Shown: positions 1 to 64,000, numbered from the stretch's first letter. The stretch: 64,000 bases of DNA from an uncultured delta proteobacterium (GCA_963727445.1 CAVSGI010000020.1:736001-800000); one strand, 5' to 3'. Numbers and translations: made by a program. The notes: a model not told the origin generated them from the letters alone.

Positions 1-1101
1 GCTGAGCGCCCGGCGATTCTCGCGGGAGCTGGTGTGGGCGTGGCCGATGCACGTGACCATCTTCGGGAGCTGGCTGAGCTCCTTCCTGCTCGCGTTGCCA
101 CCTCGCCTCGAGGGAAGGGGATGCTCTCTGAAACTCACCCGCTTTCGCTCGGCGTGCTGGGATTCGCTGGACATCGGGCGGCGAAGGAAACGCTCTTGGG
201 AGACGAAGTCGATGTCCTGCTCACCGTTGGCGCGTCACTCAACGAGACCACGACGTTCAACTGGGACAAGTCGTTGAAGCCGCGGAACAAGCTCATCCAG
301 CTGGACATCGACGCGGATCGAATCGGCCGGAACTACCCCGTGGATGTCGCACTGGTCGGCGACGCCCAAACGATCCTGGTCGAGCTCATGTATCACGTAC
401 ATCGCCTCATCAGGGAAGGGATGCCCGCCCAATCGACTTGGAGAGGAGCGCCGCCACTCGCTCGTGGTCACGAGCGCTTCGACAACTTCGAGCACAGGGT
501 CTCGAATTCATCGCCAGTCACACCTCAGAGGTGGCGTGCCGACCTCCAGGAAGCCCTGCCTGACAATGCGGTGGTCTTCTCCGATATCGGCGGGCACATG
601 CTCTTCAACCTGCACCATCTCATCATCTCGGAGCAGCAGCGATTCGTCCTGAACCTGGGTTTTGGATCCATGGGACACGGAACCGTCGCCCCGATCGGCG
701 CGGCGATGGTCTTGAAAGAACGTCCGGTCATCGCCGTCATCGGGGACGCTTGCTTCACGATGAACGGCATGGAGCTCATCACCGCCGTCGAATACGACGC
801 CCCCGTGGTGTGGATCGTGGAAAACAACCAGATGCACGGGATCACCTGGTTCGGGAGTCAGATGGTCGGGCGCCGCCAACCCCTGCAGTCCGTCCGATAC
901 ACGCACGCGGTCGAGATCGCGGGAATCGCTCGGGCGATGGGCCTCCGGTCCTGGGTGGTGGACGGCCCGTCTCAGATTCAGGAAATTCTTCCGGAGGCGC
1001 TACAGCAAGCGCCCTCTCTCATCGAGGTGCGTGTGGATGCGTCTATCGCCCCGCCCTTGGGCGACCGCGCCAAGACAATCTCAGGCTTCACAAAGCGCTA
1101 A
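1..1101 (+). CDS. Thiamine pyrophosphate-dependent enzyme, acetolactate synthase-like (5' truncated by window edge)
   Basis: SPRGKG..ETHPLSLGVLG central domain, IQLDID, GFGSMG, TPP-binding motif GDACFTMNGMEL...VENN. Confidence 0.85.
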   Translation, partial: AERPAILAGAGVGVADARDHLRELAELLPARVATSPRGKGMLSETHPLSLGVLGFAGHRAAKETLLGDEVDVLLTVGASLNETTTFNWDKSLKPRNKLIQLDIDADRIGRNYPVDVALVGDAQTILVELMYHVHRLIREGMPAQSTWRGAPPLARGHERFDNFEHRVSNSSPVTPQRWRADLQEALPDNAVVFSDIGGHMLFNLHHLIISEQQRFVLNLGFGSMGHGTVAPIGAAMVLKERPVIAVIGDACFTMNGMELITAVEYDAPVVWIVENNQMHGITWFGSQMVGRRQPLQSVRYTHAVEIAGIARAMGLRSWVVDGPSQIQEILPEALQQAPSLIEVRVDASIAPPLGDRAKTISGFTKR

Positions 1102-2316
1102 ATAACCGATCTCGATTCGGGAACAAGCGAATCTGCTGAGTCTGCGTTTCTCGGGAAGATTGGTGCTCGGGAGCTACGCGGCTTGTCGGAGTTCCGGACA
1201 TCGTCCGGGAGGCCACGGGGAAACGGCGTCGAGCCAGACGGAGACGGCGAAGCAGAGATCCACGATATCGCGGTGTTGATGGTTGCGCGTGACGTTGGCG
1301 TGGAGGTCGCACCACATTCGTTCGATCAGGTTTTCATCGGGGCAGTAGGGCGGCAGGAAGTGAAGCTGAATGCGAGGAAGTTCTCGCAGCGCTGCGATCG
1401 TCTCGCGGCTCTTGTGTATTCCGTAGTTGTCGAGGATGACGTGGATGCATACGAGCATCGCGGTAGTGTTCGTCGAGCCTGCGCATCATGGCGATGAACA
1501 AGCTGCTGTTCTTGACGCCGTCGCCGACCCACAGGACCGTCCCGTCGCGAGCGTCGAGTGTGCCGGCGATGTAGGCCTTCTCGTTTTTTCCCGGCGTGAC
1601 GAGGCGTTTCTGCTCGCCGGAGAGCATCCAGTCGAGACCGACCTTGGGGTTGAGATGGATGTCCACCTCGTCCTTGTAGACTGCGACCTCGTCGTCGGGA
1701 AGTTCGTCCAGGAGCGTTCGGATCTTCTTGAGCCGCCGCCTGCGCTGGCGCTCGGACAGTGGGCACTGCACCGTGGGCTTGGGCCGCCCCCGCCGTGCTC
1801 CGATTCGCCGCAAGATCCTGCTCATGCTGCTGAGGCTCGACGCGCAGCCCCGTCTGCTCCTCGCACACGAGGATCAACACCTCGCGCGTCCACGTCGGCC
1901 GAGGGTGTCCATAGTCCCAGGGCGACTGCTGCAGAAGGCTCTGCACCGTGAGCACGTAGGAAGTCGGGATCGGCGGCGGTCCGTTGTCTCGCCGGCCGTC
2001 CAGCAATTCGTTCTCGACCACCCTCCACGAAGCGCTTCAGCACCCGACTCACCGTCGACGCCGCAACTCCGACCGCCTCACGCATTGCGGCTCGCCTCTT
2101 GCCTCGCACCGCCAGTGCCACGATTTGGGCACGCCGGAACAGATCGACATCACGGGACTTTCCCGCCCACCTCAAAAGGCGCCTTGCGCGCTGCCGGGAC
2201 CAGCGCGGTACATTCTCCATGTGGGTCTCCTTTCTCGTGATCTCTCGACAAGCTCACGATCGATTGGAGGCCCACGAACTTCAACCCACCACGATCCCGA
2301 ATCGTGGTCGGCTATT
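1101..2316 (-). mobile_element. IS630-family insertion sequence flanked by TA duplication
   Basis: Left end TA|AATAACCGATCTCGATTCGGGA (1099-1122); the right end reverse-complements to TA|AATAGCCGACCACGATTCGGGA (2295-2318), 21/24 identical; TA at 1099-1100 and 2317-2318; internal DDE transposase fragments. Confidence 0.9.
1174..2220 (-). pseudogene. IS630 transposase split over four frames
   Basis: N-terminal HTH (RRAQIVAL..STVSRVLKRF), winged HTH (PTWTREVL), DDE part (YKDEVDIHLNPKVGLDW), C-terminal part (HVILDNYGIHKS..LPPYCPDENLIERMW). Confidence 0.85.
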
Positions 2317-3125
2317 TAGCCCCTTGAACGCGCCGATCGGGGTGTGGTTCTACGAGGGGGGCCGACGTACATGGACTTCTCGAGTGGCAGCCCTTGCAGC
2401 GGAGGCGGTCGAAGTAGTGACGCTTCGTGTGCGTGCGCCCAAATCATGAGGTCGAAGAGCTTGATGACGATCATCGGGCATTGCTGTGGAGAGAATCCGA
2501 GGTCCAAGAGGATGGCGTTCAAGTACAGGGCGCCGTTTGCTCTGAGCTTGGAGGAATCCAGTGCAGCGACGAGCTCTTCGATTCGTCTGAAGTGCTCGCC
2601 ATCGAGCCCGCTCGATTCCACCGCGGTTCGCATCATCGGGATGCGCTCGTCTGCGTCCCGGCCGCCGCTCTTTCCGGGCACGCCGAACCCAGCAATCCGT
2701 TGACCAGATCGTCGCTGTGCGTCGATCCACCTCAGCATTCCATCGACCCCGCCGTTGTCTCGGGAGGCCCGCGCGAGTTCCTGGCAGACGAGCGCCGCCG
2801 CATCGGCGGGAGCCGGTCCAACGAAAGCGCCAGGCAGGCTGGCCGTGCACGCGGCGACTCCGGCCCAGGCGGAGCCATAGCTGGCAACGAGCCATGCGAC
2901 CTTCAGCGGCCAATTTCGCGGGTCACCTGCGATGCAGGCGACGCCCAGCTCATCGATTAGGTGAGCCTGTTCGCGGTCCAGTCGTGGTCCGCGGATGCTG
3001 ATGGAATAGGCGCTCCAGAATCCCGCGCCTCCCATGAGATCTTTCCCGACAGAAAGCCCTCGAACGGAGTTGTCGCCGAAGCCGGCGAAGCCTACGTCGG
3101 TCTCGACGGTCAGCTCATCGCTCAT
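2316..3125 (-). CDS. Citrate synthase/citryl-CoA lyase-like fold protein
   Basis: VRGLSVGKDL N-terminus, RIAGFGVPG..DER motif and AILLDLGF, resembling the citrate synthase small domain. Confidence 0.55.
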   Translation of the reverse strand: MSDELTVETDVGFAGFGDNSVRGLSVGKDLMGGAGFWSAYSISIRGPRLDREQAHLIDELGVACIAGDPRNWPLKVAWLVASYGSAWAGVAACTASLPGAFVGPAPADAAALVCQELARASRDNGGVDGMLRWIDAQRRSGQRIAGFGVPGKSGGRDADERIPMMRTAVESSGLDGEHFRRIEELVAALDSSKLRANGALYLNAILLDLGFSPQQCPMIVIKLFDLMIWAHAHEASLLRPPPLQGLPLEKSMYVGPPRRTTPRSARSRG

Positions 3126-3822
3126 GGGCGACACCGGGTGGGACGAATCGTGGAAGGTTGATGGGGTAGGAGTTCAAATCTCCCCGCTCATGTCTGAGCG
3201 CCTCGCTCAGGGCGAGCGGAAGGCGGCAGGCGGTGAAGGCCGCCTCGATTTGCCACTCATGACGGAGACCTGCGTACCAAAGACACACAAGCGTTGCTGC
3301 GCTGGAGTCGACCTCGAGACTCAAAGCCGCCGGGCATGCATCGGCTCCCCGTAGCGCCACGCGAAGGCGTTCGACGCGGGCATCATCTTGGTCGCTCGAG
3401 CGAGCACCACAGGCGGGCAAGGAGTCCTGACTTCCTCCGTCTCTCAGCCACTTCAGGAGTGGTGCCATCCTCGAGAGCTCACTGCGGATTTGCTCGGCTA
3501 GCCCGATGGCCGCGACCGAGGTGACGCCTGCGGTTCGTGCACCGTAGCGTTTGGCGAGCATCGCGGCGTGCACAGGTGCGCTCGTTACGTGGGTTGCCGC
3601 GACGAAATGGGCGACGATACGAAAACACCGTGCTTCCTCTTCCGCGGGCGCCCGTCCCAGCAAGGCCAAGAGAAGCGTTTCGTCAAAGCCGTAGTGAAGG
3701 GCAAGGTCGGTTTCGAGGGAATAGCCGTGGAGGAAGTGCTCCCCGTTCTCGACGGCGCAGGCCCGGGCTTCGAGAACGTCGGGCGTCTTCATGTCATCGA
3801 TCGGTGAGCGGACTTCTGTCAT
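3115..3822 (-). CDS. Citrate synthase-like helical protein (partner of 2316-3125)
   Basis: LHGYSLETDL..LLGRAP, SAPVHAAMLA; overlaps the start of the downstream gene. Confidence 0.5.
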   Translation of the reverse strand: MTEVRSPIDDMKTPDVLEARACAVENGEHFLHGYSLETDLALHYGFDETLLLALLGRAPAEEEARCFRIVAHFVAATHVTSAPVHAAMLAKRYGARTAGVTSVAAIGLAEQIRSELSRMAPLLKWLRDGGSQDSLPACGARSSDQDDARVERLRVALRGADACPAALSLEVDSSAATLVCLWYAGLRHEWQIEAAFTACRLPLALSEALRHERGDLNSYPINLPRFVPPGVAHER

Positions 3823-3825
3823 TGC

Positions 3826-5874
3826 TCAAGGCGTGTACCAGATCGGGCTGCTCCACGCCCGCTCTTGGACGGTCTTGGCGCGGTTGGGGTCGCAGCAGGC
3901 CCACAAGGGGTCGCCTTCGCTCATCGCGGAGCAGTCGACGCCGAGGGAGTTGCAGCGGTACTGGCTCCAACGGCAGGTGGGGTTCTCGACGACGCGGGCG
4001 TAGTAGAAGGCGGCCTGGGCGGGGTCGAAGTCGGGGTCGGTCCAGACGGTGCACAGGGAGTCGGCGCCGGCGCCGCTGGGGGTGCAGGTGGCGGTGTCGA
4101 CGGTGGCGCCGTTGTCGGGGTCTCCGCCGACCTCGTAGACCTCCTCGTGTGTGACGCCGGCCGCGTCGATCCAACCCTTCACGATCTGGATGCGCTGGAG
4201 CTGTACGCCCATCGGGTCGCGCATGGCCGAGACGACGAACTTCGGCGCGGCGTCGGCCGGGTCGCGCGAGAGCTCTCCGCCCATCGGCACGCCGCCGGCG
4301 TAACCCTCCGAGACCAGCATCGGATCGCTGCACAGATCGTCGGCGTAGCCGAAACCGCCGAAGAAGCGCAGGACGATACGCGTGCCGCTGGTGGCGTAGG
4401 ACTCGCGCGCCCTCAGGTTGTCGAAGATCGATTCGCGACTGTTCTCCTCCGCCCAGACGACGGCGAGCCCGCCCGGCGAGGCGGTGAAGCCGCGGACGAG
4501 GATGTTGCCCGTCGTGCCCAGCGCCTCCTCGGGGTCGTCGTCACTGTTTCCCTGGTAGCCCTGCCAGCTCGCCTCGTCGGTGCTGCCGGCGCTGCCGTTG
4601 TGCGAATCGGTGCTGCCGATGAAGCCGAACTGGAACGGATTTTCGCCGACGCGCGCCTGCTCCGCGAGGCCGTTGCGCAGCGCTCCCCGCACGAAGTCCC
4701 CCGGGTCGACGCAGCCGCCGAGGAAACCGAGCCCGCCGCCGTTGCTGCAGAGGTCCGTGCAGTCCGGGTCGTCGCCGGGGCCGCCGGTGCACATGTCCCG
4801 GTGGATCATCTCGAAGCTGCAGAGCTCGTCCTCGCTCGCGAGAGGGTCGTCGACGCGGATGAAGCACTCGCTCGAACCCTTGTGTTGATAGAGCTCGACG
4901 ATGGGCTCCATCGCGGCGCGCCGGGCGGCGAGCGCGGCGTCGTAGGGCTCGTGCAGAACCGTCTCGGGAACGAACATCAGGCTCGCGCCCAGGTTGGAGT
5001 TGTGCGGGATGATCACCGCCTCGCACTCGTCGCTTGCGTCCATGCAGGTGTGATCGAGCGCGTCCCAGAGCTTCTCCGGGTAGGACGCCTCCACGTAGCT
5101 CGTCGGGACCGTCGGGACGGTGCGGCTGCGGAAGATCACGTTGCGGTGGATGTTCGAGCCAGCCGGCGCGCCGGTCCACTCGTAGCCGACGAAGGAGGTG
5201 AAAGAGCAGTCGCTCGTTCGATCGTAGGCCTCCTCGGCGGCATCCATGATCTCGTTCCAGCTGTCGGCGAGGGCTGCGGCGCAGGTCGCCGGATCGGCGC
5301 GACAGAGGGGCGCGCGGAGCGGCGGGTTGGTGAGGAAGGGGGTGGTGATGGGACCGAAGTCGCCGATCACCGCGTCGCCCGCGCGGTAGGCGACGCAGGT
5401 GCTGCTGTCGTAGGCCTCGGTGCCAGGCGTCCAGCACAGCGGCGTTTCGGCGAGGAACTCCGAGTGCTCGGTCACCGCGGCGAAGTCGAGGGGCCGGTCG
5501 AGGGTCGCGGTGCGCGTCGCGTTCCCCGCGCTGTCGTAGGGCGGCAGGTCGAGGGGACCGCCCTTGGCGTAGCGGTAGACGTCGCGCGGCCGGACGCGCA
5601 CGTCGAAGGTCACGGCGTCGAAGGAGAGCGACGTGTGCACGTGGAGGTCGCCGAAGAGCGGGCGCTTGAGCGGGTCCCGGTCTGCGCAGGCCTCGCGATC
5701 GTCCGGGCGCATCACCACCAGCGGCCCGGTGTCGGCTGGTCCGGTGTCCACCGCCGAGTCCATCGCCGAGTCCGCGCCAGAGTCGACCGCCGCGTCCACG
5801 GTGGCGTCGTCGCCACAGCCGAAGAGGCCGCCGGCACAGAGGCTCAGCACGAACAAGCGAAGCGGGGAGCGCAT
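3826..5874 (-). CDS. DUF3604 family lipoprotein (PHP-like metal-binding domain)
   Basis: Lipobox LFGC, FGDLHVHTSLSFDA, AAVTEHSE, GYEWT, HRNVIF, IPHNSN, GSTDSH, QERAWSSPIWY. Confidence 0.85.
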   Translation of the reverse strand: MRSPLRLFVLSLCAGGLFGCGDDATVDAAVDSGADSAMDSAVDTGPADTGPLVVMRPDDREACADRDPLKRPLFGDLHVHTSLSFDAVTFDVRVRPRDVYRYAKGGPLDLPPYDSAGNATRTATLDRPLDFAAVTEHSEFLAETPLCWTPGTEAYDSSTCVAYRAGDAVIGDFGPITTPFLTNPPLRAPLCRADPATCAAALADSWNEIMDAAEEAYDRTSDCSFTSFVGYEWTGAPAGSNIHRNVIFRSRTVPTVPTSYVEASYPEKLWDALDHTCMDASDECEAVIIPHNSNLGASLMFVPETVLHEPYDAALAARRAAMEPIVELYQHKGSSECFIRVDDPLASEDELCSFEMIHRDMCTGGPGDDPDCTDLCSNGGGLGFLGGCVDPGDFVRGALRNGLAEQARVGENPFQFGFIGSTDSHNGSAGSTDEASWQGYQGNSDDDPEEALGTTGNILVRGFTASPGGLAVVWAEENSRESIFDNLRARESYATSGTRIVLRFFGGFGYADDLCSDPMLVSEGYAGGVPMGGELSRDPADAAPKFVVSAMRDPMGVQLQRIQIVKGWIDAAGVTHEEVYEVGGDPDNGATVDTATCTPSGAGADSLCTVWTDPDFDPAQAAFYYARVVENPTCRWSQYRCNSLGVDCSAMSEGDPLWACCDPNRAKTVQERAWSSPIWYTP

Positions 5875-5888
5875 GAAGCGCGCCCAGT

Positions 5889-6626
5889 CTAACGCGGACC
5901 CTCCGTCGCCGCACCCTCATCGACGTCCTCGGCTGCTTCTGCGGGCGCTTCTTCGGCCTCCTCTTCGGCCTCCTCTTCGGGCGCTTCACCCACGTCGGAT
6001 GGCCCTGCCGTGAGGGCGCGAAAACGGCGGACGAACTCGCCGAAGATCACTGGCCCGGCGTCCACCGCGTATTCGTTCTCGCAGCTCTTCACCACCAGGT
6101 CACGCGCGCTGGCCACCGAATCGAGGCGCGACAAGGGGATGCGACCCTGGATCGCCTCCTGTACGCCGAGCGCGGTCATGCCGCCCTCGTGCTGGGCGTC
6201 GTCCACCGGCTGCGCTTGGCCGTCTCCGACGAAGGCGAGCTCGTCGCATCCCACCCACTGCGGTTGCGCGTGCGAGGCGCGCAGCGAGGCCACGACCACG
6301 TCGCGGTCGAGCGCAGGCAGGCCGACCAGCTCGACCACGTGGTTGCCCGTTCCGTCGACAGGCAGCAGCGCGATCACACGGACGGCGCCGGTGCGGCTCG
6401 GCCGTTCCTCCACCCTTCCGCGTCGCGGGATGTCTTCCACTCGGGCGAGAGACGCGCGGGGCGCCCAGGTCCCATCGATCGACTCGCTCTCCTCCTCGGC
6501 GATGTCGTCCTCGTCGCCGGAGGAGCTCGCTTCCTCCTCGTCGCGTGCGCCGCCCCGCCCCGCGGGCGCCCCACACCCGTGGGCGAGCAAGAGCGCGACA
6601 GAAGCGATGGCGAGGAAGATTTTCAC
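5889..6626 (-). CDS. Hypothetical lipoprotein with acidic tail
   Basis: GTG start overlapping the upstream TGA; signal peptide KIFLAIASVALLLAHGC. Confidence 0.65.
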   Translation of the reverse strand: MKIFLAIASVALLLAHGCGAPAGRGGARDEEEASSSGDEDDIAEEESESIDGTWAPRASLARVEDIPRRGRVEERPSRTGAVRVIALLPVDGTGNHVVELVGLPALDRDVVVASLRASHAQPQWVGCDELAFVGDGQAQPVDDAQHEGGMTALGVQEAIQGRIPLSRLDSVASARDLVVKSCENEYAVDAGPVIFGEFVRRFRALTAGPSDVGEAPEEEAEEEAEEAPAEAAEDVDEGAATEGPR

Positions 6627-7327
6627 TCTCGGGATCCCTCTTCGTCGGGGGTGTTCGAGAAGGAGAAGGGGTAGCGGACGTGTACCATGCCTCCGCCTTC
6701 GGGTGCAGGGAGCTCGAGGGTGTAGAGGGTCTCGGACACGCACTCGTCGAGGATGTCGTGACGCAACGTGCTGTCGTCGTCGATCGCCGTGCGCTCCACC
6801 GCGCCGCCCGCGTCGGGTTCACCCTCGATGTCGAACTCCACGACCAGCCGCCCCTCGAGGCTCTGGTCGTCCTGGAGCGCGAGCTCGTAGCACTCGGCGA
6901 TCAGTGGCGATACGGCCCGCACGGCGTCGCGGATGTACTGCGGATCGAGGGAGCCCCGCGGGACCTCTTCGCCGTTGACCGCCGAGCCGCCGGTCTCCAC
7001 CGGGCTCCGCTGGCCTTCGGCGAGCTCGCGCGCCTCTTCCGCTTCCCGACGCTCGCGCGCGCGCTGGATGCGGCGCCGCAGCTCCTCGGCGAGGGCGCGG
7101 ACCTCGGGGTCGTTGGCGTGCACGCGCGGATCGACCGTCTCCTCGGCGTCGGGCTCGGCATCGGTCGCGCCCGCGTCGGGCCCGGACCCACTCACCGTCT
7201 CGGCTCCGTTTCCGGCGCCGCCGGCCGCCTGCGACGGCGATGACCCGTCCGAAGCCGCCATCCAAATCGCGATCGCGAGGACGCAGAGGACCCCCACTCC
7301 GATCCCCAGCCATGGTCCGCGTCGCAT
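6623..7327 (-). CDS. Membrane-anchored AgmX/PglI C-terminal (TonB-C-like) domain protein
   Basis: N-terminal TM helix; GSLDPQYIRDAV..IAECYE..GRLVVEFDI..CV..VRYPFSF. Confidence 0.75.
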   Translation of the reverse strand: MRRGPWLGIGVGVLCVLAIAIWMAASDGSSPSQAAGGAGNGAETVSGSGPDAGATDAEPDAEETVDPRVHANDPEVRALAEELRRRIQRARERREAEEARELAEGQRSPVETGGSAVNGEEVPRGSLDPQYIRDAVRAVSPLIAECYELALQDDQSLEGRLVVEFDIEGEPDAGGAVERTAIDDDSTLRHDILDECVSETLYTLELPAPEGGGMVHVRYPFSFSNTPDEEGSRE

Positions 7328-7411
7328 CCGCGCATGCTCCCCGAAGCTTCGCGGGTGGGCAACCTCGGGCTCGGGGGTGACGACGCTCGGAGGCCGGGCT
7401 ATAGGGGCGTC

Positions 7412-8302
<891 letters not shown>

Positions 8303-8330
8303 GGGCCCCCGAGCTGCTAGGCTCTCGGGC

Positions 8331-9221
8331 ATGGACGCTCGACGACGCCCCTGGCTCCTCGCCGCCGCCTTGATTGCCAGCGGTTGCTCTTCGAACGACC
8401 CCGAGCCCTGCACGGACGCCTGTGAAGAGCTGAGCTTCGACGTCATCGTCTCGCACGAGGGGAGCGAGGTGACCATCACCGATGGCGCCACCATACCGTG
8501 GGAGTACGGCTTTCAAGGCGGCACCATGATCCGGCCGCAAATCGTCGTCGCCGACGGCGCCATGGCGGGCGAGCTCGTCGAGGTGACGCTGAGCCACGAC
8601 GCGGACCCCGCCGATCCGGACACTCTGGGGCAGGCGGCGGACTTCCCCACGTTCACGGTGAGCGAGCACCTGCGCGAGGAGGAGGGGCGGCTCGTGGCCG
8701 GGCCCTTCGATGATCAGATCGGCTGGACCGAGTTGAACGGCACGCATTTCATCCTCGGGCTACAGGCCCGCGCGGAGACCGCGGCTGGGACCTTCAGCGC
8801 TGCCGTGACCGTGTCCAACGCAGAAGGCCCGTGTGATGCCTTCATCCCGAGCGATGCCAGCGGCTGTGTGTACGCCGACATTCCCGGTGTGGTGACCGTG
8901 ACGAGCATCGATGACCCCGCGGCCGGCGAGCCCACATGCACAGGTGGACGAGCGGTGACGCTCGCCTTCACGGCGGAAGACCTCGACGCGGCTCAGAGCT
9001 GTGCGGACGCCCTCCCGTTCGGCGAGAGCGTCGAACGGAGCGTCACCTTGCGCCTCGCCGACGGACGGTATCCCCCCGATGGGTGCCTCGCCGACCTCGG
9101 CGTCACCCTCGGCGCGACCTTCGACGCTGAGCTCAGCCTCATCTCGAACGGAACGTGCACGCCCGCCAACTTCACCTGGGCGATGCCGGACCTCGCGGCG
9201 TGCGAGGCGGCCTGCATGTAG
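8331..9221 (+). CDS. Hypothetical Cys-containing lipoprotein
   Basis: RRRPWLLAAALIASGC lipobox; GFQGGTMI motif. Confidence 0.7.
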   Translation: MDARRRPWLLAAALIASGCSSNDPEPCTDACEELSFDVIVSHEGSEVTITDGATIPWEYGFQGGTMIRPQIVVADGAMAGELVEVTLSHDADPADPDTLGQAADFPTFTVSEHLREEEGRLVAGPFDDQIGWTELNGTHFILGLQARAETAAGTFSAAVTVSNAEGPCDAFIPSDASGCVYADIPGVVTVTSIDDPAAGEPTCTGGRAVTLAFTAEDLDAAQSCADALPFGESVERSVTLRLADGRYPPDGCLADLGVTLGATFDAELSLISNGTCTPANFTWAMPDLAACEAACM

Positions 9222-9233
9222 CGCGCGCGGCTG

Positions 9234-10813
9234 TCAGACACACTCACCGACCATGGTCGAGCTGGCCCCGACGCAGGTCTCCCCGCTCCGGCAGTCGGCG
9301 GTCGTGAGGCAGCCCGGGAAGCACACCGTAGAGCCGCCGGTGCCGATCCCCGCCGTGCTGGGATCCCAACATCCGTCGCCCGAGAGGCACTGGCTCGCGT
9401 CGGTGCAGGTCTTGACGCAGAAGGTGGTGTCCGCGCCCGTCACCGAGGCGCAGAGCGCACCGGTACCGCAGACGTCGGACGGAATCCCCGGCGCACCGCA
9501 GTCGAAGAGGGTGCAGTGGTTGCCGCTCCCGAAATCGCGACACTGCCCGGCGCCGTAGGGCGAGTAGCAGGTGCTCTCGTCGGTGCAGGAGGCGCCGATG
9601 TTCGGAGTGCGGACGGCGTTGTAGTTGCCGGGAATGCACCCGCCGTTGGTGGTTCCCGCGCTGCCGACCCCATCCCAGAAGCAGGTGTAGCCGCTGCGGC
9701 ACCCGAGCGCGCCCGAGAAGCGGCTCGTGCTCACGTTCCGGCCGACCTCACAGGGCGCCACGCACAGAGCGATCCCGAGGCCCCGGCTCTGGCACACGCC
9801 GGAGCCCGCGCAGGTCACCCCGGGGACGTCGCAGCCGAAGCGTGTGCAGTAGCCTCCCGGCCAGCCGCCGGCCGAGCCGAGATCCTGGATGCAGTCGCCG
9901 TTTCGCTCGCACTCGAAATCGTTGTCGCAGGTGTCGCCAGCCTCGGCGCCGCTGGTGCCGTTGTGCTCACACCGCGCGGTGACGGCGTTGCAGCGGGCGC
10001 TGGTGCTGGCGTCGTAGACGAGGCGGTCGCCACTTGGATTGCTCATCGCGTCATAAGGGTCGATGTACCCGTTGCCGTTCGTGTCGTCGCGGATGACGCG
10101 GCACTCGGTGTCGCTCATGCATCCGGGGACGCATCCCTGAGTGGTGAGCCCGCACTCGTAGTCGGCCCGGCAGGGGTTGGTGGTGAGTGACGGGGTGCAG
10201 CTCCGCGCACACAACCCCACGGTGACGCCACGGGTGTCGGTTCCAGCGTCGAGGCAGACCGCGCAGGCCAGGCCGCCGCAGGACATCTCGTCGTTGGGGT
10301 CGCAGCCGCCCATGTCGACCGCGGCTGCGTTGCTGCAATAGCCGTCGACCCAGCTGGTCGTGGGCACGCTCGTGCCGCCCCCCGGAAGTCCGGTGATCGG
10401 GTCGTCGCTGCCGCCGAGGCTGCCGGAGAATTCGTCGATGCAAAGCGGGCTGCTGAGGCAACCGCGGGTGGGGTCACAGGGCTGGCCGACGTCGCAGCCC
10501 GGCGGGAGGGTGGTGTCGGGGCGGGAGGAATCCGGAATGGACGAATCGGGCACGCTCGAATCGGGCACGCTCGAATCGGGCACGCGCGAATCGGGCACGC
10601 GCGAGTCGGGCACGCTGCTGTCGGGCACGCGCGAGTCGGGCACGCGCAGTCGGGCACGCCGCTGTCCGGCGGCGACGTGTCGCCCATGGAGCCGTCGATG
10701 GGCAGGCTGGTGTCCGCGCCCGAGTCCGCGACGGTGCGACGTCGCGACTCGCCACAGCCGACGACGGAAATTGAGACCACCACGGCGGTGGCGGAAAAGA
10801 TCATCCAGCGCAC
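9234..10813 (-). CDS. Cys-rich secreted lipoprotein with PDS(S/R)V linker repeats (apparent frameshift near 10645)
   Basis: Signal peptide ..SISVVGC in ORF 10115-10843 continues into Cys-rich ORF 9234-10643 (WPGGYC, DTNGNG). Confidence 0.7.
10543..10668 (-). repeat. 15-bp tandem repeat encoding a PDS(S/R)V linker
   Basis: About 8 GAATCGGGCACGC(T/G)C-like units on the + strand. Confidence 0.85.
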
Positions 10814-10906
10814 GTCCCCCTCCTGTGCCTGGAGTGTTAGCACATCGGGCGCATCTGTCCCGGGGCGGCTCGGTAGCAGTGGAGCGACCGGACTGACAGC
10901 GTTTGG

Positions 10907-11695
10907 TCAGAGAGCGGCGCAGCTATCGGGCGCGGCCTCGAGCGGCGCCAGAGTGAAGCCGTTGTCGGCCTCCGAGACCTCGGTGTCGCTGTTCTGGCTC
11001 GCCGCGACGCGCGACCGAACGTCCACGAAGGGGATGTCGTCGCCGTAGACCTCCACGTCGATCGACAGCTCGGCGTCGCCGTGGATCACGCCGCTGTCGG
11101 GGTCGACGCTACCGGAGAGCCAGAGCCGGGCACGCGCCCCGAGATAGACCTCCCAACCGTCGAGGTCGATGGTCACGCCCACCTCTCCGTCGTCGTCGTC
11201 GTCGATCACGCGCGGGTCGTCTCCTTCGGTGGGGAGCGCGTCGAGCAGGGGATCGTCGAGGGCGACTCCGAGCTCGAGGGCGCCGGTCTCGGTGGAGACG
11301 AGAAGGCGTCCTTCGTCGTCGCGGCTCAGGATCGCAGCGAGGATCACCGGCGGCCGCGCACGCACCGTCTCGTCCGACACCTCGGGCACGTGCCCGTCGG
11401 CCTCGGGCAGCTCGACGTGGCATGGCCTCACGGACAAGGAGGTCCCTGCCTCGCCGATCGTCGGAACGAGGTAGCCGTCGATGCGGCTGTCGTAGGTCGT
11501 GGTCTCGCCCGCCGGGTCCCGCGTGACGACGTGAGAGGACAGGGTCAGCGCGTAGGCAGGAGCGAGAGCGGCGCTTTCGGGCGCGGGACCTTCGTCGGCC
11601 TTGCCGCCCGAACCATCGCTGGACGCGAGGGGCCCCTCCATCGCGCATCCGGCGAGGGCGATCAGAAGGACGCACAGCGTTCGAAGGCGGGGCAC
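10907..11695 (-). CDS. Hypothetical lipoprotein
   Basis: LCVLLIALAGC lipobox, GGKADE linker, DDDDDGEVG acidic (possibly Ca-binding) motif. Confidence 0.7.
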   Translation of the reverse strand: MPRLRTLCVLLIALAGCAMEGPLASSDGSGGKADEGPAPESAALAPAYALTLSSHVVTRDPAGETTTYDSRIDGYLVPTIGEAGTSLSVRPCHVELPEADGHVPEVSDETVRARPPVILAAILSRDDEGRLLVSTETGALELGVALDDPLLDALPTEGDDPRVIDDDDDGEVGVTIDLDGWEVYLGARARLWLSGSVDPDSGVIHGDAELSIDVEVYGDDIPFVDVRSRVAASQNSDTEVSEADNGFTLAPLEAAPDSCAAL

Positions 11696-11893
11696 GTCCC
11701 CGAACGGTGCACTCCACGTGCCACGAGAGAAGACGCGGGATCGGCTAGCGATCGGGCCCCCCGACCCCGCTTTTGGAAGCTCGACTAGCCACTTTGGTGG
11801 CACCGATAGACCCCTGTTTGCAGGAGAAACGACCGATCGGGGCGCTGGCACGGAGCGCTGCTCTACGCACTGTCGGATTCAGGGAGAACGATC

Positions 11894-13523
11894 ATGAAGC
11901 GTTTCACCAAGCTCACCTCCATGCTGGCCCTCGCGGGCCTCTTCGGCTGTGCGAACAACGTCGCCGGGCCGGGCAGCGAGCCCGATTTGACCAAGGCCGA
12001 TCCGCTCAAGGCCGACTCGAGCGCCGAGGCGCTCTTCCTCGACTTCACTTTCAGCGGCGAGCTGGTCACCGACAGCCACTACAACCCGAGCGGGCAGGTG
12101 GAGGACCAGCTCCTCTACACCATCGGGCAGCTCAACGGAGAGAACTCCGTGTCGCGCCTCGACAGCGTGACCCTCTCGAACGTCGAGACCTCGCAGACCG
12201 AAGACGGCCGCACGCGCATCACCTACGACGCGCGCATTCCAGTGGCCTGGGGTCATCGCGACAACATCCCCACGTCCTACGACTTCAAGCTTCCCGTCGA
12301 CATGAGCGCGCAGAGCGCCTTCATGGACAAGTACCTGCACACCTGCACCGAGCCCGGCGCGCACGACGTCTCCGCTGGCATCTACTGGTACTACTACCGC
12401 CCGAACCACTACAGCTGCAGCCTCGACCAGACGGATGTCATGACCGTCACCGCCGACGTGGGCCCGAGCCCCATCCAGACGACCGGGAAGTTCCCCGAGT
12501 ACGACAAGGTCTGGGAGGACAACGCCCTCGAGGTGGTCGCGGTCTTCGGCAAGTACGAGGACGGAGCCACGAGCAGCTCCGACGCCGGCATCAGCGGCTA
12601 CAACACCTTCCTTCGCGGAGATCGCCAGCCAGCTCTCGGCGTACGAGGTCACCACCATCCCGGAGACGGTCCCGAGCAATCCAGGAGTGGACGTCCCCGA
12701 GGTCACCTTCGAGGCGACGCTTCCCGACGGCCGGTACATCAGGGTCTTCGCGATGCTCATCGACAGTGTCCGCAGCGCGGGCCAGGACTTCAACGAGCGC
12801 TACGCGCAGCTCACCCCCACCGCGGATCTCATCGCCTACAACGGCCACTCGGGCCTCGGCGCCAACATCCGCGCGCTCGCCAGCAAGGGTGACTGGGCCA
12901 CCGGGCAGTACGCCGTCGTCTTCATGAACGGCTGCGACACCTACGCCTACGTGGACGACGCGCTGTGGACCGCGCACGCGCAGATCAACCCCGACGACGA
13001 TGTCGGCACCAAGTACCTCGACATCGTGATGAACGCGATGCCCAGCTTCTTCAGCAACATGCCCTACGCGACCCTCGCGCTGGTCAAGGGACTGACGGAC
13101 ATCGACAGCCCGCGCACCTACGAGCAGATCTTCGCGGACATCTCCTCGAGCCAGGTGGTCCTCGTCTCGGGCGAGCAGGACAACACCTTCGTGCCTGGTG
13201 GCGGCGGCGGTGGCGAGGATCCGCCCCCCGCTGGCTGGGAAGGCATGAACGAGGGCGGCCCCGTCGCGCGCAACGAAGAGCAGCGCTTCGAGACGCCGGT
13301 TCTGCCGGCGGGCAACTATCGCTTCGAGATGACGGGCAGCGGCGACGCGGACCTCTACGTTCGCATCGGCAACGACCCGACCGTCTCGGAATACGATTGC
13401 CGCCCCTACAAGTCCTCCGCCAACGAGACCTGCGACGTGGAGCTTCCGGCGAACGCCGCCATCCACGTGATGGTCCGGGGCTACACGGACGCGGAGTACC
13501 AACTCAGCGGCTCATCTCTTTGA
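11894..13523 (+). CDS. Lipoprotein with C-terminal PPC domain (apparent frameshift near 12615)
   Basis: GGGAG RBS, LAGLFGC lipobox; second frame has YNGHSGLG..FMNGCDTYAY and the PPC motif MTGSGDADLYVRIG..YDCRPY..NETC. Confidence 0.75.
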
Positions 13524-13566
13524 GTCGCCATCACGCCGGTCTCGGCCGGCGCTTGATTCCTGCCTG

Positions 13567-13589
13567 ACCAACCAACCAACCAACCAACC
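13567..13589. repeat. (ACCA)5 microsatellite, intergenic
   Basis: ACCAACCAACCAACCAACCAACC read directly. Confidence 0.85.
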
Positions 13590-13605
13590 CACGCTTAGAT
13601 TGTGG

Positions 13606-13640
13606 CGGAGGCCCCCTCTCGAGGGGGCCTTCGTCGTTTG
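13606..13640 (+). terminator. Probable intrinsic terminator
   Basis: AGGCCCCCTC-TC-GAGGGGGCCT perfect stem followed by TCGTCGTTTG, downstream of the PPC lipoprotein. Confidence 0.7.
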
Positions 13641-13673
13641 TCATCCACGCGTCGTCGGATATGCTCCTCGCTC

Positions 13674-15069
13674 GTGAGCGACCCCGACTACGACCTGGTG
13701 GTGATCGGCTCCGGCCCCGCCGGTGAGAAAGGGGCCGTCCAGGCCGCGTACTTCGGCAAGAAGGTGCTCGTCATCGAGCGCGAGCCCGCGCCGGGCGGCG
13801 CCGCGGTCCACACCGGGACCCTGCCGAGCAAGACCCTCCGCGAAGCGGCGATCTATCTATCGGGTCACCGCGCCCGTGCGCTCTACGGCATCGCGGTCGA
13901 TCTCGAGGCGTCGGCCACCCTGCCGATGCTGATGCAGCGCAAGGACGCGATCGCCGAAGCGGAGGTCACGCGCATCAACGAAAACCTCCGCCGCCACGAC
14001 GTCTCGTACCTCCGCGGTCACGCGCGCTTCGTCGACGCGAACACCGTGGCGGTGGAGACCGCCTCGGGCGAGAAGCGCGTCACCGGTCGCTACTTCCTGA
14101 TCGCGACTGGGAGCGTCCCGCGCCGCCCCGACGGTATCGATTTCGACGACGATCAGATCCACGACAGCGACGAGATCCTGACCATCGAGCGGCTCCCGAA
14201 GTCGATGACCATTCTCGGCGCGGGCGTCATCGGCTCCGAGTACGCCTGCATGTTTGCGGCGCTGGGCGTCGAGGTGACGCTGGTGGATGCGCGGGACGAG
14301 ATCCTGCCGTTTCTCGATCACGAGATCGTCGACCGGTTGCGTGATGCGATGGAGCACCTCGGGATCGACGTTCGACTCGGGACCAGGTGGGGCGCCATCG
14401 AGCGCTCGGGCAACGAGGTCGTGGTGGAGCTCGACGGTGGGACGCGCGTCTCCCATCAAGAATCTGCTCTTCGCGGCCGGACGCGTCGGCAACACGGCGA
14501 GCCTGGGTCTCGAAAACGCGGGCCTCGAGCCGACACCGCGGGGCTACCTGGACGTGGACGAGGCGTACAGGACCAAGGTGCCCCACATCCTCGGTGCGGG
14601 GGACGTGATCGGCTTTCCCGCGCTCGCCTCCACGTCGATGGAGCAGGGCCGCGTGGCCGTCTGCCGCGCCTTCGACTTCAGCTACAAGAAGTCCGTCGCC
14701 GAGCTCCTGCCCTACGGCATCTACACCATCCCCGAGGTCAGCGCCCTCGGCTACACCGAGCGTACTGCGAGTGAAGCCGGAATGGACGTCGTCGTGGGCC
14801 GCGCCCTCTACTGCGACAACGCGCGCGGCGCGATCACCGGCGACCGGGAAGGGATGACCAAGTTGGTGGTCGAGCGGGACACCCGCCGCGTGGTCGGCGT
14901 GCACGTGATCGGCGAGCGCGCGAGCGAGCTGGTTCACATCGGTCAGGCCGTGATGCAGCTCGGTGGGCGCGTCGACGTCTTCATCGACATGGTCTTCAAC
15001 TTCCCGACCCTCGCCGAGAGCTACAAGTACGCCGCGTACGAATGCCTCGGCCAGCTCGGGCCCGAGTGA
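13674..15069 (+). CDS. sthA: Soluble Si-specific NAD(P)+ transhydrogenase (apparent frameshift near 14460)
   Basis: VIGSGPAGEKGAVQAAY, HTGTLPSKTLRE (no redox Cys pair), GDVIGFPALASTSMEQGR, YGIYTIPE, FNFPTLAESYK. Confidence 0.9.
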
Positions 15070-15770
15070 GCTACCCCGCGGATCTGTACGCCGCGGTGCA
15101 CGTGGGCACGCCGGGCGACATCGCGTTCTATCGGCGCGTCACCGATGGCGCGGGCTCGGTGCTCGAGCTCGGGTGCGGCTACGGGCGCGTCCTTTCGTCC
15201 CTCGATGCGAGCGTGCGCGTGGGCGTGGATCTGGACCCGGCCCTCCTCGCGATGGCGCGCGCCCGCATGGGCGGGCAGAGCGTGCTGGTCGAGGGCGACC
15301 TCCGGACGGTCGACGTCGGCGCACGCTTCGATGCGGTGATCGCGCCTTACTCCACGCTCTATTGCCTCGAGACGGAGGCGGACCTGGGCCGCGCGCTCGA
15401 GCGGGCGCGCGCTCACCTCCTGGGCGACGGCATCTTCGCCTTCGACGTCTGGTACGCGGACGACTTTCACGAAAACGCCGACCCGAACGTGCCGGCCAGC
15501 TACGAGCCCGTCGCCGAAGTGGAGGTCGACGGGATCCCCTACGTCGTCGAGGAACGCTCCGAATGGGACCGGGACGCCCAGACGCTCGTGGTGGACTACC
15601 GGCACACCTCCGCTGCCGGCGAGGTCCGCCACGGGCGCATCGTCCACCGATACGCGCTCGAGCCGCAGCTCACGCGGCTGCTCGCCGAGGCGAAGCTCCG
15701 GATCGTCGAGTCCGGGCGGATCGAGACCGAGGCCGGCGAGAGCCTCGCCTTCGTTACGGCGCCTGCCTGA
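15066..15770 (+). CDS. Class I SAM-dependent methyltransferase
   Basis: VLELGCGYGRV motif I; GTGA overlap with sthA. Confidence 0.85.
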   Translation: MSYPADLYAAVHVGTPGDIAFYRRVTDGAGSVLELGCGYGRVLSSLDASVRVGVDLDPALLAMARARMGGQSVLVEGDLRTVDVGARFDAVIAPYSTLYCLETEADLGRALERARAHLLGDGIFAFDVWYADDFHENADPNVPASYEPVAEVEVDGIPYVVEERSEWDRDAQTLVVDYRHTSAAGEVRHGRIVHRYALEPQLTRLLAEAKLRIVESGRIETEAGESLAFVTAPA

Positions 15771-15791
15771 AGGCACGGGGCGCCGCTCGGA

Positions 15792-17131
15792 TCAGGCGAG
15801 GCGCTCCATCACCGCGCCCGCCCCCAGCCCGCCTGCGGCGCAGATGCCGAGGAGCGCCGTCGTCGCGTCGCGCTTCCAGAGCTCGTTGGCCATGGTGAGC
15901 ACCATCCGGGCGCCGGTCGCGCCGAAGGGATGGCCGATCGCCACCGAGCCGCCGTGCACGTTCAACCGCGCCGGGATCGATCTCGCCGATGGCCGAGGAC
16001 CGTCCCAGCCATTCGTCGGCGAAGGCCTTGCTCCCCAGCATGTAGAGAATCGAGAGGACCTGCGCCGCGAAGGCTTCGTGCATGTCCACCAAGTCGGCGT
16101 CGGCGAGGGTCATGCCGGCGCGCTCGAGGGCCTGGGGCATGGCGAGCGCCGGACCCATCAAGAGCTGGTCGGCGGGATCGACGCCTGTGTAGGCCCAGCT
16201 CCGAAAGGCGGCGAGGGGCTGGTAGCCGAGGGAGCGAGCCTTCTCTTCGCTCATGAGCACGACCGCGGCGGCGCCGTCGGTCAGGGGGCTCGCGTTGCCG
16301 GCGGTGACCGTCCCATCCTTGGCGAAGACCGGCCTCAGGCGGGCCAGCTTCTCGAGGCTGGTGTCGCCGCGGACCAGGCCGTCGGTGTGGATCAGGTTGC
16401 CCTCGGGCGTGGTGACCGAGGCCACCTCGTCGTTCGAAGCGCCCGGACTCGATGGCCGCGGCGGCGCGCTGATGGCTCCGCAGCGCGAACTCGTCCTGGG
16501 CCTGCCGGCTCACCCCGTTGCGCTTCGCCATGCGCTCGGCCGCTTCGCCCATTACCTCGCCCGTGGTGCGCTCGGCGATCTTCGGACGCTTCGGCAGGAT
16601 CTCGCTCAGCGGCATGAGCTGAGAGAGCACGCCGACGTAGTCCATCGGCGAAGCGCCCTTGAGCGCGAGCGGCGCGAGGGTGTGCACCACCTTCTGCGGG
16701 AGCTTGATCTCGGCGTTGCTGGTCGAGTCGCTGCCGCCGGCGATGGCCACGTCGTACTCGCCGCGCTCGATGGCGGCCGCCGCGAGGGTCACCGCCTGCA
16801 GGCCGCTCGCGCAGGCACGCGTGCAGGTCATACCCTCCACCGACGGCGGCAGGGACAGGTCGAGCGCGATCTCGCGGGCGATGTTCGGGGCCATCCCCGG
16901 GAAGATCACGCCGCCCCAGACGATGGCGTCGAGCTCGTCGCGGTCCAGGGACAGTCGGTCGATCGCCGCTTCTGCCGCCGCGTCCGCCAACGCGATCGAG
17001 TCCATCGTCGTGAAGTGGGTGAAGGCCTTCAGAAAGGGCGTCCGGGCGCCGCCGACGATGACCGCGCGCCGTCCGTTCTTCTTCGCCTTGGCCTTGGCCT
17101 TCTTGCTCTTCTTGGTCGTCTTTTGCGCCAC
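15792..17131 (-). CDS. fadI: Acetyl-CoA C-acyltransferase, FadI-like (apparent frameshifts near 16435 and 15970)
   Basis: GARTPF, RACASG, TAGNASPLTDGA, DMHEAFAAQ, GHPFGATGAR, ICAAGG. Confidence 0.75.
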
Positions 17132-17142
17132 GTTCGTTTCCT

Positions 17143-18575
17143 TCAGCGTCCTACCAGCGCGCCGCCGCAGACGCGGAGCACGTTGCCCGTGAGCCCGTCG
17201 GCGCCAGGCGTCGACAAGAACGTGATCGCCTGCCCCACGTCTTCGGGCAGGCCGCCCTGACCCAGCGCGCTCATGCGCCGGGCCCCTTCACGGATCATCA
17301 CCGGGATCGCCGCGGTGAGGCGGGTCTCGATGAAGCCGGGGGCGATGGCGTTGACGGTGATGCCCTTCTTCGCCGTCTTCGCCGACAGGTACTCCACCGC
17401 GCCGACCAGGCCGGACTTGCTCGCCGCGTAGTTCGTCTGGCCGACGTTGCCCGCGATGCCAGCGATGGACGACAAGAGCACGATGCGCCCTTCGCGGTGG
17501 ACGACGCCCTGATCCAAGAGGGCGTTCGTGATGTCGATGACCGCGCCCAGGTTGATGTCGATCGCCTGGTCCCAGGCGCTGCGCTTCATCTTGCGAAGGG
17601 TCTTGTCGCGGGTGACGCCGGCGTTGTGGACGACGATGTCCACGCCGCCATGGCCTCCTTCAGCTCTCCCGCGATCCGCGCGGGGGCGTCCGCGGCGCTG
17701 ACGTCCGCGAGGAGCACCGAGCCGCCTATGCTCCGCGCGACCTTGCTGACTGGACCGTCGTCTTCGGGGCGGTCGAGGCAGACCACGTGCGCGCCTTCGG
17801 CCGCCATGATCTCGGCGGTGGCCGCGCCGATCCCGCGCGCCGCGCCCGTGACCAGCGCCACCTTCCCGGCGAGCACGCGCGAGAGCGGGTGCTTTTGCGC
17901 AGCCTTCGCGCGCGCCGTCACCGAGAGTGGCTGACAGGTCACGAAGGCCGAACGCGGCGAGAGCAGGAAGCGGAGCACCGGGGCTACTCGATCTTCTGCG
18001 CCGGACTCGACCCACACCAGGTTCGCGGTGGAGCCGCTCTTGCCGATCTCCTTCGCCACGCTCCGGGTGAAGCCCTCGAGAGCGGCGCGCGCGGCGGCGC
18101 TGGAAGCGTCCTTCGCTTCGCTCACGGGTCGCCCGAGAACCACCACCTTCGCCGAACGCGAGAGCGTGCCGATCCATGGATGGAAGAAGTCGTAGAGCGC
18201 GCCGAGGTCCTTCGGGGTCAGGGCGCCCGTTGCGTCGAAGATCATCGCGTCGCAGCGCATGCCCTCCGGCGCCGGGCCGAGAGGGATCACCGTCGCGGGC
18301 CGGCCGAAAGCCTCACCGGGACCGCGGAAGGGGACGCCGAGCTCGTCGTCGCCGACGACCACTGGGTTGCCCCCGGCGCGAGCGATGGTGTCGGCGAGCA
18401 GGGCGGTGAGCTGGCCCGCGCCGCCGACGACCACGCGCCGATCGAAGAGCGGCCGCTCCTCGTAGGCGCCGGCCGCGCGCCGGAGCTTCTCCGGCATGGG
18501 GATGGGCAGGCCTGCGCTCTTGATGAGCGCGCGGGCACGCGGGTTCTGTCCGAGGTCCAAGAGGAAGTCGCTCAT
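17143..18575 (-). CDS. 3-oxoacyl-ACP/CoA reductase, long FabG4-like SDR (apparent frameshift near 17650)
   Basis: VTGAARGIG, HNAGVTRDK, GNVGQTNYAASK, APGFIET, RVCGG; GGAG RBS before MSDFLL. Confidence 0.85.
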
Positions 18576-19475
18576 CGTGAAGCTCCGTGAATTGCCGACC
18601 AGATACGCCGGGCCGGACTTGGCGTCGCCAACGTAGACGTCGTGGCCTTCGAGGTAGAGCCCGACCGTCGCCGGAAGAACCAGCGGCCGGGTGAAGCGAC
18701 AGTCCCAGCTGCGGATCGCGCGCGCGTCGCCCGCGTAGACGTTCTTCACGATCCCTTCCCAGGCGCGGCTCATCGTCCCGAAGCCGTGCAGGATCACGTT
18801 GCGGAAGCCCGACGCGCGTGCCGCTCCCCCGATCCAGTGAATCGGGTTGAAGTCGCCGGTGAGCTTCGCGAAGTCTAGGCCGGCCTTGGGGCCGAGGCGG
18901 AAGCGCGCGACCTCACGCGCAGTCTCGGGGACGCGCGGCCGCTCCTTCTTCTTGGTCTTCGGTGCGCCGTCCTTCTTGCGCGAAAGCGGTACGATGGCGA
19001 AGAGGTCGGCGACGATCATGTCGGGGCGCGCGGAAGTGCCGGTGACGATGCGGGTCTGCATCACGGCGCGCCGGCCGTCGTCGTCGATGGACTCGAGGCG
19101 GGCGCTCACGTGAAGCGCCTCGCCCATCGGGAGGTCCTCGTTGATCACTACGCGACAGCCGCCGTTGAGCGCCTTGGACAGCGGGTAGGGCACGCCGTCG
19201 AGGGCGCGTGGCGCGAGAGCGAAGCCCCATTGCGGGAACAGATGGGCGGGGACGATCTTCTTGTAGCTCGCCGGGTCCCCTCCGACGTGACGCACGAAGG
19301 TGCGCACCAGATCGGGGGAGCGCGGGGGCAGGACGAGGCGATGCTCCGGGCCCGGGACCGGCGGGCTCGCCTTGGCCCCGTCGCCCAGGCGCTGCTTGAC
19401 CATGGCCAGGGCACCCTCGCCCAGGCCCTTGAGGACCGGTCCTTGGTGGAGGATGTAGCGAGCCGATACGCCCAT
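18576..19475 (-). CDS. MaoC-like (R)-hydratase/dehydratase; reads in frame into the reductase in this assembly
   Basis: FAKLTGDFNPIHW, ILHGFGT, FTRPLVLP hotdog motifs. Confidence 0.8.
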
Positions 19476-19715
19476 GCGGGACCCCCTCGTCGAAAGCGTT
19501 GGGCTGTCTACCATTCGGTAGGGAGCCGGGCAATCAGGGGATGCGGGGAAGGGGGGTTGTGGACTCCGCCGTACACCCGAGTGTGAAACTGAGTTCTCGT
19601 CCGTGCGCCGATGGCACTCTTTGGTCCAGTCGGCGTCAAGAGATCATGAGCTTTTTCGGCTGGTATGGCGGTTGCTCAGTACTCAGCTGCATCTGAGGGA
19701 AGGGTGAGCACGACG

Positions 19716-20345
19716 ATGAAAAAGATTCTCTGGCTTTCGTTGGTAGGCGTTCTGTGCAGTTCGACGACCGGCTGTATGTTCGACTACATCGACCGCCTGA
19801 CCAACCACGACAGCACCACCGATACGACCTATTCGGACCCCTACGCCTCTGACTATTCGGACCCCTACAGCTACGACATGAGGACTCTGGAGATCGACCA
19901 GGGCTACCTCGCGGGGGCGATGGGCGACTACCGCGACTTCACCGCCGAGACCTACGAGGCCACCGGCTATGCCTATGGCACCGACAGCACCACCGTCGAG
20001 CTCAACGCGGGCGACGGCTACTGGGTCATGGCGCGCCTCGACATCACGGGTGACCTCACGGCCCTCGAGCCCGGCACCCACCTCGAGTTCGACGACTCGT
20101 CCTACGACTGGAGTGGGAGCAGCGACCCGAGCTACACCGGCGACGTCGTGAGCTACGTCAACGTGACCGGCTGCTCGGGGCCGAGCCAGGGCGACTGGCG
20201 CTTCGACCAGGGCTCCACCACGGTCACCATGGACGTCGAGCAGGGCGTCACCGAAGCCGACCGCCAGGTCTACTTCGAGGCCACCTACGACAACGGCGGC
20301 GAGCCCCAGACCGTCAACGGCTCCTTCGGCTACACGGTCTACTGA
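19716..20345 (+). CDS. Hypothetical acidic lipoprotein
   Basis: MKKILWLSLVGVLCSSTTGC signal; host-like codon usage; followed by a terminator. Confidence 0.75.
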   Translation: MKKILWLSLVGVLCSSTTGCMFDYIDRLTNHDSTTDTTYSDPYASDYSDPYSYDMRTLEIDQGYLAGAMGDYRDFTAETYEATGYAYGTDSTTVELNAGDGYWVMARLDITGDLTALEPGTHLEFDDSSYDWSGSSDPSYTGDVVSYVNVTGCSGPSQGDWRFDQGSTTVTMDVEQGVTEADRQVYFEATYDNGGEPQTVNGSFGYTVY

Positions 20346-20379
20346 GCCAGCCGGCGGCCTGGTCGCCGATCGACAGACG

Positions 20380-20413
20380 ACGGGCGTGCCTCTCCGGAGG
20401 CGCGCCCGTTTTG
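20380..20413 (+). terminator. Intrinsic terminator between convergent genes
   Basis: ACGGGCGTGCCTC-TCCG-GAGGCGCGCCCGT stem followed by TTTG. Confidence 0.75.
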
Positions 20414-20420
20414 CATTCGG

Positions 20421-21308
20421 TCAGACGTGACCGCTCGCGAGGATCGCGGCGCCCACGATGCCGGCGTCCGGGCCGAGCTCGGCGGCAGCGAGACGGGTGG
20501 TGGTGAAGGCGCGGCTCAGCGCCAGCTTGCGAAAGCGATCGAGCGCGCGCGATTCCATCCGCCCGAAGCTCGTCCCGATGGCCCCGCCGATCACGATGAC
20601 GTCGGGGTTGATCGCGTGGGCGATCTGCGCGGCGGCGGCGCCGATCGCGTCCGCCGCTTCGTCGACGAGGCGCTGGCAGGTGCCGTCGCCCCCGCGTGCG
20701 CGGGTGAAGACCTCGCGTCCTTCGAGGTCGGCGGCGCGTCGAAACGCCCAGCCCGACGCGTAGGCCTCGAGGCAACCTTCTGCGCCACAGGCGCAGCGTC
20801 GCCCGCGGTCCCGGACCTTGATGTGGCCGAAGGTCGCCGCCATCGAGCCCGCGCCGTGAAAGATGCGGCCGTCGATCACAAGGCCGCCGCCCACGCCCGT
20901 GCCGAGGATGAGCCCGGCGACGGTCGCGACGCCGCGCCCCGCACCCACGCGGGCTTCGGCGAGCGTGGCGGCGTTGCCGTCGTTGTCGGCGACCACCGGC
21001 CGCTTCAAGCGCGAAGCGAGCTCCGCCGGGATGTCCGTGCCGTCCCAGCCCGGCATGGTGTCCGTGGTCTCGAGCACGAAACCGGCCGCGCTGACCAGGC
21101 CGCAGGACGCGACGCCCACCGTCGTCTTGGAGCGCTTCCCATCAGCGATGCGCAGGGCCAGGGAAGCGGCGGCGTCGAGAACCGCGCGCTTCGACCGCGG
21201 CGTCGCCGTCCGCGCGCGGGCCTCGATGGCGCCGCTCTTCGGGTCGACGAGACCGCCCTTGATGCTCGTTGCCCCGATGTCGATCCCGATGCGCTGGCCT
21301 CGGGGCAT
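20421..21308 (-). CDS. ROK family sugar kinase (glucokinase-like)
   Basis: GIDIGATSIK, DNDGNAATLAE, LGTGVGGG, CACGAEGCLEAYAS. Confidence 0.9.
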   Translation of the reverse strand: MPRGQRIGIDIGATSIKGGLVDPKSGAIEARARTATPRSKRAVLDAAASLALRIADGKRSKTTVGVASCGLVSAAGFVLETTDTMPGWDGTDIPAELASRLKRPVVADNDGNAATLAEARVGAGRGVATVAGLILGTGVGGGLVIDGRIFHGAGSMAATFGHIKVRDRGRRCACGAEGCLEAYASGWAFRRAADLEGREVFTRARGGDGTCQRLVDEAADAIGAAAAQIAHAINPDVIVIGGAIGTSFGRMESRALDRFRKLALSRAFTTTRLAAAELGPDAGIVGAAILASGHV

Positions 21309-21324
21309 GACGAGACTCCGCGGC

Positions 21325-23184
21325 TCAGAACCCGGAGCAGGGCGAGATGCGGCACTCCGCCGGCGGCAGGTTCGTCGCCGGGGGACACTCGGAGCCGATG
21401 CCGAGGTCGGGCGCCCAGGTCCAGTCGTCGAGGGCGATCTCGCCGACCTCGGCGCCGTTGCCGCAGAGGTCGTAGGCGACGACGCTCCCGAAGCGGATCA
21501 TGCGCGCGGTCTGGCGGTACCAGGTCCCGAACTGTCCGGCGAAGACCTCGGCCTCGAAGCTCAGCGCCGAGCTGTTCGTGGTCGACACGGTCAGGAGCTC
21601 GGACTCGCTCGTCCCGTAGCGCTCGCCGATGCTCTCCGAGCGGGTGAGCGACTCGCCGAAGGCCTGCGTCTGACTCCAGGAGTTGGAGTGGCTGTAGCCG
21701 TTGGCCTCGGCGTAGGTCTGCGCGATGCCCCACTGATAGCCGCGGGCGCGAGAGAGCGCGCGCTGCTCCTGCTCGGTGAGCCCCGAGGTCTCGCCGAAGC
21801 CGCTGGTGGAGCTCATGCTGCCGCCGCCGGTCATCCCGTCGCGCATGCGGGTGCCGTCCACCCAGCCGCGCTTGCCCTGGGCGGTCACCGACACCGAGCC
21901 GTTGGCGACCAGAGGGATGCCGGCCATGCCGCCGGCGGTGACCGAGCCGCCGACCTCGCCGAGGTAGTCCTCGACAGTCTCGGTCTGCACGTTCCAGCCC
22001 CACTCCTCGGCGGCGGTCTCCGAGAAGTTCACGCTGGTGGCGCGCGAGCGTCCGTCGGTGCGCGAGAACATGTCGGTCGCCGACTCTGTCTGCGACATCG
22101 TCGTCGCGTCGGTCTGCGTGACCATCATGGACGCGGTTTCCTCTTCGCTCATGGTCGCCGAGGTGTTGTAGGTCTGCTCGTAGGCGGAGCCGTAGTTGCG
22201 CTCCCAGCCGCGGCTGATCTGCCGCTGGATCTGGCGGGTGCGCGTCTCCGAGGTGGTCTCGGTGTAGCTCACGTGCACACCGCCGGGGCCGCCCGGGATG
22301 CAGGCCGAGACCGGCTCGGGCTCGTAGAGCTCCGCGATCTGCATCGGCCCACGAAAGTAGACCTGCAAGGGGCTGCGGACCATGAAGTTGTGCCGGATCT
22401 CCCGGCGAATCCCGTCGGTGCCCTCGGCGACGACGCTGATCGAGGCCCGATAGCCGTCGACGTTCGGTGGCACCGGGCCCCAGCGCGTCAACACGGAGTG
22501 CTCGAGCTGGCCGGGCTCGGTCACGAAGCGGAGGTTGGTGGTCGCTTCCTGCACGTCTCCGTCGATCATCAGCCCTTCGCTGAAGGCGTACTGGAAGTTG
22601 AAGGGCTCGAAGCCGATGGCCCGCACGCGCACCGCGTAGGGGATCACGTGCAGCGCGTTGAGCGTCGGAAAGCGGCAGTCGGCGATCCAGGTGTCACCGA
22701 CGGCGACGAAGTCCTGGATGATCAGCGACGGCAGCACCGTGAAGGTCAGCGGCATGCGCTGGTCTTCGGGCTGCGGGTAGCTCTCGCCGTCGAAGGTCTG
22801 GTTGATGGCGTAGACGTCGCCCTCGAAGGTGCCGATCTTGTCGCCGCCTGCGATGAAGGGGACGCGGTAGGCGCCGAAGGACTCCCAGCGGATGGTGTCT
22901 GAGCCGCCCTGGAAGGGGATGGCGAGGTCGACCGGTACCGCTGGGCTGCCGTCGTCGGGGGTGAAGGTGCCTTCGAAGACCACGTCCACCCAGCCGTCGG
23001 CTGGATCGATGAAGCCGCTCCCGAAGAGCTCGACGGGGTCACCCACCTCGGCGGTGCGGGTGGAGATGTCCTGGATGAGCGGGGTGGGGACGGCGATCGG
23101 CCCGGGTGTGGGGTCCGACACCGCGCATCCAGCGACGGCGAGGGCGAAGGGGAGGATCGGCCATGCGCGCTCGAGAAAAGACAT
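21325..23184 (-). CDS. Lipoprotein with Ig-like N-terminus and long Ser/Thr-rich beta region
   Basis: LAVAGC lipobox; VGDPVELFGSGF (IPT/TIG-like); S/T-rich tract around AGIPLVANGSVSV. Confidence 0.7.
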   Translation of the reverse strand: MSFLERAWPILPFALAVAGCAVSDPTPGPIAVPTPLIQDISTRTAEVGDPVELFGSGFIDPADGWVDVVFEGTFTPDDGSPAVPVDLAIPFQGGSDTIRWESFGAYRVPFIAGGDKIGTFEGDVYAINQTFDGESYPQPEDQRMPLTFTVLPSLIIQDFVAVGDTWIADCRFPTLNALHVIPYAVRVRAIGFEPFNFQYAFSEGLMIDGDVQEATTNLRFVTEPGQLEHSVLTRWGPVPPNVDGYRASISVVAEGTDGIRREIRHNFMVRSPLQVYFRGPMQIAELYEPEPVSACIPGGPGGVHVSYTETTSETRTRQIQRQISRGWERNYGSAYEQTYNTSATMSEEETASMMVTQTDATTMSQTESATDMFSRTDGRSRATSVNFSETAAEEWGWNVQTETVEDYLGEVGGSVTAGGMAGIPLVANGSVSVTAQGKRGWVDGTRMRDGMTGGGSMSSTSGFGETSGLTEQEQRALSRARGYQWGIAQTYAEANGYSHSNSWSQTQAFGESLTRSESIGERYGTSESELLTVSTTNSSALSFEAEVFAGQFGTWYRQTARMIRFGSVVAYDLCGNGAEVGEIALDDWTWAPDLGIGSECPPATNLPPAECRISPCSGF

Positions 23185-23355
23185 CACCAATTACGGAGCT
23201 CAGCTTAGCACGAGCATTCGAGAAGACGTAGTGGGGGCCGTTTGGACTCGATCCTGGCATGACACACGACGCCCCATTGTCGCGGCATCGGGCGAGATCT
23301 GAACCAGGTCGACGAAACCATCAACTCTCGGCGTTTGGTTGGCTATAGCTCGGTC

Positions 23356-25182
23356 ATGGCGAACGAAGAGTCGAAGGGGGGCCCGCCTGCCGAGCTCGCG
23401 ATCGATCCAGCACAGCGGTACGACCAGCTCGGTCTGCTCGGCGAAGGGGGCATGGGCGAGGTCCACGCATGCCGTGACCGGGTGATCGGACGCGTCATCG
23501 CGCAGAAGGCGATCCGCAAGCTGCCTGGCGGGCGAACGCCACGCACCGAGGCGCGCGAGCAGTTTCTGCGCGAGGCGCGGGTGCAGGGGCAGCTCGAGCA
23601 CCCGGTCGTCGTGCCGGTCTACGACGTCGGACGCGCGCCGGACGAACGGCTCTTCTTCACGATGAAGCGGGTGGCGGGTCAGACACTCGGCGAGGTGATC
23701 GAGGCGCTCCGCGCCGGCGACACCGAGACGACGCGTCGCTTCGGGCGTCATCGGCTGCTCGCCGCATTCCAGCGCGTGTGTGAGTGCATCGACTACGCGC
23801 ACGCGCGCGGCGTCGTACACCGCGATCTGAAGCCGGCGAACGTGATGTTCGGCGACTTCGGTGAGGTCTACGTGCTCGACTGGGGCGTCGCGCGCATGCT
23901 CGGGAGACGCCCTCCGACGGGATGGTCGAGGTGGGGCCTACCGGAGACGCCGAGCGGGATCGGTGGCACTCCCGGTTACATGCCGCCTGAGCAGCTCGCG
24001 GAGGTCGCCGCCGTCGACGGGCGCGCCGACGTGTATGCGCTCGGGGCGATCCTCTTCGAGATCCTCACGCTGGAGCCGCTGCATGCGACGCGCAATTCGG
24101 CGGAGCTCGTCGCATCGACACAGCGCGGCGCGGAGGCGCGCGCCAGCGTGCGCTACCCGGACCGGGACGTTCCACCCGAGCTCGAAGCGATCTGCGTGCG
24201 GGCGACGGCACTCGCGCCCGACGACCGGTACCAGACGGTGCGCGAGCTATCCGAGGACCTGGAGCGCTTCCTCGAAGGACACCGCGACCTCGAGCTGCGG
24301 CGGGAAATCGCGGCGGGTCACGTCGTCGAGGCGCGTGCACAGGCCGATGTCGCGCTCTCCGAGGAAGGCGGTTCGATCGAGGCCCGGCGCCGCGCGCTCG
24401 TCGAGCTCGGGCGCGCGCTCGCGCTTCATCCGGAGTCGCCGGAAGCGACGCGCGTGCTCGCGGAGCTGCTCGCCACGCCGCCGCGCACGGTGCCACCAGA
24501 GGCGCAAGCCGCCTTGCGGGACGAGGAGATCGAGCAGAGCAGGGCGGCTGGACGGCTCGCGGGCTGGACTTTTCTGGGGATGGGCGCGAGCGCGCTCGTG
24601 CTCACGCAGATCGCGGAGGTGCACGGGGTGGTGGTCCCGCTCCTGTTCTTCCTGCCCTCGCTGCTCGCGTCGGCGTTGGGCTTCTACAGCGTGCGCCGGC
24701 CGTCGGACCTGAGCGGCCTCAGCATCATCGTCTGCGCCGGCGTGGCCATGGCGACCACATCGGCCATTCTAGGACCGCTCGTCCTGACGCCGATCCTCGC
24801 CATCGCGCTCGGGATCATCTCGATGAACGTGGGGCGCCTGTCGAGATACCGCCCGCTCTCGCTCACCATCGCGTGCCTCGTCGTCGCCGTCCCCGCGCTC
24901 CTCGAAATCGCGGGCCTGCTCCCGAGCTCGTATCGAAACGTCGACGGGAGCTGGCTCATCGTCTCGAAGATCGCCACCGTGCCGAGCGACCGCATCTACC
25001 CCTTTGGCCTGCTGGTGATGTGCATCGGCGCGCTCATCGTCTCGAGCCTCTTCGTCTGGCGAATGGCCGACCGCATGGCCGCGTTGCGACGGCAGCTGCA
25101 GCTGCACGCCTGGCACCTCGGCCATCTGGCGCCCGAAGAGGCCCGCGGCCCGACGTCTGCGCCACCCCCGGCGCGTCGATAA
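23356..25182 (+). CDS. Membrane Ser/Thr protein kinase
   Basis: LGEGGMGEV, HRDLKPAN, DWG, GTPGYMPPEQ, DVYALG; several C-terminal TM helices. Confidence 0.92.
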   Translation: MANEESKGGPPAELAIDPAQRYDQLGLLGEGGMGEVHACRDRVIGRVIAQKAIRKLPGGRTPRTEAREQFLREARVQGQLEHPVVVPVYDVGRAPDERLFFTMKRVAGQTLGEVIEALRAGDTETTRRFGRHRLLAAFQRVCECIDYAHARGVVHRDLKPANVMFGDFGEVYVLDWGVARMLGRRPPTGWSRWGLPETPSGIGGTPGYMPPEQLAEVAAVDGRADVYALGAILFEILTLEPLHATRNSAELVASTQRGAEARASVRYPDRDVPPELEAICVRATALAPDDRYQTVRELSEDLERFLEGHRDLELRREIAAGHVVEARAQADVALSEEGGSIEARRRALVELGRALALHPESPEATRVLAELLATPPRTVPPEAQAALRDEEIEQSRAAGRLAGWTFLGMGASALVLTQIAEVHGVVVPLLFFLPSLLASALGFYSVRRPSDLSGLSIIVCAGVAMATTSAILGPLVLTPILAIALGIISMNVGRLSRYRPLSLTIACLVVAVPALLEIAGLLPSSYRNVDGSWLIVSKIATVPSDRIYPFGLLVMCIGALIVSSLFVWRMADRMAALRRQLQLHAWHLGHLAPEEARGPTSAPPPARR

Positions 25183-25287
25183 CGGCGCTCCGACCCCGCC
25201 CGCTCGACCGGTCTTTTGCGTCCACGGCGCGATCTTTGGCGCCGCTCGGTACATCTTTCGGTGGGGCTTTGTGCGACGGTGGAGTGG

Positions 25288-27222
25288 ATGGCTACCAGCT
25301 CTTCGTTCGTCCGCTTCGTCGCGTGCTTCGTGGGCGCATTCGCGCTCGTTTCATGCGTCATGTCCCCGGACGCGGACCCGGCCGGGCCGCCGTCGGCGCC
25401 GGATTCCGTCGTGGCCAGTGGAGGCATCGTGGCGGACCCCGCGCTCATCGCGGCGATCACGGCTGAACCGGGTCCGCCGCCCATCTCCGGCGGGACGCTG
25501 CTCGTCACGCGCGACGGGCGCTTCGCAGTGATGAGCGATCCAGCGCTCGATACGATCTTCGTCGTCGACCTCGAGGCCTTGGAGGGCACGGCGATCGAGC
25601 TCGCCCCAGACGACGAGCCCGGGCGCCTCGTCGAGGACGACGCCGGACGCGTACACGTGGTCTTGCGCCGAGGCGGCGCCATCGTCACGGTCGATCCGGC
25701 GCGCGCGTCCATGGTCGCCCGCCGCGACGTCTGCTCCGCGCCTCGAGGGATCGCGTGGCGCGCCGAGGACGACGCGCTGGTGGTGGCCTGCGCGGGGGGT
25801 GAGCTCGTGTTCCTGCCGGCCTCGGGGGGCGAGGCGACGAGCCAGGTCGTGCTCGACGACGACCTCCGCGACGTCGTCCTCGACGGTGAGCGCATTCTCG
25901 TCTCCCGCTTTCGGGCGGCCGAGATCCTCGCGCTCGACTCCGACGGGACGCTGCGCGAGCGAATCCCCCTCACCACGATCGAGCTCCCGCTCTCCGACCG
26001 AACACCCGACTACTTCGAGCCGCCCCGCCGGATCCCGCACGTCGCCTGGCGCATGGTGGCCGCCGAGGGGGGAGCGCTGGTGCTCCATCAACGCGAGAGC
26101 ACTACGGTGCTCGAGACCGAGAGCGCGCTCGGGGGATATGGTGGCCCGAGCGTGTCGGCCCCCACCGATTGCACGGGCGAGCAGCGGGTCACGACCGTCG
26201 CGACCTTCGTCGGGGACCGCGCCGAGATCGGGGCCAGCCTCGATCTCGTCCTGGGCGTCGACGTCGCGCTCTCTGCGAACGGAGAGGAGCTCGTGGTGGC
26301 CACGCCCGCGAACGCCTATGCGCGGTCCGGGGGGCCCGACGCCCGGTCCGGCATGCTCGGTGGAGTCGCGACGTATGACGCGCTCACCGTTCACGCACCG
26401 AACGATTCACCGGATCCCCTCGCTTCGGAGGGGATCTGCGCGACTCGCACAACCACCGAGACGCCCGTGGACGGCGCGCCGACCGCGGTGGCCTTCGGTC
26501 CCGACGGCCGGCTCTTCATCCAGTCCCACGCCCCGGCGATGCTCACCATCGTCGGCGGGGGTGCGACGATGGACGTTCGCCTCGCGAACGACGCTCCGGC
26601 GATCGGCGAGGCCATTTTCCATGCGCGCACGGGCTCGGGCTTCGCCTGCGCCTCGTGCCACCCCGAGGGCGGCGACGACGGACACGTATGGGACTTCAGC
26701 TTCATCGGCCTCCGGCGTACGCAGTCGCTTCGCGGAGGGGTGCTCGGGACGGCGCCCTTTCACTGGGACGGGGAGTTCACCGACTTCGGCTCGCTCGCGC
26801 ACGACGTCTTCGAGGACCGCATGGCGGGCGGCGAGCTCGCCGCCTACGAGGTGTATGGCCTGGCTGGCTGGCTCGAGGGCATCCCGGCCCTGCCGCCGAT
26901 TCGCGCGGCGGGGGTGACGGATGAGGCCGTGCTCCGCGGTCGGGCGCTCTTCTACTCGCCCGAGCTTCTGTGCGCGAACTGTCACGCCGGCGGGTTGCTC
27001 ACGAACAACCGGAGCGTGGTGGCGGGGACCGGTGATTATTTCCAGGTTCCTTCGCTCCTCGGCGTGGCCCACCGCGCTCCGTTCATGCACGACGGCTGCG
27101 CTCCCACCCTCCGCGCCCGCTTCACCGACCCCGGATGTGGCGGCGGGGACCGCCATGGCCGCACGAGCGGTCTCACCGAAGGCGACATCGACGACCTCGT
27201 CGCGTTCCTCGAAACGCTCTGA
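25288..27222 (+). CDS. Beta-propeller + di-heme c protein (cytochrome c peroxidase/MauG-like)
   Basis: Lipobox-like LVSC, propeller repeats, CASCH and CANCH, TAPFHWDG, VPSLLGVAHRAPFMHDG. Confidence 0.8.
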   Translation: MATSSSFVRFVACFVGAFALVSCVMSPDADPAGPPSAPDSVVASGGIVADPALIAAITAEPGPPPISGGTLLVTRDGRFAVMSDPALDTIFVVDLEALEGTAIELAPDDEPGRLVEDDAGRVHVVLRRGGAIVTVDPARASMVARRDVCSAPRGIAWRAEDDALVVACAGGELVFLPASGGEATSQVVLDDDLRDVVLDGERILVSRFRAAEILALDSDGTLRERIPLTTIELPLSDRTPDYFEPPRRIPHVAWRMVAAEGGALVLHQRESTTVLETESALGGYGGPSVSAPTDCTGEQRVTTVATFVGDRAEIGASLDLVLGVDVALSANGEELVVATPANAYARSGGPDARSGMLGGVATYDALTVHAPNDSPDPLASEGICATRTTTETPVDGAPTAVAFGPDGRLFIQSHAPAMLTIVGGGATMDVRLANDAPAIGEAIFHARTGSGFACASCHPEGGDDGHVWDFSFIGLRRTQSLRGGVLGTAPFHWDGEFTDFGSLAHDVFEDRMAGGELAAYEVYGLAGWLEGIPALPPIRAAGVTDEAVLRGRALFYSPELLCANCHAGGLLTNNRSVVAGTGDYFQVPSLLGVAHRAPFMHDGCAPTLRARFTDPGCGGGDRHGRTSGLTEGDIDDLVAFLETL

Positions 27223-27239
27223 GCCGTCGGCGGCGTCCG

Positions 27240-27751
27240 TTACGTCCCCTCAGTCACACCTCCGAGTGTCCGCGCGAGTCGCCGGCACGCTGCGGAGTCT
27301 TCGTCGGACGGCAACGCACACTCCTCTGGCGGCTGACAGAAGCAGCAGTTGGCTGTCTCGCTGCGCGTGTACTCCCCACCGGTCCACGAATAGTGATTCC
27401 ACGTCATCTCCATCCCCGCGCATCCGAGCGAGCGCCGCGCACCCCGTTCAGCCTGTGAGCCTCGGCCACCGCCTGCCGCCTGGCCTGCGCGGAGCACGGG
27501 TGTTCGTGGGCATCGGAGAGAGCCTCTGGTGGCGCAGTCTCGGCTGGGGACGGCGTCGTCGCCTCTGCCTCGGCTCGCTGGTCGACCGAGGACGGCGCGG
27601 GGCGGCTCGTCTCTGCCGCGGATGCCTGGGTCTGCCCGCCGGTCTGCACCTCGGTCCGCTGCGCGGGAGTCGGCCGTTCATCGCGCGGGCTGCTCGATGC
27701 ACAAGCCCAGCAGAGGACGAGGCCAAAGAGTGCGTATCGTGGAAGCATCAC
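27240..27751 (-). CDS. Putative lipoprotein, frameshifted near 27430
   Basis: YALFGLVLCWAC signal and P/A/T linker; Cys-rich C-terminus in the adjacent frame. Confidence 0.4.
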
Positions 27752-27847
27752 GGGAGCAGAACCCGACTGGGGGCCCCATGATTCCGCTGCGCGGACGAGC
27801 GAGGCACGTTGCCGGATCGCGGTCGGCTATATAGAGTCGCCGGCCCG

Positions 27848-28261
27848 ATGGCATTTTCGAGCGACATCCGAGTTCGATTCGGGGACGAGGACCATGCGGG
27901 GATCGTCTACTACCCCCGCTTCTTCGACTTCTTCCACCAGGCCTTCGAGGACTTCTTCGCGGACAACGGTGTCCCCTACAAGGAGGTCCTCGACGTCGAC
28001 AACTGCGGCTGGCCGTCGGTGCATGCGGAGGCGGACTTCGTCAGCCCGGCGCGCTTCGGAGACACGCTCACCGTCGAGGTCGAGGTCACCCGCATCGGGG
28101 ACAAGTCGGCCACCTTCGCCTTTCGAGGCGTGAACCGCGCCCAGGACCGGCTGGTGCTGAAGGGCTCGGTGACCTGCGTCTGCATCCGCATGGACACCTT
28201 CGAATCGCAGCCCATCCCGGACAAGTATCGGGCCATGTTCGAAAAGCACCTGGCGGGCTGA
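27848..28261 (+). CDS. Acyl-CoA thioesterase (4HBT/YbgC hotdog)
   Basis: VRFGDEDHAGIVYYPRFFDF, ADFVSPARFGD. Confidence 0.88.
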   Translation: MAFSSDIRVRFGDEDHAGIVYYPRFFDFFHQAFEDFFADNGVPYKEVLDVDNCGWPSVHAEADFVSPARFGDTLTVEVEVTRIGDKSATFAFRGVNRAQDRLVLKGSVTCVCIRMDTFESQPIPDKYRAMFEKHLAG

Positions 28262-28330
28262 GGCCTGTCGCGTGAGAGCGCGCCGCTTTGTCCCCGACCT
28301 CTGCCTGGCCTACGATCAGCCCGAGCCCTC

Positions 28331-30142
28331 ATGAAGGCCCTGATCAAGGTCGGCTACGGCTGCAACGACCACTGCTCGTTCTGCCACACGTTGGACGTCC
28401 GGCACGTCGACGGCGAGGCGCGCGAGATCCACGAAAAGATCGAGCGGGCCAAGACGCTCGGACACTCGATGGTGGTGCTCTCCGGCGGCGAGCCCACGAT
28501 CCGCCCCGAGCTGCTCGCTTGGGCTGATCACGTCGTGCGCCTCGACATGGACTTCGGCCTGGTCACCAACGGCCGGATGCTGAGTTACGGCGAGCTCACC
28601 GAGAAGCTCCTCGCGCGGCGGCTGAAGTACGTCTATCTCTCGCTCCACGGCGGGACGGCGAAGATCCACGACCTGATGGTGCGCTCCGAGGCCTTCGACG
28701 AGACCTATGGGGCGCTCGATAACCTCTCGGGACGCGGGCTCGACCTCACCGTCAACTGCGTCATCACCAAGCACAACGTCGACCACCTGAAGGGTGTGGT
28801 CGATGCCGTGCTGAAGTATCCGGACCTCGGGCTGAACTTCTCGATGGTGGAACCGAAGGGCGGCGGCGACGCGCTCTTCGAGCATCTGATGCCGCGGATC
28901 TCCTACGTCGCCGACAAGGTCCGCGAGGCGATCCGTTACGGCGACGCCGAGGTCGCGTCGCGAGGCGCCGTGGGGCCGCGCTTCAGCCACGGCGCGATCC
29001 CACTGTGCCTGATGCCCGGCGACGAGCGTCGGTACAGCGATCTGAAGAGCCACCGCTTCGCCGCCATGACCGAGATCGGAGAGCCCGATTTCTATCCGGT
29101 GGACGATCTCAACAAGGTGCAGCCGCGCGACAAGTGTCGCGGATGCTCGCTCAGTGGCGCATGTCCCGGTCTCTACAAGGGGTACGTCGAGGTTTTCGGA
29201 GACGACGAGGTGAAGCCGGTCTTCGACCGCCCGCGGAGCAACTCCTTCAACTACGTCTTCGAGGCGCGCGTCGCGCCCCGTCCCGATGGTGCATGCCCGC
29301 TCTACGCCGATGGAATCACTCCGTGGGATCGCGGCCGCCACCTCTTCGTCGAGCACGCGGGTCGCATCGGGCGCTACGTCGCACGCACGCGCGACTTCTC
29401 CGACGTCGAGATCGCCGAGCTCAAACACGACCTCGGGCAGATCTACGCCGATGTCTCGCGCAAGCCCGCGCCGGACGATTTCGCCAAGGACCTGGTGCAG
29501 CTCGAGCGGAGCGAACGCTGTGACGGATGCGAGCTGCGAGAGCGCTGCACCGGGATGTTCACGCCGCGCATGGAGGACGTCTTCACCCGCGACGATGCGC
29601 GCGTGCGCGCTCTGATCGGGACGCTCGAGGGGACTGTGCTGGACGTGGGATGCGGGGAGGGGCCGTACGAGGACGTGCTCGAACCGCGCGCCCGCTCGGG
29701 CGCCATCGAGTACGTGGGCCTCGAGCCGGACGCGGGGCGCGTGACCGCGCTCAGGGCGCGGAGGCCCTGGGCGACCATCGAGGAGGGGCGCGCCGAGGAC
29801 CTGAACGGGAGCCACGAGGCTCGCTTCCTGCACGTGCTCGTGCTCCGGAGCTGGAACCACCTCGAAGATCCCGAGCGCGCCCTCGATCGCATCGCCGCGA
29901 GCCTCGCGCCTGGAGGCACGCTCACCGTGGTCGACAACGTCGCCTTCGGCCTCGCCCGCTCAGCCGAAAAGACGCGCCGCGCCGAGTCCTCGCGCGCAGG
30001 CTTCGAGCACTACCGCAACGACGACGCCAGCGATGCGCACCGCCGCATCGCCGCGCGAGGCTTCACGCTCATCGAGCGCCACGACGTCGCCCCCGGCACC
30101 AGCAACCAGTGGCTCCTTCGCTACGCCAAGGGGACGGTCTAA
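28331..30142 (+). CDS. HxsC-type radical SAM enzyme fused to a C-terminal class I methyltransferase
   Basis: CNDHCSFC, SGGEPTIR, IPLC, CRGCSLSGACPG, second CDGCELRERC, then VLDVGCGEG and LAPGG. Confidence 0.85.
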   Translation: MKALIKVGYGCNDHCSFCHTLDVRHVDGEAREIHEKIERAKTLGHSMVVLSGGEPTIRPELLAWADHVVRLDMDFGLVTNGRMLSYGELTEKLLARRLKYVYLSLHGGTAKIHDLMVRSEAFDETYGALDNLSGRGLDLTVNCVITKHNVDHLKGVVDAVLKYPDLGLNFSMVEPKGGGDALFEHLMPRISYVADKVREAIRYGDAEVASRGAVGPRFSHGAIPLCLMPGDERRYSDLKSHRFAAMTEIGEPDFYPVDDLNKVQPRDKCRGCSLSGACPGLYKGYVEVFGDDEVKPVFDRPRSNSFNYVFEARVAPRPDGACPLYADGITPWDRGRHLFVEHAGRIGRYVARTRDFSDVEIAELKHDLGQIYADVSRKPAPDDFAKDLVQLERSERCDGCELRERCTGMFTPRMEDVFTRDDARVRALIGTLEGTVLDVGCGEGPYEDVLEPRARSGAIEYVGLEPDAGRVTALRARRPWATIEEGRAEDLNGSHEARFLHVLVLRSWNHLEDPERALDRIAASLAPGGTLTVVDNVAFGLARSAEKTRRAESSRAGFEHYRNDDASDAHRRIAARGFTLIERHDVAPGTSNQWLLRYAKGTV

Positions 30143-30520
30143 ACTTTTCAACTTTCCGTGAGCGGGCCGTTCGACCGCTACGGCAAGGGGACGGTCTAGA
30201 CTTTTCAACTTTCTGTGAGCGGGCGGTTCGACCGCTACGGCAAGGGGACGGTCTAGACTTTTCAACTTTCTGTGAGCGGGCGGTTCGACCGCTACGGCAA
30301 GGGGACCGGCAAGGGGACGGTCTAGACTTTTCAACTTTCTGTGAGCGGGCGGTTCGAGGCGAGAAAGTTGAAAAGTGTAGACCGTCCCCGTCAGAGGCGC
30401 CGTCCCCGTCAGAGGCGCCGTCAGAGGCGGGAAAGTTGAAAAGTGTAGACCGTCCCGTCCCCGTCAGAGGCGCCGTCAGAGGCGGGAAAGTTGAAAAGTG
30501 TAGACCGTCCCCGTCAGAGG
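30127..30520. repeat. REP-like array: four direct and three inverted copies of a 27-bp core
   Basis: GGGGACGGTCTA(A/G)ACTTTTCAACTTTC at 30130, 30187, 30244, 30313 (57-bp period for the first three); inverted GAAAGTTGAAAAGTGTAGACCGTCCC(C) at 30363, 30431, 30486. Confidence 0.9.
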
Positions 30521-30969
30521 CCGACCTTCATGCCGGCGGCGTCGAGCTGCTTGCGGACGCGGGTGGCCTGGGCGGCGTCCGAGATGGCGACGGCCGAGAA
30601 GGCGGTCGCCATCACGGCGGCCGGGACGCTGGCGAGGCCGAGGAGGCTGAAGATGCCGTGGGCCACGGCGTAGAGCTGCCAACCGGCCGCGCAGAAGAAG
30701 GCCAGGCCGGCGATCACGGTGCCGCCCACCGCGGCCCAGGTCCGTGCGCGGTAGGTCATCAGCGCGAGGATCAGGAGCGCGGCGGCGAAGTTCAGATGCA
30801 CGATGGGGACGAGCTCGAGAAGCTCCCGGGTGAAGCGGGTGGTGAAGAGTTGGATGGAAGTGAAGGCCAGGAGCGCGCTGGTGACGCCGAGCAGCGCCGC
30901 CGCCACCTTCACCTTCCAGGTCCCCGCCGCCTTCGAGACGTCGATCTGGTCGAACGCTTCCACCACCAC
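30514..30969 (-). CDS. Small multi-pass membrane protein, divergent from the Hxs precursors
   Basis: About four hydrophobic helices; GTG start uncertain (30963-30969). Confidence 0.7.
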   Translation of the reverse strand: MVVEAFDQIDVSKAAGTWKVKVAAALLGVTSALLAFTSIQLFTTRFTRELLELVPIVHLNFAAALLILALMTYRARTWAAVGGTVIAGLAFFCAAGWQLYAVAHGIFSLLGLASVPAAVMATAFSAVAISDAAQATRVRKQLDAAGMKVGL

Positions 30970-31043
30970 CCGCCGGATAGCATGGGGTGGGCTCCGGTGC
31001 CTGTCGGCGTGACACCTCCGGCGAGCGGAGATACTCTTCGTTC

Positions 31044-31355
31044 GTGGCCGACGGGGACAAAGGCGACGAGCTTCCCTCCTTCCGCGCCGAGGCCGGGGAT
31101 CGGCTGGTGGGCGAGCAGAAGCAGATCTCCGATCGGGCACGGGAGAACGCGGACAAGAACGTCGGCGGCTCGCCGCCCTCGGATCTGGTGCAGCGGGGTG
31201 GCCAGCACTGCTCCCATGCCTCCCATGGGTCGCATGGCTCCCACGGGTCGCACGGCTCCCACGGGTCGCACGGCTCCCACGGGTCGCACGGCTCCCATGG
31301 CTCCCACGGGTCGCACGGCTCCCATGGGTCCCACGGCTCCCACGGGTCCTGGTAG
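31044..31355 (+). CDS. hxsA: His-Xaa-Ser repeat precursor peptide 1: leader + HCS-HAS-(HGS)14-W
   Basis: GTG start after GGAG; 16 HxS triplets at 31206-31349; leader homologous to precursor 2. Confidence 0.88.
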   Translation: MADGDKGDELPSFRAEAGDRLVGEQKQISDRARENADKNVGGSPPSDLVQRGGQHCSHASHGSHGSHGSHGSHGSHGSHGSHGSHGSHGSHGSHGSHGSHGSW

Positions 31356-31421
31356 CTATCGGCCCACCGCCCCCCCACCCCTCCGTGACAGCCCTCACGA
31401 GCCGGGTTAGACTACCGTCTC

Positions 31422-31715
31422 ATGGCCGACGATGAGAGCAGCCAGGACGAGGGCGCAGAGGAAGAGGTCCCTTCCTTCAAGGCCGAGGCCGCGGATCGGT
31501 TGGTGGCGGAGCAGAAGGACATCTCCGAGCGAGCGCTCGAAAACGCCGATGATGGCGGCTTCGCAGGCGATGGTGGCCAGCGTGGAGCGCAGCACTGCTC
31601 CCATGGGTCCCACGGCTCGCACGGGTCTCACGGCTCGCATGGATCCCACGGCTCGCACGGGTCTCACGGCTCGCACGGGTCCCACGGCTCGCACGGGTCC
31701 CACGGCTCCTGGTAG
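31422..31715 (+). CDS. hxsA: His-Xaa-Ser repeat precursor peptide 2: leader + HCS-(HGS)12-W
   Basis: 13 HxS triplets at 31593-31709; leader PSFKAEAADRLVAEQKDISERALENAD..QRGAQ. Confidence 0.9.
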   Translation: MADDESSQDEGAEEEVPSFKAEAADRLVAEQKDISERALENADDGGFAGDGGQRGAQHCSHGSHGSHGSHGSHGSHGSHGSHGSHGSHGSHGSHGSW

Positions 31716-31770
31716 CGTGCCCGCTTGGTCGGGTAGGCTCAGGCCCCACCCGCTACCCCCTCGGTGAACC

Positions 31771-32241
31771 TTGAAGCTTCCCGGAATTCCCGAAGAGCTC
31801 GCCGGCGCGGACCTCGAGCAAGGCTCCGTGCACGTCGTCGTCGATGACACGGTCTATCCCCTCGAAGCGATCTACGGCGCGAGCTTCGTCTTCATCGACC
31901 GCGCTTACGTCTTCGTCGATCGGCCGACCGCAGGCAAGTATCGCATCGTCCTCACGCCGAAGAAGGGCGGGGTCGACGAGGAAGGCATGAAGGCGCTCGT
32001 GGGCGAGCTCTCCAACGAGCTCCTCTCGAACGCGTTCCGCCATCAGATCACCAAGGAGAACCGCGCCACCATCGAAGCGGTGACCATGCAGGCGATCGCG
32101 GGCGCGATGGGGCCGCCGAGCCTCGACGAGCTCGAGGACTTCGACTTCTCCGAGGAGCCCTTCGACGACCCGCTGGGCATCGCCCAGAGCTGGGAGGAGA
32201 AGTACCAGAAGAAGGGAAAGAAGGAGTCGGAGGAGCAGTGA
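31771..32241 (+). CDS. hxsD: His-Xaa-Ser system protein HxsD
   Basis: VDDTVYPLEAIYGASFVFIDRAYV..GELSNELLSNAFR (HxsD-like); acidic tail DDPLGIAQSWEEKY; lies between the precursors and hxsB. Confidence 0.8.
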   Translation: MKLPGIPEELAGADLEQGSVHVVVDDTVYPLEAIYGASFVFIDRAYVFVDRPTAGKYRIVLTPKKGGVDEEGMKALVGELSNELLSNAFRHQITKENRATIEAVTMQAIAGAMGPPSLDELEDFDFSEEPFDDPLGIAQSWEEKYQKKGKKESEEQ

Positions 32242-32459
32242 CCGAGCTGCGCTTCGACAAGGGCATCTACGTCGGCGAGGCGGTGGACGAGGCGGTGAAG
32301 CGCTTCGGCGGCTTCGCGGATTTCGAGCTCTCCGAAAACGACGAAGCGTGGGTGGTGAAAGTGACCGCCAAAAAGCCAGCGCTGCAGAAACGGATCGTCG
32401 GCGAGCTCCAGAACTTCGCCCTCGGTCTCACCATCAAGAATCCGAATCGGGGCGTTTGA
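32238..32459 (+). CDS. Short HxsD-like protein
   Basis: FDKGIY..AVDEAV..IVGELQNFAL parallels the HxsD pattern; GTGA and TGATG overlaps with both neighbours. Confidence 0.7.
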   Translation: MTELRFDKGIYVGEAVDEAVKRFGGFADFELSENDEAWVVKVTAKKPALQKRIVGELQNFALGLTIKNPNRGV

Positions 32460-33952
32460 TGATCCTGACGCGAATCGGCAAGACCGACGCGAGCCATCCT
32501 GCGCTCTTCCGCGTTCGTGAAGTCGGCGGCAAAGCGTTGATCACGAATCAGGAAGGACGCTGGCTGCTGCTCACCGAGGAGGAGCTCGGGCTCTTCGCTC
32601 GCGGTGAAGCGAAGGAGGGCACGGAGCTCCACGAGCGCCTGAAGTCCCACAACTTCCTGCGCGACCATTACGACGTGCTCGCCGCCGCGGAGATGCTCCG
32701 CCAGCGAAAAGGTTTCATTCACTACGGGCCGAACCTCCACGTCTTCGTGATCACCCTCCGCTGCAACGAGACCTGCGTCTACTGCCACGCCTCGCGCGCC
32801 AACATGGACGCGGTGCACACCGACATGAGCCCGGAGATCATCGAGAAGTCTGTGGATCTCGTGCTGAAGAGCACCAACCCCTACGTCACCATCGAGTTCC
32901 AGGGCGGCGAGCCGCTGGTGAACTGGGAGGGCATCAAGCACACCATCGAGTATGCCCTCGAGAGGAACCGCTCGGTCGGCAAGAACCTCGAGTTCACCAT
33001 GGTCTCGAACCTCGCGCTGATGACCGACGAGATCATGGACTACCTCCTCGAGCACAAGGTCCAGATCTGCACCAGCATCGACGGGCCGGCGCACGTGCAC
33101 GACAAACAGCGCAAGCTCCCCGGGATGAGCTCGCACGACCGCGCGGTGCACTGGCTACGACGGATCAACGCGCGCTACGAGGAGATGGGCCTCGACTCGA
33201 CCCTCTATCACGTCGAGGCGCTGCTCACGACGACGCGCGCCGCGCTGCCGCTTCACCAAGAGGTGGTCGACACCTACGTCGGCCTCGGGGTGAAGTCGCT
33301 GTTCCTGCGCCCGCTCGATCCCTTCGGCTTCGCGGAGAAGACCGCGGACAAGATCGAGTATCCGCGCGAGGAGTACATGGCGTTCTATCGGAACGCCCTC
33401 GACTACATGATCGAGCTCAACAAGAAGGGCACGCAGATCCTCGAGCGCTACGCGGCGATCTTCCTGACGAAGATCCTCCGCGGCGAGGATCCGAACTTCC
33501 TCGACATCCGCTGGCCGGGCGGCGGCGGTATCGGCCAGGTCGCCTATAGCTACGACGGGAAGATCTTCGCCTCGGACGAAGGCCGCATGCTCCACGAGAT
33601 GGGCGACGACACCTTCGAGATCGGCCACGTCGACACCAGCACCTACCGCGAGCTCATGGGTCATCCCACCGTCCGCGCCCTCGCCCTCGCCTCGAACCTC
33701 GAGCAGAACCCGGACTGCGTGAGCTGCACCTACCTGCCGTACTGCGGCGTGCCGCCCGTCCACAGCCACAAGACCCAGGGGACGATCTTCGGCCGCATGC
33801 GCGAGTCGACCCTGTGCTACGTCCACAAGCACATCCAGGACTACCTCTTCGAGAAGATCGCCGAGGGCAACCCCGAGACGCTCGAGATCTTCGAGCGGTG
33901 GACGACGAATCGCCTCCGCGACCACTTCCTGCACGCGGCCGGCGGGGTCTGA
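32459..33952 (+). CDS. hxsB: His-Xaa-Ser system radical SAM maturase HxsB
   Basis: LHVFVITLRCNETCVYCHASR, IEFQGGEP, ICTSIDGP, YSYDGKIFASDEGRML, CVSCTYLPYCG..QG..FGR..STLC; adjacent to the HxS precursors. Confidence 0.9.
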   Translation: MILTRIGKTDASHPALFRVREVGGKALITNQEGRWLLLTEEELGLFARGEAKEGTELHERLKSHNFLRDHYDVLAAAEMLRQRKGFIHYGPNLHVFVITLRCNETCVYCHASRANMDAVHTDMSPEIIEKSVDLVLKSTNPYVTIEFQGGEPLVNWEGIKHTIEYALERNRSVGKNLEFTMVSNLALMTDEIMDYLLEHKVQICTSIDGPAHVHDKQRKLPGMSSHDRAVHWLRRINARYEEMGLDSTLYHVEALLTTTRAALPLHQEVVDTYVGLGVKSLFLRPLDPFGFAEKTADKIEYPREEYMAFYRNALDYMIELNKKGTQILERYAAIFLTKILRGEDPNFLDIRWPGGGGIGQVAYSYDGKIFASDEGRMLHEMGDDTFEIGHVDTSTYRELMGHPTVRALALASNLEQNPDCVSCTYLPYCGVPPVHSHKTQGTIFGRMRESTLCYVHKHIQDYLFEKIAEGNPETLEIFERWTTNRLRDHFLHAAGGV

Positions 33953-34053
33953 GCGATGTGCGGTCCGCTGGCCCGATCATGAGTGGGTGGCGGGCACACA
34001 TCGACGAGCGCGGTGTAACCGCGATATGGTGGGCCTAGGTTCGGGGGGTCACT

Positions 34054-37000
34054 ATGAAGCGTCCGTCTGTCTGTCTGTCTGTCTGTCTCCGTAGCCATTG
34101 GCACGGCGTTGGGGATGATGGGATGTCGCGATCTGACCCTTGATAGCGAGCACGTAGGCGAGCGACACATTCTGCGCGGACGCTCATCGACGCGCGGCGG
34201 TCCGACGCTGACCCCCGACGAGATCCGGCGCGGGTGGTTCGAGACGACGAGCGATGACCTCGACGCTACGGAGAAGGCGCTCAGGCGCATGGTGGGCATC
34301 GAGCTGGACGTCCAGCTCGATACCGACGGGCTACCGGGGACGGTGAGCGTCTTTGGGGCCGATTCCTTGACTAGGCCAACGCTAGATTTCTTGGACGTGC
34401 AAACGCCGGTGCCTCAGTCCCTCTCAGTGCCTTTCCAGTCCTTCTCCACACAGTCTCTTGCGGATGAGCTCGTCGATGCCTGCGGTGATCCATTCGTGCG
34501 GCCGCGCCTCGGGTCGGCTATTTGCGACGCGGTCGATGCAGACCGCAATGGCGTGTTGGACTTCGATACTCACAACCCCGCCCTCGATGGGATCCGCTAT
34601 CGGAGCGACAGCGCAGCCATCGAACTTGCATGGCACGCCCCGTCAGACCTCTGGAACCTACGCATTACGAGGAGGACTGCTGACGACGCGGGAGCACCGT
34701 GCGAGACGAATCATGACTGCGGGTTCAGCACGACCTGTGAATCCCGGCGGTGCGAATGGGTAGAAGTGGCGTGTGCACAAGATATCGATTGCTCGAGTGA
34801 CCCCCGGTTTCCAGGGGAGGGCGAGCTCTGCGGAGCGGATGGTACCTGCGAGCGGCGCGTCCACGTGTCTTTCGACCGGGATGCTGACCTAGTCCATCCC
34901 ATTCTCGGAATCGACATTCCCTGGAATGCCGCATCGGATCCCGACGATGCCTTTTCCGTCGGAGTCGCGACGATCTCGATCAATCGCTTCGCCACGCGAA
35001 TGCGGATCCAGCCTCGCGTGTGCACGGACAGGGACTGCACCAGCACGGACCGTTCCTTTGCGGGCTATCGCGGAACAGGCGCGGATCTCTTGAATTCGGG
35101 GATGGGTTTGACGCTCTCGGTCAGGGGGGAGCTGCTCGAGGGCGAGCTCGACTACGGCGTCGATCCGGGTGTGGGCCTAGTCCTCGCATGCCTTCACCCG
35201 GTCAGCTGCGTATGGGCTCACCTGGAGATCGACGACAAGGTAAAAGACATCCTGCAACGGCAGGCCGGGACTCAAGCGGACCTCATCCAAGGGCTCGTGA
35301 ATGAGCGGGTATTCAATCCCCTTCAGCCGGACTCGCGCGCCAACGACGCCAACGAGAGAGACCTGCTCAGAATCTATGCATTCGCGGAAGGCAGCGAGGA
35401 CATCCTCAGGGAGGTGGTGGGGGGAGTTTCGTGGCCCCAAGCGGTCGCCATGCGGATGAACCAGGACGCCCGAGCCCTAAAGGCACAGGTCGTTGTACGA
35501 GAAGAACCGGAGCCTATTGCCCTCTTCGCGGAGACCGACGGAGCGGTGACCGGTGGCTTGTCTCTCGCCCTCGAGCGGGGAGCCGAAATCTCTCACGTGG
35601 GGTTCGATGCGCGCCGCCTCGTGCAGCTTTGTGGTCGCTTTCCGCGGGAGATCTATGGCGGTGCGTGCGCGGACGCGGTGGGCGCGCCAGGTCGGCCAGA
35701 TCCCGCGTGCGCCATCTGTGACGCCTGTCTTGGCAGAACGACGGCGCTTTGTGACTTTTCGGGCGAGCGCGACACGGGCCGTGTCTGCGAATTTGACACA
35801 GACTGCGTCCCTGGGGACCGCTGTGCCGGACGGTGCATGCGACCGATGCTGGTGCTGGGTCCCGACTTTCCCGGCGGGGCTCCGTTCGCAACTCTACCCG
35901 AGATGCCGACAGCGGCCCCCCTCGCTGATGCGTACTTCGGAATCGCCGAGCAGGCGCGCGCCCTCTTCAAGGGGCCGCTGGCGCACTTTGGGACGTCGTT
36001 TCAGCGATACTCCTCTGTGCGGTTTTGCGCGGCGGGCGCTTCTTCGGTTCGCTGTCCCTTGTCCTCTCTGGGCATGGTCGAAGATCGGGTGGTCTTTCAG
36101 TTCGATCCGGATACGGACCTCGATGGCCAACCCGATCTAACCGACCTTTGCCCGGAGGACGCCACGCCAGACGGCGATGTCGGCGATGCTGATCATGACG
36201 GTCACGGGGACATTTGCGACAACTGTATGTGGAACCCAGGGCCAACCACAGATTTTCCGGATCGCGATGGACGCGGAGATATCTGCGACTGTGACATTGA
36301 CGGCGACGACTGCAACAACCGCCTTCTCGTCAGTCCCGTCGCCGATGCGCCCCCAGATGAGCCTCGCCGCTGCACAATCGTGGGTCCGGTGGGATCCGTT
36401 TTCGATCAACGACCTCGCGAGTCCGACGAGCACGCTGACAACGACGGCGACGGAATTTCCGACGACTGCGATCCCGATGACGATCAGGATGGCGTCCTCG
36501 ACGACGGTGCTCGCGACACTGTCGGGAATTACTCGCCATGTCGACCTGGCGAGAGCACGCGATTCTGCGACGACAACTGTCCTACGGTCGCGAACCCTGG
36601 CCAGGAGGATGAGAACCTGGATGGCGTCGGCGATGCCTGTGATCATGTGTGCCCCGGGACGGGCACGCCGTTGTGCGATCCCGACACGACGCGCTCTTTC
36701 ATGGCCAGCCCGTCTGGCTCGGGTGAGGGCGCCTGGCTCTTGCCGGAATGTCGTGCGGATGGTCCGGATTGCGGTTTCATGGCGCGTATGTGCGCGGAGT
36801 ATCCGGGATTTTCGGACTATTCGTTTCCGGGCACTTCCGCATGCAGCCCCGGTCCCGCCTCCGTCCGGGTGTTTGATCCGGCAGGCAAGTTGATCCGGGT
36901 CATAGACATCAAGACTGTCGGTGGCGATCGGCTTGGCGCGACGGCATTCCTTCCCGACCTTGACGGTGATGGCGCGGGGGAGGTGCTACTGGGGCTGCCG

Positions 37001-37973
37001 GGCACAACTCTGAACACGCCGGGCCAGATCGTAGCGTTCGGATCAGCGGCCGGCGAGCTCTTCCGGGTGCGTGCCGACGGCGCGGAGCTCCCCTTCTCGT
37101 CCGCGTTTGGTAGCACGCTCTTGGTGGACGGGGCGGTCATGCTTGCCGGAGCTCCGGATAGCTCCAAGACCGGTTCCGTCTTCGTGCTGGACAGCACCCA
37201 GGGGTTCTTCGTCGATCAGATTCTTCCATTCACGAACGGGAGCCAGGCCTTCGGCGCGTCGGTCGCCGGCTCGTTCGGAGGCCGACTCTTCGTCGGCGCG
37301 CCCTCGGCATCGAACGAGGCCGGCGCGGTGTACGTATTTTCCGGCGGGGCGCTGGAGTCGAATTGTCCCTGGACCCTTCGAAGGCGCTCGCCTCGGATCG
37401 TCCGCGATAGTGCCGTTCGCCACCGAGTTCCCATACGACCTTCAGGGCCACAGAGAGGCGTTCGTTGCGGGGGCCCCTTACGCCCGTCAGGGCACGGGCA
37501 TGGTGGTGGTCGGCGGAATCGAGGGCTCGATCCTCCTCACCCTAACAGGCAGCGAAAGGGGCGAAGGTTTTGGCGCCTCCTTGAGCGGCTGGTTCGACCT
37601 CACGGGGGATGGGCGATCTGAGCTCTTGATCGGCGCACCGAACCACGGCGGCGGTCGCGGCACGGTCTATCGTTTGTCCGCGAGCTTCGACCTGACGACC
37701 TCGGGTGCGCTCGGCAACATCGGCGATCGGCTCGGGCTTTCGGTTCAGGGATGGCCGGCCAATGATGGTGCCATCTTTCGGATCGGAGTCGCGGGCATCG
37801 ACTATCCAGGGGCCGAGCTTCCTGGTGGCTGGGTGTCACTCACCCCTGCGTCGATATCACCGCGGAGTGCGACCGGCCGCGACATTGCGGAGATCTTGGC
37901 CCGTCAGCGTGAGCTCTTGGGTCGGCCGGCGCTGGGTCGCGCGCCACCACTTACGTCGAGAGCGCGACGATGA
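34054..37973 (+). CDS. Large Cys-rich surface lipoprotein with thrombospondin type-3-like Ca-binding repeats and C-terminal FG-GAP repeats (out of frame at the GTCT tract and near 37350)
   Basis: DADHDGHGDICDNC, DENLDGVGDACD, DLDGDGAGEVLLG, VGAP, DLTGDGRSELLIGAP; ATG at 34054 after GGGGGG. Confidence 0.7.
34065..34088 (+). repeat. (GTCT)6 simple sequence repeat in the signal-peptide coding region
   Basis: Read directly, starting 11 nt after the first base of the ATG at 34054. Confidence 0.9.
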
Positions 37974-39367
37974 GTTCGCAGGTGTGCCATCTCCTTCTCG
38001 CCCTCCTCTTACTCAGCGCTCTGCCGCAGTGCAATGGCAGTGAGGATCTTCGCTATCGTTGCGTAGTCCAGCGGAGCGCGAGACTTTACGGTCGAGCCGC
38101 GGAGGGGCACCAGATCGGCAGGGTAGCAGGATCTCTACTTCTCACGTGGACGAGTGGGGATGGGAGCTGGACCAGCCAGTGGTTTGACGGAGGTTTTGCG
38201 TCGGCTGGTCGACCGATCGACATGGGTGTTGGGGAGCCGTTTCGGCCGGGGTGGGTCCTGTTCGATGGTGGCCTCGAGGGGTATCTATTGGCGGACGTCG
38301 AACGCCGTCCTACGGACGAGACATCGAACTCCGAAATCGTGACACGCTGGCGGTTCGAGCCGGGGGCGGCTCCCGAGGCGTTGTCAGTCGGTGTCGACAC
38401 TCCAAGCGGTTGCAACGACAGTTGCACCGACCTGGGAACCATACAGGCTCCGCCTGGCAGGCCGGGAACCTATCCGAGCGCCAGCTACCGAGGTGGTGTC
38501 GCGTCCATCTTGCCGGCAGTGCCCCGCGATTGTGTAGGTGCCGATGAAATGGTTTTCTCCACATACCAACGCATCCACGTCTTTACCCACGAATCGCCAA
38601 TTGCTCGTCCGGTCCTCTGGTCGGATGAGCCACCTTGCGACTTGGAGTACTTCGGCGACAATCGAGACGTCGTGACTGTCCCGTCGGTGGTCGGGCTCGG
38701 GGCCGACAGACTGGGCGTCTTCTTTCACCCTCTCGGTGCCACGCCTGGGCCCACGCGTTATGCGGTGGTCACCTCGGATGGTGACTTGGTGAGCGACCCG
38801 ATCACGGTGGGTGGTGACTGGCCGCGATGGAGCAGCACGGTGGGCGGCTGGCAGACGCCCGCCGTCCGTCTGGGAGATGTAGTGCTGTTCGTCGAAGGAT
38901 ACGAGCGCGCGGACTACTGCCACGTGGTCCGGCTGATGAACCTCGACGGATCGCATGCCCGCAACGCACCGTGGCAGCTTCCATGCTTCGAGGACGGGAC
39001 GGTTGCCACGCTCTCGGTCGAGCTCGGGACTATGGGCGACGTGGTAGTTCTCGCTTATTCCGAGCGTCGGATTGGCGACAGCACCCTTTACGTCACGGCC
39101 GGCGATGACTGGTTCGAACGGGTGGTCCTGGTCACGCTCACTGCCGAGGGCCGGCTCGCGAGCGATCCCGTCATCGTCACGGAACCCGTGTCGACGGCAC
39201 TCTTGCCCATTCCACGGACCGAGTCGCGAGGCCCTCCCATCCGGGACTTCTTCGTGAGTTTGGCGGCAATGGGAGATGAGCCACCTGTGGTTGCGTGGAC
39301 AGACCTCCGGATCGACGAGCCCGGCGTTTTTGCGCGGGAGGTAGTGTGCACCCCCCTTTCCCGCTGA
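37970..39367 (+). CDS. Hypothetical secreted protein/lipoprotein
   Basis: ATGA overlap; hydrophobic signal LLLALLLLSALPQC; beta-rich. Confidence 0.65.
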   Translation: MSSQVCHLLLALLLLSALPQCNGSEDLRYRCVVQRSARLYGRAAEGHQIGRVAGSLLLTWTSGDGSWTSQWFDGGFASAGRPIDMGVGEPFRPGWVLFDGGLEGYLLADVERRPTDETSNSEIVTRWRFEPGAAPEALSVGVDTPSGCNDSCTDLGTIQAPPGRPGTYPSASYRGGVASILPAVPRDCVGADEMVFSTYQRIHVFTHESPIARPVLWSDEPPCDLEYFGDNRDVVTVPSVVGLGADRLGVFFHPLGATPGPTRYAVVTSDGDLVSDPITVGGDWPRWSSTVGGWQTPAVRLGDVVLFVEGYERADYCHVVRLMNLDGSHARNAPWQLPCFEDGTVATLSVELGTMGDVVVLAYSERRIGDSTLYVTAGDDWFERVVLVTLTAEGRLASDPVIVTEPVSTALLPIPRTESRGPPIRDFFVSLAAMGDEPPVVAWTDLRIDEPGVFAREVVCTPLSR

Positions 39368-39374
39368 GTGTGCG

Positions 39375-40103
39375 GTGAGACGCTTGCACTGGTTCGCCGG
39401 AATCGCCATTGGGGCATCCGTCGCGACTTGGGCCGTTATTGGGGACACGGGGCCATCACGTGAGCCGGAGGGGCCGGGAGAACCAAGCGAGCGCACTACG
39501 TATCTCGTCGCGTCGTCCGGTGACGATGCACTGGGGTCATCGACCGCGTGCGACCATCCCTTCTTGCCGGCGCGACCAGGCACCTCTCGTCACTTCCGGA
39601 TCACGGGCGACGAGTTGGTCGCGGAGGTTGCTGTTACCTGTGTCGACGTTCGCCCGTCGCCGCGGGGGCTGGCCATCGAATGGCGCGCGCATCTGTCGAT
39701 GTCAGGTCTGCCGGCGGCAAGCCCTTGGTTTCGGACCTCGTGTCGGCCGGGGGAGGGGGCGGAAATCCCGCTCGAGTTGGCGCTGCATGCAGCGGCAGTG
39801 CCTTCGGGCATTCCCCACTTCCTGGTCCCAGAACGTCTGCGCGAGGGAGACGAGTGGCAGGAGGAGGGACACGGCCCAGGTGGGCTTTGGCGGCAGAGTG
39901 CCGCCGTGGGCTCGCCGCGGACTGTGTCGCTCCCCGACGGCCGTCGCGCGGAGGGCGTCGTCTTGAGCGTTCGTGACGTCCTCATCAATGGTGGAGAGGT
40001 CGTCGAGGGCACGTCGGAGTTCGTGCTGGTGGAGGGCGTCGGCTTGGTCGGGGGTCGCATAGCCGGGTACGAGCTCTCCCTAGTTGACGCACCGAGGTAT
40101 TGA
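39375..40103 (+). CDS. Hypothetical membrane-anchored protein
   Basis: N-terminal TM helix; CDHPFLP; FVLVEGVGLV C-terminus. Confidence 0.6.
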   Translation: MRRLHWFAGIAIGASVATWAVIGDTGPSREPEGPGEPSERTTYLVASSGDDALGSSTACDHPFLPARPGTSRHFRITGDELVAEVAVTCVDVRPSPRGLAIEWRAHLSMSGLPAASPWFRTSCRPGEGAEIPLELALHAAAVPSGIPHFLVPERLREGDEWQEEGHGPGGLWRQSAAVGSPRTVSLPDGRRAEGVVLSVRDVLINGGEVVEGTSEFVLVEGVGLVGGRIAGYELSLVDAPRY

Positions 40104-40339
40104 GGTCAGCTCGGCCCGCTCGTCGACTCGCTCGGCTCCTCCTTCAGACTTCGCGCCCTACATCGCGGACGGCAGTCTCATGTCTCATCGTCCTCGCGCA
40201 GGTCAGTGGCAGAGGGAGTCTCCGGTTTCCAGCCTCCGTGGAAGCCAACCGCCTCTCCGGACGAACGAGTTTAGCGGTAGGAGCGATCCTCGGCTGTGGC
40301 GATGATGGCCGCGAGCTCTTCATCCGGCCAGCTTGTCAG

Positions 40340-41167
40340 TCAGTCGTCGCCACCGTCTCGATACTCGGTGGGCGTCTTCCCCGTCGCCTTCCGAAAGAGC
40401 GCGCTCAGGTGCTGGGGGGTGCTGAGGCCGACTTCGTAGGCGATGCGCGAGATCGGCGCGTCGGTGCGCGCGAGCCAGTGCTTCGCGCGTTCGACCTGTA
40501 CGGCGGCGAGCTCGGCGCGGAAGGTCGTCTTCGCCGCGCCGAGGCGTCGCTGAAGCGTGCGCACCGCGACGCCGAGATCAGCGGCCGCCTGGTCGATGCT
40601 CGCGTCGTCCGGCAGGCGCGCTTCGATCGCGCGCCGCAGGTCACGCACCACATCGGGCAAGTCGCTCGTCGCCGAGACCAGCCCCGCGAGCTCCTCCTCG
40701 AGCGCCCGGTCCTCACCACCGGTCCAGGCCAGCGCCGCGCTCAAGTCCTCGAAGGACTCGACGGGGTAGGGCGGCGGCACGGTCTGGTAGAAGCCCGCTG
40801 CGAGCGCGCCCACGAAGCCGTCCGGCCGCACGATCGCCAGCCGTGTCACGAAGCGCTCCATCTCCGCGCGCTTCGCCTCGACGTACTGTGCCAGGACGGC
40901 GAAGGCGGTGGCGTCCACGCTCTTCACCCGACGGGCGTCGATGATCGACGCGTGGGGCTCGGCCGGCGGAACCAGCTCGAGGGCGTAGAGCCGCGTCAGC
41001 GCCTCCATGTCGTCGGGCCCCGGCTCGCCGAAGAGGGCCGAGACGCAGAGGGCAGGGTGGGGCCAGGCGTAGACCCAGCACGGTCCGGCCAGATAGCTCC
41101 CGAGAGGCGATTTCGCGAAATCGGCGTGGTTGGCCCTCGGCGCCAGCCGCTTGGCGCCCCCCCGCAC
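40340..41167 (-). CDS. AraC family transcriptional regulator
   Basis: AADLGVAVRTLQRRL..ISRIAYEVGLSTPQHLSALFRKATGKTPTEYR; start uncertain. Confidence 0.88.
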   Translation of the reverse strand: MRGGAKRLAPRANHADFAKSPLGSYLAGPCWVYAWPHPALCVSALFGEPGPDDMEALTRLYALELVPPAEPHASIIDARRVKSVDATAFAVLAQYVEAKRAEMERFVTRLAIVRPDGFVGALAAGFYQTVPPPYPVESFEDLSAALAWTGGEDRALEEELAGLVSATSDLPDVVRDLRRAIEARLPDDASIDQAAADLGVAVRTLQRRLGAAKTTFRAELAAVQVERAKHWLARTDAPISRIAYEVGLSTPQHLSALFRKATGKTPTEYRDGGDD

Positions 41168-41238
41168 GCCTTTGGCGCCCCTCCGACCGTCGCTTCCTCC
41201 AGAACGACCCATCCTCAGACCATACAAGGAGGCGTCCG

Positions 41239-42117
41239 ATGGCTGTGTGGAAAGAGAACGTGGTGCTGAAGCGAAAGGAGCGCGTCTCCAGCTTCCGCAA
41301 GATCGCCATCGGTACCTGGTCGGACCCTCGGGACCCCCAGATCTACGGCTCGCTGACCGTCCGCATGGAGAAGGCCCTGGCCTACATCGAGGACTATCGC
41401 CAGGCGACCGGGCGGCGGCTCACGGTGACCCACCTGGTGGGCAAGGCGGTGGCCCGGGCCCTCAAAGCCACGCCCGATGCCAACGCGATCCTGCGCTTCG
41501 GCCGCCCCTACCTGCGCCAGGACGTCAGCGTCTTCTTCTCGGTGGCGCTCACCGATCCCGACACCGGCGAGATCGATCTCAGCGGCGCCAAGCTCGACCA
41601 CGTCGATCGGATGAGCCTGGGCGAGGTCGTCGATGCTTTCGAAGCCGAGGTGGGTCGGGTGCGCACCGGCACGGACGAGGACCTCAAGAAGTCCCGCGAC
41701 ACCTTCGCCTGGCTCCCCTTCCGCGCCGTCCGCTGGGTCCTCGACGCCATCTCCTTCGGTCTCTACGACCTCAACGCCGACCTTCGCGCCATCGGCCTGC
41801 CGAAGGATCCCTTCGGCTCGGTGGTCGTCACCAACATCGGCTCCCTGGGGCTCACCGAGGCGTACGCGCCGCTCATGGCTTACAGCCGCACGCCCTTGTT
41901 GCTCGCTGTCGGCGCCGTCACCGACGAGCCGGTGGTCGAGGACGGCGCGATCGTCCCCGGCAAGCGCATGCGCATCCACGCCACCCTCGACCACCGCCTG
42001 CTCGACGGCAAGCACGCCGCGAAGCTCTCCAAGATCATCCACGAGACCCTCGAGGATCCCTACGCACATCTCGATCCGATTCCGGCGGACGCCGCGCGTC
42101 ACGAGGAGGCAGCATGA
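41239..42117 (+). CDS. Stand-alone 2-oxoacid dehydrogenase E2-type acyltransferase catalytic domain
   Basis: GSVVVTNIGSLG, TLDHRLLDG; no lipoyl domain. Confidence 0.8.
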   Translation: MAVWKENVVLKRKERVSSFRKIAIGTWSDPRDPQIYGSLTVRMEKALAYIEDYRQATGRRLTVTHLVGKAVARALKATPDANAILRFGRPYLRQDVSVFFSVALTDPDTGEIDLSGAKLDHVDRMSLGEVVDAFEAEVGRVRTGTDEDLKKSRDTFAWLPFRAVRWVLDAISFGLYDLNADLRAIGLPKDPFGSVVVTNIGSLGLTEAYAPLMAYSRTPLLLAVGAVTDEPVVEDGAIVPGKRMRIHATLDHRLLDGKHAAKLSKIIHETLEDPYAHLDPIPADAARHEEAA

Positions 42118-43337
42118 GCGGCTTCGACTACTTCATCGCCCTCGACGGGCACGGCCTCAACGGCTTCGAAGGCTACGGCGGCGTCGCCAAGCTCCGTCAC
42201 AATCCCGCCGGTGACCGCTGGGATGTCACGGCGAAGTTCTACGAGGGGCTCGCCGGCGGCCACGCCACCCAGATCAACCCCTCGGGCACCGTCGGCTACC
42301 TCGGCAATCTCTCCCAGACGCTGCTCTTCTACGATCCCGAGACGCTGGAGGAGATCGATCGCTTCTCCACCCTTCGCTTCCACGCGCCCGACACCTTCTA
42401 CAGCAGCCAGACCCACGTGCTCTGGCTCTCCGACGACACCTTCCTCACCTCCATCGACGGCGCCTTCTGGCGCTTTCGTCTAGGCGACCTCGCGCACCCG
42501 GAGGAGCTCGGCGCGCACGGCGCGACCCTGCCGCACGCGCTGAAGCGTTCGCCTTCGGGACGTTACGTCTTCTACGGCGCGATGGACCACGACACCCACG
42601 GCTACGCCAATCAGGTGGGCGTCTTCGACCTCGAAAAGGGCACGCCGCGTATCGTGCGCCTCCCCGCTACCTGCTGGCACCTCGGCGTCCACCCCACGAA
42701 GGACCTCTTCTACGCGCCGACGCAGCGCTGCGTCCCGCAGGGCGACGGCGAGTTCGCCGAGTATCTGCCGGCTTGCTACAAGGACTACCTCTTCGAGATC
42801 GACGGCGAGTCGGCGACGGTCACCCGTCACCTCACGATCCCCAAGGACGCCCCGGGCGGCGGCCTGACCTCGGACGTCGTCGTCACCGAGGATCGCGTCC
42901 TCTACAACAGCCCGATGAGCGGCTGCATCACCTTCGTCGACCTCGAGACCTTTCGCCACGTCGAGCACGTCGACGAGCGCGCGGGGTTGCTCCGCACCGC
43001 GCGCGCCATCCGTGCCGGCGTCGGCAACCTGGTCGAGGCGCTGGCCCGGGTGAACCTCCCCGATCACACCCACGCCTTCATCAAGGCGGTGCGGATGAGC
43101 CGGGGCAGCCTCCTCGACGGGAGCTACGGTCTCGCGCTCAGCCCGGACCGGAGGTTCCTCCTGTCCGCCCATCGCGGCCTGAACGAGGTCTTGGTCTACG
43201 ACTATCCCTCGCTCTCGCTCCGGCGACGCGTGCCCTTTCCCTCGATCCGGCAGTTCTTCCCGGGCCACATCGGACGCCTGGCCGACCCCCGACTCGGTTT
43301 CCACCACAGCACCCTCAAGGCGTCGCGCGCGGCCTGA
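42114..43337 (+). CDS. Beta-propeller protein of unknown function
   Basis: ATGA overlap and GAGGAGG RBS; INPSG, SPSGRY, LSPDRRFL repeats; several His residues. Confidence 0.7.
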   Translation: MSGFDYFIALDGHGLNGFEGYGGVAKLRHNPAGDRWDVTAKFYEGLAGGHATQINPSGTVGYLGNLSQTLLFYDPETLEEIDRFSTLRFHAPDTFYSSQTHVLWLSDDTFLTSIDGAFWRFRLGDLAHPEELGAHGATLPHALKRSPSGRYVFYGAMDHDTHGYANQVGVFDLEKGTPRIVRLPATCWHLGVHPTKDLFYAPTQRCVPQGDGEFAEYLPACYKDYLFEIDGESATVTRHLTIPKDAPGGGLTSDVVVTEDRVLYNSPMSGCITFVDLETFRHVEHVDERAGLLRTARAIRAGVGNLVEALARVNLPDHTHAFIKAVRMSRGSLLDGSYGLALSPDRRFLLSAHRGLNEVLVYDYPSLSLRRRVPFPSIRQFFPGHIGRLADPRLGFHHSTLKASRAA

Positions 43338-43356
43338 CGCGGGGTTTGCGGCTGCT

Positions 43357-45046
43357 ATGGTTGACCGCGTGAGCGGCCTCGACCCCTATGCAGCCGTCGT
43401 CGGACGCCCCCTCGGGGGCGGGCGATACCTCGTGGGGGAGCGCATGGACGAAGGCGGCATGGGTGCCGTCTTCCGCGCGACGGACAACGAACAGGGTGAC
43501 GTCGTCGCCATCAAGGTCCTCCATCCGGATCTCGCCAAGGAGACCCGCCACGTCGCCCGCTTCTACCGCGAGGCCGAAACGGCGATGGCCCTGAGCCACC
43601 CGCACATCGTGGAGACGCGCACGGTGGGCGGCCCCGACGACGACCTCTGCTGGTTCGCGATGGAGCTGCTCGAGGGCAAGAGCCTCCATCAGATGCAGGG
43701 GGAGGGGCGGATGACCTTTCCGCCAGCGGAGGTGGTCCGCATCGGCCGGCAGATCCTCAGCGCCCTCGAAGCCACACACTCGGTTGGCGTTCTCCATCGC
43801 GATCTCAAGCCGGGCAACGTGATGCTCGTGGAAAAAGCCCGAGGGCTCGGTGGCGAAGCTCGTCGATTTCGGCATCGCGGTGCTCACCTCCTCCGAGACC
43901 TACACGCGCCTCACCGCCACCGGCATGGTCCTCGGGACGCCGGCCTACATGCCGCCGGAGCAGGTCTGCGGCGACGACCTCGACGCGCGCTCGGACGTCT
44001 ACTCGCTGGCCGCCACGCTCCACACAATCCTCGTCGGCGAGCCACCCTACGGCCGGGGCACCTGGGGCGAGATCCTGCCCAGGATCCTGACCGGCAGCCG
44101 GACGCGCCTCGAGACCCGCGGGTTGGACCGCCCTCTGGCGAGCGTGATCGAGCAGGGCCTGGCCGTCGATCGCGAGGCGCGGTGGGGGAGCGCGCGCGAG
44201 ATGGAGCTCGCGCTCTCGGCCCTCGACGTCGCCGGCCAGCGCACGGTCCTCGAGTGGCAACCGCCTCCGCAGATCTCGGCGCTTCACCTCGGCCCCTTCG
44301 ACAACACCGGCCCCGGTTTCGCGAAGACCCTCGAATCGCAGCGCCCAGGGCCCTTTCCCTCGACGCGTGAGCAGCCTTCATCGAATCCTCCACCCCCCGC
44401 GGCGCCGCGCGCCGAGCCGTCACATCTCGCGGGTCCCGACCCGGTGATCGACGCGGTGCCGGAAGCGGAGCTTCGCGTGCCGATGCGGGGAGGCCTCTGG
44501 CCCCTCTTCGCGCTGGGCGCGGTGGGGAGCCTGCTGGCGGCCGGCCTCGTGTTCTGGGTGCTGACCGACGTCGAGGGGACGCAGGCGGAGGCGCCGGCGA
44601 CGCCGGCGGACGTTGCGGCGCCCGCGGAGGAGACACCGGCCACCGAAGCGCGTGACGAGGTCGCGTCCGGAGGGGGCGACATTCCGGAGGGCGTCGAGGC
44701 GCCGGCGGAGGTCGCGTCCGAAGAGGAGACGCTCCCGGCCGAGGAAGAGGTGCGCGCTCGTTCTCTGTCGGCTCGGCGCACGACGAGCTCGCGCCGCGCC
44801 GGCACCGAGGGGGTGGCCACAGCCGAGACTACCTTGGACGACGACGAAGAATGGAAAGCGGAAGAGGAGGGTGCGACGCCGATGGCTTCCACCGGCCCCA
44901 CCTCGCCACCCGCGGAGACCGAGACGAATCGGCGTCCCGCGATCATGGTCAACGTGGTCGGCAGCGGCGGCTCCTCGGTCACCGCGGTGGCGCCCGGCAC
45001 CGATCCCTCCCTCGTGCCGATGGTCACTTACCGTACACACCGCTGA
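43357..45046 (+). CDS. Ser/Thr protein kinase with TM helix (apparent frameshift near 43840)
   Basis: EGGMGAV, VAIK, HRDLKPGN | KLVDFG, GTPAYMPPEQ, SDVYSL. Confidence 0.88.
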
Positions 45047-46662
45047 TGGCTCGGGAGGAGAGACACTGGTGGCGCCGCGGCGTCGTCTATCAGATCTATC
45101 CGCGCTCCTTCGCCGACGGAGACGACAACGGGATCGGTGATCTCTGCGGCATTCGGTCGCGCCTGCCGTATCTCCGTGCGCTCGGTATCGACGCCATCTG
45201 GCTGAGCCCCTTCTATCCGAGCCCGTTTCGGGACGGCGGTTACGACGTCGCGGACTATCGCGACGTCGACCCGCGTTTCGGCAGCCTCGCCGATGCGGAG
45301 TCGTTGATCGCGGAGGCCCACGCTCACGAGATCCGCGTGATCGTCGACCTCGTTCCGAACCACACCTCGAGCGACCACCGCTGGTTTCGCGAAGCCCTCG
45401 CGGCCGGACCGGGCGCCGCCGCACGGCGCCGCTACATCTTTCGCCAGGGCCGCGGAAGCGACGGATCCGAGCCTCCGAACAACTGGACCTCGATCTTCGG
45501 TGGGCCCGCCTGGACGCGCGTCGTGGACGGCGAGTGGTACCTGCACCTCTTCGATGAGTCACAGCCGGACCTCGACTGGCAGAACGAGGAGGTGCGCGCC
45601 GAGTTCGACGACATCCTGCGCTTCTGGCTTTCGCGCGGCGTCGACGGCTTTCGCATCGACGTCGCGCACGGGATGGTCAAGGACCCTACGCTCCCCGATC
45701 TCGACAACCCGACGGAGCTGCTCGCCACCGAGTTTCCCGAGAACCATCCGCATTGGGACCGTCACGGGATCCACGAGGTCAACCGCCGCTTCCGCTCGGT
45801 GCTCGACGCTTCGGGGCGAGACGTGATGATGGTCGCCGAGGCCTGGGTCCACCCGGAACGGCTCGCCCAATACCTTCGGCCAGACGAGTACCACCAGTCC
45901 TTCAACTTCGACTTCCTCAAGGCCGAGTGGGAGCGACGAGAAGTGAAAGACGCGATCACGCGCGCGCTCGAGGCGGCCCGAGCCGTGGGGTCCACCCCCA
46001 CCTGGACGCTTTCGAATCACGACGTGATGCGCCACGCCACGCGCTACGGTCTTCCGCCGGGCACGGATTGGCAGCGCTGGCCTCTCACCGGTCCCCACGA
46101 CGCCCTCGACCCGGCGCTCGGACTGCGCCGCGCACGGGCGGCGACGCTCATGCTCCTCGCACTCCCGGGCTCGACCTATCTCTACCAGGGCGAGGAGCTG
46201 GGGCTGCCGGAGGTCTGGGACCTGCCGCCAGAGGTGCTCGACGATCCGGTGTGGGAGAGCTCGGGACACGCGCTCAAGGGCCGGGATGGCTGCCGGGTGC
46301 CGCTGCCCTGGACGCGAGAGGGTCCGTCGTTCGGCTTCGGCGGGTGCGCGCCCTGGTTGCCGCAGCCGGCGGTCTTCTCCGAGCTCTCGGTGGAGGCGCA
46401 GGACGGCGTGGCCGGCTCCACCCTCGAGCTCTACCGCCGCGCGCTCGCGCTCCGCGCCACGCATCTCGCGGCCGACGAGGAGCTCGAGTGGGTCGAGCTC
46501 GGCCCCGGCTCCCTCGCGTTCCGGCGCGGCTCGGGCGTGGTCTGTGTCGTGAGCTTCGGCGCAGAGGTGAAGCTGCCCGAAGGGCGCGTGCTGCTCGCAT
46601 CGGTAGAAGGCGCCCGTGGCACGCTGGCGAAGGATGCGACCGCCTGGGTCCTGCCCGAGTAG
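45046..46662 (+). CDS. GH13 alpha-glucosidase
   Basis: YQIYPRSFADG, DLVPNHTS, GFRIDVAHG, VAEAW, SNHD, YQGEELG. Confidence 0.92.
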   Translation: MAREERHWWRRGVVYQIYPRSFADGDDNGIGDLCGIRSRLPYLRALGIDAIWLSPFYPSPFRDGGYDVADYRDVDPRFGSLADAESLIAEAHAHEIRVIVDLVPNHTSSDHRWFREALAAGPGAAARRRYIFRQGRGSDGSEPPNNWTSIFGGPAWTRVVDGEWYLHLFDESQPDLDWQNEEVRAEFDDILRFWLSRGVDGFRIDVAHGMVKDPTLPDLDNPTELLATEFPENHPHWDRHGIHEVNRRFRSVLDASGRDVMMVAEAWVHPERLAQYLRPDEYHQSFNFDFLKAEWERREVKDAITRALEAARAVGSTPTWTLSNHDVMRHATRYGLPPGTDWQRWPLTGPHDALDPALGLRRARAATLMLLALPGSTYLYQGEELGLPEVWDLPPEVLDDPVWESSGHALKGRDGCRVPLPWTREGPSFGFGGCAPWLPQPAVFSELSVEAQDGVAGSTLELYRRALALRATHLAADEELEWVELGPGSLAFRRGSGVVCVVSFGAEVKLPEGRVLLASVEGARGTLAKDATAWVLPE

Positions 46663-46717
46663 CGCGGGCGCATCTCGTCACTCGACAAGCCCGGTTGTCG
46701 TCCCACAATGGGGCCGC

Positions 46718-47368
46718 ATGGGTCAGCCCGCCTTCTTCGACATGGACCGCACGGTGCTGCGCGTCGACTCCAGCACGAGCTGGATGCGCTTTCTGCGCCG
46801 GCGCGGCGAGCTGTCTCGTTCCTTCGTCGCCAAGGCGACCTTCTGGGGGCTTCAGTACAAGCTCGCCCTCTTGGACATCGACGCGATGGCGGATCGGGTC
46901 GCGGCCGACCTTCGCGGGATCCTGGAAGCCGATCTGATCCACAAGACGAACCTCTGGCATGCGGAGGATCTCGCGACCGAGATCGCGCCCTTGGCCATCG
47001 AGGCGATCGCGCAACACCGCCGCGCGGGTGACGTGGTCGTCCTCTTGACGGGCGGCAGCCCCTACGTCGCGAAGAACGTGGCAGGCGCGCTCGACATCGA
47101 GCACGTGCTGAGCACGGAGCTCGAGGTCGAGCAGGGGCGCTTCACGGGTCGCCTCTCGCAGCGCTGTTTCGGTGCGCACAAGGTCGAGGTCGCCGAGCGC
47201 TGGGCGCGCGACAACGGCTACGCGCTCGATGGGGCGACGTTCTACAGCGACAGCTACAACGACCTGCCCATGCTCGAGCGGATCGGCAGGCCGGTGGCGG
47301 TCAACGCGGACCCGCGGCTCAGACGGCACGCGACCCGCAACGGTTGGTCCATCGTCTCGTGGGCCTGA
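46718..47368 (+). CDS. HAD-IB family hydrolase
   Basis: FFDMDRT, LLTGG, FYSDSYNDLPML, VAVNAD. Confidence 0.88.
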   Translation: MGQPAFFDMDRTVLRVDSSTSWMRFLRRRGELSRSFVAKATFWGLQYKLALLDIDAMADRVAADLRGILEADLIHKTNLWHAEDLATEIAPLAIEAIAQHRRAGDVVVLLTGGSPYVAKNVAGALDIEHVLSTELEVEQGRFTGRLSQRCFGAHKVEVAERWARDNGYALDGATFYSDSYNDLPMLERIGRPVAVNADPRLRRHATRNGWSIVSWA

Positions 47369-47487
47369 GCGCGGACGGTCATCTGACTCAGAACGGCCGA
47401 GCGTACTTTTCCCCCACGTCCTCCGCGCAGGTGGGGCGAATCACCCCAGCAGGCGTTCCAAACGTCCGCAATTCGTGCCCCGTCTGG

Positions 47488-47503
47488 TGGCACGCGGGCT
47501 GCT
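47488..47503 (+). promoter_or_regulatory. Sigma54 (-24/-12) promoter
   Basis: TGGCACGCGGGCTGCT with GG-N10-GC spacing, 45 bp upstream of the histidine kinase. Confidence 0.7.
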
Positions 47504-47548
47504 TGTCGACTTCGCACGGTCAATCCTGCTATTGCCCGGGGAACACCC

Positions 47549-49021
47549 GTGCGCGTCGCTCTCAAGCTCACGACCTTCATTCTGGCCCTGCTCATCGGCG
47601 TTCTCGCGCTCGAAGGGTGGCTCCGAGTACAGAACGAACGCGAGGTCTTCGAGCTCGACATCGAGCACGAGCAGCGACTGCTGGGACATTCGCTGAGGCC
47701 TTCGGTGGAGCTCGCATGGCGGAGCGAGGGTCTCGCCGAGGCCGAGGCCATCCTCTCGCGCGCGGAGCAGGGCGAGGACGAGGTGCGCGTGCGCCTGACG
47801 CGTCTGGACGCCGTCGGAGAGGAGGCGCCGCTGCATCGAGACACCGCGCGGCTCGCTACCCAGGAGGGTGCAGTGGCGAGCCTGGTCGATCGCTCCTCCT
47901 CGCCCGGCGTGGTGTTCACCTACGTGCCCATCACCTCTCCACGAGGCGAGAACGTGGTGATCGAGCTCTCGGAATCGCTCGCCAGAGCCGAGCAGCGCCT
48001 CGACAAGAGCGTGGTCCGCGTCCTGTTGACCGCGCTGGCCATCGTTCTCGGGGCCGGAATCCTGGCGTTGGCGTTGGGCGAGCGGATCGTGGGCGTCCCG
48101 GTGCGGCGTCTGGTGGAGCTGGCGGCGCGCATCGGCGAGGGGGATTTCAGTCCGCCGACTTCGCCGGTGAGTCGTTGGGACGAGCTCGGGCAGCTGAAGA
48201 TCGCCATCGGCGCGATGGTTCAAGGTCTGGCCAAAGCGCGAGACCGCGCGGAACGCGAGACGGACGCTCGTCTCGAAGCCGAGCGCGAGATGCGACGCAG
48301 CGAACGCCTCGTCGCGGTGGGCACGCTCGCCGCCGGTGTCGCGCACGAGCTCGGAACACCGCTGCAGATCATCTCGGGTCGCGCCCGAATGATAGAGGAC
48401 GAGTCGACCGCGAGCGAGACCAGCAAGCGCAACGCGCGCATCGTTCACGATCAGGCGAGCCGCATGGAACGCATCGTCCGGCAGCTGCTGAGCCTCGAGC
48501 GGCCGGCGCGCAGGGTGCGCACGCCGCTGACGATCAGCGCACTGGCGCGGGAGACAGTCGAGCTCCTGACGCCGACCGCGAAGAAGGTCGACGTGGAGTT
48601 GTCGGTGACGGTGGAGGACGAGGGCCCCGTTCACGGCGATCGAGACCACCTCGGCCAGCTCATCACCAACCTTGTCCAGAATGCCATCCAGGCGATGAAA
48701 GATGGCGGCCACGTCTGGGTCACCGTACGGCGCGCCCGAGAGGTCGACCCGCCATCCGAGGAGCTGGGGCGGGCCTCGGACTACGTCTGCCTCGAGGTGG
48801 CGGACGATGGTCCCGGGGTTCCGGAGGAGATCCGCAGCCAGATCTTCGACCCCTTCTTCACCACCAAGGAGGTCGGCAGCGGCACCGGATTGGGGCTCTC
48901 CCTGGTCCACAACATCGCCAGGGATCACGAGGGATGGATCGAGGTGGGAGGTTCGAGAGAGGATGACCGCGCCGGCGCGGTTTTTCGCGTCTATCTTCCG
49001 AGAGACGAGGGAGCGTCTTGA
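47549..49021 (+). CDS. HAMP sensor histidine kinase
   Basis: Two TM helices, [37 protein letters not shown]. Confidence 0.93.
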
Positions 49022-50388
49022 AGCCCACAGTTCTGATCGTCGACGACGACGCCGACCTTCGCGACCTGATGCGCGAGCAAATCGAAACACGGGGGACCTA
49101 TCGGCCGCTCTCCGCCAGAAGTGCGGATGCCGCCATGGAGCTGTTGCGGGACGAGCCGGTGGACGTGGTGGTGACCGACCTGAGGATGCCGGGCCCTTCG
49201 GGCACCGATCTCTGCCGTGAGATCGTTCGCGATCGGCCGGATGTGCCGGTGGTGATCATGACCGCCTTCGGCAGTCTCGACGCCGCGGTCGATGCCATCC
49301 GCGCCGGTGCCTACGACTTCTTGACGAAGCCCTTCGAGCCGGAGCGCCTCGAGCTCGTCCTCGATCGCGCGCTCGAGGATCGGACCCTGCGCGACGAGGT
49401 CCGCCGTCTCAGGCGCCAGACGGGAGACTCCCCCGGCTACCTCGGCATGGTGGGCACCAGCCCTCCGATGCAGCGCCTGTACGAGATCATCGATCGCGTC
49501 GCGACCTCCGAGGCCTCGGTGCTCGTCCTCGGGGAGAGCGGCACCGGCAAGGAGCTCACCGCGCGGGCGCTCCATCGCCGGAGCCGGCGCGCGAGCGGGC
49601 CTTTCGTCGCGGTCAACTGCGCCGCGATGCCGGAGCAACTCCTCGAGAGCGAGCTCTTCGGACACGAGAAGGGGGCGTTCACCGATGCCCGCAGCGCGCG
49701 TCGCGGGCTGCTCCGCGAAGCCGAAGGGGGCACTGTCCTCCTCGACGAGGTCGGCGATCTCTCTGCGACGCTGCAGCCGAAGCTGCTCCGCGCGCTCCAG
49801 GAGCGGCGCATTCGGCCGGTGGGCGGTGACAGCGAAGTGGAGATCGACGTGCGGATCCTCGCAGCCACCCACCGCGATCTGCGGAGCGCGGTCGACGCCG
49901 GAACCTTCCGGGCGGACCTCTACTATCGGCTCAACGTGATCGCCATCGAGGTGCCGCCGCTGCGCGAGCGTGGGGACGACGTGCTGTTGCTCGCCGAGAG
50001 CTTCATCGACGAGGTCGCGGCTCGTGACCGCATGACCTCTCCCACGCTCTCGAGCGAGGTGGTGCGCCGGCTGCTCACGTACACGTGGCCGGGCAACGTC
50101 CGCGAGCTTCACAACTGCATCGAGCGCTGTGTGGCCCTCGCCGGGGAGGGAGAGATTGAGCTCTCGCATCTGCCGACGGAGGTGCGGGAGGGACCTTCGC
50201 ACTCCCCCGAGGTCTCCGAGGAGGAGGTGGCGACCCACGCCTTCCCGACCCTCTTCGAGGTCGAGCGGCGCCACATCCTCCGCGTCCTCGACGCCGTGGA
50301 TGGGAACAAGAGCCAGGCGGCGCGCATCCTGGGGATCGACCGCAAGACCCTCCACGCCCGTCTGGTCCGCTACGGCGCGACCAGCTGA
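49018..50388 (+). CDS. Sigma54-dependent response regulator (NtrC family)
   Basis: Receiver domain, GESGTGKE, ESELFGHEKGAFTDA, WPGNVREL, Fis-type HTH. Confidence 0.95.
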   Translation: MKPTVLIVDDDADLRDLMREQIETRGTYRPLSARSADAAMELLRDEPVDVVVTDLRMPGPSGTDLCREIVRDRPDVPVVIMTAFGSLDAAVDAIRAGAYDFLTKPFEPERLELVLDRALEDRTLRDEVRRLRRQTGDSPGYLGMVGTSPPMQRLYEIIDRVATSEASVLVLGESGTGKELTARALHRRSRRASGPFVAVNCAAMPEQLLESELFGHEKGAFTDARSARRGLLREAEGGTVLLDEVGDLSATLQPKLLRALQERRIRPVGGDSEVEIDVRILAATHRDLRSAVDAGTFRADLYYRLNVIAIEVPPLRERGDDVLLLAESFIDEVAARDRMTSPTLSSEVVRRLLTYTWPGNVRELHNCIERCVALAGEGEIELSHLPTEVREGPSHSPEVSEEEVATHAFPTLFEVERRHILRVLDAVDGNKSQAARILGIDRKTLHARLVRYGATS

Positions 50389-50426
50389 GCGAGGCAGAGC
50401 GGACCGGCTTCTGCTACGATCCCCTC

Positions 50427-51464
50427 GTGCAGGAACCGCAGGTCGAGGAGCGCATCGCCGAAAAGAAGGAGCGCGTGCACGTGCTCACCGGCGCGGTCTG
50501 CAACAACAACTGCGTCTTCTGCATGGAGGAGGACCGCGAGGCCCGCTACGAGGTCAACTCGCAGACGACCGATGAGGTCGTGCGCTTCATCCTCGAGGAG
50601 AACCGGGGCTGCGAGGAGATCTGCTTCACTTCGGGTGAGCCCACCTTGAACAAGCGTCTCCCCCTCTGGGTGAATTGGGCCAAGGAGGCCGGCGTCCCAC
50701 GGATCAGCGTGATGACCAACGGCCGCAGCCTCGGCTACGAGCGCTACGCGCGGATGCTGGTCAAGGCGGGGATGAACCGCTTCTACGTGTCGATTCACGG
50801 GCACGAAAAGCGCCTTCACGAGGGTCTCACCCGGACGCCCGACAGCTTCGAGCAGACCGTCGCGGGTCTGGATCAGATCACCAAGCTCAAGCGCTTCGGT
50901 GTCGAGCTGCACACCTCGACGGTGGTCACCAAGCGAAACCTGCCCCACCTCTCGGACATCTACCGCTTCCTGCGAAGCCACGGCGTCGACCAGGTCGTCT
51001 TCAACGTCATGCAGGCCAACGGCCGCGCCAACACCCACTTCGAGAAGATCTTCCCGCGCTACACCGACATCGCAGCCGAGGCGGCGCGTTTCCTCGCCGA
51101 AGCCGGCAAGCACGAGGATCAGGTGATGGCTTTCCTGGTGGACATCCCGCTGTGCACCACCGAAGCGCTTCCGGATTTCAACCGGGGCTTCGTCGAGGCG
51201 TACAAGCACTACGAGCCTCCAGGCGGCGCCGGCCACGACACCGTCCTATCCGCCACCTTCGACGCATCCAATCAGGTGCAGGGCCCGGAGGGAGAGCTGG
51301 TGCAGATCCGCCGCGCCGACCTGGACGAAGACGTCCGCTCCAAACGCGCCGAGTGCAGAAGCTGCCGCTACGACGCAGTCTGTGAGGGCGTCTGGGCGAA
51401 CTACTCGAGGCGCTTCGGCTGGGACGAGATGCAGCCGGTCCGTGCTAGCCTCCCCTCCGAGTGA
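50427..51464 (+). CDS. hxsC: HxsC-type radical SAM enzyme
   Basis: CNNNCVFC, TSGEPTL, MTNGR, IPLC, CRSCRYDAVCEGVW..Y..FGWDEMQPV. Confidence 0.75.
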   Translation: MQEPQVEERIAEKKERVHVLTGAVCNNNCVFCMEEDREARYEVNSQTTDEVVRFILEENRGCEEICFTSGEPTLNKRLPLWVNWAKEAGVPRISVMTNGRSLGYERYARMLVKAGMNRFYVSIHGHEKRLHEGLTRTPDSFEQTVAGLDQITKLKRFGVELHTSTVVTKRNLPHLSDIYRFLRSHGVDQVVFNVMQANGRANTHFEKIFPRYTDIAAEAARFLAEAGKHEDQVMAFLVDIPLCTTEALPDFNRGFVEAYKHYEPPGGAGHDTVLSATFDASNQVQGPEGELVQIRRADLDEDVRSKRAECRSCRYDAVCEGVWANYSRRFGWDEMQPVRASLPSE

Positions 51465-51934
51465 GCGGCGAAAAGATCGAGGGGAAGGGCGCGCTGGTGG
51501 GGCTCGGCGTGGCGGCGGTCGTGGTCGCGGGGATCATCGCCATCGTGATGCATCTGAGCTCGGCCTCGAAGAGCGCGGTGTCGGGGTCGCTCACCATCGA
51601 CGGCGCGACGTTTCAGCCGACGGTGTGTCGTTCGGGCAAGCTCGAGGACGATGGCCCGCACGATCGACCGCGCTTCTTCGGCGTCGAGCTCCTGGGGAGC
51701 GGCCGGACGGTGCGCGTGCTCGATGACCCGACCCAGGGCCAGCGCGTGCTGATCCTCGACGGCAACGGAGCGCCGCGCACGGTGGATCGCGCCCAGTGCG
51801 AGCGCTTCGAGATGCAGCTTCAGGAGACCGGAGAGCTGATCATGGAGGTGTGGGGGATGGGCGGCTCCCTCGCCCTCGATTGCCCGGACGTCAGCGGCGA
51901 GGTTCGCTTCGAGAGCTGCTACAGCGGTCGCTGA
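51461..51934 (+). CDS. Hypothetical membrane-anchored protein
   Basis: GTGA overlap with the radical SAM gene; N-terminal TM helix; four Cys. Confidence 0.7.
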   Translation: MSGEKIEGKGALVGLGVAAVVVAGIIAIVMHLSSASKSAVSGSLTIDGATFQPTVCRSGKLEDDGPHDRPRFFGVELLGSGRTVRVLDDPTQGQRVLILDGNGAPRTVDRAQCERFEMQLQETGELIMEVWGMGGSLALDCPDVSGEVRFESCYSGR

Positions 51935-51987
51935 TGGACCATCGGCTCGCGTAGCCGGGGCGCCAGCCTTCACCGTCGCTCGCCCAT

Positions 51988-52158
51988 CTAGAAGAGCGTG
52001 TAGACGAAGGGCGCGACGTGGCCGAGGCCAGTGGTCAGCAAGAGGAGGATCCCCGCCGCGATCAACACCAGGAGCAGCGGCGCCAGGAAGAAGCGCCGGC
52101 GATGCAGGAAGTGGCGGAAGAGGGCGGCGACGGTGCGGAGGCGGGAGAGCTTCATCAT
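51988..52158 (-). CDS. DUF5989/SxtK-like small membrane peptide
   Basis: 56 aa, FLHRRRFFLAPLLLVL..VAPFVYTLF; ATGA overlap with the carbamoyltransferase. Confidence 0.85.
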   Translation of the reverse strand: MMKLSRLRTVAALFRHFLHRRRFFLAPLLLVLIAAGILLLLTTGLGHVAPFVYTLF

Positions 52159-53861
52159 CGCGGCGATTCGATGCGGAGGTCCTCGAGATAGAGGGCGTCG
52201 ATCGATGATGACACGACAAAGGCCAGGCAGTCTTCGGCCGAGGCGCAGATGGGATCTCCCGCGTCGTTGAGGGAGGTGTTGAGGACCACCGGTGCGCCCG
52301 CGCGGAGGATCGCGGCGAGGAGCGGCGCCGAGGCCTCGGTCACGGTCTGAACCCGGGCCGTGCCGTCGACGTGGGTCACCGCGGGATGACGCTCCGGCGC
52401 TCGGACGGCGCGGATGGTCGTCATGAACGGCGTCATGTCGTCCGCGGGCTGGTCGAAGTGGTCGGCGGCGCTTTCGGCGAGCACCGCTGGAGCGAAGGGC
52501 CGGAAGGGCTCGCGATGCTTGACCTCGCGGTTGAGGCGCTCGCGGGTTTCGACGTTTGCAGACGCCGCGAGGAGCGAACGGGCACCGAGCGCGCGCGGCC
52601 CCCACTCGAAGCGCCCGGAGGCGACGCCCACAATCTGGCCATCGTCGAGCGCGCGTGCAATCTCCGCGGGCGCATCGTCGGTTCGCGCGACCACGAGCCC
52701 GAGCTCCGAGGCCAGCGCGTGGGCGCGCGCGGCGTCGACCAGGAGGCCGAGATGGGCGCTCGTCAGCGCGGGCGGTCGCGGGTCACCGAGGTCGAGGGCG
52801 CCGAGGATCGCGGCGCCGAGCGCACCGCCGGCGTCTCCCGCCGCGGGCTGCACGAAGACGCGATCGAAGCCCGCTTCCTTTGCGAGGCGCGCGTTGGCGA
52901 CGGCGTTGAGCGCGACTCCGCCCGCGAGGCAGAGCGCGGTGGGACCGCTCGGCGTCTCGCCATAGACGGTGCGGCGTGCGCGCCGGGCGAGGGCGACGAG
53001 GGTGTCCTCGGTCACGCGCTGCAGCGAGGCCGCGACGTCGGCGCGGCGTTGGTCCGCGGGATCGTCCAGGTTCCACGCGCGTCCGGGCGCGCGCCGCGGG
53101 CCGAGCCGTTCCTCGAGCAGAGGGCCGAAGGGAAGATCGGGGTCGGTGTGATGACGAAAGGCGTCGAGGTCCAGGGAGAAGCTTCCGTCCGCGTCGGTGC
53201 GCAGGAGGCTTCGCATCTCCTCCTCGAAGCGCGGCGCGCCGAACGAGGAGAGGCCCATGACCTTGTGCTCGCCCGCGTTCACGCGGAAGCCGAGCCAGGC
53301 GGTGATCGCCGCGTAGAAGAGGCCGAGGCTGTGCGGGTAGTGGATGGTGTCGCGGCAGACGAGCCCCTCCTCTGCGGCGGACCAGATGGCGGTGCTCACG
53401 TCTTCTCCGATCCCATCGACGGTGAGCACCGCCGCCTCTGCGAAGGGTGAGCAGTAGAAGGCGCTCGCCGCGTGGCTCTCGTGGTGGGTGCGGTGGTGCA
53501 CGCGCGTCCGCGCGATGCCGAGATGGTCGGCCAGCTGGTCGAGGACCCAGAGCTTCTGCCCGAGCTGTGAGGCGATGGCGCGGGGGAACTGACGGATGGA
53601 ACGCGGGAAGGTGCCGAGCAGCGACGTGAGGACGCGTTCGACCTTCGCGTAGGGGTCCTCGTAGTAGACCACCGCGTCGAGGGCGCGCGCGTCGAGACCA
53701 GCGTGGCGCAGGCAGGCGTCGATCGCTGCACGTGGAAGGGACGCGTCGTTCTTCCACCGGCTCAAACGCTCCTCCTGGATCGCGCAGACGATCTCGGAGT
53801 CGACGACCAGCGCGGCGGCGGCGTCGTGGTAGTAGGCGCTGACCCCGAGGACCGCGGCCAT
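52155..53861 (-). CDS. O-carbamoyltransferase (NodU/CmcH/SxtI family)
   Basis: LGVSAYYHDAAAAL..QEERLSR, HHESHAASAF, LAGGVALN, EWGPRALGARS, KHREPFRPFAP, HVDGTARVQ, LNTSLN. Confidence 0.93.
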   Translation of the reverse strand: MAAVLGVSAYYHDAAAALVVDSEIVCAIQEERLSRWKNDASLPRAAIDACLRHAGLDARALDAVVYYEDPYAKVERVLTSLLGTFPRSIRQFPRAIASQLGQKLWVLDQLADHLGIARTRVHHRTHHESHAASAFYCSPFAEAAVLTVDGIGEDVSTAIWSAAEEGLVCRDTIHYPHSLGLFYAAITAWLGFRVNAGEHKVMGLSSFGAPRFEEEMRSLLRTDADGSFSLDLDAFRHHTDPDLPFGPLLEERLGPRRAPGRAWNLDDPADQRRADVAASLQRVTEDTLVALARRARRTVYGETPSGPTALCLAGGVALNAVANARLAKEAGFDRVFVQPAAGDAGGALGAAILGALDLGDPRPPALTSAHLGLLVDAARAHALASELGLVVARTDDAPAEIARALDDGQIVGVASGRFEWGPRALGARSLLAASANVETRERLNREVKHREPFRPFAPAVLAESAADHFDQPADDMTPFMTTIRAVRAPERHPAVTHVDGTARVQTVTEASAPLLAAILRAGAPVVLNTSLNDAGDPICASAEDCLAFVVSSSIDALYLEDLRIESPR

Positions 53862-54550
53862 CAGGCGTCCGGTGGCAAGAAGCCTCGGCGCGGCGGGCGC
53901 AGGAGGCGCGTCAGAAGGCCGAGGGGGGCCGACGCGAGGTAGAGCAGCGTCGCCACCAGCGCCCAGAGGAGCTCGGCGGTCGCGCGTCCCTTGCGCCGAA
54001 AGGCCCGGCCGGCCTCCCAGAGGGTCACGCGGCGGAGCGCGCGCCTCGCGCCGGCCTCCCCGCCACAGAGCTCGACCAGCAGGGCGCGCGTGTACCTCTC
54101 GTGACGTCGTTCGTCCTCGAGGATCCCCTCGAAGGCGGCGGCCATCGCCTCGTCGCCGCGGTCTTCGAAGTAGCCTCGGTACGCTTCGAACTGCGCGCGC
54201 CCGCGCGCCTCCCCCCGATGAGCGAAGGCCACGAAGCCCTCTTCGCCCAGCCGGTCATAGAGCGCCTCGACGTCGGCATCGAAACGGCGCGGGCGCGCCC
54301 GTCCGGCGGCGAGGTCGTGCGCGCGACTCTTCGCGGCGAAGAGCTTGGCGTGACGCGCTTCGTCTCCGGCGTGCTTCAGATAGAGCGCAGCGCGTTTCGG
54401 CGACTCGGTGGCGGCCGCCGCGAGGAGGAGATCGCGCCGGCTCCCTTCCTCTGCGCGTGCGAAGGAGGCGAAGGTCGCGGCGGCCCGCCGGTCTCCAGCG
54501 AATGCGAGCGGCGCGAAGAGTCGGGCGAGTCGAGGACGCAGCCCGCTCAT
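53861..54550 (-). CDS. Ferritin-like diiron protein with SxtJ-like hydrophobic C-terminus
   Basis: AEEGS..DEARH and GEARG..DERRH carboxylate/His pairs; C-terminal ATLLYLASAPLGLLTRL; overlaps both neighbours. Confidence 0.65.
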   Translation of the reverse strand: MSGLRPRLARLFAPLAFAGDRRAAATFASFARAEEGSRRDLLLAAAATESPKRAALYLKHAGDEARHAKLFAAKSRAHDLAAGRARPRRFDADVEALYDRLGEEGFVAFAHRGEARGRAQFEAYRGYFEDRGDEAMAAAFEGILEDERRHERYTRALLVELCGGEAGARRALRRVTLWEAGRAFRRKGRATAELLWALVATLLYLASAPLGLLTRLLRPPRRGFLPPDA

Positions 54551-56848
54551 GGCCGACAGATCTCCGCTCCCTGCCAGGGCGTGCATCGGCCGTCCTCGCA
54601 CGGGCGCGCGTCGCTGCAGAGCGCGAAGCAGTGCCCGGTGGCGCCCGCGTTCGCGCGGCCCTCACTGCAGGGCGGCATGGTGAGGGGATCGCCCCGCACG
54701 CAGCGCAGGAGATCCGCGCATCGGTCGGCGTACGCCTCGAAACATTCGGCGACCGGGGAGCCGTAAGCGGTCTCGCAGGTCGGCGCGCACTCGCCCGTCG
54801 GCCAGCCCTGTTGCACCTCGCAGATCGACTCTCCGTAGACCTCGAGATGACAGGCGCAGATCCGCTCCGCGCGCTCGTCCTCGGTGAAGGGCCGCGCGTC
54901 CCCGGGGACCGGGTCCTCGAAGTACATCTGCGGTTGCTCCTGGCCCTCGGGCCAGCGCACCACCAGACGCTGCCGCCGGTCCTCCCAGAAGAAGTCCGCC
55001 TCGAGGCCCTGTCCCTCGAAGATGGGGGCGATCAGCGTCGCGGCCTCTGAGGTGGTCAGCGCCAGCGCTTCGCCCAGGCCGCCGTCGACGATCTCGATCC
55101 CGCTCGGCACCTGACGGCGCCCCTCGCGGATGCAGCTCACGCGGAGCCATTCGCGGATGCGCGTCGTCTCGCAATGCGCCGCGCTCGAGCCGCGCACGAT
55201 CGCTTCAGGCGTGTGGATCCACTCCTCCGGCGCGGGGACGCGACTTCGGTCCTCGGGGATGCCCGTGTCGGGCATCCGCAACGGCGCCGGCGCTTCCATC
55301 GCCTCCGCCACCGCGCTCGCTACCGCCCGCTGCCCCTTCGCCGTGAGGTGCAGATCGCCGTCGAGGAAGGCGCCCGGTTCCGCCTCGCGCAGCGCTTCGG
55401 TGGGATCGACGGCGCGCGAGCCCATCCGGCGTGTCGTCGCGACGAGGTCGTCGATCAAGATGCGCGTCGGCTCCATGTCGAGGGGCTCTTCGTCGTACTT
55501 CGCCCACTCCTCGTCGGAGACCATCACGTCCAAAGGCAGCGCGACGACCATCAGCTCGGCGTCGTGGGCGTCGGCGATGGCGCGCGCCTCTTCGATGCGG
55601 GGGGCGAGCACGCTCGGCACCGGCGCGCGCCCCACCGCTTCCCCGAGGGCCTCCGCGCGCTCGGCCTCGAGTCGATCGCGCTCGTGCACCGCCGACTCCG
55701 CCTCTCCCGAAGCCTCACCGGCGCGCGTCTGCGCCAGCATGCGCTCGCGGAAGCGCACCGCCTGGCGGATGATGCGCGCGGTCAGGGCGATCTCCCGCCC
55801 CTCCTCCACGTTGTCCTCGCGGACGATGTCGCCCGGTCGTCCGCGCGCGGCCTGGATGCGCAGGAAGTTGTTCCGCCCAGCCTCTTCGTAGTCGAAGGCG
55901 TCCTCGTTGTGCTCGTAGATCAACGTGTCGATCCGACCTTCGACGTCGTCGAGAGACAGGTCGAGGCGCGCGAGGCGCTGGCGCTGATCGACCGCGGAGG
56001 CGAGGAAGACCTCCTCCGACTCTTCGTGCTCCTGACTCGAACGCTCTCCCGAGGAGAGCAGAATCTTGCCACGAGCCCTCGGAGGGGAGCCCGGCGACCT
56101 CCATCGACGTCGCGTGTTCGTCGAGGAAGCGGCGCAGGGCGTAGACCAGATGGCTCTTCTGGAAGAGCAGAGAGCGACCAGGAAAGACGGTGATGGTCTC
56201 GGGCGCCGTCTCGGCGCGGACCGCCCACCCATCCCATACCGCGTGCCGAAGCCGATTGGGACGGTCGGTCTCGAAGAGGTCGTTCGCCATGTTCACGACG
56301 TAGACCACGGTCGAGACGTGGCGGTCCGCGAGCACCTCTTCGATCACCGCGTTGTACTCGAGGGGGCCGTAGGTCGGCACGCCGCCGTTCAGAACGGGCC
56401 GCCCGAGGAGCTCTTCGAGCACGGCCGAGAGCGTCTCGTCCTCCTCCACGCCGAGGCCGAAGACCTGCGAGTCGCCCACCACGAGCACCTCGTCGTCGCC
56501 GGAGGCGGGCCACTCCCCGCCGCGATATCCCCGACTATCGATCCGGATGTCGGTGATCGGGTTGTCGCGGAACTGCAGCCGCTCGGAGGCCCCCGGCTGC
56601 ATGCGCACACCGAGGTCGGTGTCGGCGACGTAGATGTTCACGTGGGGGAAAGCGCCGTCGTCCCGCAGCCAGAATGCGCCCTCGGCGATGACGAGACCCA
56701 GCGTGAGGCCGAGCGCCACCGCCAGGAGCGCCCGGCCGACGCGCCGCTTCTTCGGCGGGGGCGGGGTGGAGGAGATGCGCTCGGTCTCGAGCGGCGGCGC
56801 CTTGGGCGGCAGGGTGCGGGGCCGCTGCGGATCGTCCTCGAGGCTCAT
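54547..56848 (-). CDS. Membrane-anchored SGNH/GDSL hydrolase with Cys-rich C-terminus (apparent frameshift near 56050)
   Basis: VVGDSQVFG, NGGVPTYG, ANDL; DGDLHLT (DxxH) in the next frame. Confidence 0.75.
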
Positions 56849-58054
56849 GAACCTTCACTCCCCGAGTCCGCCAATCGCCGGAGCGCGGTGGCGAGCACCG
56901 GCCTGTGGCGAGCCTCCCTCGTTCCGTCCCCGAGCTGACCGTGGGTGTTCTCGCCCCAGCAGGCCACGTCGCCGTCGGCGAGGAGGGCGCAGGCGTGCAT
57001 GGCGCCGACCGCGACCGCTCGCGCATCCTCGATGCCCTCCACCGGTGCGGCCGCGCCGTAGACCGGGCCCTCGTCTCCGCGCGCGGACGCAAGGCTCTGC
57101 CGGTAGCAGTGGACGCGCCCGGCGTCGGTGACGGCGCAGACCTCCCATGGCCCGACGCCAATCGAGAATCGCCCGCTCGCCTTCGATTGGAGGGAGGGTC
57201 TCGTGCGTCCCGCCGAGGGGGGTGGTTCCACCCGCGCGCTCCACCCCATAGGAGCCCCAGCAAGAGATCGCACCCTCGCCGCCGAGGGCGCAGGTCTGCA
57301 CCGCCAGGTCGTGGCTCGCGATCTGAGTGACGCCTTCGATGGCGGGTACCAATTGGGGAACGGCGCGGGAGCGTTCGGACGCTCCGCCCATCTGTCCCCG
57401 CCGATTGTCACCCCAGCAGGTGACGCGCCCGTCGCGGTGCCGCGCGCAGGTGTGTGTCGCGCCCGTCGCCACTTCGGCGACGTCGGCGACGCCGGGGACC
57501 CACCAGTCGTGACTGCGAAAAGGCGACGCACTCTGTCCCCATCGGTCGTCCCAGATGCAGCGGACATGGCCGTCGGTCAGCAGTGCGCAGAGATGCTCGC
57601 CGCCCAGCGAGGCCTCGGTCACGTGCGGAAGCCCCACGCCCTGGGGGCGATTGCCGCCACCGTAGCGACGTGGCCAACAGGTCAGCGCCTCCCCGTCGGA
57701 CCAGGCACACGCGTGATGTTGGGAGAGGGCGAGGCCCTGCTCCGCGGCGAAGCCGTCGATAACCGTCAGGTCGCCGTCCTGCTCTTCGCTTCCGAACGCC
57801 GCGCGGTTGTCGCCGAAGCAAGCCACGCGCCCGTCGCCGAGGACCGCGCAGGTGTTGTAGTAGCCGGCGGCGAGGGCGATGGGCCTCAATGGCTCGGGGA
57901 GGTCGAGGTCGCCGAGCGGCGGCGCCTCTTCGGTCTCCGCGGTCGTGCTCTCGTCGGCGAGCTCGGAGAGATCGGGGCGCACGCGCACCTCTTCGCATCC
58001 ACCCGTCACGAGGACGAGGGCCACCGAGAGACGGGCCGCGGCCGGTGCGCGCAT
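56845..58054 (-). CDS. RCC1-repeat lipoprotein (apparent frameshift near 57160)
   Basis: LVTGGC lipobox; repeated HTCA..DGRVTCWGDNRRGQ and HACALLADGDVACWGENTHGQLGDG. Confidence 0.82.
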
Positions 58055-58083
58055 CGGCGGGAGTATGGCACGGTCGTCCGCGA

Positions 58084-59022
58084 TCAGGGCACGACGGGCA
58101 GGGCCCTCTCGCTCCGCGACCGACGACCTCGAGGTGCGTGCGCCCCTTCGCCGACGAAAAGCGATGCGATCGCGGGGAGCGTTCCGGATGGGGCGTTGGT
58201 GGAACGGAGCTCGCGTCCGCCCAGGCGTTCGACGTAGAGCGCGTCCACACCGGGGCAGCGCGCGCGTGACGGGCACGCGTCGCACACGGCCACGTACGCG
58301 CGGGGATGCGCCGGCAGCGCGTGTTCGGCGAAGGGGCCGAGCAGACAGAGCGGTGCGCCGGAGAGGAAGCTCGGGAGCGCCGCGCGGCGGGCGCGCGCGA
58401 GCGCGTGGAGCGCGTAGGGGAGCGCGACCGAGAGGCGGGGCAGGATGCGAGGCGCGGCGTCTTCGGCGCGACCGGCGGCGACAGGCAGCGAGATGCACCA
58501 GGCCTTCACCCCGGCCGCCGAGAGCAGGGTCGGCAACTCCGAGAGGACGGCCTGGTTCGAGCGGGTGAGCACCGTCGTACAGACGACGTCGAGGCCCGCC
58601 TGTCGCGCGGTCTCGAGGGCGCGTCCGATGCGGGCGAAGCTCCCGGGGTGGCCCGTGTGATAGTCGTGCACCTCGGGCCGCGCGCCGTGAAGCGACAAGT
58701 GCACGTCGGTGAGCCCCGCGTCGCGCAGCCGCGCTGCGGCGGTTGGATCGTCGCCGAGGAGCGCACCGTTGCTCTGAACGCCGACGCGAGAGAAGCCGCT
58801 TTTTTTGAGGCGCCCGAGGATCGCTTCGATGTCGCTCACCCCCAGCGGCTCGCCCCCGGTCAACGTGACCGCGTCCTGCTCCGATGCGGCGAGGGCTTCG
58901 ATGCGCTCGTCGAGTGACGGGCCCTCGTCTTCGAGCCCGTCCTGGCAGCAGAAGACGCACGCATTGTCGCATTCGAGCGTCAAACGGAGCGTCGGGCGGG
59001 TCGGGGTCGCGCGGGCCAACAC
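58084..59022 (-). CDS. HxsC-type radical SAM enzyme
   Basis: CDNACVFC, TGGEP, QSNG, APLCLLGP, CDACPSRARCPGV..Y..LGGREL; start GTG 59022 or TTG 59019. Confidence 0.8.
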   Translation of the reverse strand: MLARATPTRPTLRLTLECDNACVFCCQDGLEDEGPSLDERIEALAASEQDAVTLTGGEPLGVSDIEAILGRLKKSGFSRVGVQSNGALLGDDPTAAARLRDAGLTDVHLSLHGARPEVHDYHTGHPGSFARIGRALETARQAGLDVVCTTVLTRSNQAVLSELPTLLSAAGVKAWCISLPVAAGRAEDAAPRILPRLSVALPYALHALARARRAALPSFLSGAPLCLLGPFAEHALPAHPRAYVAVCDACPSRARCPGVDALYVERLGGRELRSTNAPSGTLPAIASLFVGEGAHAPRGRRSRSERALPVVP

Positions 59023-59080
59023 GCTGAGGGTAGAGAGCCCCGGGTGGCGGTCAAGCCGAGGCCCCGTAACATACGAGGGC

Positions 59081-60007
59081 TTGCCCCTCCTCGACGTCAT
59101 CCTGGGTTACGACTGCAACCTCGCATGTGACTACTGCACCATCTCGCCGGAGATGCGCGCGCGCGCCATCGATACGCGCGCGGTGGCCTCCGAGCTCCGG
59201 CGCGGGCAGGCGGACGGATACGACCGGGTCTCCTTCACCGGGGGCGAGCCGACCATCCGCGCCGATCTGCTCCCGCTGATCCGCGAGGCGCATCGCCTCG
59301 GCTACGGTGACATCAAGGTTCAGTCCAACGCGCTCCTCTTCACGCCTTCGAACGTCGCCCGGCTCGCCGACGCCGGCGCGAACCGCTTTCACGTATCCAT
59401 CCACACCCACCGGGCGGATCGGTACGACGCCCTGGTTCGCCGTGAGGGCGCGTATCCCGCGATGGTCGCGGGGCTCGACGCGGTGATCGCCGCTGGCCAT
59501 CGTCTCACCGTCGATCTCATCATCAAGTCGGACACCCTGGCGGACCTGCCGGACGCGGCGCGCTGGCTCCACGCGCGCGGCGTGCGGAGCATTCACCTCT
59601 GGTTCGTCTCCCTGACCGACGAAAACCGCGACAACCTGGCGTCGCTCCCCAAGATGAGCGCGGCCATACCCCAGGTGAGCGAGGTGCTTCGGCTGGCCGA
59701 GGCCGAGAGCTTCGAGGTGCTCTCGCTCCACATCCCGCGCTGTCTGTTGGGTCCCGAGAACGTCGCCCACGCCTGGGACCCCGGCAGAGACGACGTGCGC
59801 GTCGTGACGCCCGACGCGACCTTCCAGCTCGAGCGGTCGAAGATCACCGGGCAGCGTCACGTGCCCGCCTGCGACGGGTGCGAGTACCGGGAGATCTGCC
59901 CGGGCTTGCGCGACGACTACCTCGAGGTGTACGGCGACATCGAGGTCGCCGCGGTTCGAGGCGTGGCCTCCTCGGTGCCGCCCACGCGCGCTCTGCCGGT
60001 CCTCTGA
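59081..60007 (+). CDS. HxsC-type radical SAM enzyme
   Basis: GAGG then TTG start; CNLACDYC, FTGGEPTIR, IPRCLLGP, CDGCEYREICPGL..Y..YGDIEV. Confidence 0.82.
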   Translation: MPLLDVILGYDCNLACDYCTISPEMRARAIDTRAVASELRRGQADGYDRVSFTGGEPTIRADLLPLIREAHRLGYGDIKVQSNALLFTPSNVARLADAGANRFHVSIHTHRADRYDALVRREGAYPAMVAGLDAVIAAGHRLTVDLIIKSDTLADLPDAARWLHARGVRSIHLWFVSLTDENRDNLASLPKMSAAIPQVSEVLRLAEAESFEVLSLHIPRCLLGPENVAHAWDPGRDDVRVVTPDATFQLERSKITGQRHVPACDGCEYREICPGLRDDYLEVYGDIEVAAVRGVASSVPPTRALPVL

Positions 60008-60011
60008 GCGC

Positions 60012-60799
60012 TCAGCGTCGAAACGGTCCACGCGCTGGATGCCAGAGCCGGCCTTCTCTCATCGTCCCGTTCTCCCTGAGGGCGAAGTCCACGATCAACA
60101 CCGTCTCTTCGCATCCACAGGTCGGTCCCTCGGGCGAGCCCAGGTCCTGGCAGTCCGCGGTCCGGGTGCCGCGCCGGTAGCGAATCCGGATGACGCGGCC
60201 CTCCTCGCTCTTCAGCGCCAGTGGGGGCGTGTCGGTCCAATAGCCGTGCGGGCCACACTCGCTGGGCGCCCCGCCGGCCAGGGGGATCCGCGCCCGAAGG
60301 GCGAGGTTGCCCGCCACCGCGCCGAAGGCGAGGAGCTCCTCGTCCACGCCGCGCATGTCACTGCCGGGGCCGCGCTCCAACACGACCACGAGCTCGCTGT
60401 CGCCGTCGCCATCGGTGTCCCACAGATCCCAGTCGAAGCGGACGAAGGGGCGCGGCTCGAGGATCATCTCGAGGCCGCCGGTCAGCCGCGCGAGGCCGGC
60501 GGTGGGCGGGTCCGGCTCGGGTGCGGGGTCGCAGTGAAAGGCCGGGACCGGGCTCTCGCACGGCGCCTCTCGGCGGTCGCCGGCGTCGGCGAAGAGGACC
60601 ACGCGCTCTTCCCCCATGCGAAAGACGAAGGCCGCGGTGATCGTGCGATCCGCCCGGGCTTCCTCGAGGGCCCTCACGGCCGCGAGGCGTTCGTCGTCGC
60701 TCCCGCGCGTCACGGGCTGCGCCGCGGCGAGCGCTGGAAAGAGCGCGAGAAGGATCGTGGCGAGCAGCGCCCGGGCCAGGCCTCGGCGCGCGCGCCGCC

Positions 60800-60803
<4 letters not shown>
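60012..60803 (-). CDS. Hypothetical secreted protein
   Basis: GTGA overlap with speA; signal LLATILLALFPALAAA; DTDGDGDSE motif. Confidence 0.6.
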
Positions 60804-62700
<1,897 letters not shown>

Positions 62701-62714
<14 letters not shown>

Positions 62715-63264
62715 TGGCAGGCGCCATGATGGCACGTTCCGCCGAGGCGTCGAATACCTCACGGTGCACCCGAAGGTCGTCGGTGAGCTCCGGGTGGAAG
62801 GTCGTCGCATGGACCGAGCCCCGGACCACCCAGACCGGGTCGCCACGATAGGTCGCGCGGGCGGCGACACCGGGACCGACGCGGCGGATCCGGGGGGCGC
62901 GGATGAGCACCAGTGACAGCGCGGTGTCTGCGTCGGCCTCGCCGATGCAGCTGTGGAGCTGCGAGCCGTAGGCGTTGCGCGTGACCGTCAGGTCGAGGAG
63001 GCCCAGGCGCACGAGGGCGAGCAGACCTGCGCACGTGGCCAGCGTCGGCAGCCCCTCTTCGACGGCGCTTCGCAGTGGCGCCTCGAGGCCGGCCCGTTTC
63101 CAGAGGAGGGCCTGGGTCGTGCTCTCGCCTCCGGGCAGCACCAGACCGCCGAGACCCTCCAGCGCTTCGGGCGTCCGAACCTCGCGAACCGCGTGCCCCA
63201 GGCTCTCGAGGGCGCGGCGGTGCGGGGCGACCGCGCCCTGGAGCGCGACGATACCCACCCGCAC
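62701..63264 (-). CDS. pdxT: PLP synthase glutaminase subunit
   Basis: VALQGAV, LPGGESTT, TCAG, RNAYGSQ, IRAP, FHPEL. Confidence 0.93.
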
Positions 63265-63265
63265 T

Positions 63266-64000
63266 TCAGGACCCGCGGGCGCTCAGGCGCTCGGCCTGCG
63301 CGAGGTCCATGCTCGCGAGCCCGCGCATGGGGGCGCCGAGGTGAGCGCTGATCGCCAAGAGGCGCTGGGGGTCCTGGCAGTGGGCGACGGCCTCCACGAT
63401 GGCGCGGGCGCGACGCGGGGGGTCGTCGCTGAGGAAGATACCGCTACCCACGAAGACCGCTTCGGCGCCCAGGGCCATGCAGAGGGCGGCGTCTGCGGGG
63501 GTGGCGATGCCGCCGGCGGCGAAGCTCGGCACCGGGAGCTTTCCGCTCTTTGCGGCCGTCTCCACGAGGGCTCGCGGCGCGGCGAGGCGTTTGGCCTCGG
63601 CGGCGAGCTCCGCCGGGTCGAGCACCGTGAGGCGGCGCAGCTGGGCGCGGATCTTCCGCAGGTGGCGCACGGCTTCGACGATGTCGCCGGTGCCGGCCTC
63701 GCCCTTGGTGCGGATCATGGCGGCCCCTTCGGCGACGCGGCGGAGGGCTTCGCCGAGGTCCGTGGCGCCGCAGACGAAGGGGACGGCGAAGGCGTGCTTG
63801 TCGATGTGATGCTCGTCGTCGGCTGGGGTGAGCACCTCGGACTCGTCGACGAAGTCGACCTCGAGGGCCTCGAGAATCTGCGCCTCGACGAAATGGCCGA
63901 TGCGGCACTTGGCCATGACCGGGATGGTGACGGCTCTCTGAATCGCCTCGACGAGGGACGGGTCCGCGGCGCGCGCCACGCCACCTTCGCGCCTGATCTG
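63266..64000 (-). CDS. pdxS: PLP synthase lyase subunit (5' truncated by window edge)
   Basis: [53 protein letters not shown]. Confidence 0.96.

Follow-up and report, generated by a model that had tools for sequence, protein, structure and literature searches.

A probable HxsA4-type His-Xaa-Ser radical-SAM peptide-maturation locus with twin HGS-repeat precursors in a Polyangia myxobacterium

Described relatives of the system

The canonical His-Xaa-Ser (Hxs) system of E. coli is an anti-phage system in which an HxS repeat gains +8 Da (PMC13128918; Li et al., Nat Commun 2026). Maturation of HxsA in E. coli needs HxsB, HxsC and HxsD together, with the +8 Da falling on SHRSS, and the HxsA effector carries a signal peptide and a peptidoglycan-binding domain, both of them essential (PMC13128918). 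The canonical gene order is D-B-C-A, with hxsB and hxsC adjacent (PMC13128918). This E. coli system is the only characterised relative of the HxsA4-type system, to which the present locus very probably belongs as a genuine type-4 Hxs system for radical-SAM peptide maturation in a Polyangia myxobacterium, with a proposed leader clamp and repeat modification.

The locus shares with canonical systems (E. coli/Klebsiella) an HxsB-type SPASM enzyme, an HxsC-type enzyme, an HxsD-type small protein and a His-Xaa-Ser substrate. It differs from them in its substrate, a leader-core peptide of 97-103 aa with 13-16 near-identical HGS units and a Trp end, in having two HxsD-type proteins, and in its further genes, for several HxsC-like paralogues and for a radical-SAM/methyltransferase fusion. 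HxsA4-type genes usually run fusion-D-Dlike-B-A-C and not D-B-C-A. The type is found on chromosomes and is widespread in Myxococcota; by contrast, the HXS census places 99.7% of systems in Pseudomonadota (PMC13128918). The present locus departs in turn from usual HxsA4 loci: the precursor gene is present twice and precedes hxsD, with hxsC4 displaced by 16.5 kb.

A preliminary description of the DNA had proposed an uncharacterised Hxs system with repeat-peptide substrates. The assignment to Hxs was upheld by the NCBIfam scores, with window proteins passing the cut-offs of HxsA4 (NF038313), HxsC4 (NF038332) and HxsD_rel (NF038315). The word uncharacterised stood in part: the subtype is already named in NCBIfam and the canonical system is described as anti-phage (PMC13128918), but a literature search found no paper naming the NF038313, NF038332 or NF038315 families, which are annotation-only. 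PGAP uses the name HxsA4. By its profile matches, the locus appears to join this annotated subtype (HxsA4/HxsC4/HxsD_rel) as a real new member.

In the PqqA/PqqD/PqqE and MftA/MftB/MftC (mycofactocin) systems, a small peptide goes together with a SPASM radical-SAM enzyme and a small helper that binds the peptide, and the C-terminal residues of the PQQ and mycofactocin precursors are the substrate. The HxsA4 core differs from these in being a long repeat and not a single site. The triceptide synthases HtkB and HaaB have in common with the present system a SPASM-type radical-SAM enzyme and three-residue motifs beginning with His; in the available part of the source, triceptide systems work without HxsD or HxsC, and their cores do not consist purely of repeats (PMC11499958).

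Genes of the locus

The features are listed in Table 1. The window is the whole stretch of DNA analysed (64 kb), and the Hxs genes are spread across about 32 kb of it. The preliminary description had reported two adjacent short genes with a common leader motif, cores of HCS-HAS-(HGS)14-W and HCS-(HGS)12-W, overlapping hxsD, short hxsD-like and HxsB-type genes downstream, and a radical-SAM/methyltransferase fusion just upstream. All of these were recovered, the cores by repeat count and the fusion by its Radical_SAM and Methyltransf_23 domains, with both small genes on the plus strand.

Table 1. Features of the Hxs locus and its surroundings, with positions counted from the first letter of the window.
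Feature	Position	Strand	Basis
YbgC/4HBT-type acyl-CoA thioesterase	27809..28261	+	Pfam 4HBT_2 65.4 bits; TIGR00051 54.2 bits (below cut-off 68.7)
Radical-SAM/class I SAM methyltransferase fusion	28331..30142	+	Radical_SAM 74.8 bits; Methyltransf_23 47.8 bits
hxsA4-1 precursor	31044..31355	+	NF038313 HxsA4 88.1 bits (cut-off 55); repeat count; start from alignment
hxsA4-2 precursor	31422..31715	+	NF038313 HxsA4 92.4 bits (cut-off 55); repeat count
hxsD (156 aa)	31771..32241	+	HxsD domain and conserved acidic C-terminal tail; TIGR03976 44.7 bits
hxsD-like gene (73 aa)	32238..32459	+	NF038315 HxsD_rel 72.2 bits (cut-off 41)
hxsB, SPASM-type radical-SAM maturase	32456..33952	+	TIGR03978 550 bits (cut-off 370)
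hxsC4, HxsC-type radical-SAM enzyme	50427..51464	+	NF038332 624.3 bits (cut-off 500)
rSAM58, HxsC-like radical-SAM paralogue	58084..59100	-	HxsC4 77.7 bits, HxsC 74.7 bits (both below cut-off)
rSAM59, HxsC-like radical-SAM paralogue	59090..60007	+	HxsC4 77.4 bits (below cut-off)

The open frame of hxsA4-1 spans 30987-31355 and translation could begin at 30987, but the likely start is GTG 31044, giving M-ADGDKGDELPSF and matching the homologues in the alignment. From this start, the peptide has 103 aa, with a 54-aa leader and 16 core triplets; that of hxsA4-2 has 97 aa, with a 57-aa leader and 13 triplets. The N-termini of both peptides are acidic (MADDESSQDEGAEEE...). The alignment shows a conserved leader motif, V/L-P-S-F ... 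Q-K/R-x-I-S-E/D-R-A, which spans residues 16-47 of HxsA4-2. The matches cover positions 1-93 (copy 1) and 2-93 (copy 2) of the 93 of NF038313, and the neighbourhood is of the HxsA4 type, with a C-terminal His-Xaa-Ser run and with hxsD, hxsD-like and hxsB immediately 3'. Neither a signal peptide nor a peptidoglycan-binding domain was found in HxsA4. A sigma-70-like site at 31385-31413, beside hxsA4-2, is a consensus match only.

Pfam returned no domain for either copy besides Collagen (PF01391; 28.9 bits with copy 1 and 23.3 with copy 2; gathering score 27.2), which reflects Gly at every third residue. Together with a long antisense ORF (30514-31398) that crosses the copy-1 array, this would fit a Gly-X-Y repeat of collagen-like or low-complexity type, or an artefact of antisense reading, and no precursor. 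That explanation is effectively refuted by the conservation data and is highly improbable. The leader is conserved, the precursor gene keeps a fixed place beside the Hxs genes in 56/80 loci, and the peptides are not filed as collagen because relatives in other phyla do not always have Gly as the X of His-Xaa-Ser. Third-position GC (GC3) was 0.81-0.86 in the sense frame and 0.46-0.70 in the antisense frame across the precursor gene. The 16 and 13 repeat units are written with 8 and 7 different synonymous 9-mers, respectively, and the HGS units of both copies have zero amino-acid substitutions. Because of this GC3, the varied synonymous 9-mers and the unchanged HGS units, the repeat genes are attributable neither to chance nor to recent slippage. 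The HxsA4 profile scores support reading both small genes as repeat-peptide substrates of the Hxs system.

The Hxs profile search suggested by the preliminary description placed HxsA4, HxsD_rel, HxsB and HxsC4 above their cut-offs and HxsD just under its own (50; E 1.3e-11; positions 1-87 of 90). The HxsD tail DF...DPLGI..SW was invariant in a 79-sequence alignment, and position and synteny fitted hxsD in 80/80 loci, the loci themselves having been chosen by HxsD homology. The AlphaFold2 model of HxsD (pLDDT 79.8) had no Foldseek match in the PDB at E<=0.001; its weak top matches were RNA-polymerase Rpb11-like chains and, as a difference from PqqD, included no PqqD-type RRE domain. The HxsD-like protein covers positions 1-62 of the 62 of NF038315, and its start overlaps the hxsD stop by GTGA. 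The start of hxsB, TTG 32456 or ATG 32459, overlaps the hxsD-like stop, and the three genes are predicted to be translationally coupled. HxsB aligns to positions 4-466 of the 466 of TIGR03978, with Cys 103/107/110 (CxxxCxxC) and 421/424/430/454 (SPASM) invariant in 68 sequences.

The fusion has its Radical_SAM domain at residues 6-158 and Methyltransf_23 at residues 432-582, an HxsC-like N-terminus and two CxxCxxxxxC auxiliary-cluster motifs. Its Cys 11/15/18, 226, 269/272/278, 322 and 397/400/406 were conserved in 50 orthologues, and the solved structures nearest to its N-terminus include PqqE. An orthologue lay within 10 kb of HxsD in 60/80 loci, mostly directly upstream. The fusion appears from these comparisons to be a conserved member of the system, HxsC-like but no HxsC. 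As an HxsC it was rejected: its best NCBIfam match, HxsC4 NF038332, scored 96.8 bits (cut-off 500) and TIGR03977 72.8 (cut-off 267.9), with the N-terminal 200 residues only. By profile score, the system's true HxsC-type enzyme is the hxsC4 product, encoded outside the interval of the preliminary description (28331..33952), 16.5 kb downstream of hxsB and behind unrelated genes, with conserved Cys 25/29/32 and 310/313/319.

Conservation and gene order in other genomes

HxsA4 was above cut-off in 122/401 sampled Myxococcota genomes; the HxsA4-type system is common in this phylum. Among 61 genomes of the same order, sampled for co-occurrence, the profile cut-offs were passed by HxsA4 in 20, HxsB in 21 and HxsC4 in 16. 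The co-occurrence of precursor and enzymes expected by the preliminary description was seen, with HxsB in 18/20 and HxsC4 in 14/20 of the HxsA4 genomes. Two genomes (G010, G055) had HxsC4 and no passing HxsA4, each with an HxsA4 match under the cut-off.

Across the 80 loci picked for synteny by HxsD homology, HxsB was present in 72, HxsD-like in 70, the fusion in 60, the precursor in 56 and HxsC4 in 44. The commonest order was fusion-D-Dlike-B-A4-C4 (26 times), and hxsC4 adjoins hxsA4 in most relatives. The window has fusion-A-A-D-Dlike-B with hxsC4 apart, and both twin precursors and an A4-first order were rare. Homologues of rSAM58 (at least 37% identity) were found in 36/80 loci and of rSAM59 (at least 50% identity) in 17/80; in the closest syntenic relative (L041/L049), the rSAM58 homologue directly abuts hxsB. 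A thioesterase homologue adjoined the fusion gene in 12/80 related loci, and the thioesterase is, on gene context, a possible accessory gene of the system. No protease or exporter was conserved within 10 kb across the 80 loci. In three related genomes the system abuts housekeeping speA/pdxST, and in two loci the protein adjoining the precursor has a MopE-type Cu-binding motif.

Among 57 surveyed cores, with 5 to 59 repeats each, all ended in Trp, as do both window copies, and distant Omnitrophota forms likewise end in Trp. HGS accounted for 789/790 internal triplets of these cores. With an invariant Trp end, near-invariant HGS and window units that vary only synonymously, the core appears to be under selection. 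The proposed GGQ/GAQ leader/core junction holds in this clade but not throughout, with AQ or GQ preceding the core in 35/57.

Proposed leader clamp, repeat modification and role of the product

A four-chain model placed the conserved leader motif between HxsD, HxsD-like and HxsB with a complex score of 0.89, against 0.38 for the best of 3 controls; an unrelated protein in place of HxsB still gave 0.38. The mark for this score was reached by 116/157 solved complexes and 2/215 mismatched pairs, a calibration set that the present job, with four chains and custom alignments, does not resemble. Model runs agreed in at least 51% of contacts, with partner pLDDT of at least 57. Confident contacts fell on leader residues 16-47 of HxsA4-2, and core residues 58-72 had no confident placement. 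The model suggests that HxsD, HxsD-like and a region of HxsB near its SPASM domain, in the C-terminal part, would together grip the leader motif, and such a clamp would keep the repeat core close to the enzymes.

The kit is completed by the fusion, by hxsC4 (50.4 kb) and by the two HxsC-like paralogues (58-60 kb). By analogy with E. coli, HxsB and HxsC4 would act on unit after unit of the array, altering the side chains of His, Ser or both in every HGS triplet, and the fusion and HxsC-like paralogues may add further tailoring, possibly one-carbon transfer. The product would be a heavily modified poly-imidazole peptide, and one may guess at a role in envelope defence, metal handling or another process.

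A three-residue cyclophane in each H-G-S unit, joining a His ring carbon to Ser C-beta as in triceptides with -2 Da per triplet, is the chemistry suggested in the preliminary description and has a precedent in HtkB and HaaB, which form a His-C2 to C-beta crosslink in a three-residue motif (PMC11499958). HxsB gave weak matches to the cyclophane synthase families YhhB (61 bits) and XyeB (47.6 bits). These are far below the respective cut-offs (445 and 450) and under the matches to the thioether-forming families CcpM (104), PapB (100) and SCIFF (94 bits); the only measured Hxs modification, in the available part of the source, is +8 Da and not -2 Da (PMC13128918). The presence of at least five extra radical-SAM enzymes implies several reactions, and a cyclophane of this kind is an unlikely outcome.

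The proposed repeat modification leaves several roles to be weighed. The system may be a functional equivalent of the E. coli one, the matured (HGS)n peptide blocking phage DNA entry at the envelope: at 37-39% identity, HxsB resembles annotated canonical hxsB genes carried by plasmids of other genera, the system has partners of the HxsD and HxsC types, and defence in E. coli needs every HxS repeat (PMC13128918). However, E. coli chemistry and role may not transfer, because HxsA4, with its acidic N-terminus, is without the signal peptide and peptidoglycan-binding domain that are essential in E. coli (PMC13128918). PADLOC 2023, which has no Hxs model, gave generic radical-SAM/viperin-type matches only, and no neighbouring defence genes were found. 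The system's frequency across the sampled phylum and its speA/pdxST neighbours in three genomes are also unlike a mobile defence island, and phage defence of this kind is somewhat improbable. A metal-binding peptide (metallophore or chaperone/store), in which crosslinks would stiffen a poly-His array that chelates Ni, Zn, Cu or Co, is about as unlikely as the cyclophane. His makes up one-third of a core of 5-59 repeats, and the MopE-type neighbour points the same way, but the 80 loci had no conserved transporter, TonB receptor or metal regulator, and chelation alone does not explain why Gly, Ser and the terminal Trp are so strictly conserved.

The terminal Trp could itself be the real substrate of a scaffold or cofactor precursor, with the HGS array as spacer or handle; the universal Trp end and the resemblance of a small helper plus SPASM radical-SAM enzyme to PqqD/PqqE agree with this. 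A spacer would not hold 789/790 triplets identical amid synonymous drift, and the E. coli modification maps to an HxS repeat (PMC13128918), so that this is a distinctly improbable reading.

Repeat modification by the HxsA4-type system can also be taken further. It is conceivable, if rather doubtful, that the locus represents an undescribed class of ribosomal peptide polymer, in which at least five radical-SAM enzymes (HxsB and HxsC4 together with the fusion and the HxsC-like paralogues) would work as a relay and give every HGS unit of a 5-59-unit array one and the same bridged imidazole structure. The leader would be recognised by a two-protein HxsD/HxsD-like clamp on HxsB and not by an RRE domain, and the Trp cap would be required. 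If this is true, the HxsA4 system could also reveal the unsolved +8 Da chemistry of Hxs systems, because its substrate is a pure repeat.

Gene content and family membership of the locus

The two adjacent short plus-strand genes claimed by the preliminary description were confirmed by ORF listing and translation, as were the radical-SAM and methyltransferase fusion upstream of them and the hxsD, hxsD-like and HxsB-type genes downstream, whose stop and start codons overlap (table below). The GTG is the likely start of hxsA4-1, since it yields M-ADGDKGDELPSF, like the MAD or MAE N-termini of homologues. The two precursors were 77% identical as proteins, and their leaders had diverged at the DNA level, so that the duplication is not recent. 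GC3 was 0.86 in hxsA4-1 and 0.81 in hxsA4-2, in a window of high GC (0.62-0.72). Eight kinds of synonymous 9-mers occurred in the 16 units of hxsA4-1 and seven in the 13 units of hxsA4-2, with no amino-acid change in HGS units. The units thus vary only synonymously, which argues for selection on every unit and against fresh slippage: the HGS repeats are under selection unit by unit.

Features of the Hxs locus and related loci (window coordinates unless a locus or contig is named; bits against NCBIfam models, cut-off in brackets)
Feature	Coordinates	Strand	NCBIfam match	Remarks
Fusion	28331-30142	+	NF038332 HxsC4 (best match), 96.8 (500)	Radical SAM and methyltransferase
57-bp tandem repeat	30119-30306			3.3 copies, 96% matches; between fusion gene's last codons and small membrane gene
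55-bp repeat	30400-30511			2 copies, 100%; in the same interval
Small membrane gene	30514-30969	-		151 aa; GC3 0.90-0.98
hxsA4-1	30987-31355 (ORF); likely start GTG 31044	+	NF038313 HxsA4, 88.1 (55)	103 aa; 54-aa leader; core HCS-HAS-(HGS)14-W
hxsA4-2	31422-31715	+	NF038313 HxsA4, 92.4 (55)	97 aa; 57-aa leader; core HCS-(HGS)12-W
hxsD	31771-32241	+	TIGR03976 HxsD, 44.7 (50)	Followed by hxsD-like
hxsD-like	32238-32459	+	NF038315 HxsD_rel, 72.2 (41)	73 aa; overlaps hxsD end
hxsB	32456/32459-33952	+	TIGR03978 HxsB, 550 (370)	Start codon overlaps hxsD-like stop
Lower-GC stretch	34000-40000			GC 0.63-0.65 vs 0.67-0.72 around
FG-GAP repeat ORF	37071-37973			Overlaps 1170-aa ORF out of frame
Ser/Thr protein kinase	43357-45046			N-lobe 43357-44370, C-lobe 43850-45046, in two overlapping frames
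hxsC4	50427-51464	+	NF038332 HxsC4, 624 (500)	16.5 kb past hxsB
HxsC-like radical-SAM gene (58-kb type)	58084-59100	-
HxsC-like radical-SAM gene (59-kb type)	~59090-60007	+
Accessory orthologues	C20 808982-819143			Double radical-SAM protein; ~600-aa radical-SAM protein; ~200-aa protein of no known family
Twin precursors	L060 6709-8040			Myxococcales MAG; adjacent, 35 and 59 triplets
Precursor	L039 9741-10247			37 triplets
hxsB with in-frame stop	L126 10734-12200			Nannocystaceae MAG
hxsD-like with in-frame stop	L101 10510-10743			One Enhygromyxa salina strain

The NCBIfam Hxs models, proposed as a check in the preliminary description, were passed by HxsA4, HxsD_rel, HxsB and HxsC4, with HxsD scoring just below its cut-off. 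The score of the fusion against the HxsC4 cut-off marks it as HxsC-like and not an HxsC. The HxsC4 model matched 15 times genome-wide, with 7 matches within C20:764-830 kb, the neighbourhood of the window. The three accessory genes 9-19 kb beyond the window end, the radical-SAM ones at 13-19 kb, are orthologues of genes recurring in Hxs loci of other species, so that the Hxs-associated genes of the source genome span about 55 kb. NCBIfam already has a name for the subtype, which PGAP uses; one public Omnitrophota protein bears the NCBI name "His-Xaa-Ser repeat protein HxsA4". A protein word-index search with the precursor, limited by low complexity, gave 44 matches only.

Ahead of the true hxsC4 lie genes for a histidine kinase and for a sigma-54 response regulator. 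Sigma-54 control through this pair was rejected: a TGGCAC-N5-TTGC scan gave 37 matches vs 46 expected, with none upstream of any hxs gene, and the pair was not beside hxsC4 in five other genomes.

The conserved cores of the 57-bp and 55-bp repeats (GACGGTCTAGACTTTTCAACTTTC and GAAAGTTGAAAAGTGTAGACCGTC) are nearly reverse complements of each other. The repeats may represent a mobile or regulatory element of small size; in the closest syntenic relative the corresponding interval measures only about 50 bp. The small membrane gene, uncalled-looking and with long hydrophobic membrane-like stretches, is divergent from hxsA4-1, with 75 bp between the starts; it was rejected as a system member, with no homologue in 100 related Hxs loci. 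The lower-GC stretch contains a 1170-aa ORF with a thrombospondin-type-3/MtsC-like segment, which probably forms one gene with the FG-GAP repeat ORF, split by a frameshift or assembly error. The split Ser/Thr kinase is a frameshift, pseudogene or sequencing error.

Distribution, gene order and precursor family

Precursors and enzymes co-occurred across genomes. Among 61 same-order genomes the cut-off was passed by HxsA4 in 20, HxsB in 21 and HxsC4 in 16, and the 20 genomes with HxsA4 had HxsB in 18 cases and HxsC4 in 14. Of the three genomes with HxsB in which no HxsA4 passed, two (G010 and G055) had a sub-cut-off HxsA4 match beside hxsB. hxsC4 adjoined hxsA4 in 8 of the 14 genomes having both, and in the remaining 6, source genome included, lay 15 kb or more away or on a different contig. 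Among 401 genomes sampled evenly across Myxococcota, HxsA4 scored above the cut-off in 122 (about 30%).

A scan with an HxsD alignment, one genome per species, yielded 149 relatives, and the top 80 loci, which were used, were all from Myxococcota (Polyangiales, Nannocystaceae, Sandaracinaceae and Kofleriaceae). Cultured carriers among them were Plesiocystis pacifica SIR-1, three Enhygromyxa salina strains, Paraliomyxa miuraensis and Nannocystaceae strain ST9. The 80 loci were picked by HxsD homology, and several of them end at contig edges. The genes lying no more than 10 kb from HxsD were HxsB (72), HxsD-like (70), the fusion (60), an HGS precursor (56), HxsC4 (44), the 58-kb-type (36) and 59-kb-type (17) paralogues, and a thioesterase (12). 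Clustering of their 874 ORFs gave as further recurrent families only unknowns and additional radical-SAM proteins, among them one carrying two such domains; no protease, exporter or defence gene recurred near HxsD. Defence-island context was rejected, PADLOC having returned generic viperin/radical-SAM matches only.

The commonest order was fusion-D-Dlike-B-A4-C4 (26/80 loci), and most others were truncated versions of it. The order of the window, fusion-A4-D-Dlike-B, occurred elsewhere only in L049, and twin precursors only in L060, where no hxsB lay within 10 kb. In the related loci L041 and L049 the block thioesterase-fusion-A4-D-Dlike-B directly adjoins two HxsC-like paralogues, speA, pdxT and pdxS; these are the genes found at 58-64 kb in the window, so that relative to L041 and L049 about 24 kb, of which the lower-GC stretch is part, is inserted between hxsB and the paralogues. 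In the same-genus genome, hxsC4 adjoins these paralogues and speA. The locus of the window belongs to a known, annotated, uncharacterised Hxs kind, its own peculiarities being the twin precursors, the A4-first order and the dispersed enzymes.

A divergent subtype, with a different precursor leader and different accompanying radical-SAM genes, was present in G035 contig 54 (L032) and G046 (L047). Its core begins HCS-HSS or HCS-HAS and ends HGQW, and its HxsB is 44-46% identical; G035 carries both Hxs subtypes. For the genes with in-frame stops in L126 and L101, either pseudogene formation or a faulty assembly may be the cause.

Across 57 cores taken from 56 loci, with 5-59 repeats, Trp came straight after the last triplet in every case, and 789 of 790 internal triplets were HGS. 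Short arrays, of 5-9 units, occur naturally among the relatives. The purity of the repeats weakened a Trp-centred cofactor model for HxsA4. On amino-acid composition alone, a metal-binding role of the product would be plausible. The first triplet was HCS in 43 cores, HGS in 9, HAS in 4 and HWS in 1, preceded by AQ or GQ in 35/57 and otherwise by PG, PT, AG or SG. The conserved leader motif was (D/E)-L-P-x-F, about 7 residues, L, then Q-R-x-I-S-x-R-A ... A-D. In Omnitrophota relatives the N-terminal part contained a hydrophobic segment, the triplets were of mixed H(G/S/A/N)S type and the sequence ended in GQW or GSW; a terminal Trp and a motif of LP...F type are shared, and both thus reach beyond Myxococcota. 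As judged from the sequences, an acidic leader and HGS-only repeats are traits of the myxobacterial form.

Cys-based thioether formation as family-wide chemistry was prompted by the best non-Hxs matches of HxsB, which are thioether-forming maturases. It was rejected because HCS is first in only part of the cores and because Cys-free precursors exist, with cores starting PGDPG|HGS, in Plesiocystis, Enhygromyxa and Nannocystaceae (L070, L076, L083, L091, L097, L101, L103 and L104); the Cys of HCS is thus dispensable for the family.

Enzymes and predicted leader recognition

HxsB had CxxxCxxC and, in its C-terminal part, four invariant cysteines, and its nearest solved relatives by sequence were 5wgg (E 2e-19) and an anaerobic sulfatase-maturating enzyme. 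It was 37-39% identical to plasmid-annotated hxsB genes (411 matching records, 317 from Klebsiella). HxsC4 retained CxxxCxxC and a C-terminal CxxCxxxxxC. In 50 orthologues the fusion enzyme retained CxxxCxxC, CxxCxxxxxC at two places and the GCG motif of the methyltransferase. The AlphaFold2 model of HxsD (14 sequences; pLDDT 79.8, pTM 0.60) had a four-stranded sheet, a short helix, a long helix (70-112) and a low-confidence tail. This tail, LDELEDFDFSEEPFEDPLGIAxSWEEKY, was nearly invariant in 79 sequences and lies outside the 90-position TIGR03976 profile. HxsD as a PqqD-type RRE was rejected: at E<=0.001 a Foldseek search of the PDB had no match, the rows returned being weak and Rpb11-like only, and an HxsD profile search of PDB sequences gave nothing below E 0.38.

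A complex of HxsB, HxsD and HxsD-like with HxsA4-2 residues 1-72, the latter being the partner scored, was predicted from separate alignments of 58-79 rows per chain with a score of 0.89, compared with 0.38 for the best of three controls. Swapping HxsB for an unrelated protein gave 0.38 and swapping the leader gave 0.00. The score mark was reached by 116/157 solved complexes and 2/215 mismatched pairs, counts that apply approximately to a four-chain prediction with user-supplied alignments. Runs agreed in at least 51% of contacts, and partner pLDDT was at least 57. Confident contacts involved the conserved motif of the leader (residues 16-47), HxsD 30-43 and 87-116, HxsD-like 22-26 and 49-67 (the ELxNxALG helix), and, beside the SPASM cysteines, HxsB 386-445; core residues had no confident placement. 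The model supports, and does not show, leader binding by HxsD, HxsD-like and HxsB. To our knowledge there is no solved Hxs complex, and sequence searches of solved structures returned none. In the E. coli study, mutations in the LYW and LLNDYxLRE motifs of HxsD reduce HxsA processing (PMC13128918). By analogy, these mutants would fit, short of proof, a substrate-handling role of HxsD-type proteins.

Proposed modification and significance

That radical-SAM enzymes modify His-Xaa-Ser repeats has been a prediction for more than 10 years. The first functional read-out of such modification, in 2026, was anti-phage defence in E. coli; according to that study, HxsB, HxsC and HxsD jointly act on an HxS-repeat substrate, an HxS repeat of which gains an unexplained +8 Da, with in vitro reconstitution unsuccessful (PMC13128918). 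In the myxobacterial HxsA4 system, with gene content, family membership and co-occurrence established, the leader would be gripped by an HxsD/HxsD-like/HxsB clamp, as modelled, and the (HGS)n array may be altered unit by unit by HxsB and HxsC4, by analogy with E. coli; the fusion enzyme and HxsC-like paralogues may perform further tailoring. The E. coli effector model gives HxsA a signal peptide, a peptidoglycan anchor and basic repeats binding DNA, whereas myxobacterial HxsA4 has an acidic leader and neither targeting signal nor anchor, so that this model does not map onto it.

In searches with subscription journals outside their scope, no publication naming HxsA4, HxsC4, HxsA2, HxsA3 or HGSHGSHGS was found, and the E. 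coli study was the only experimental work found on HxsB. The HxsA4 precursor is small, looks soluble and joins a leader to a core of 10-20 identical target units, so that any mass change per unit would add up along the array and could readily be localised. Through the predicted HxsD/HxsD-like/HxsB clamp, the locus further points to a testable mode of leader recognition. Since the fusion and several HxsC-like paralogues travel along, the set of Hxs genes curated so far does not cover the full complement of this type.
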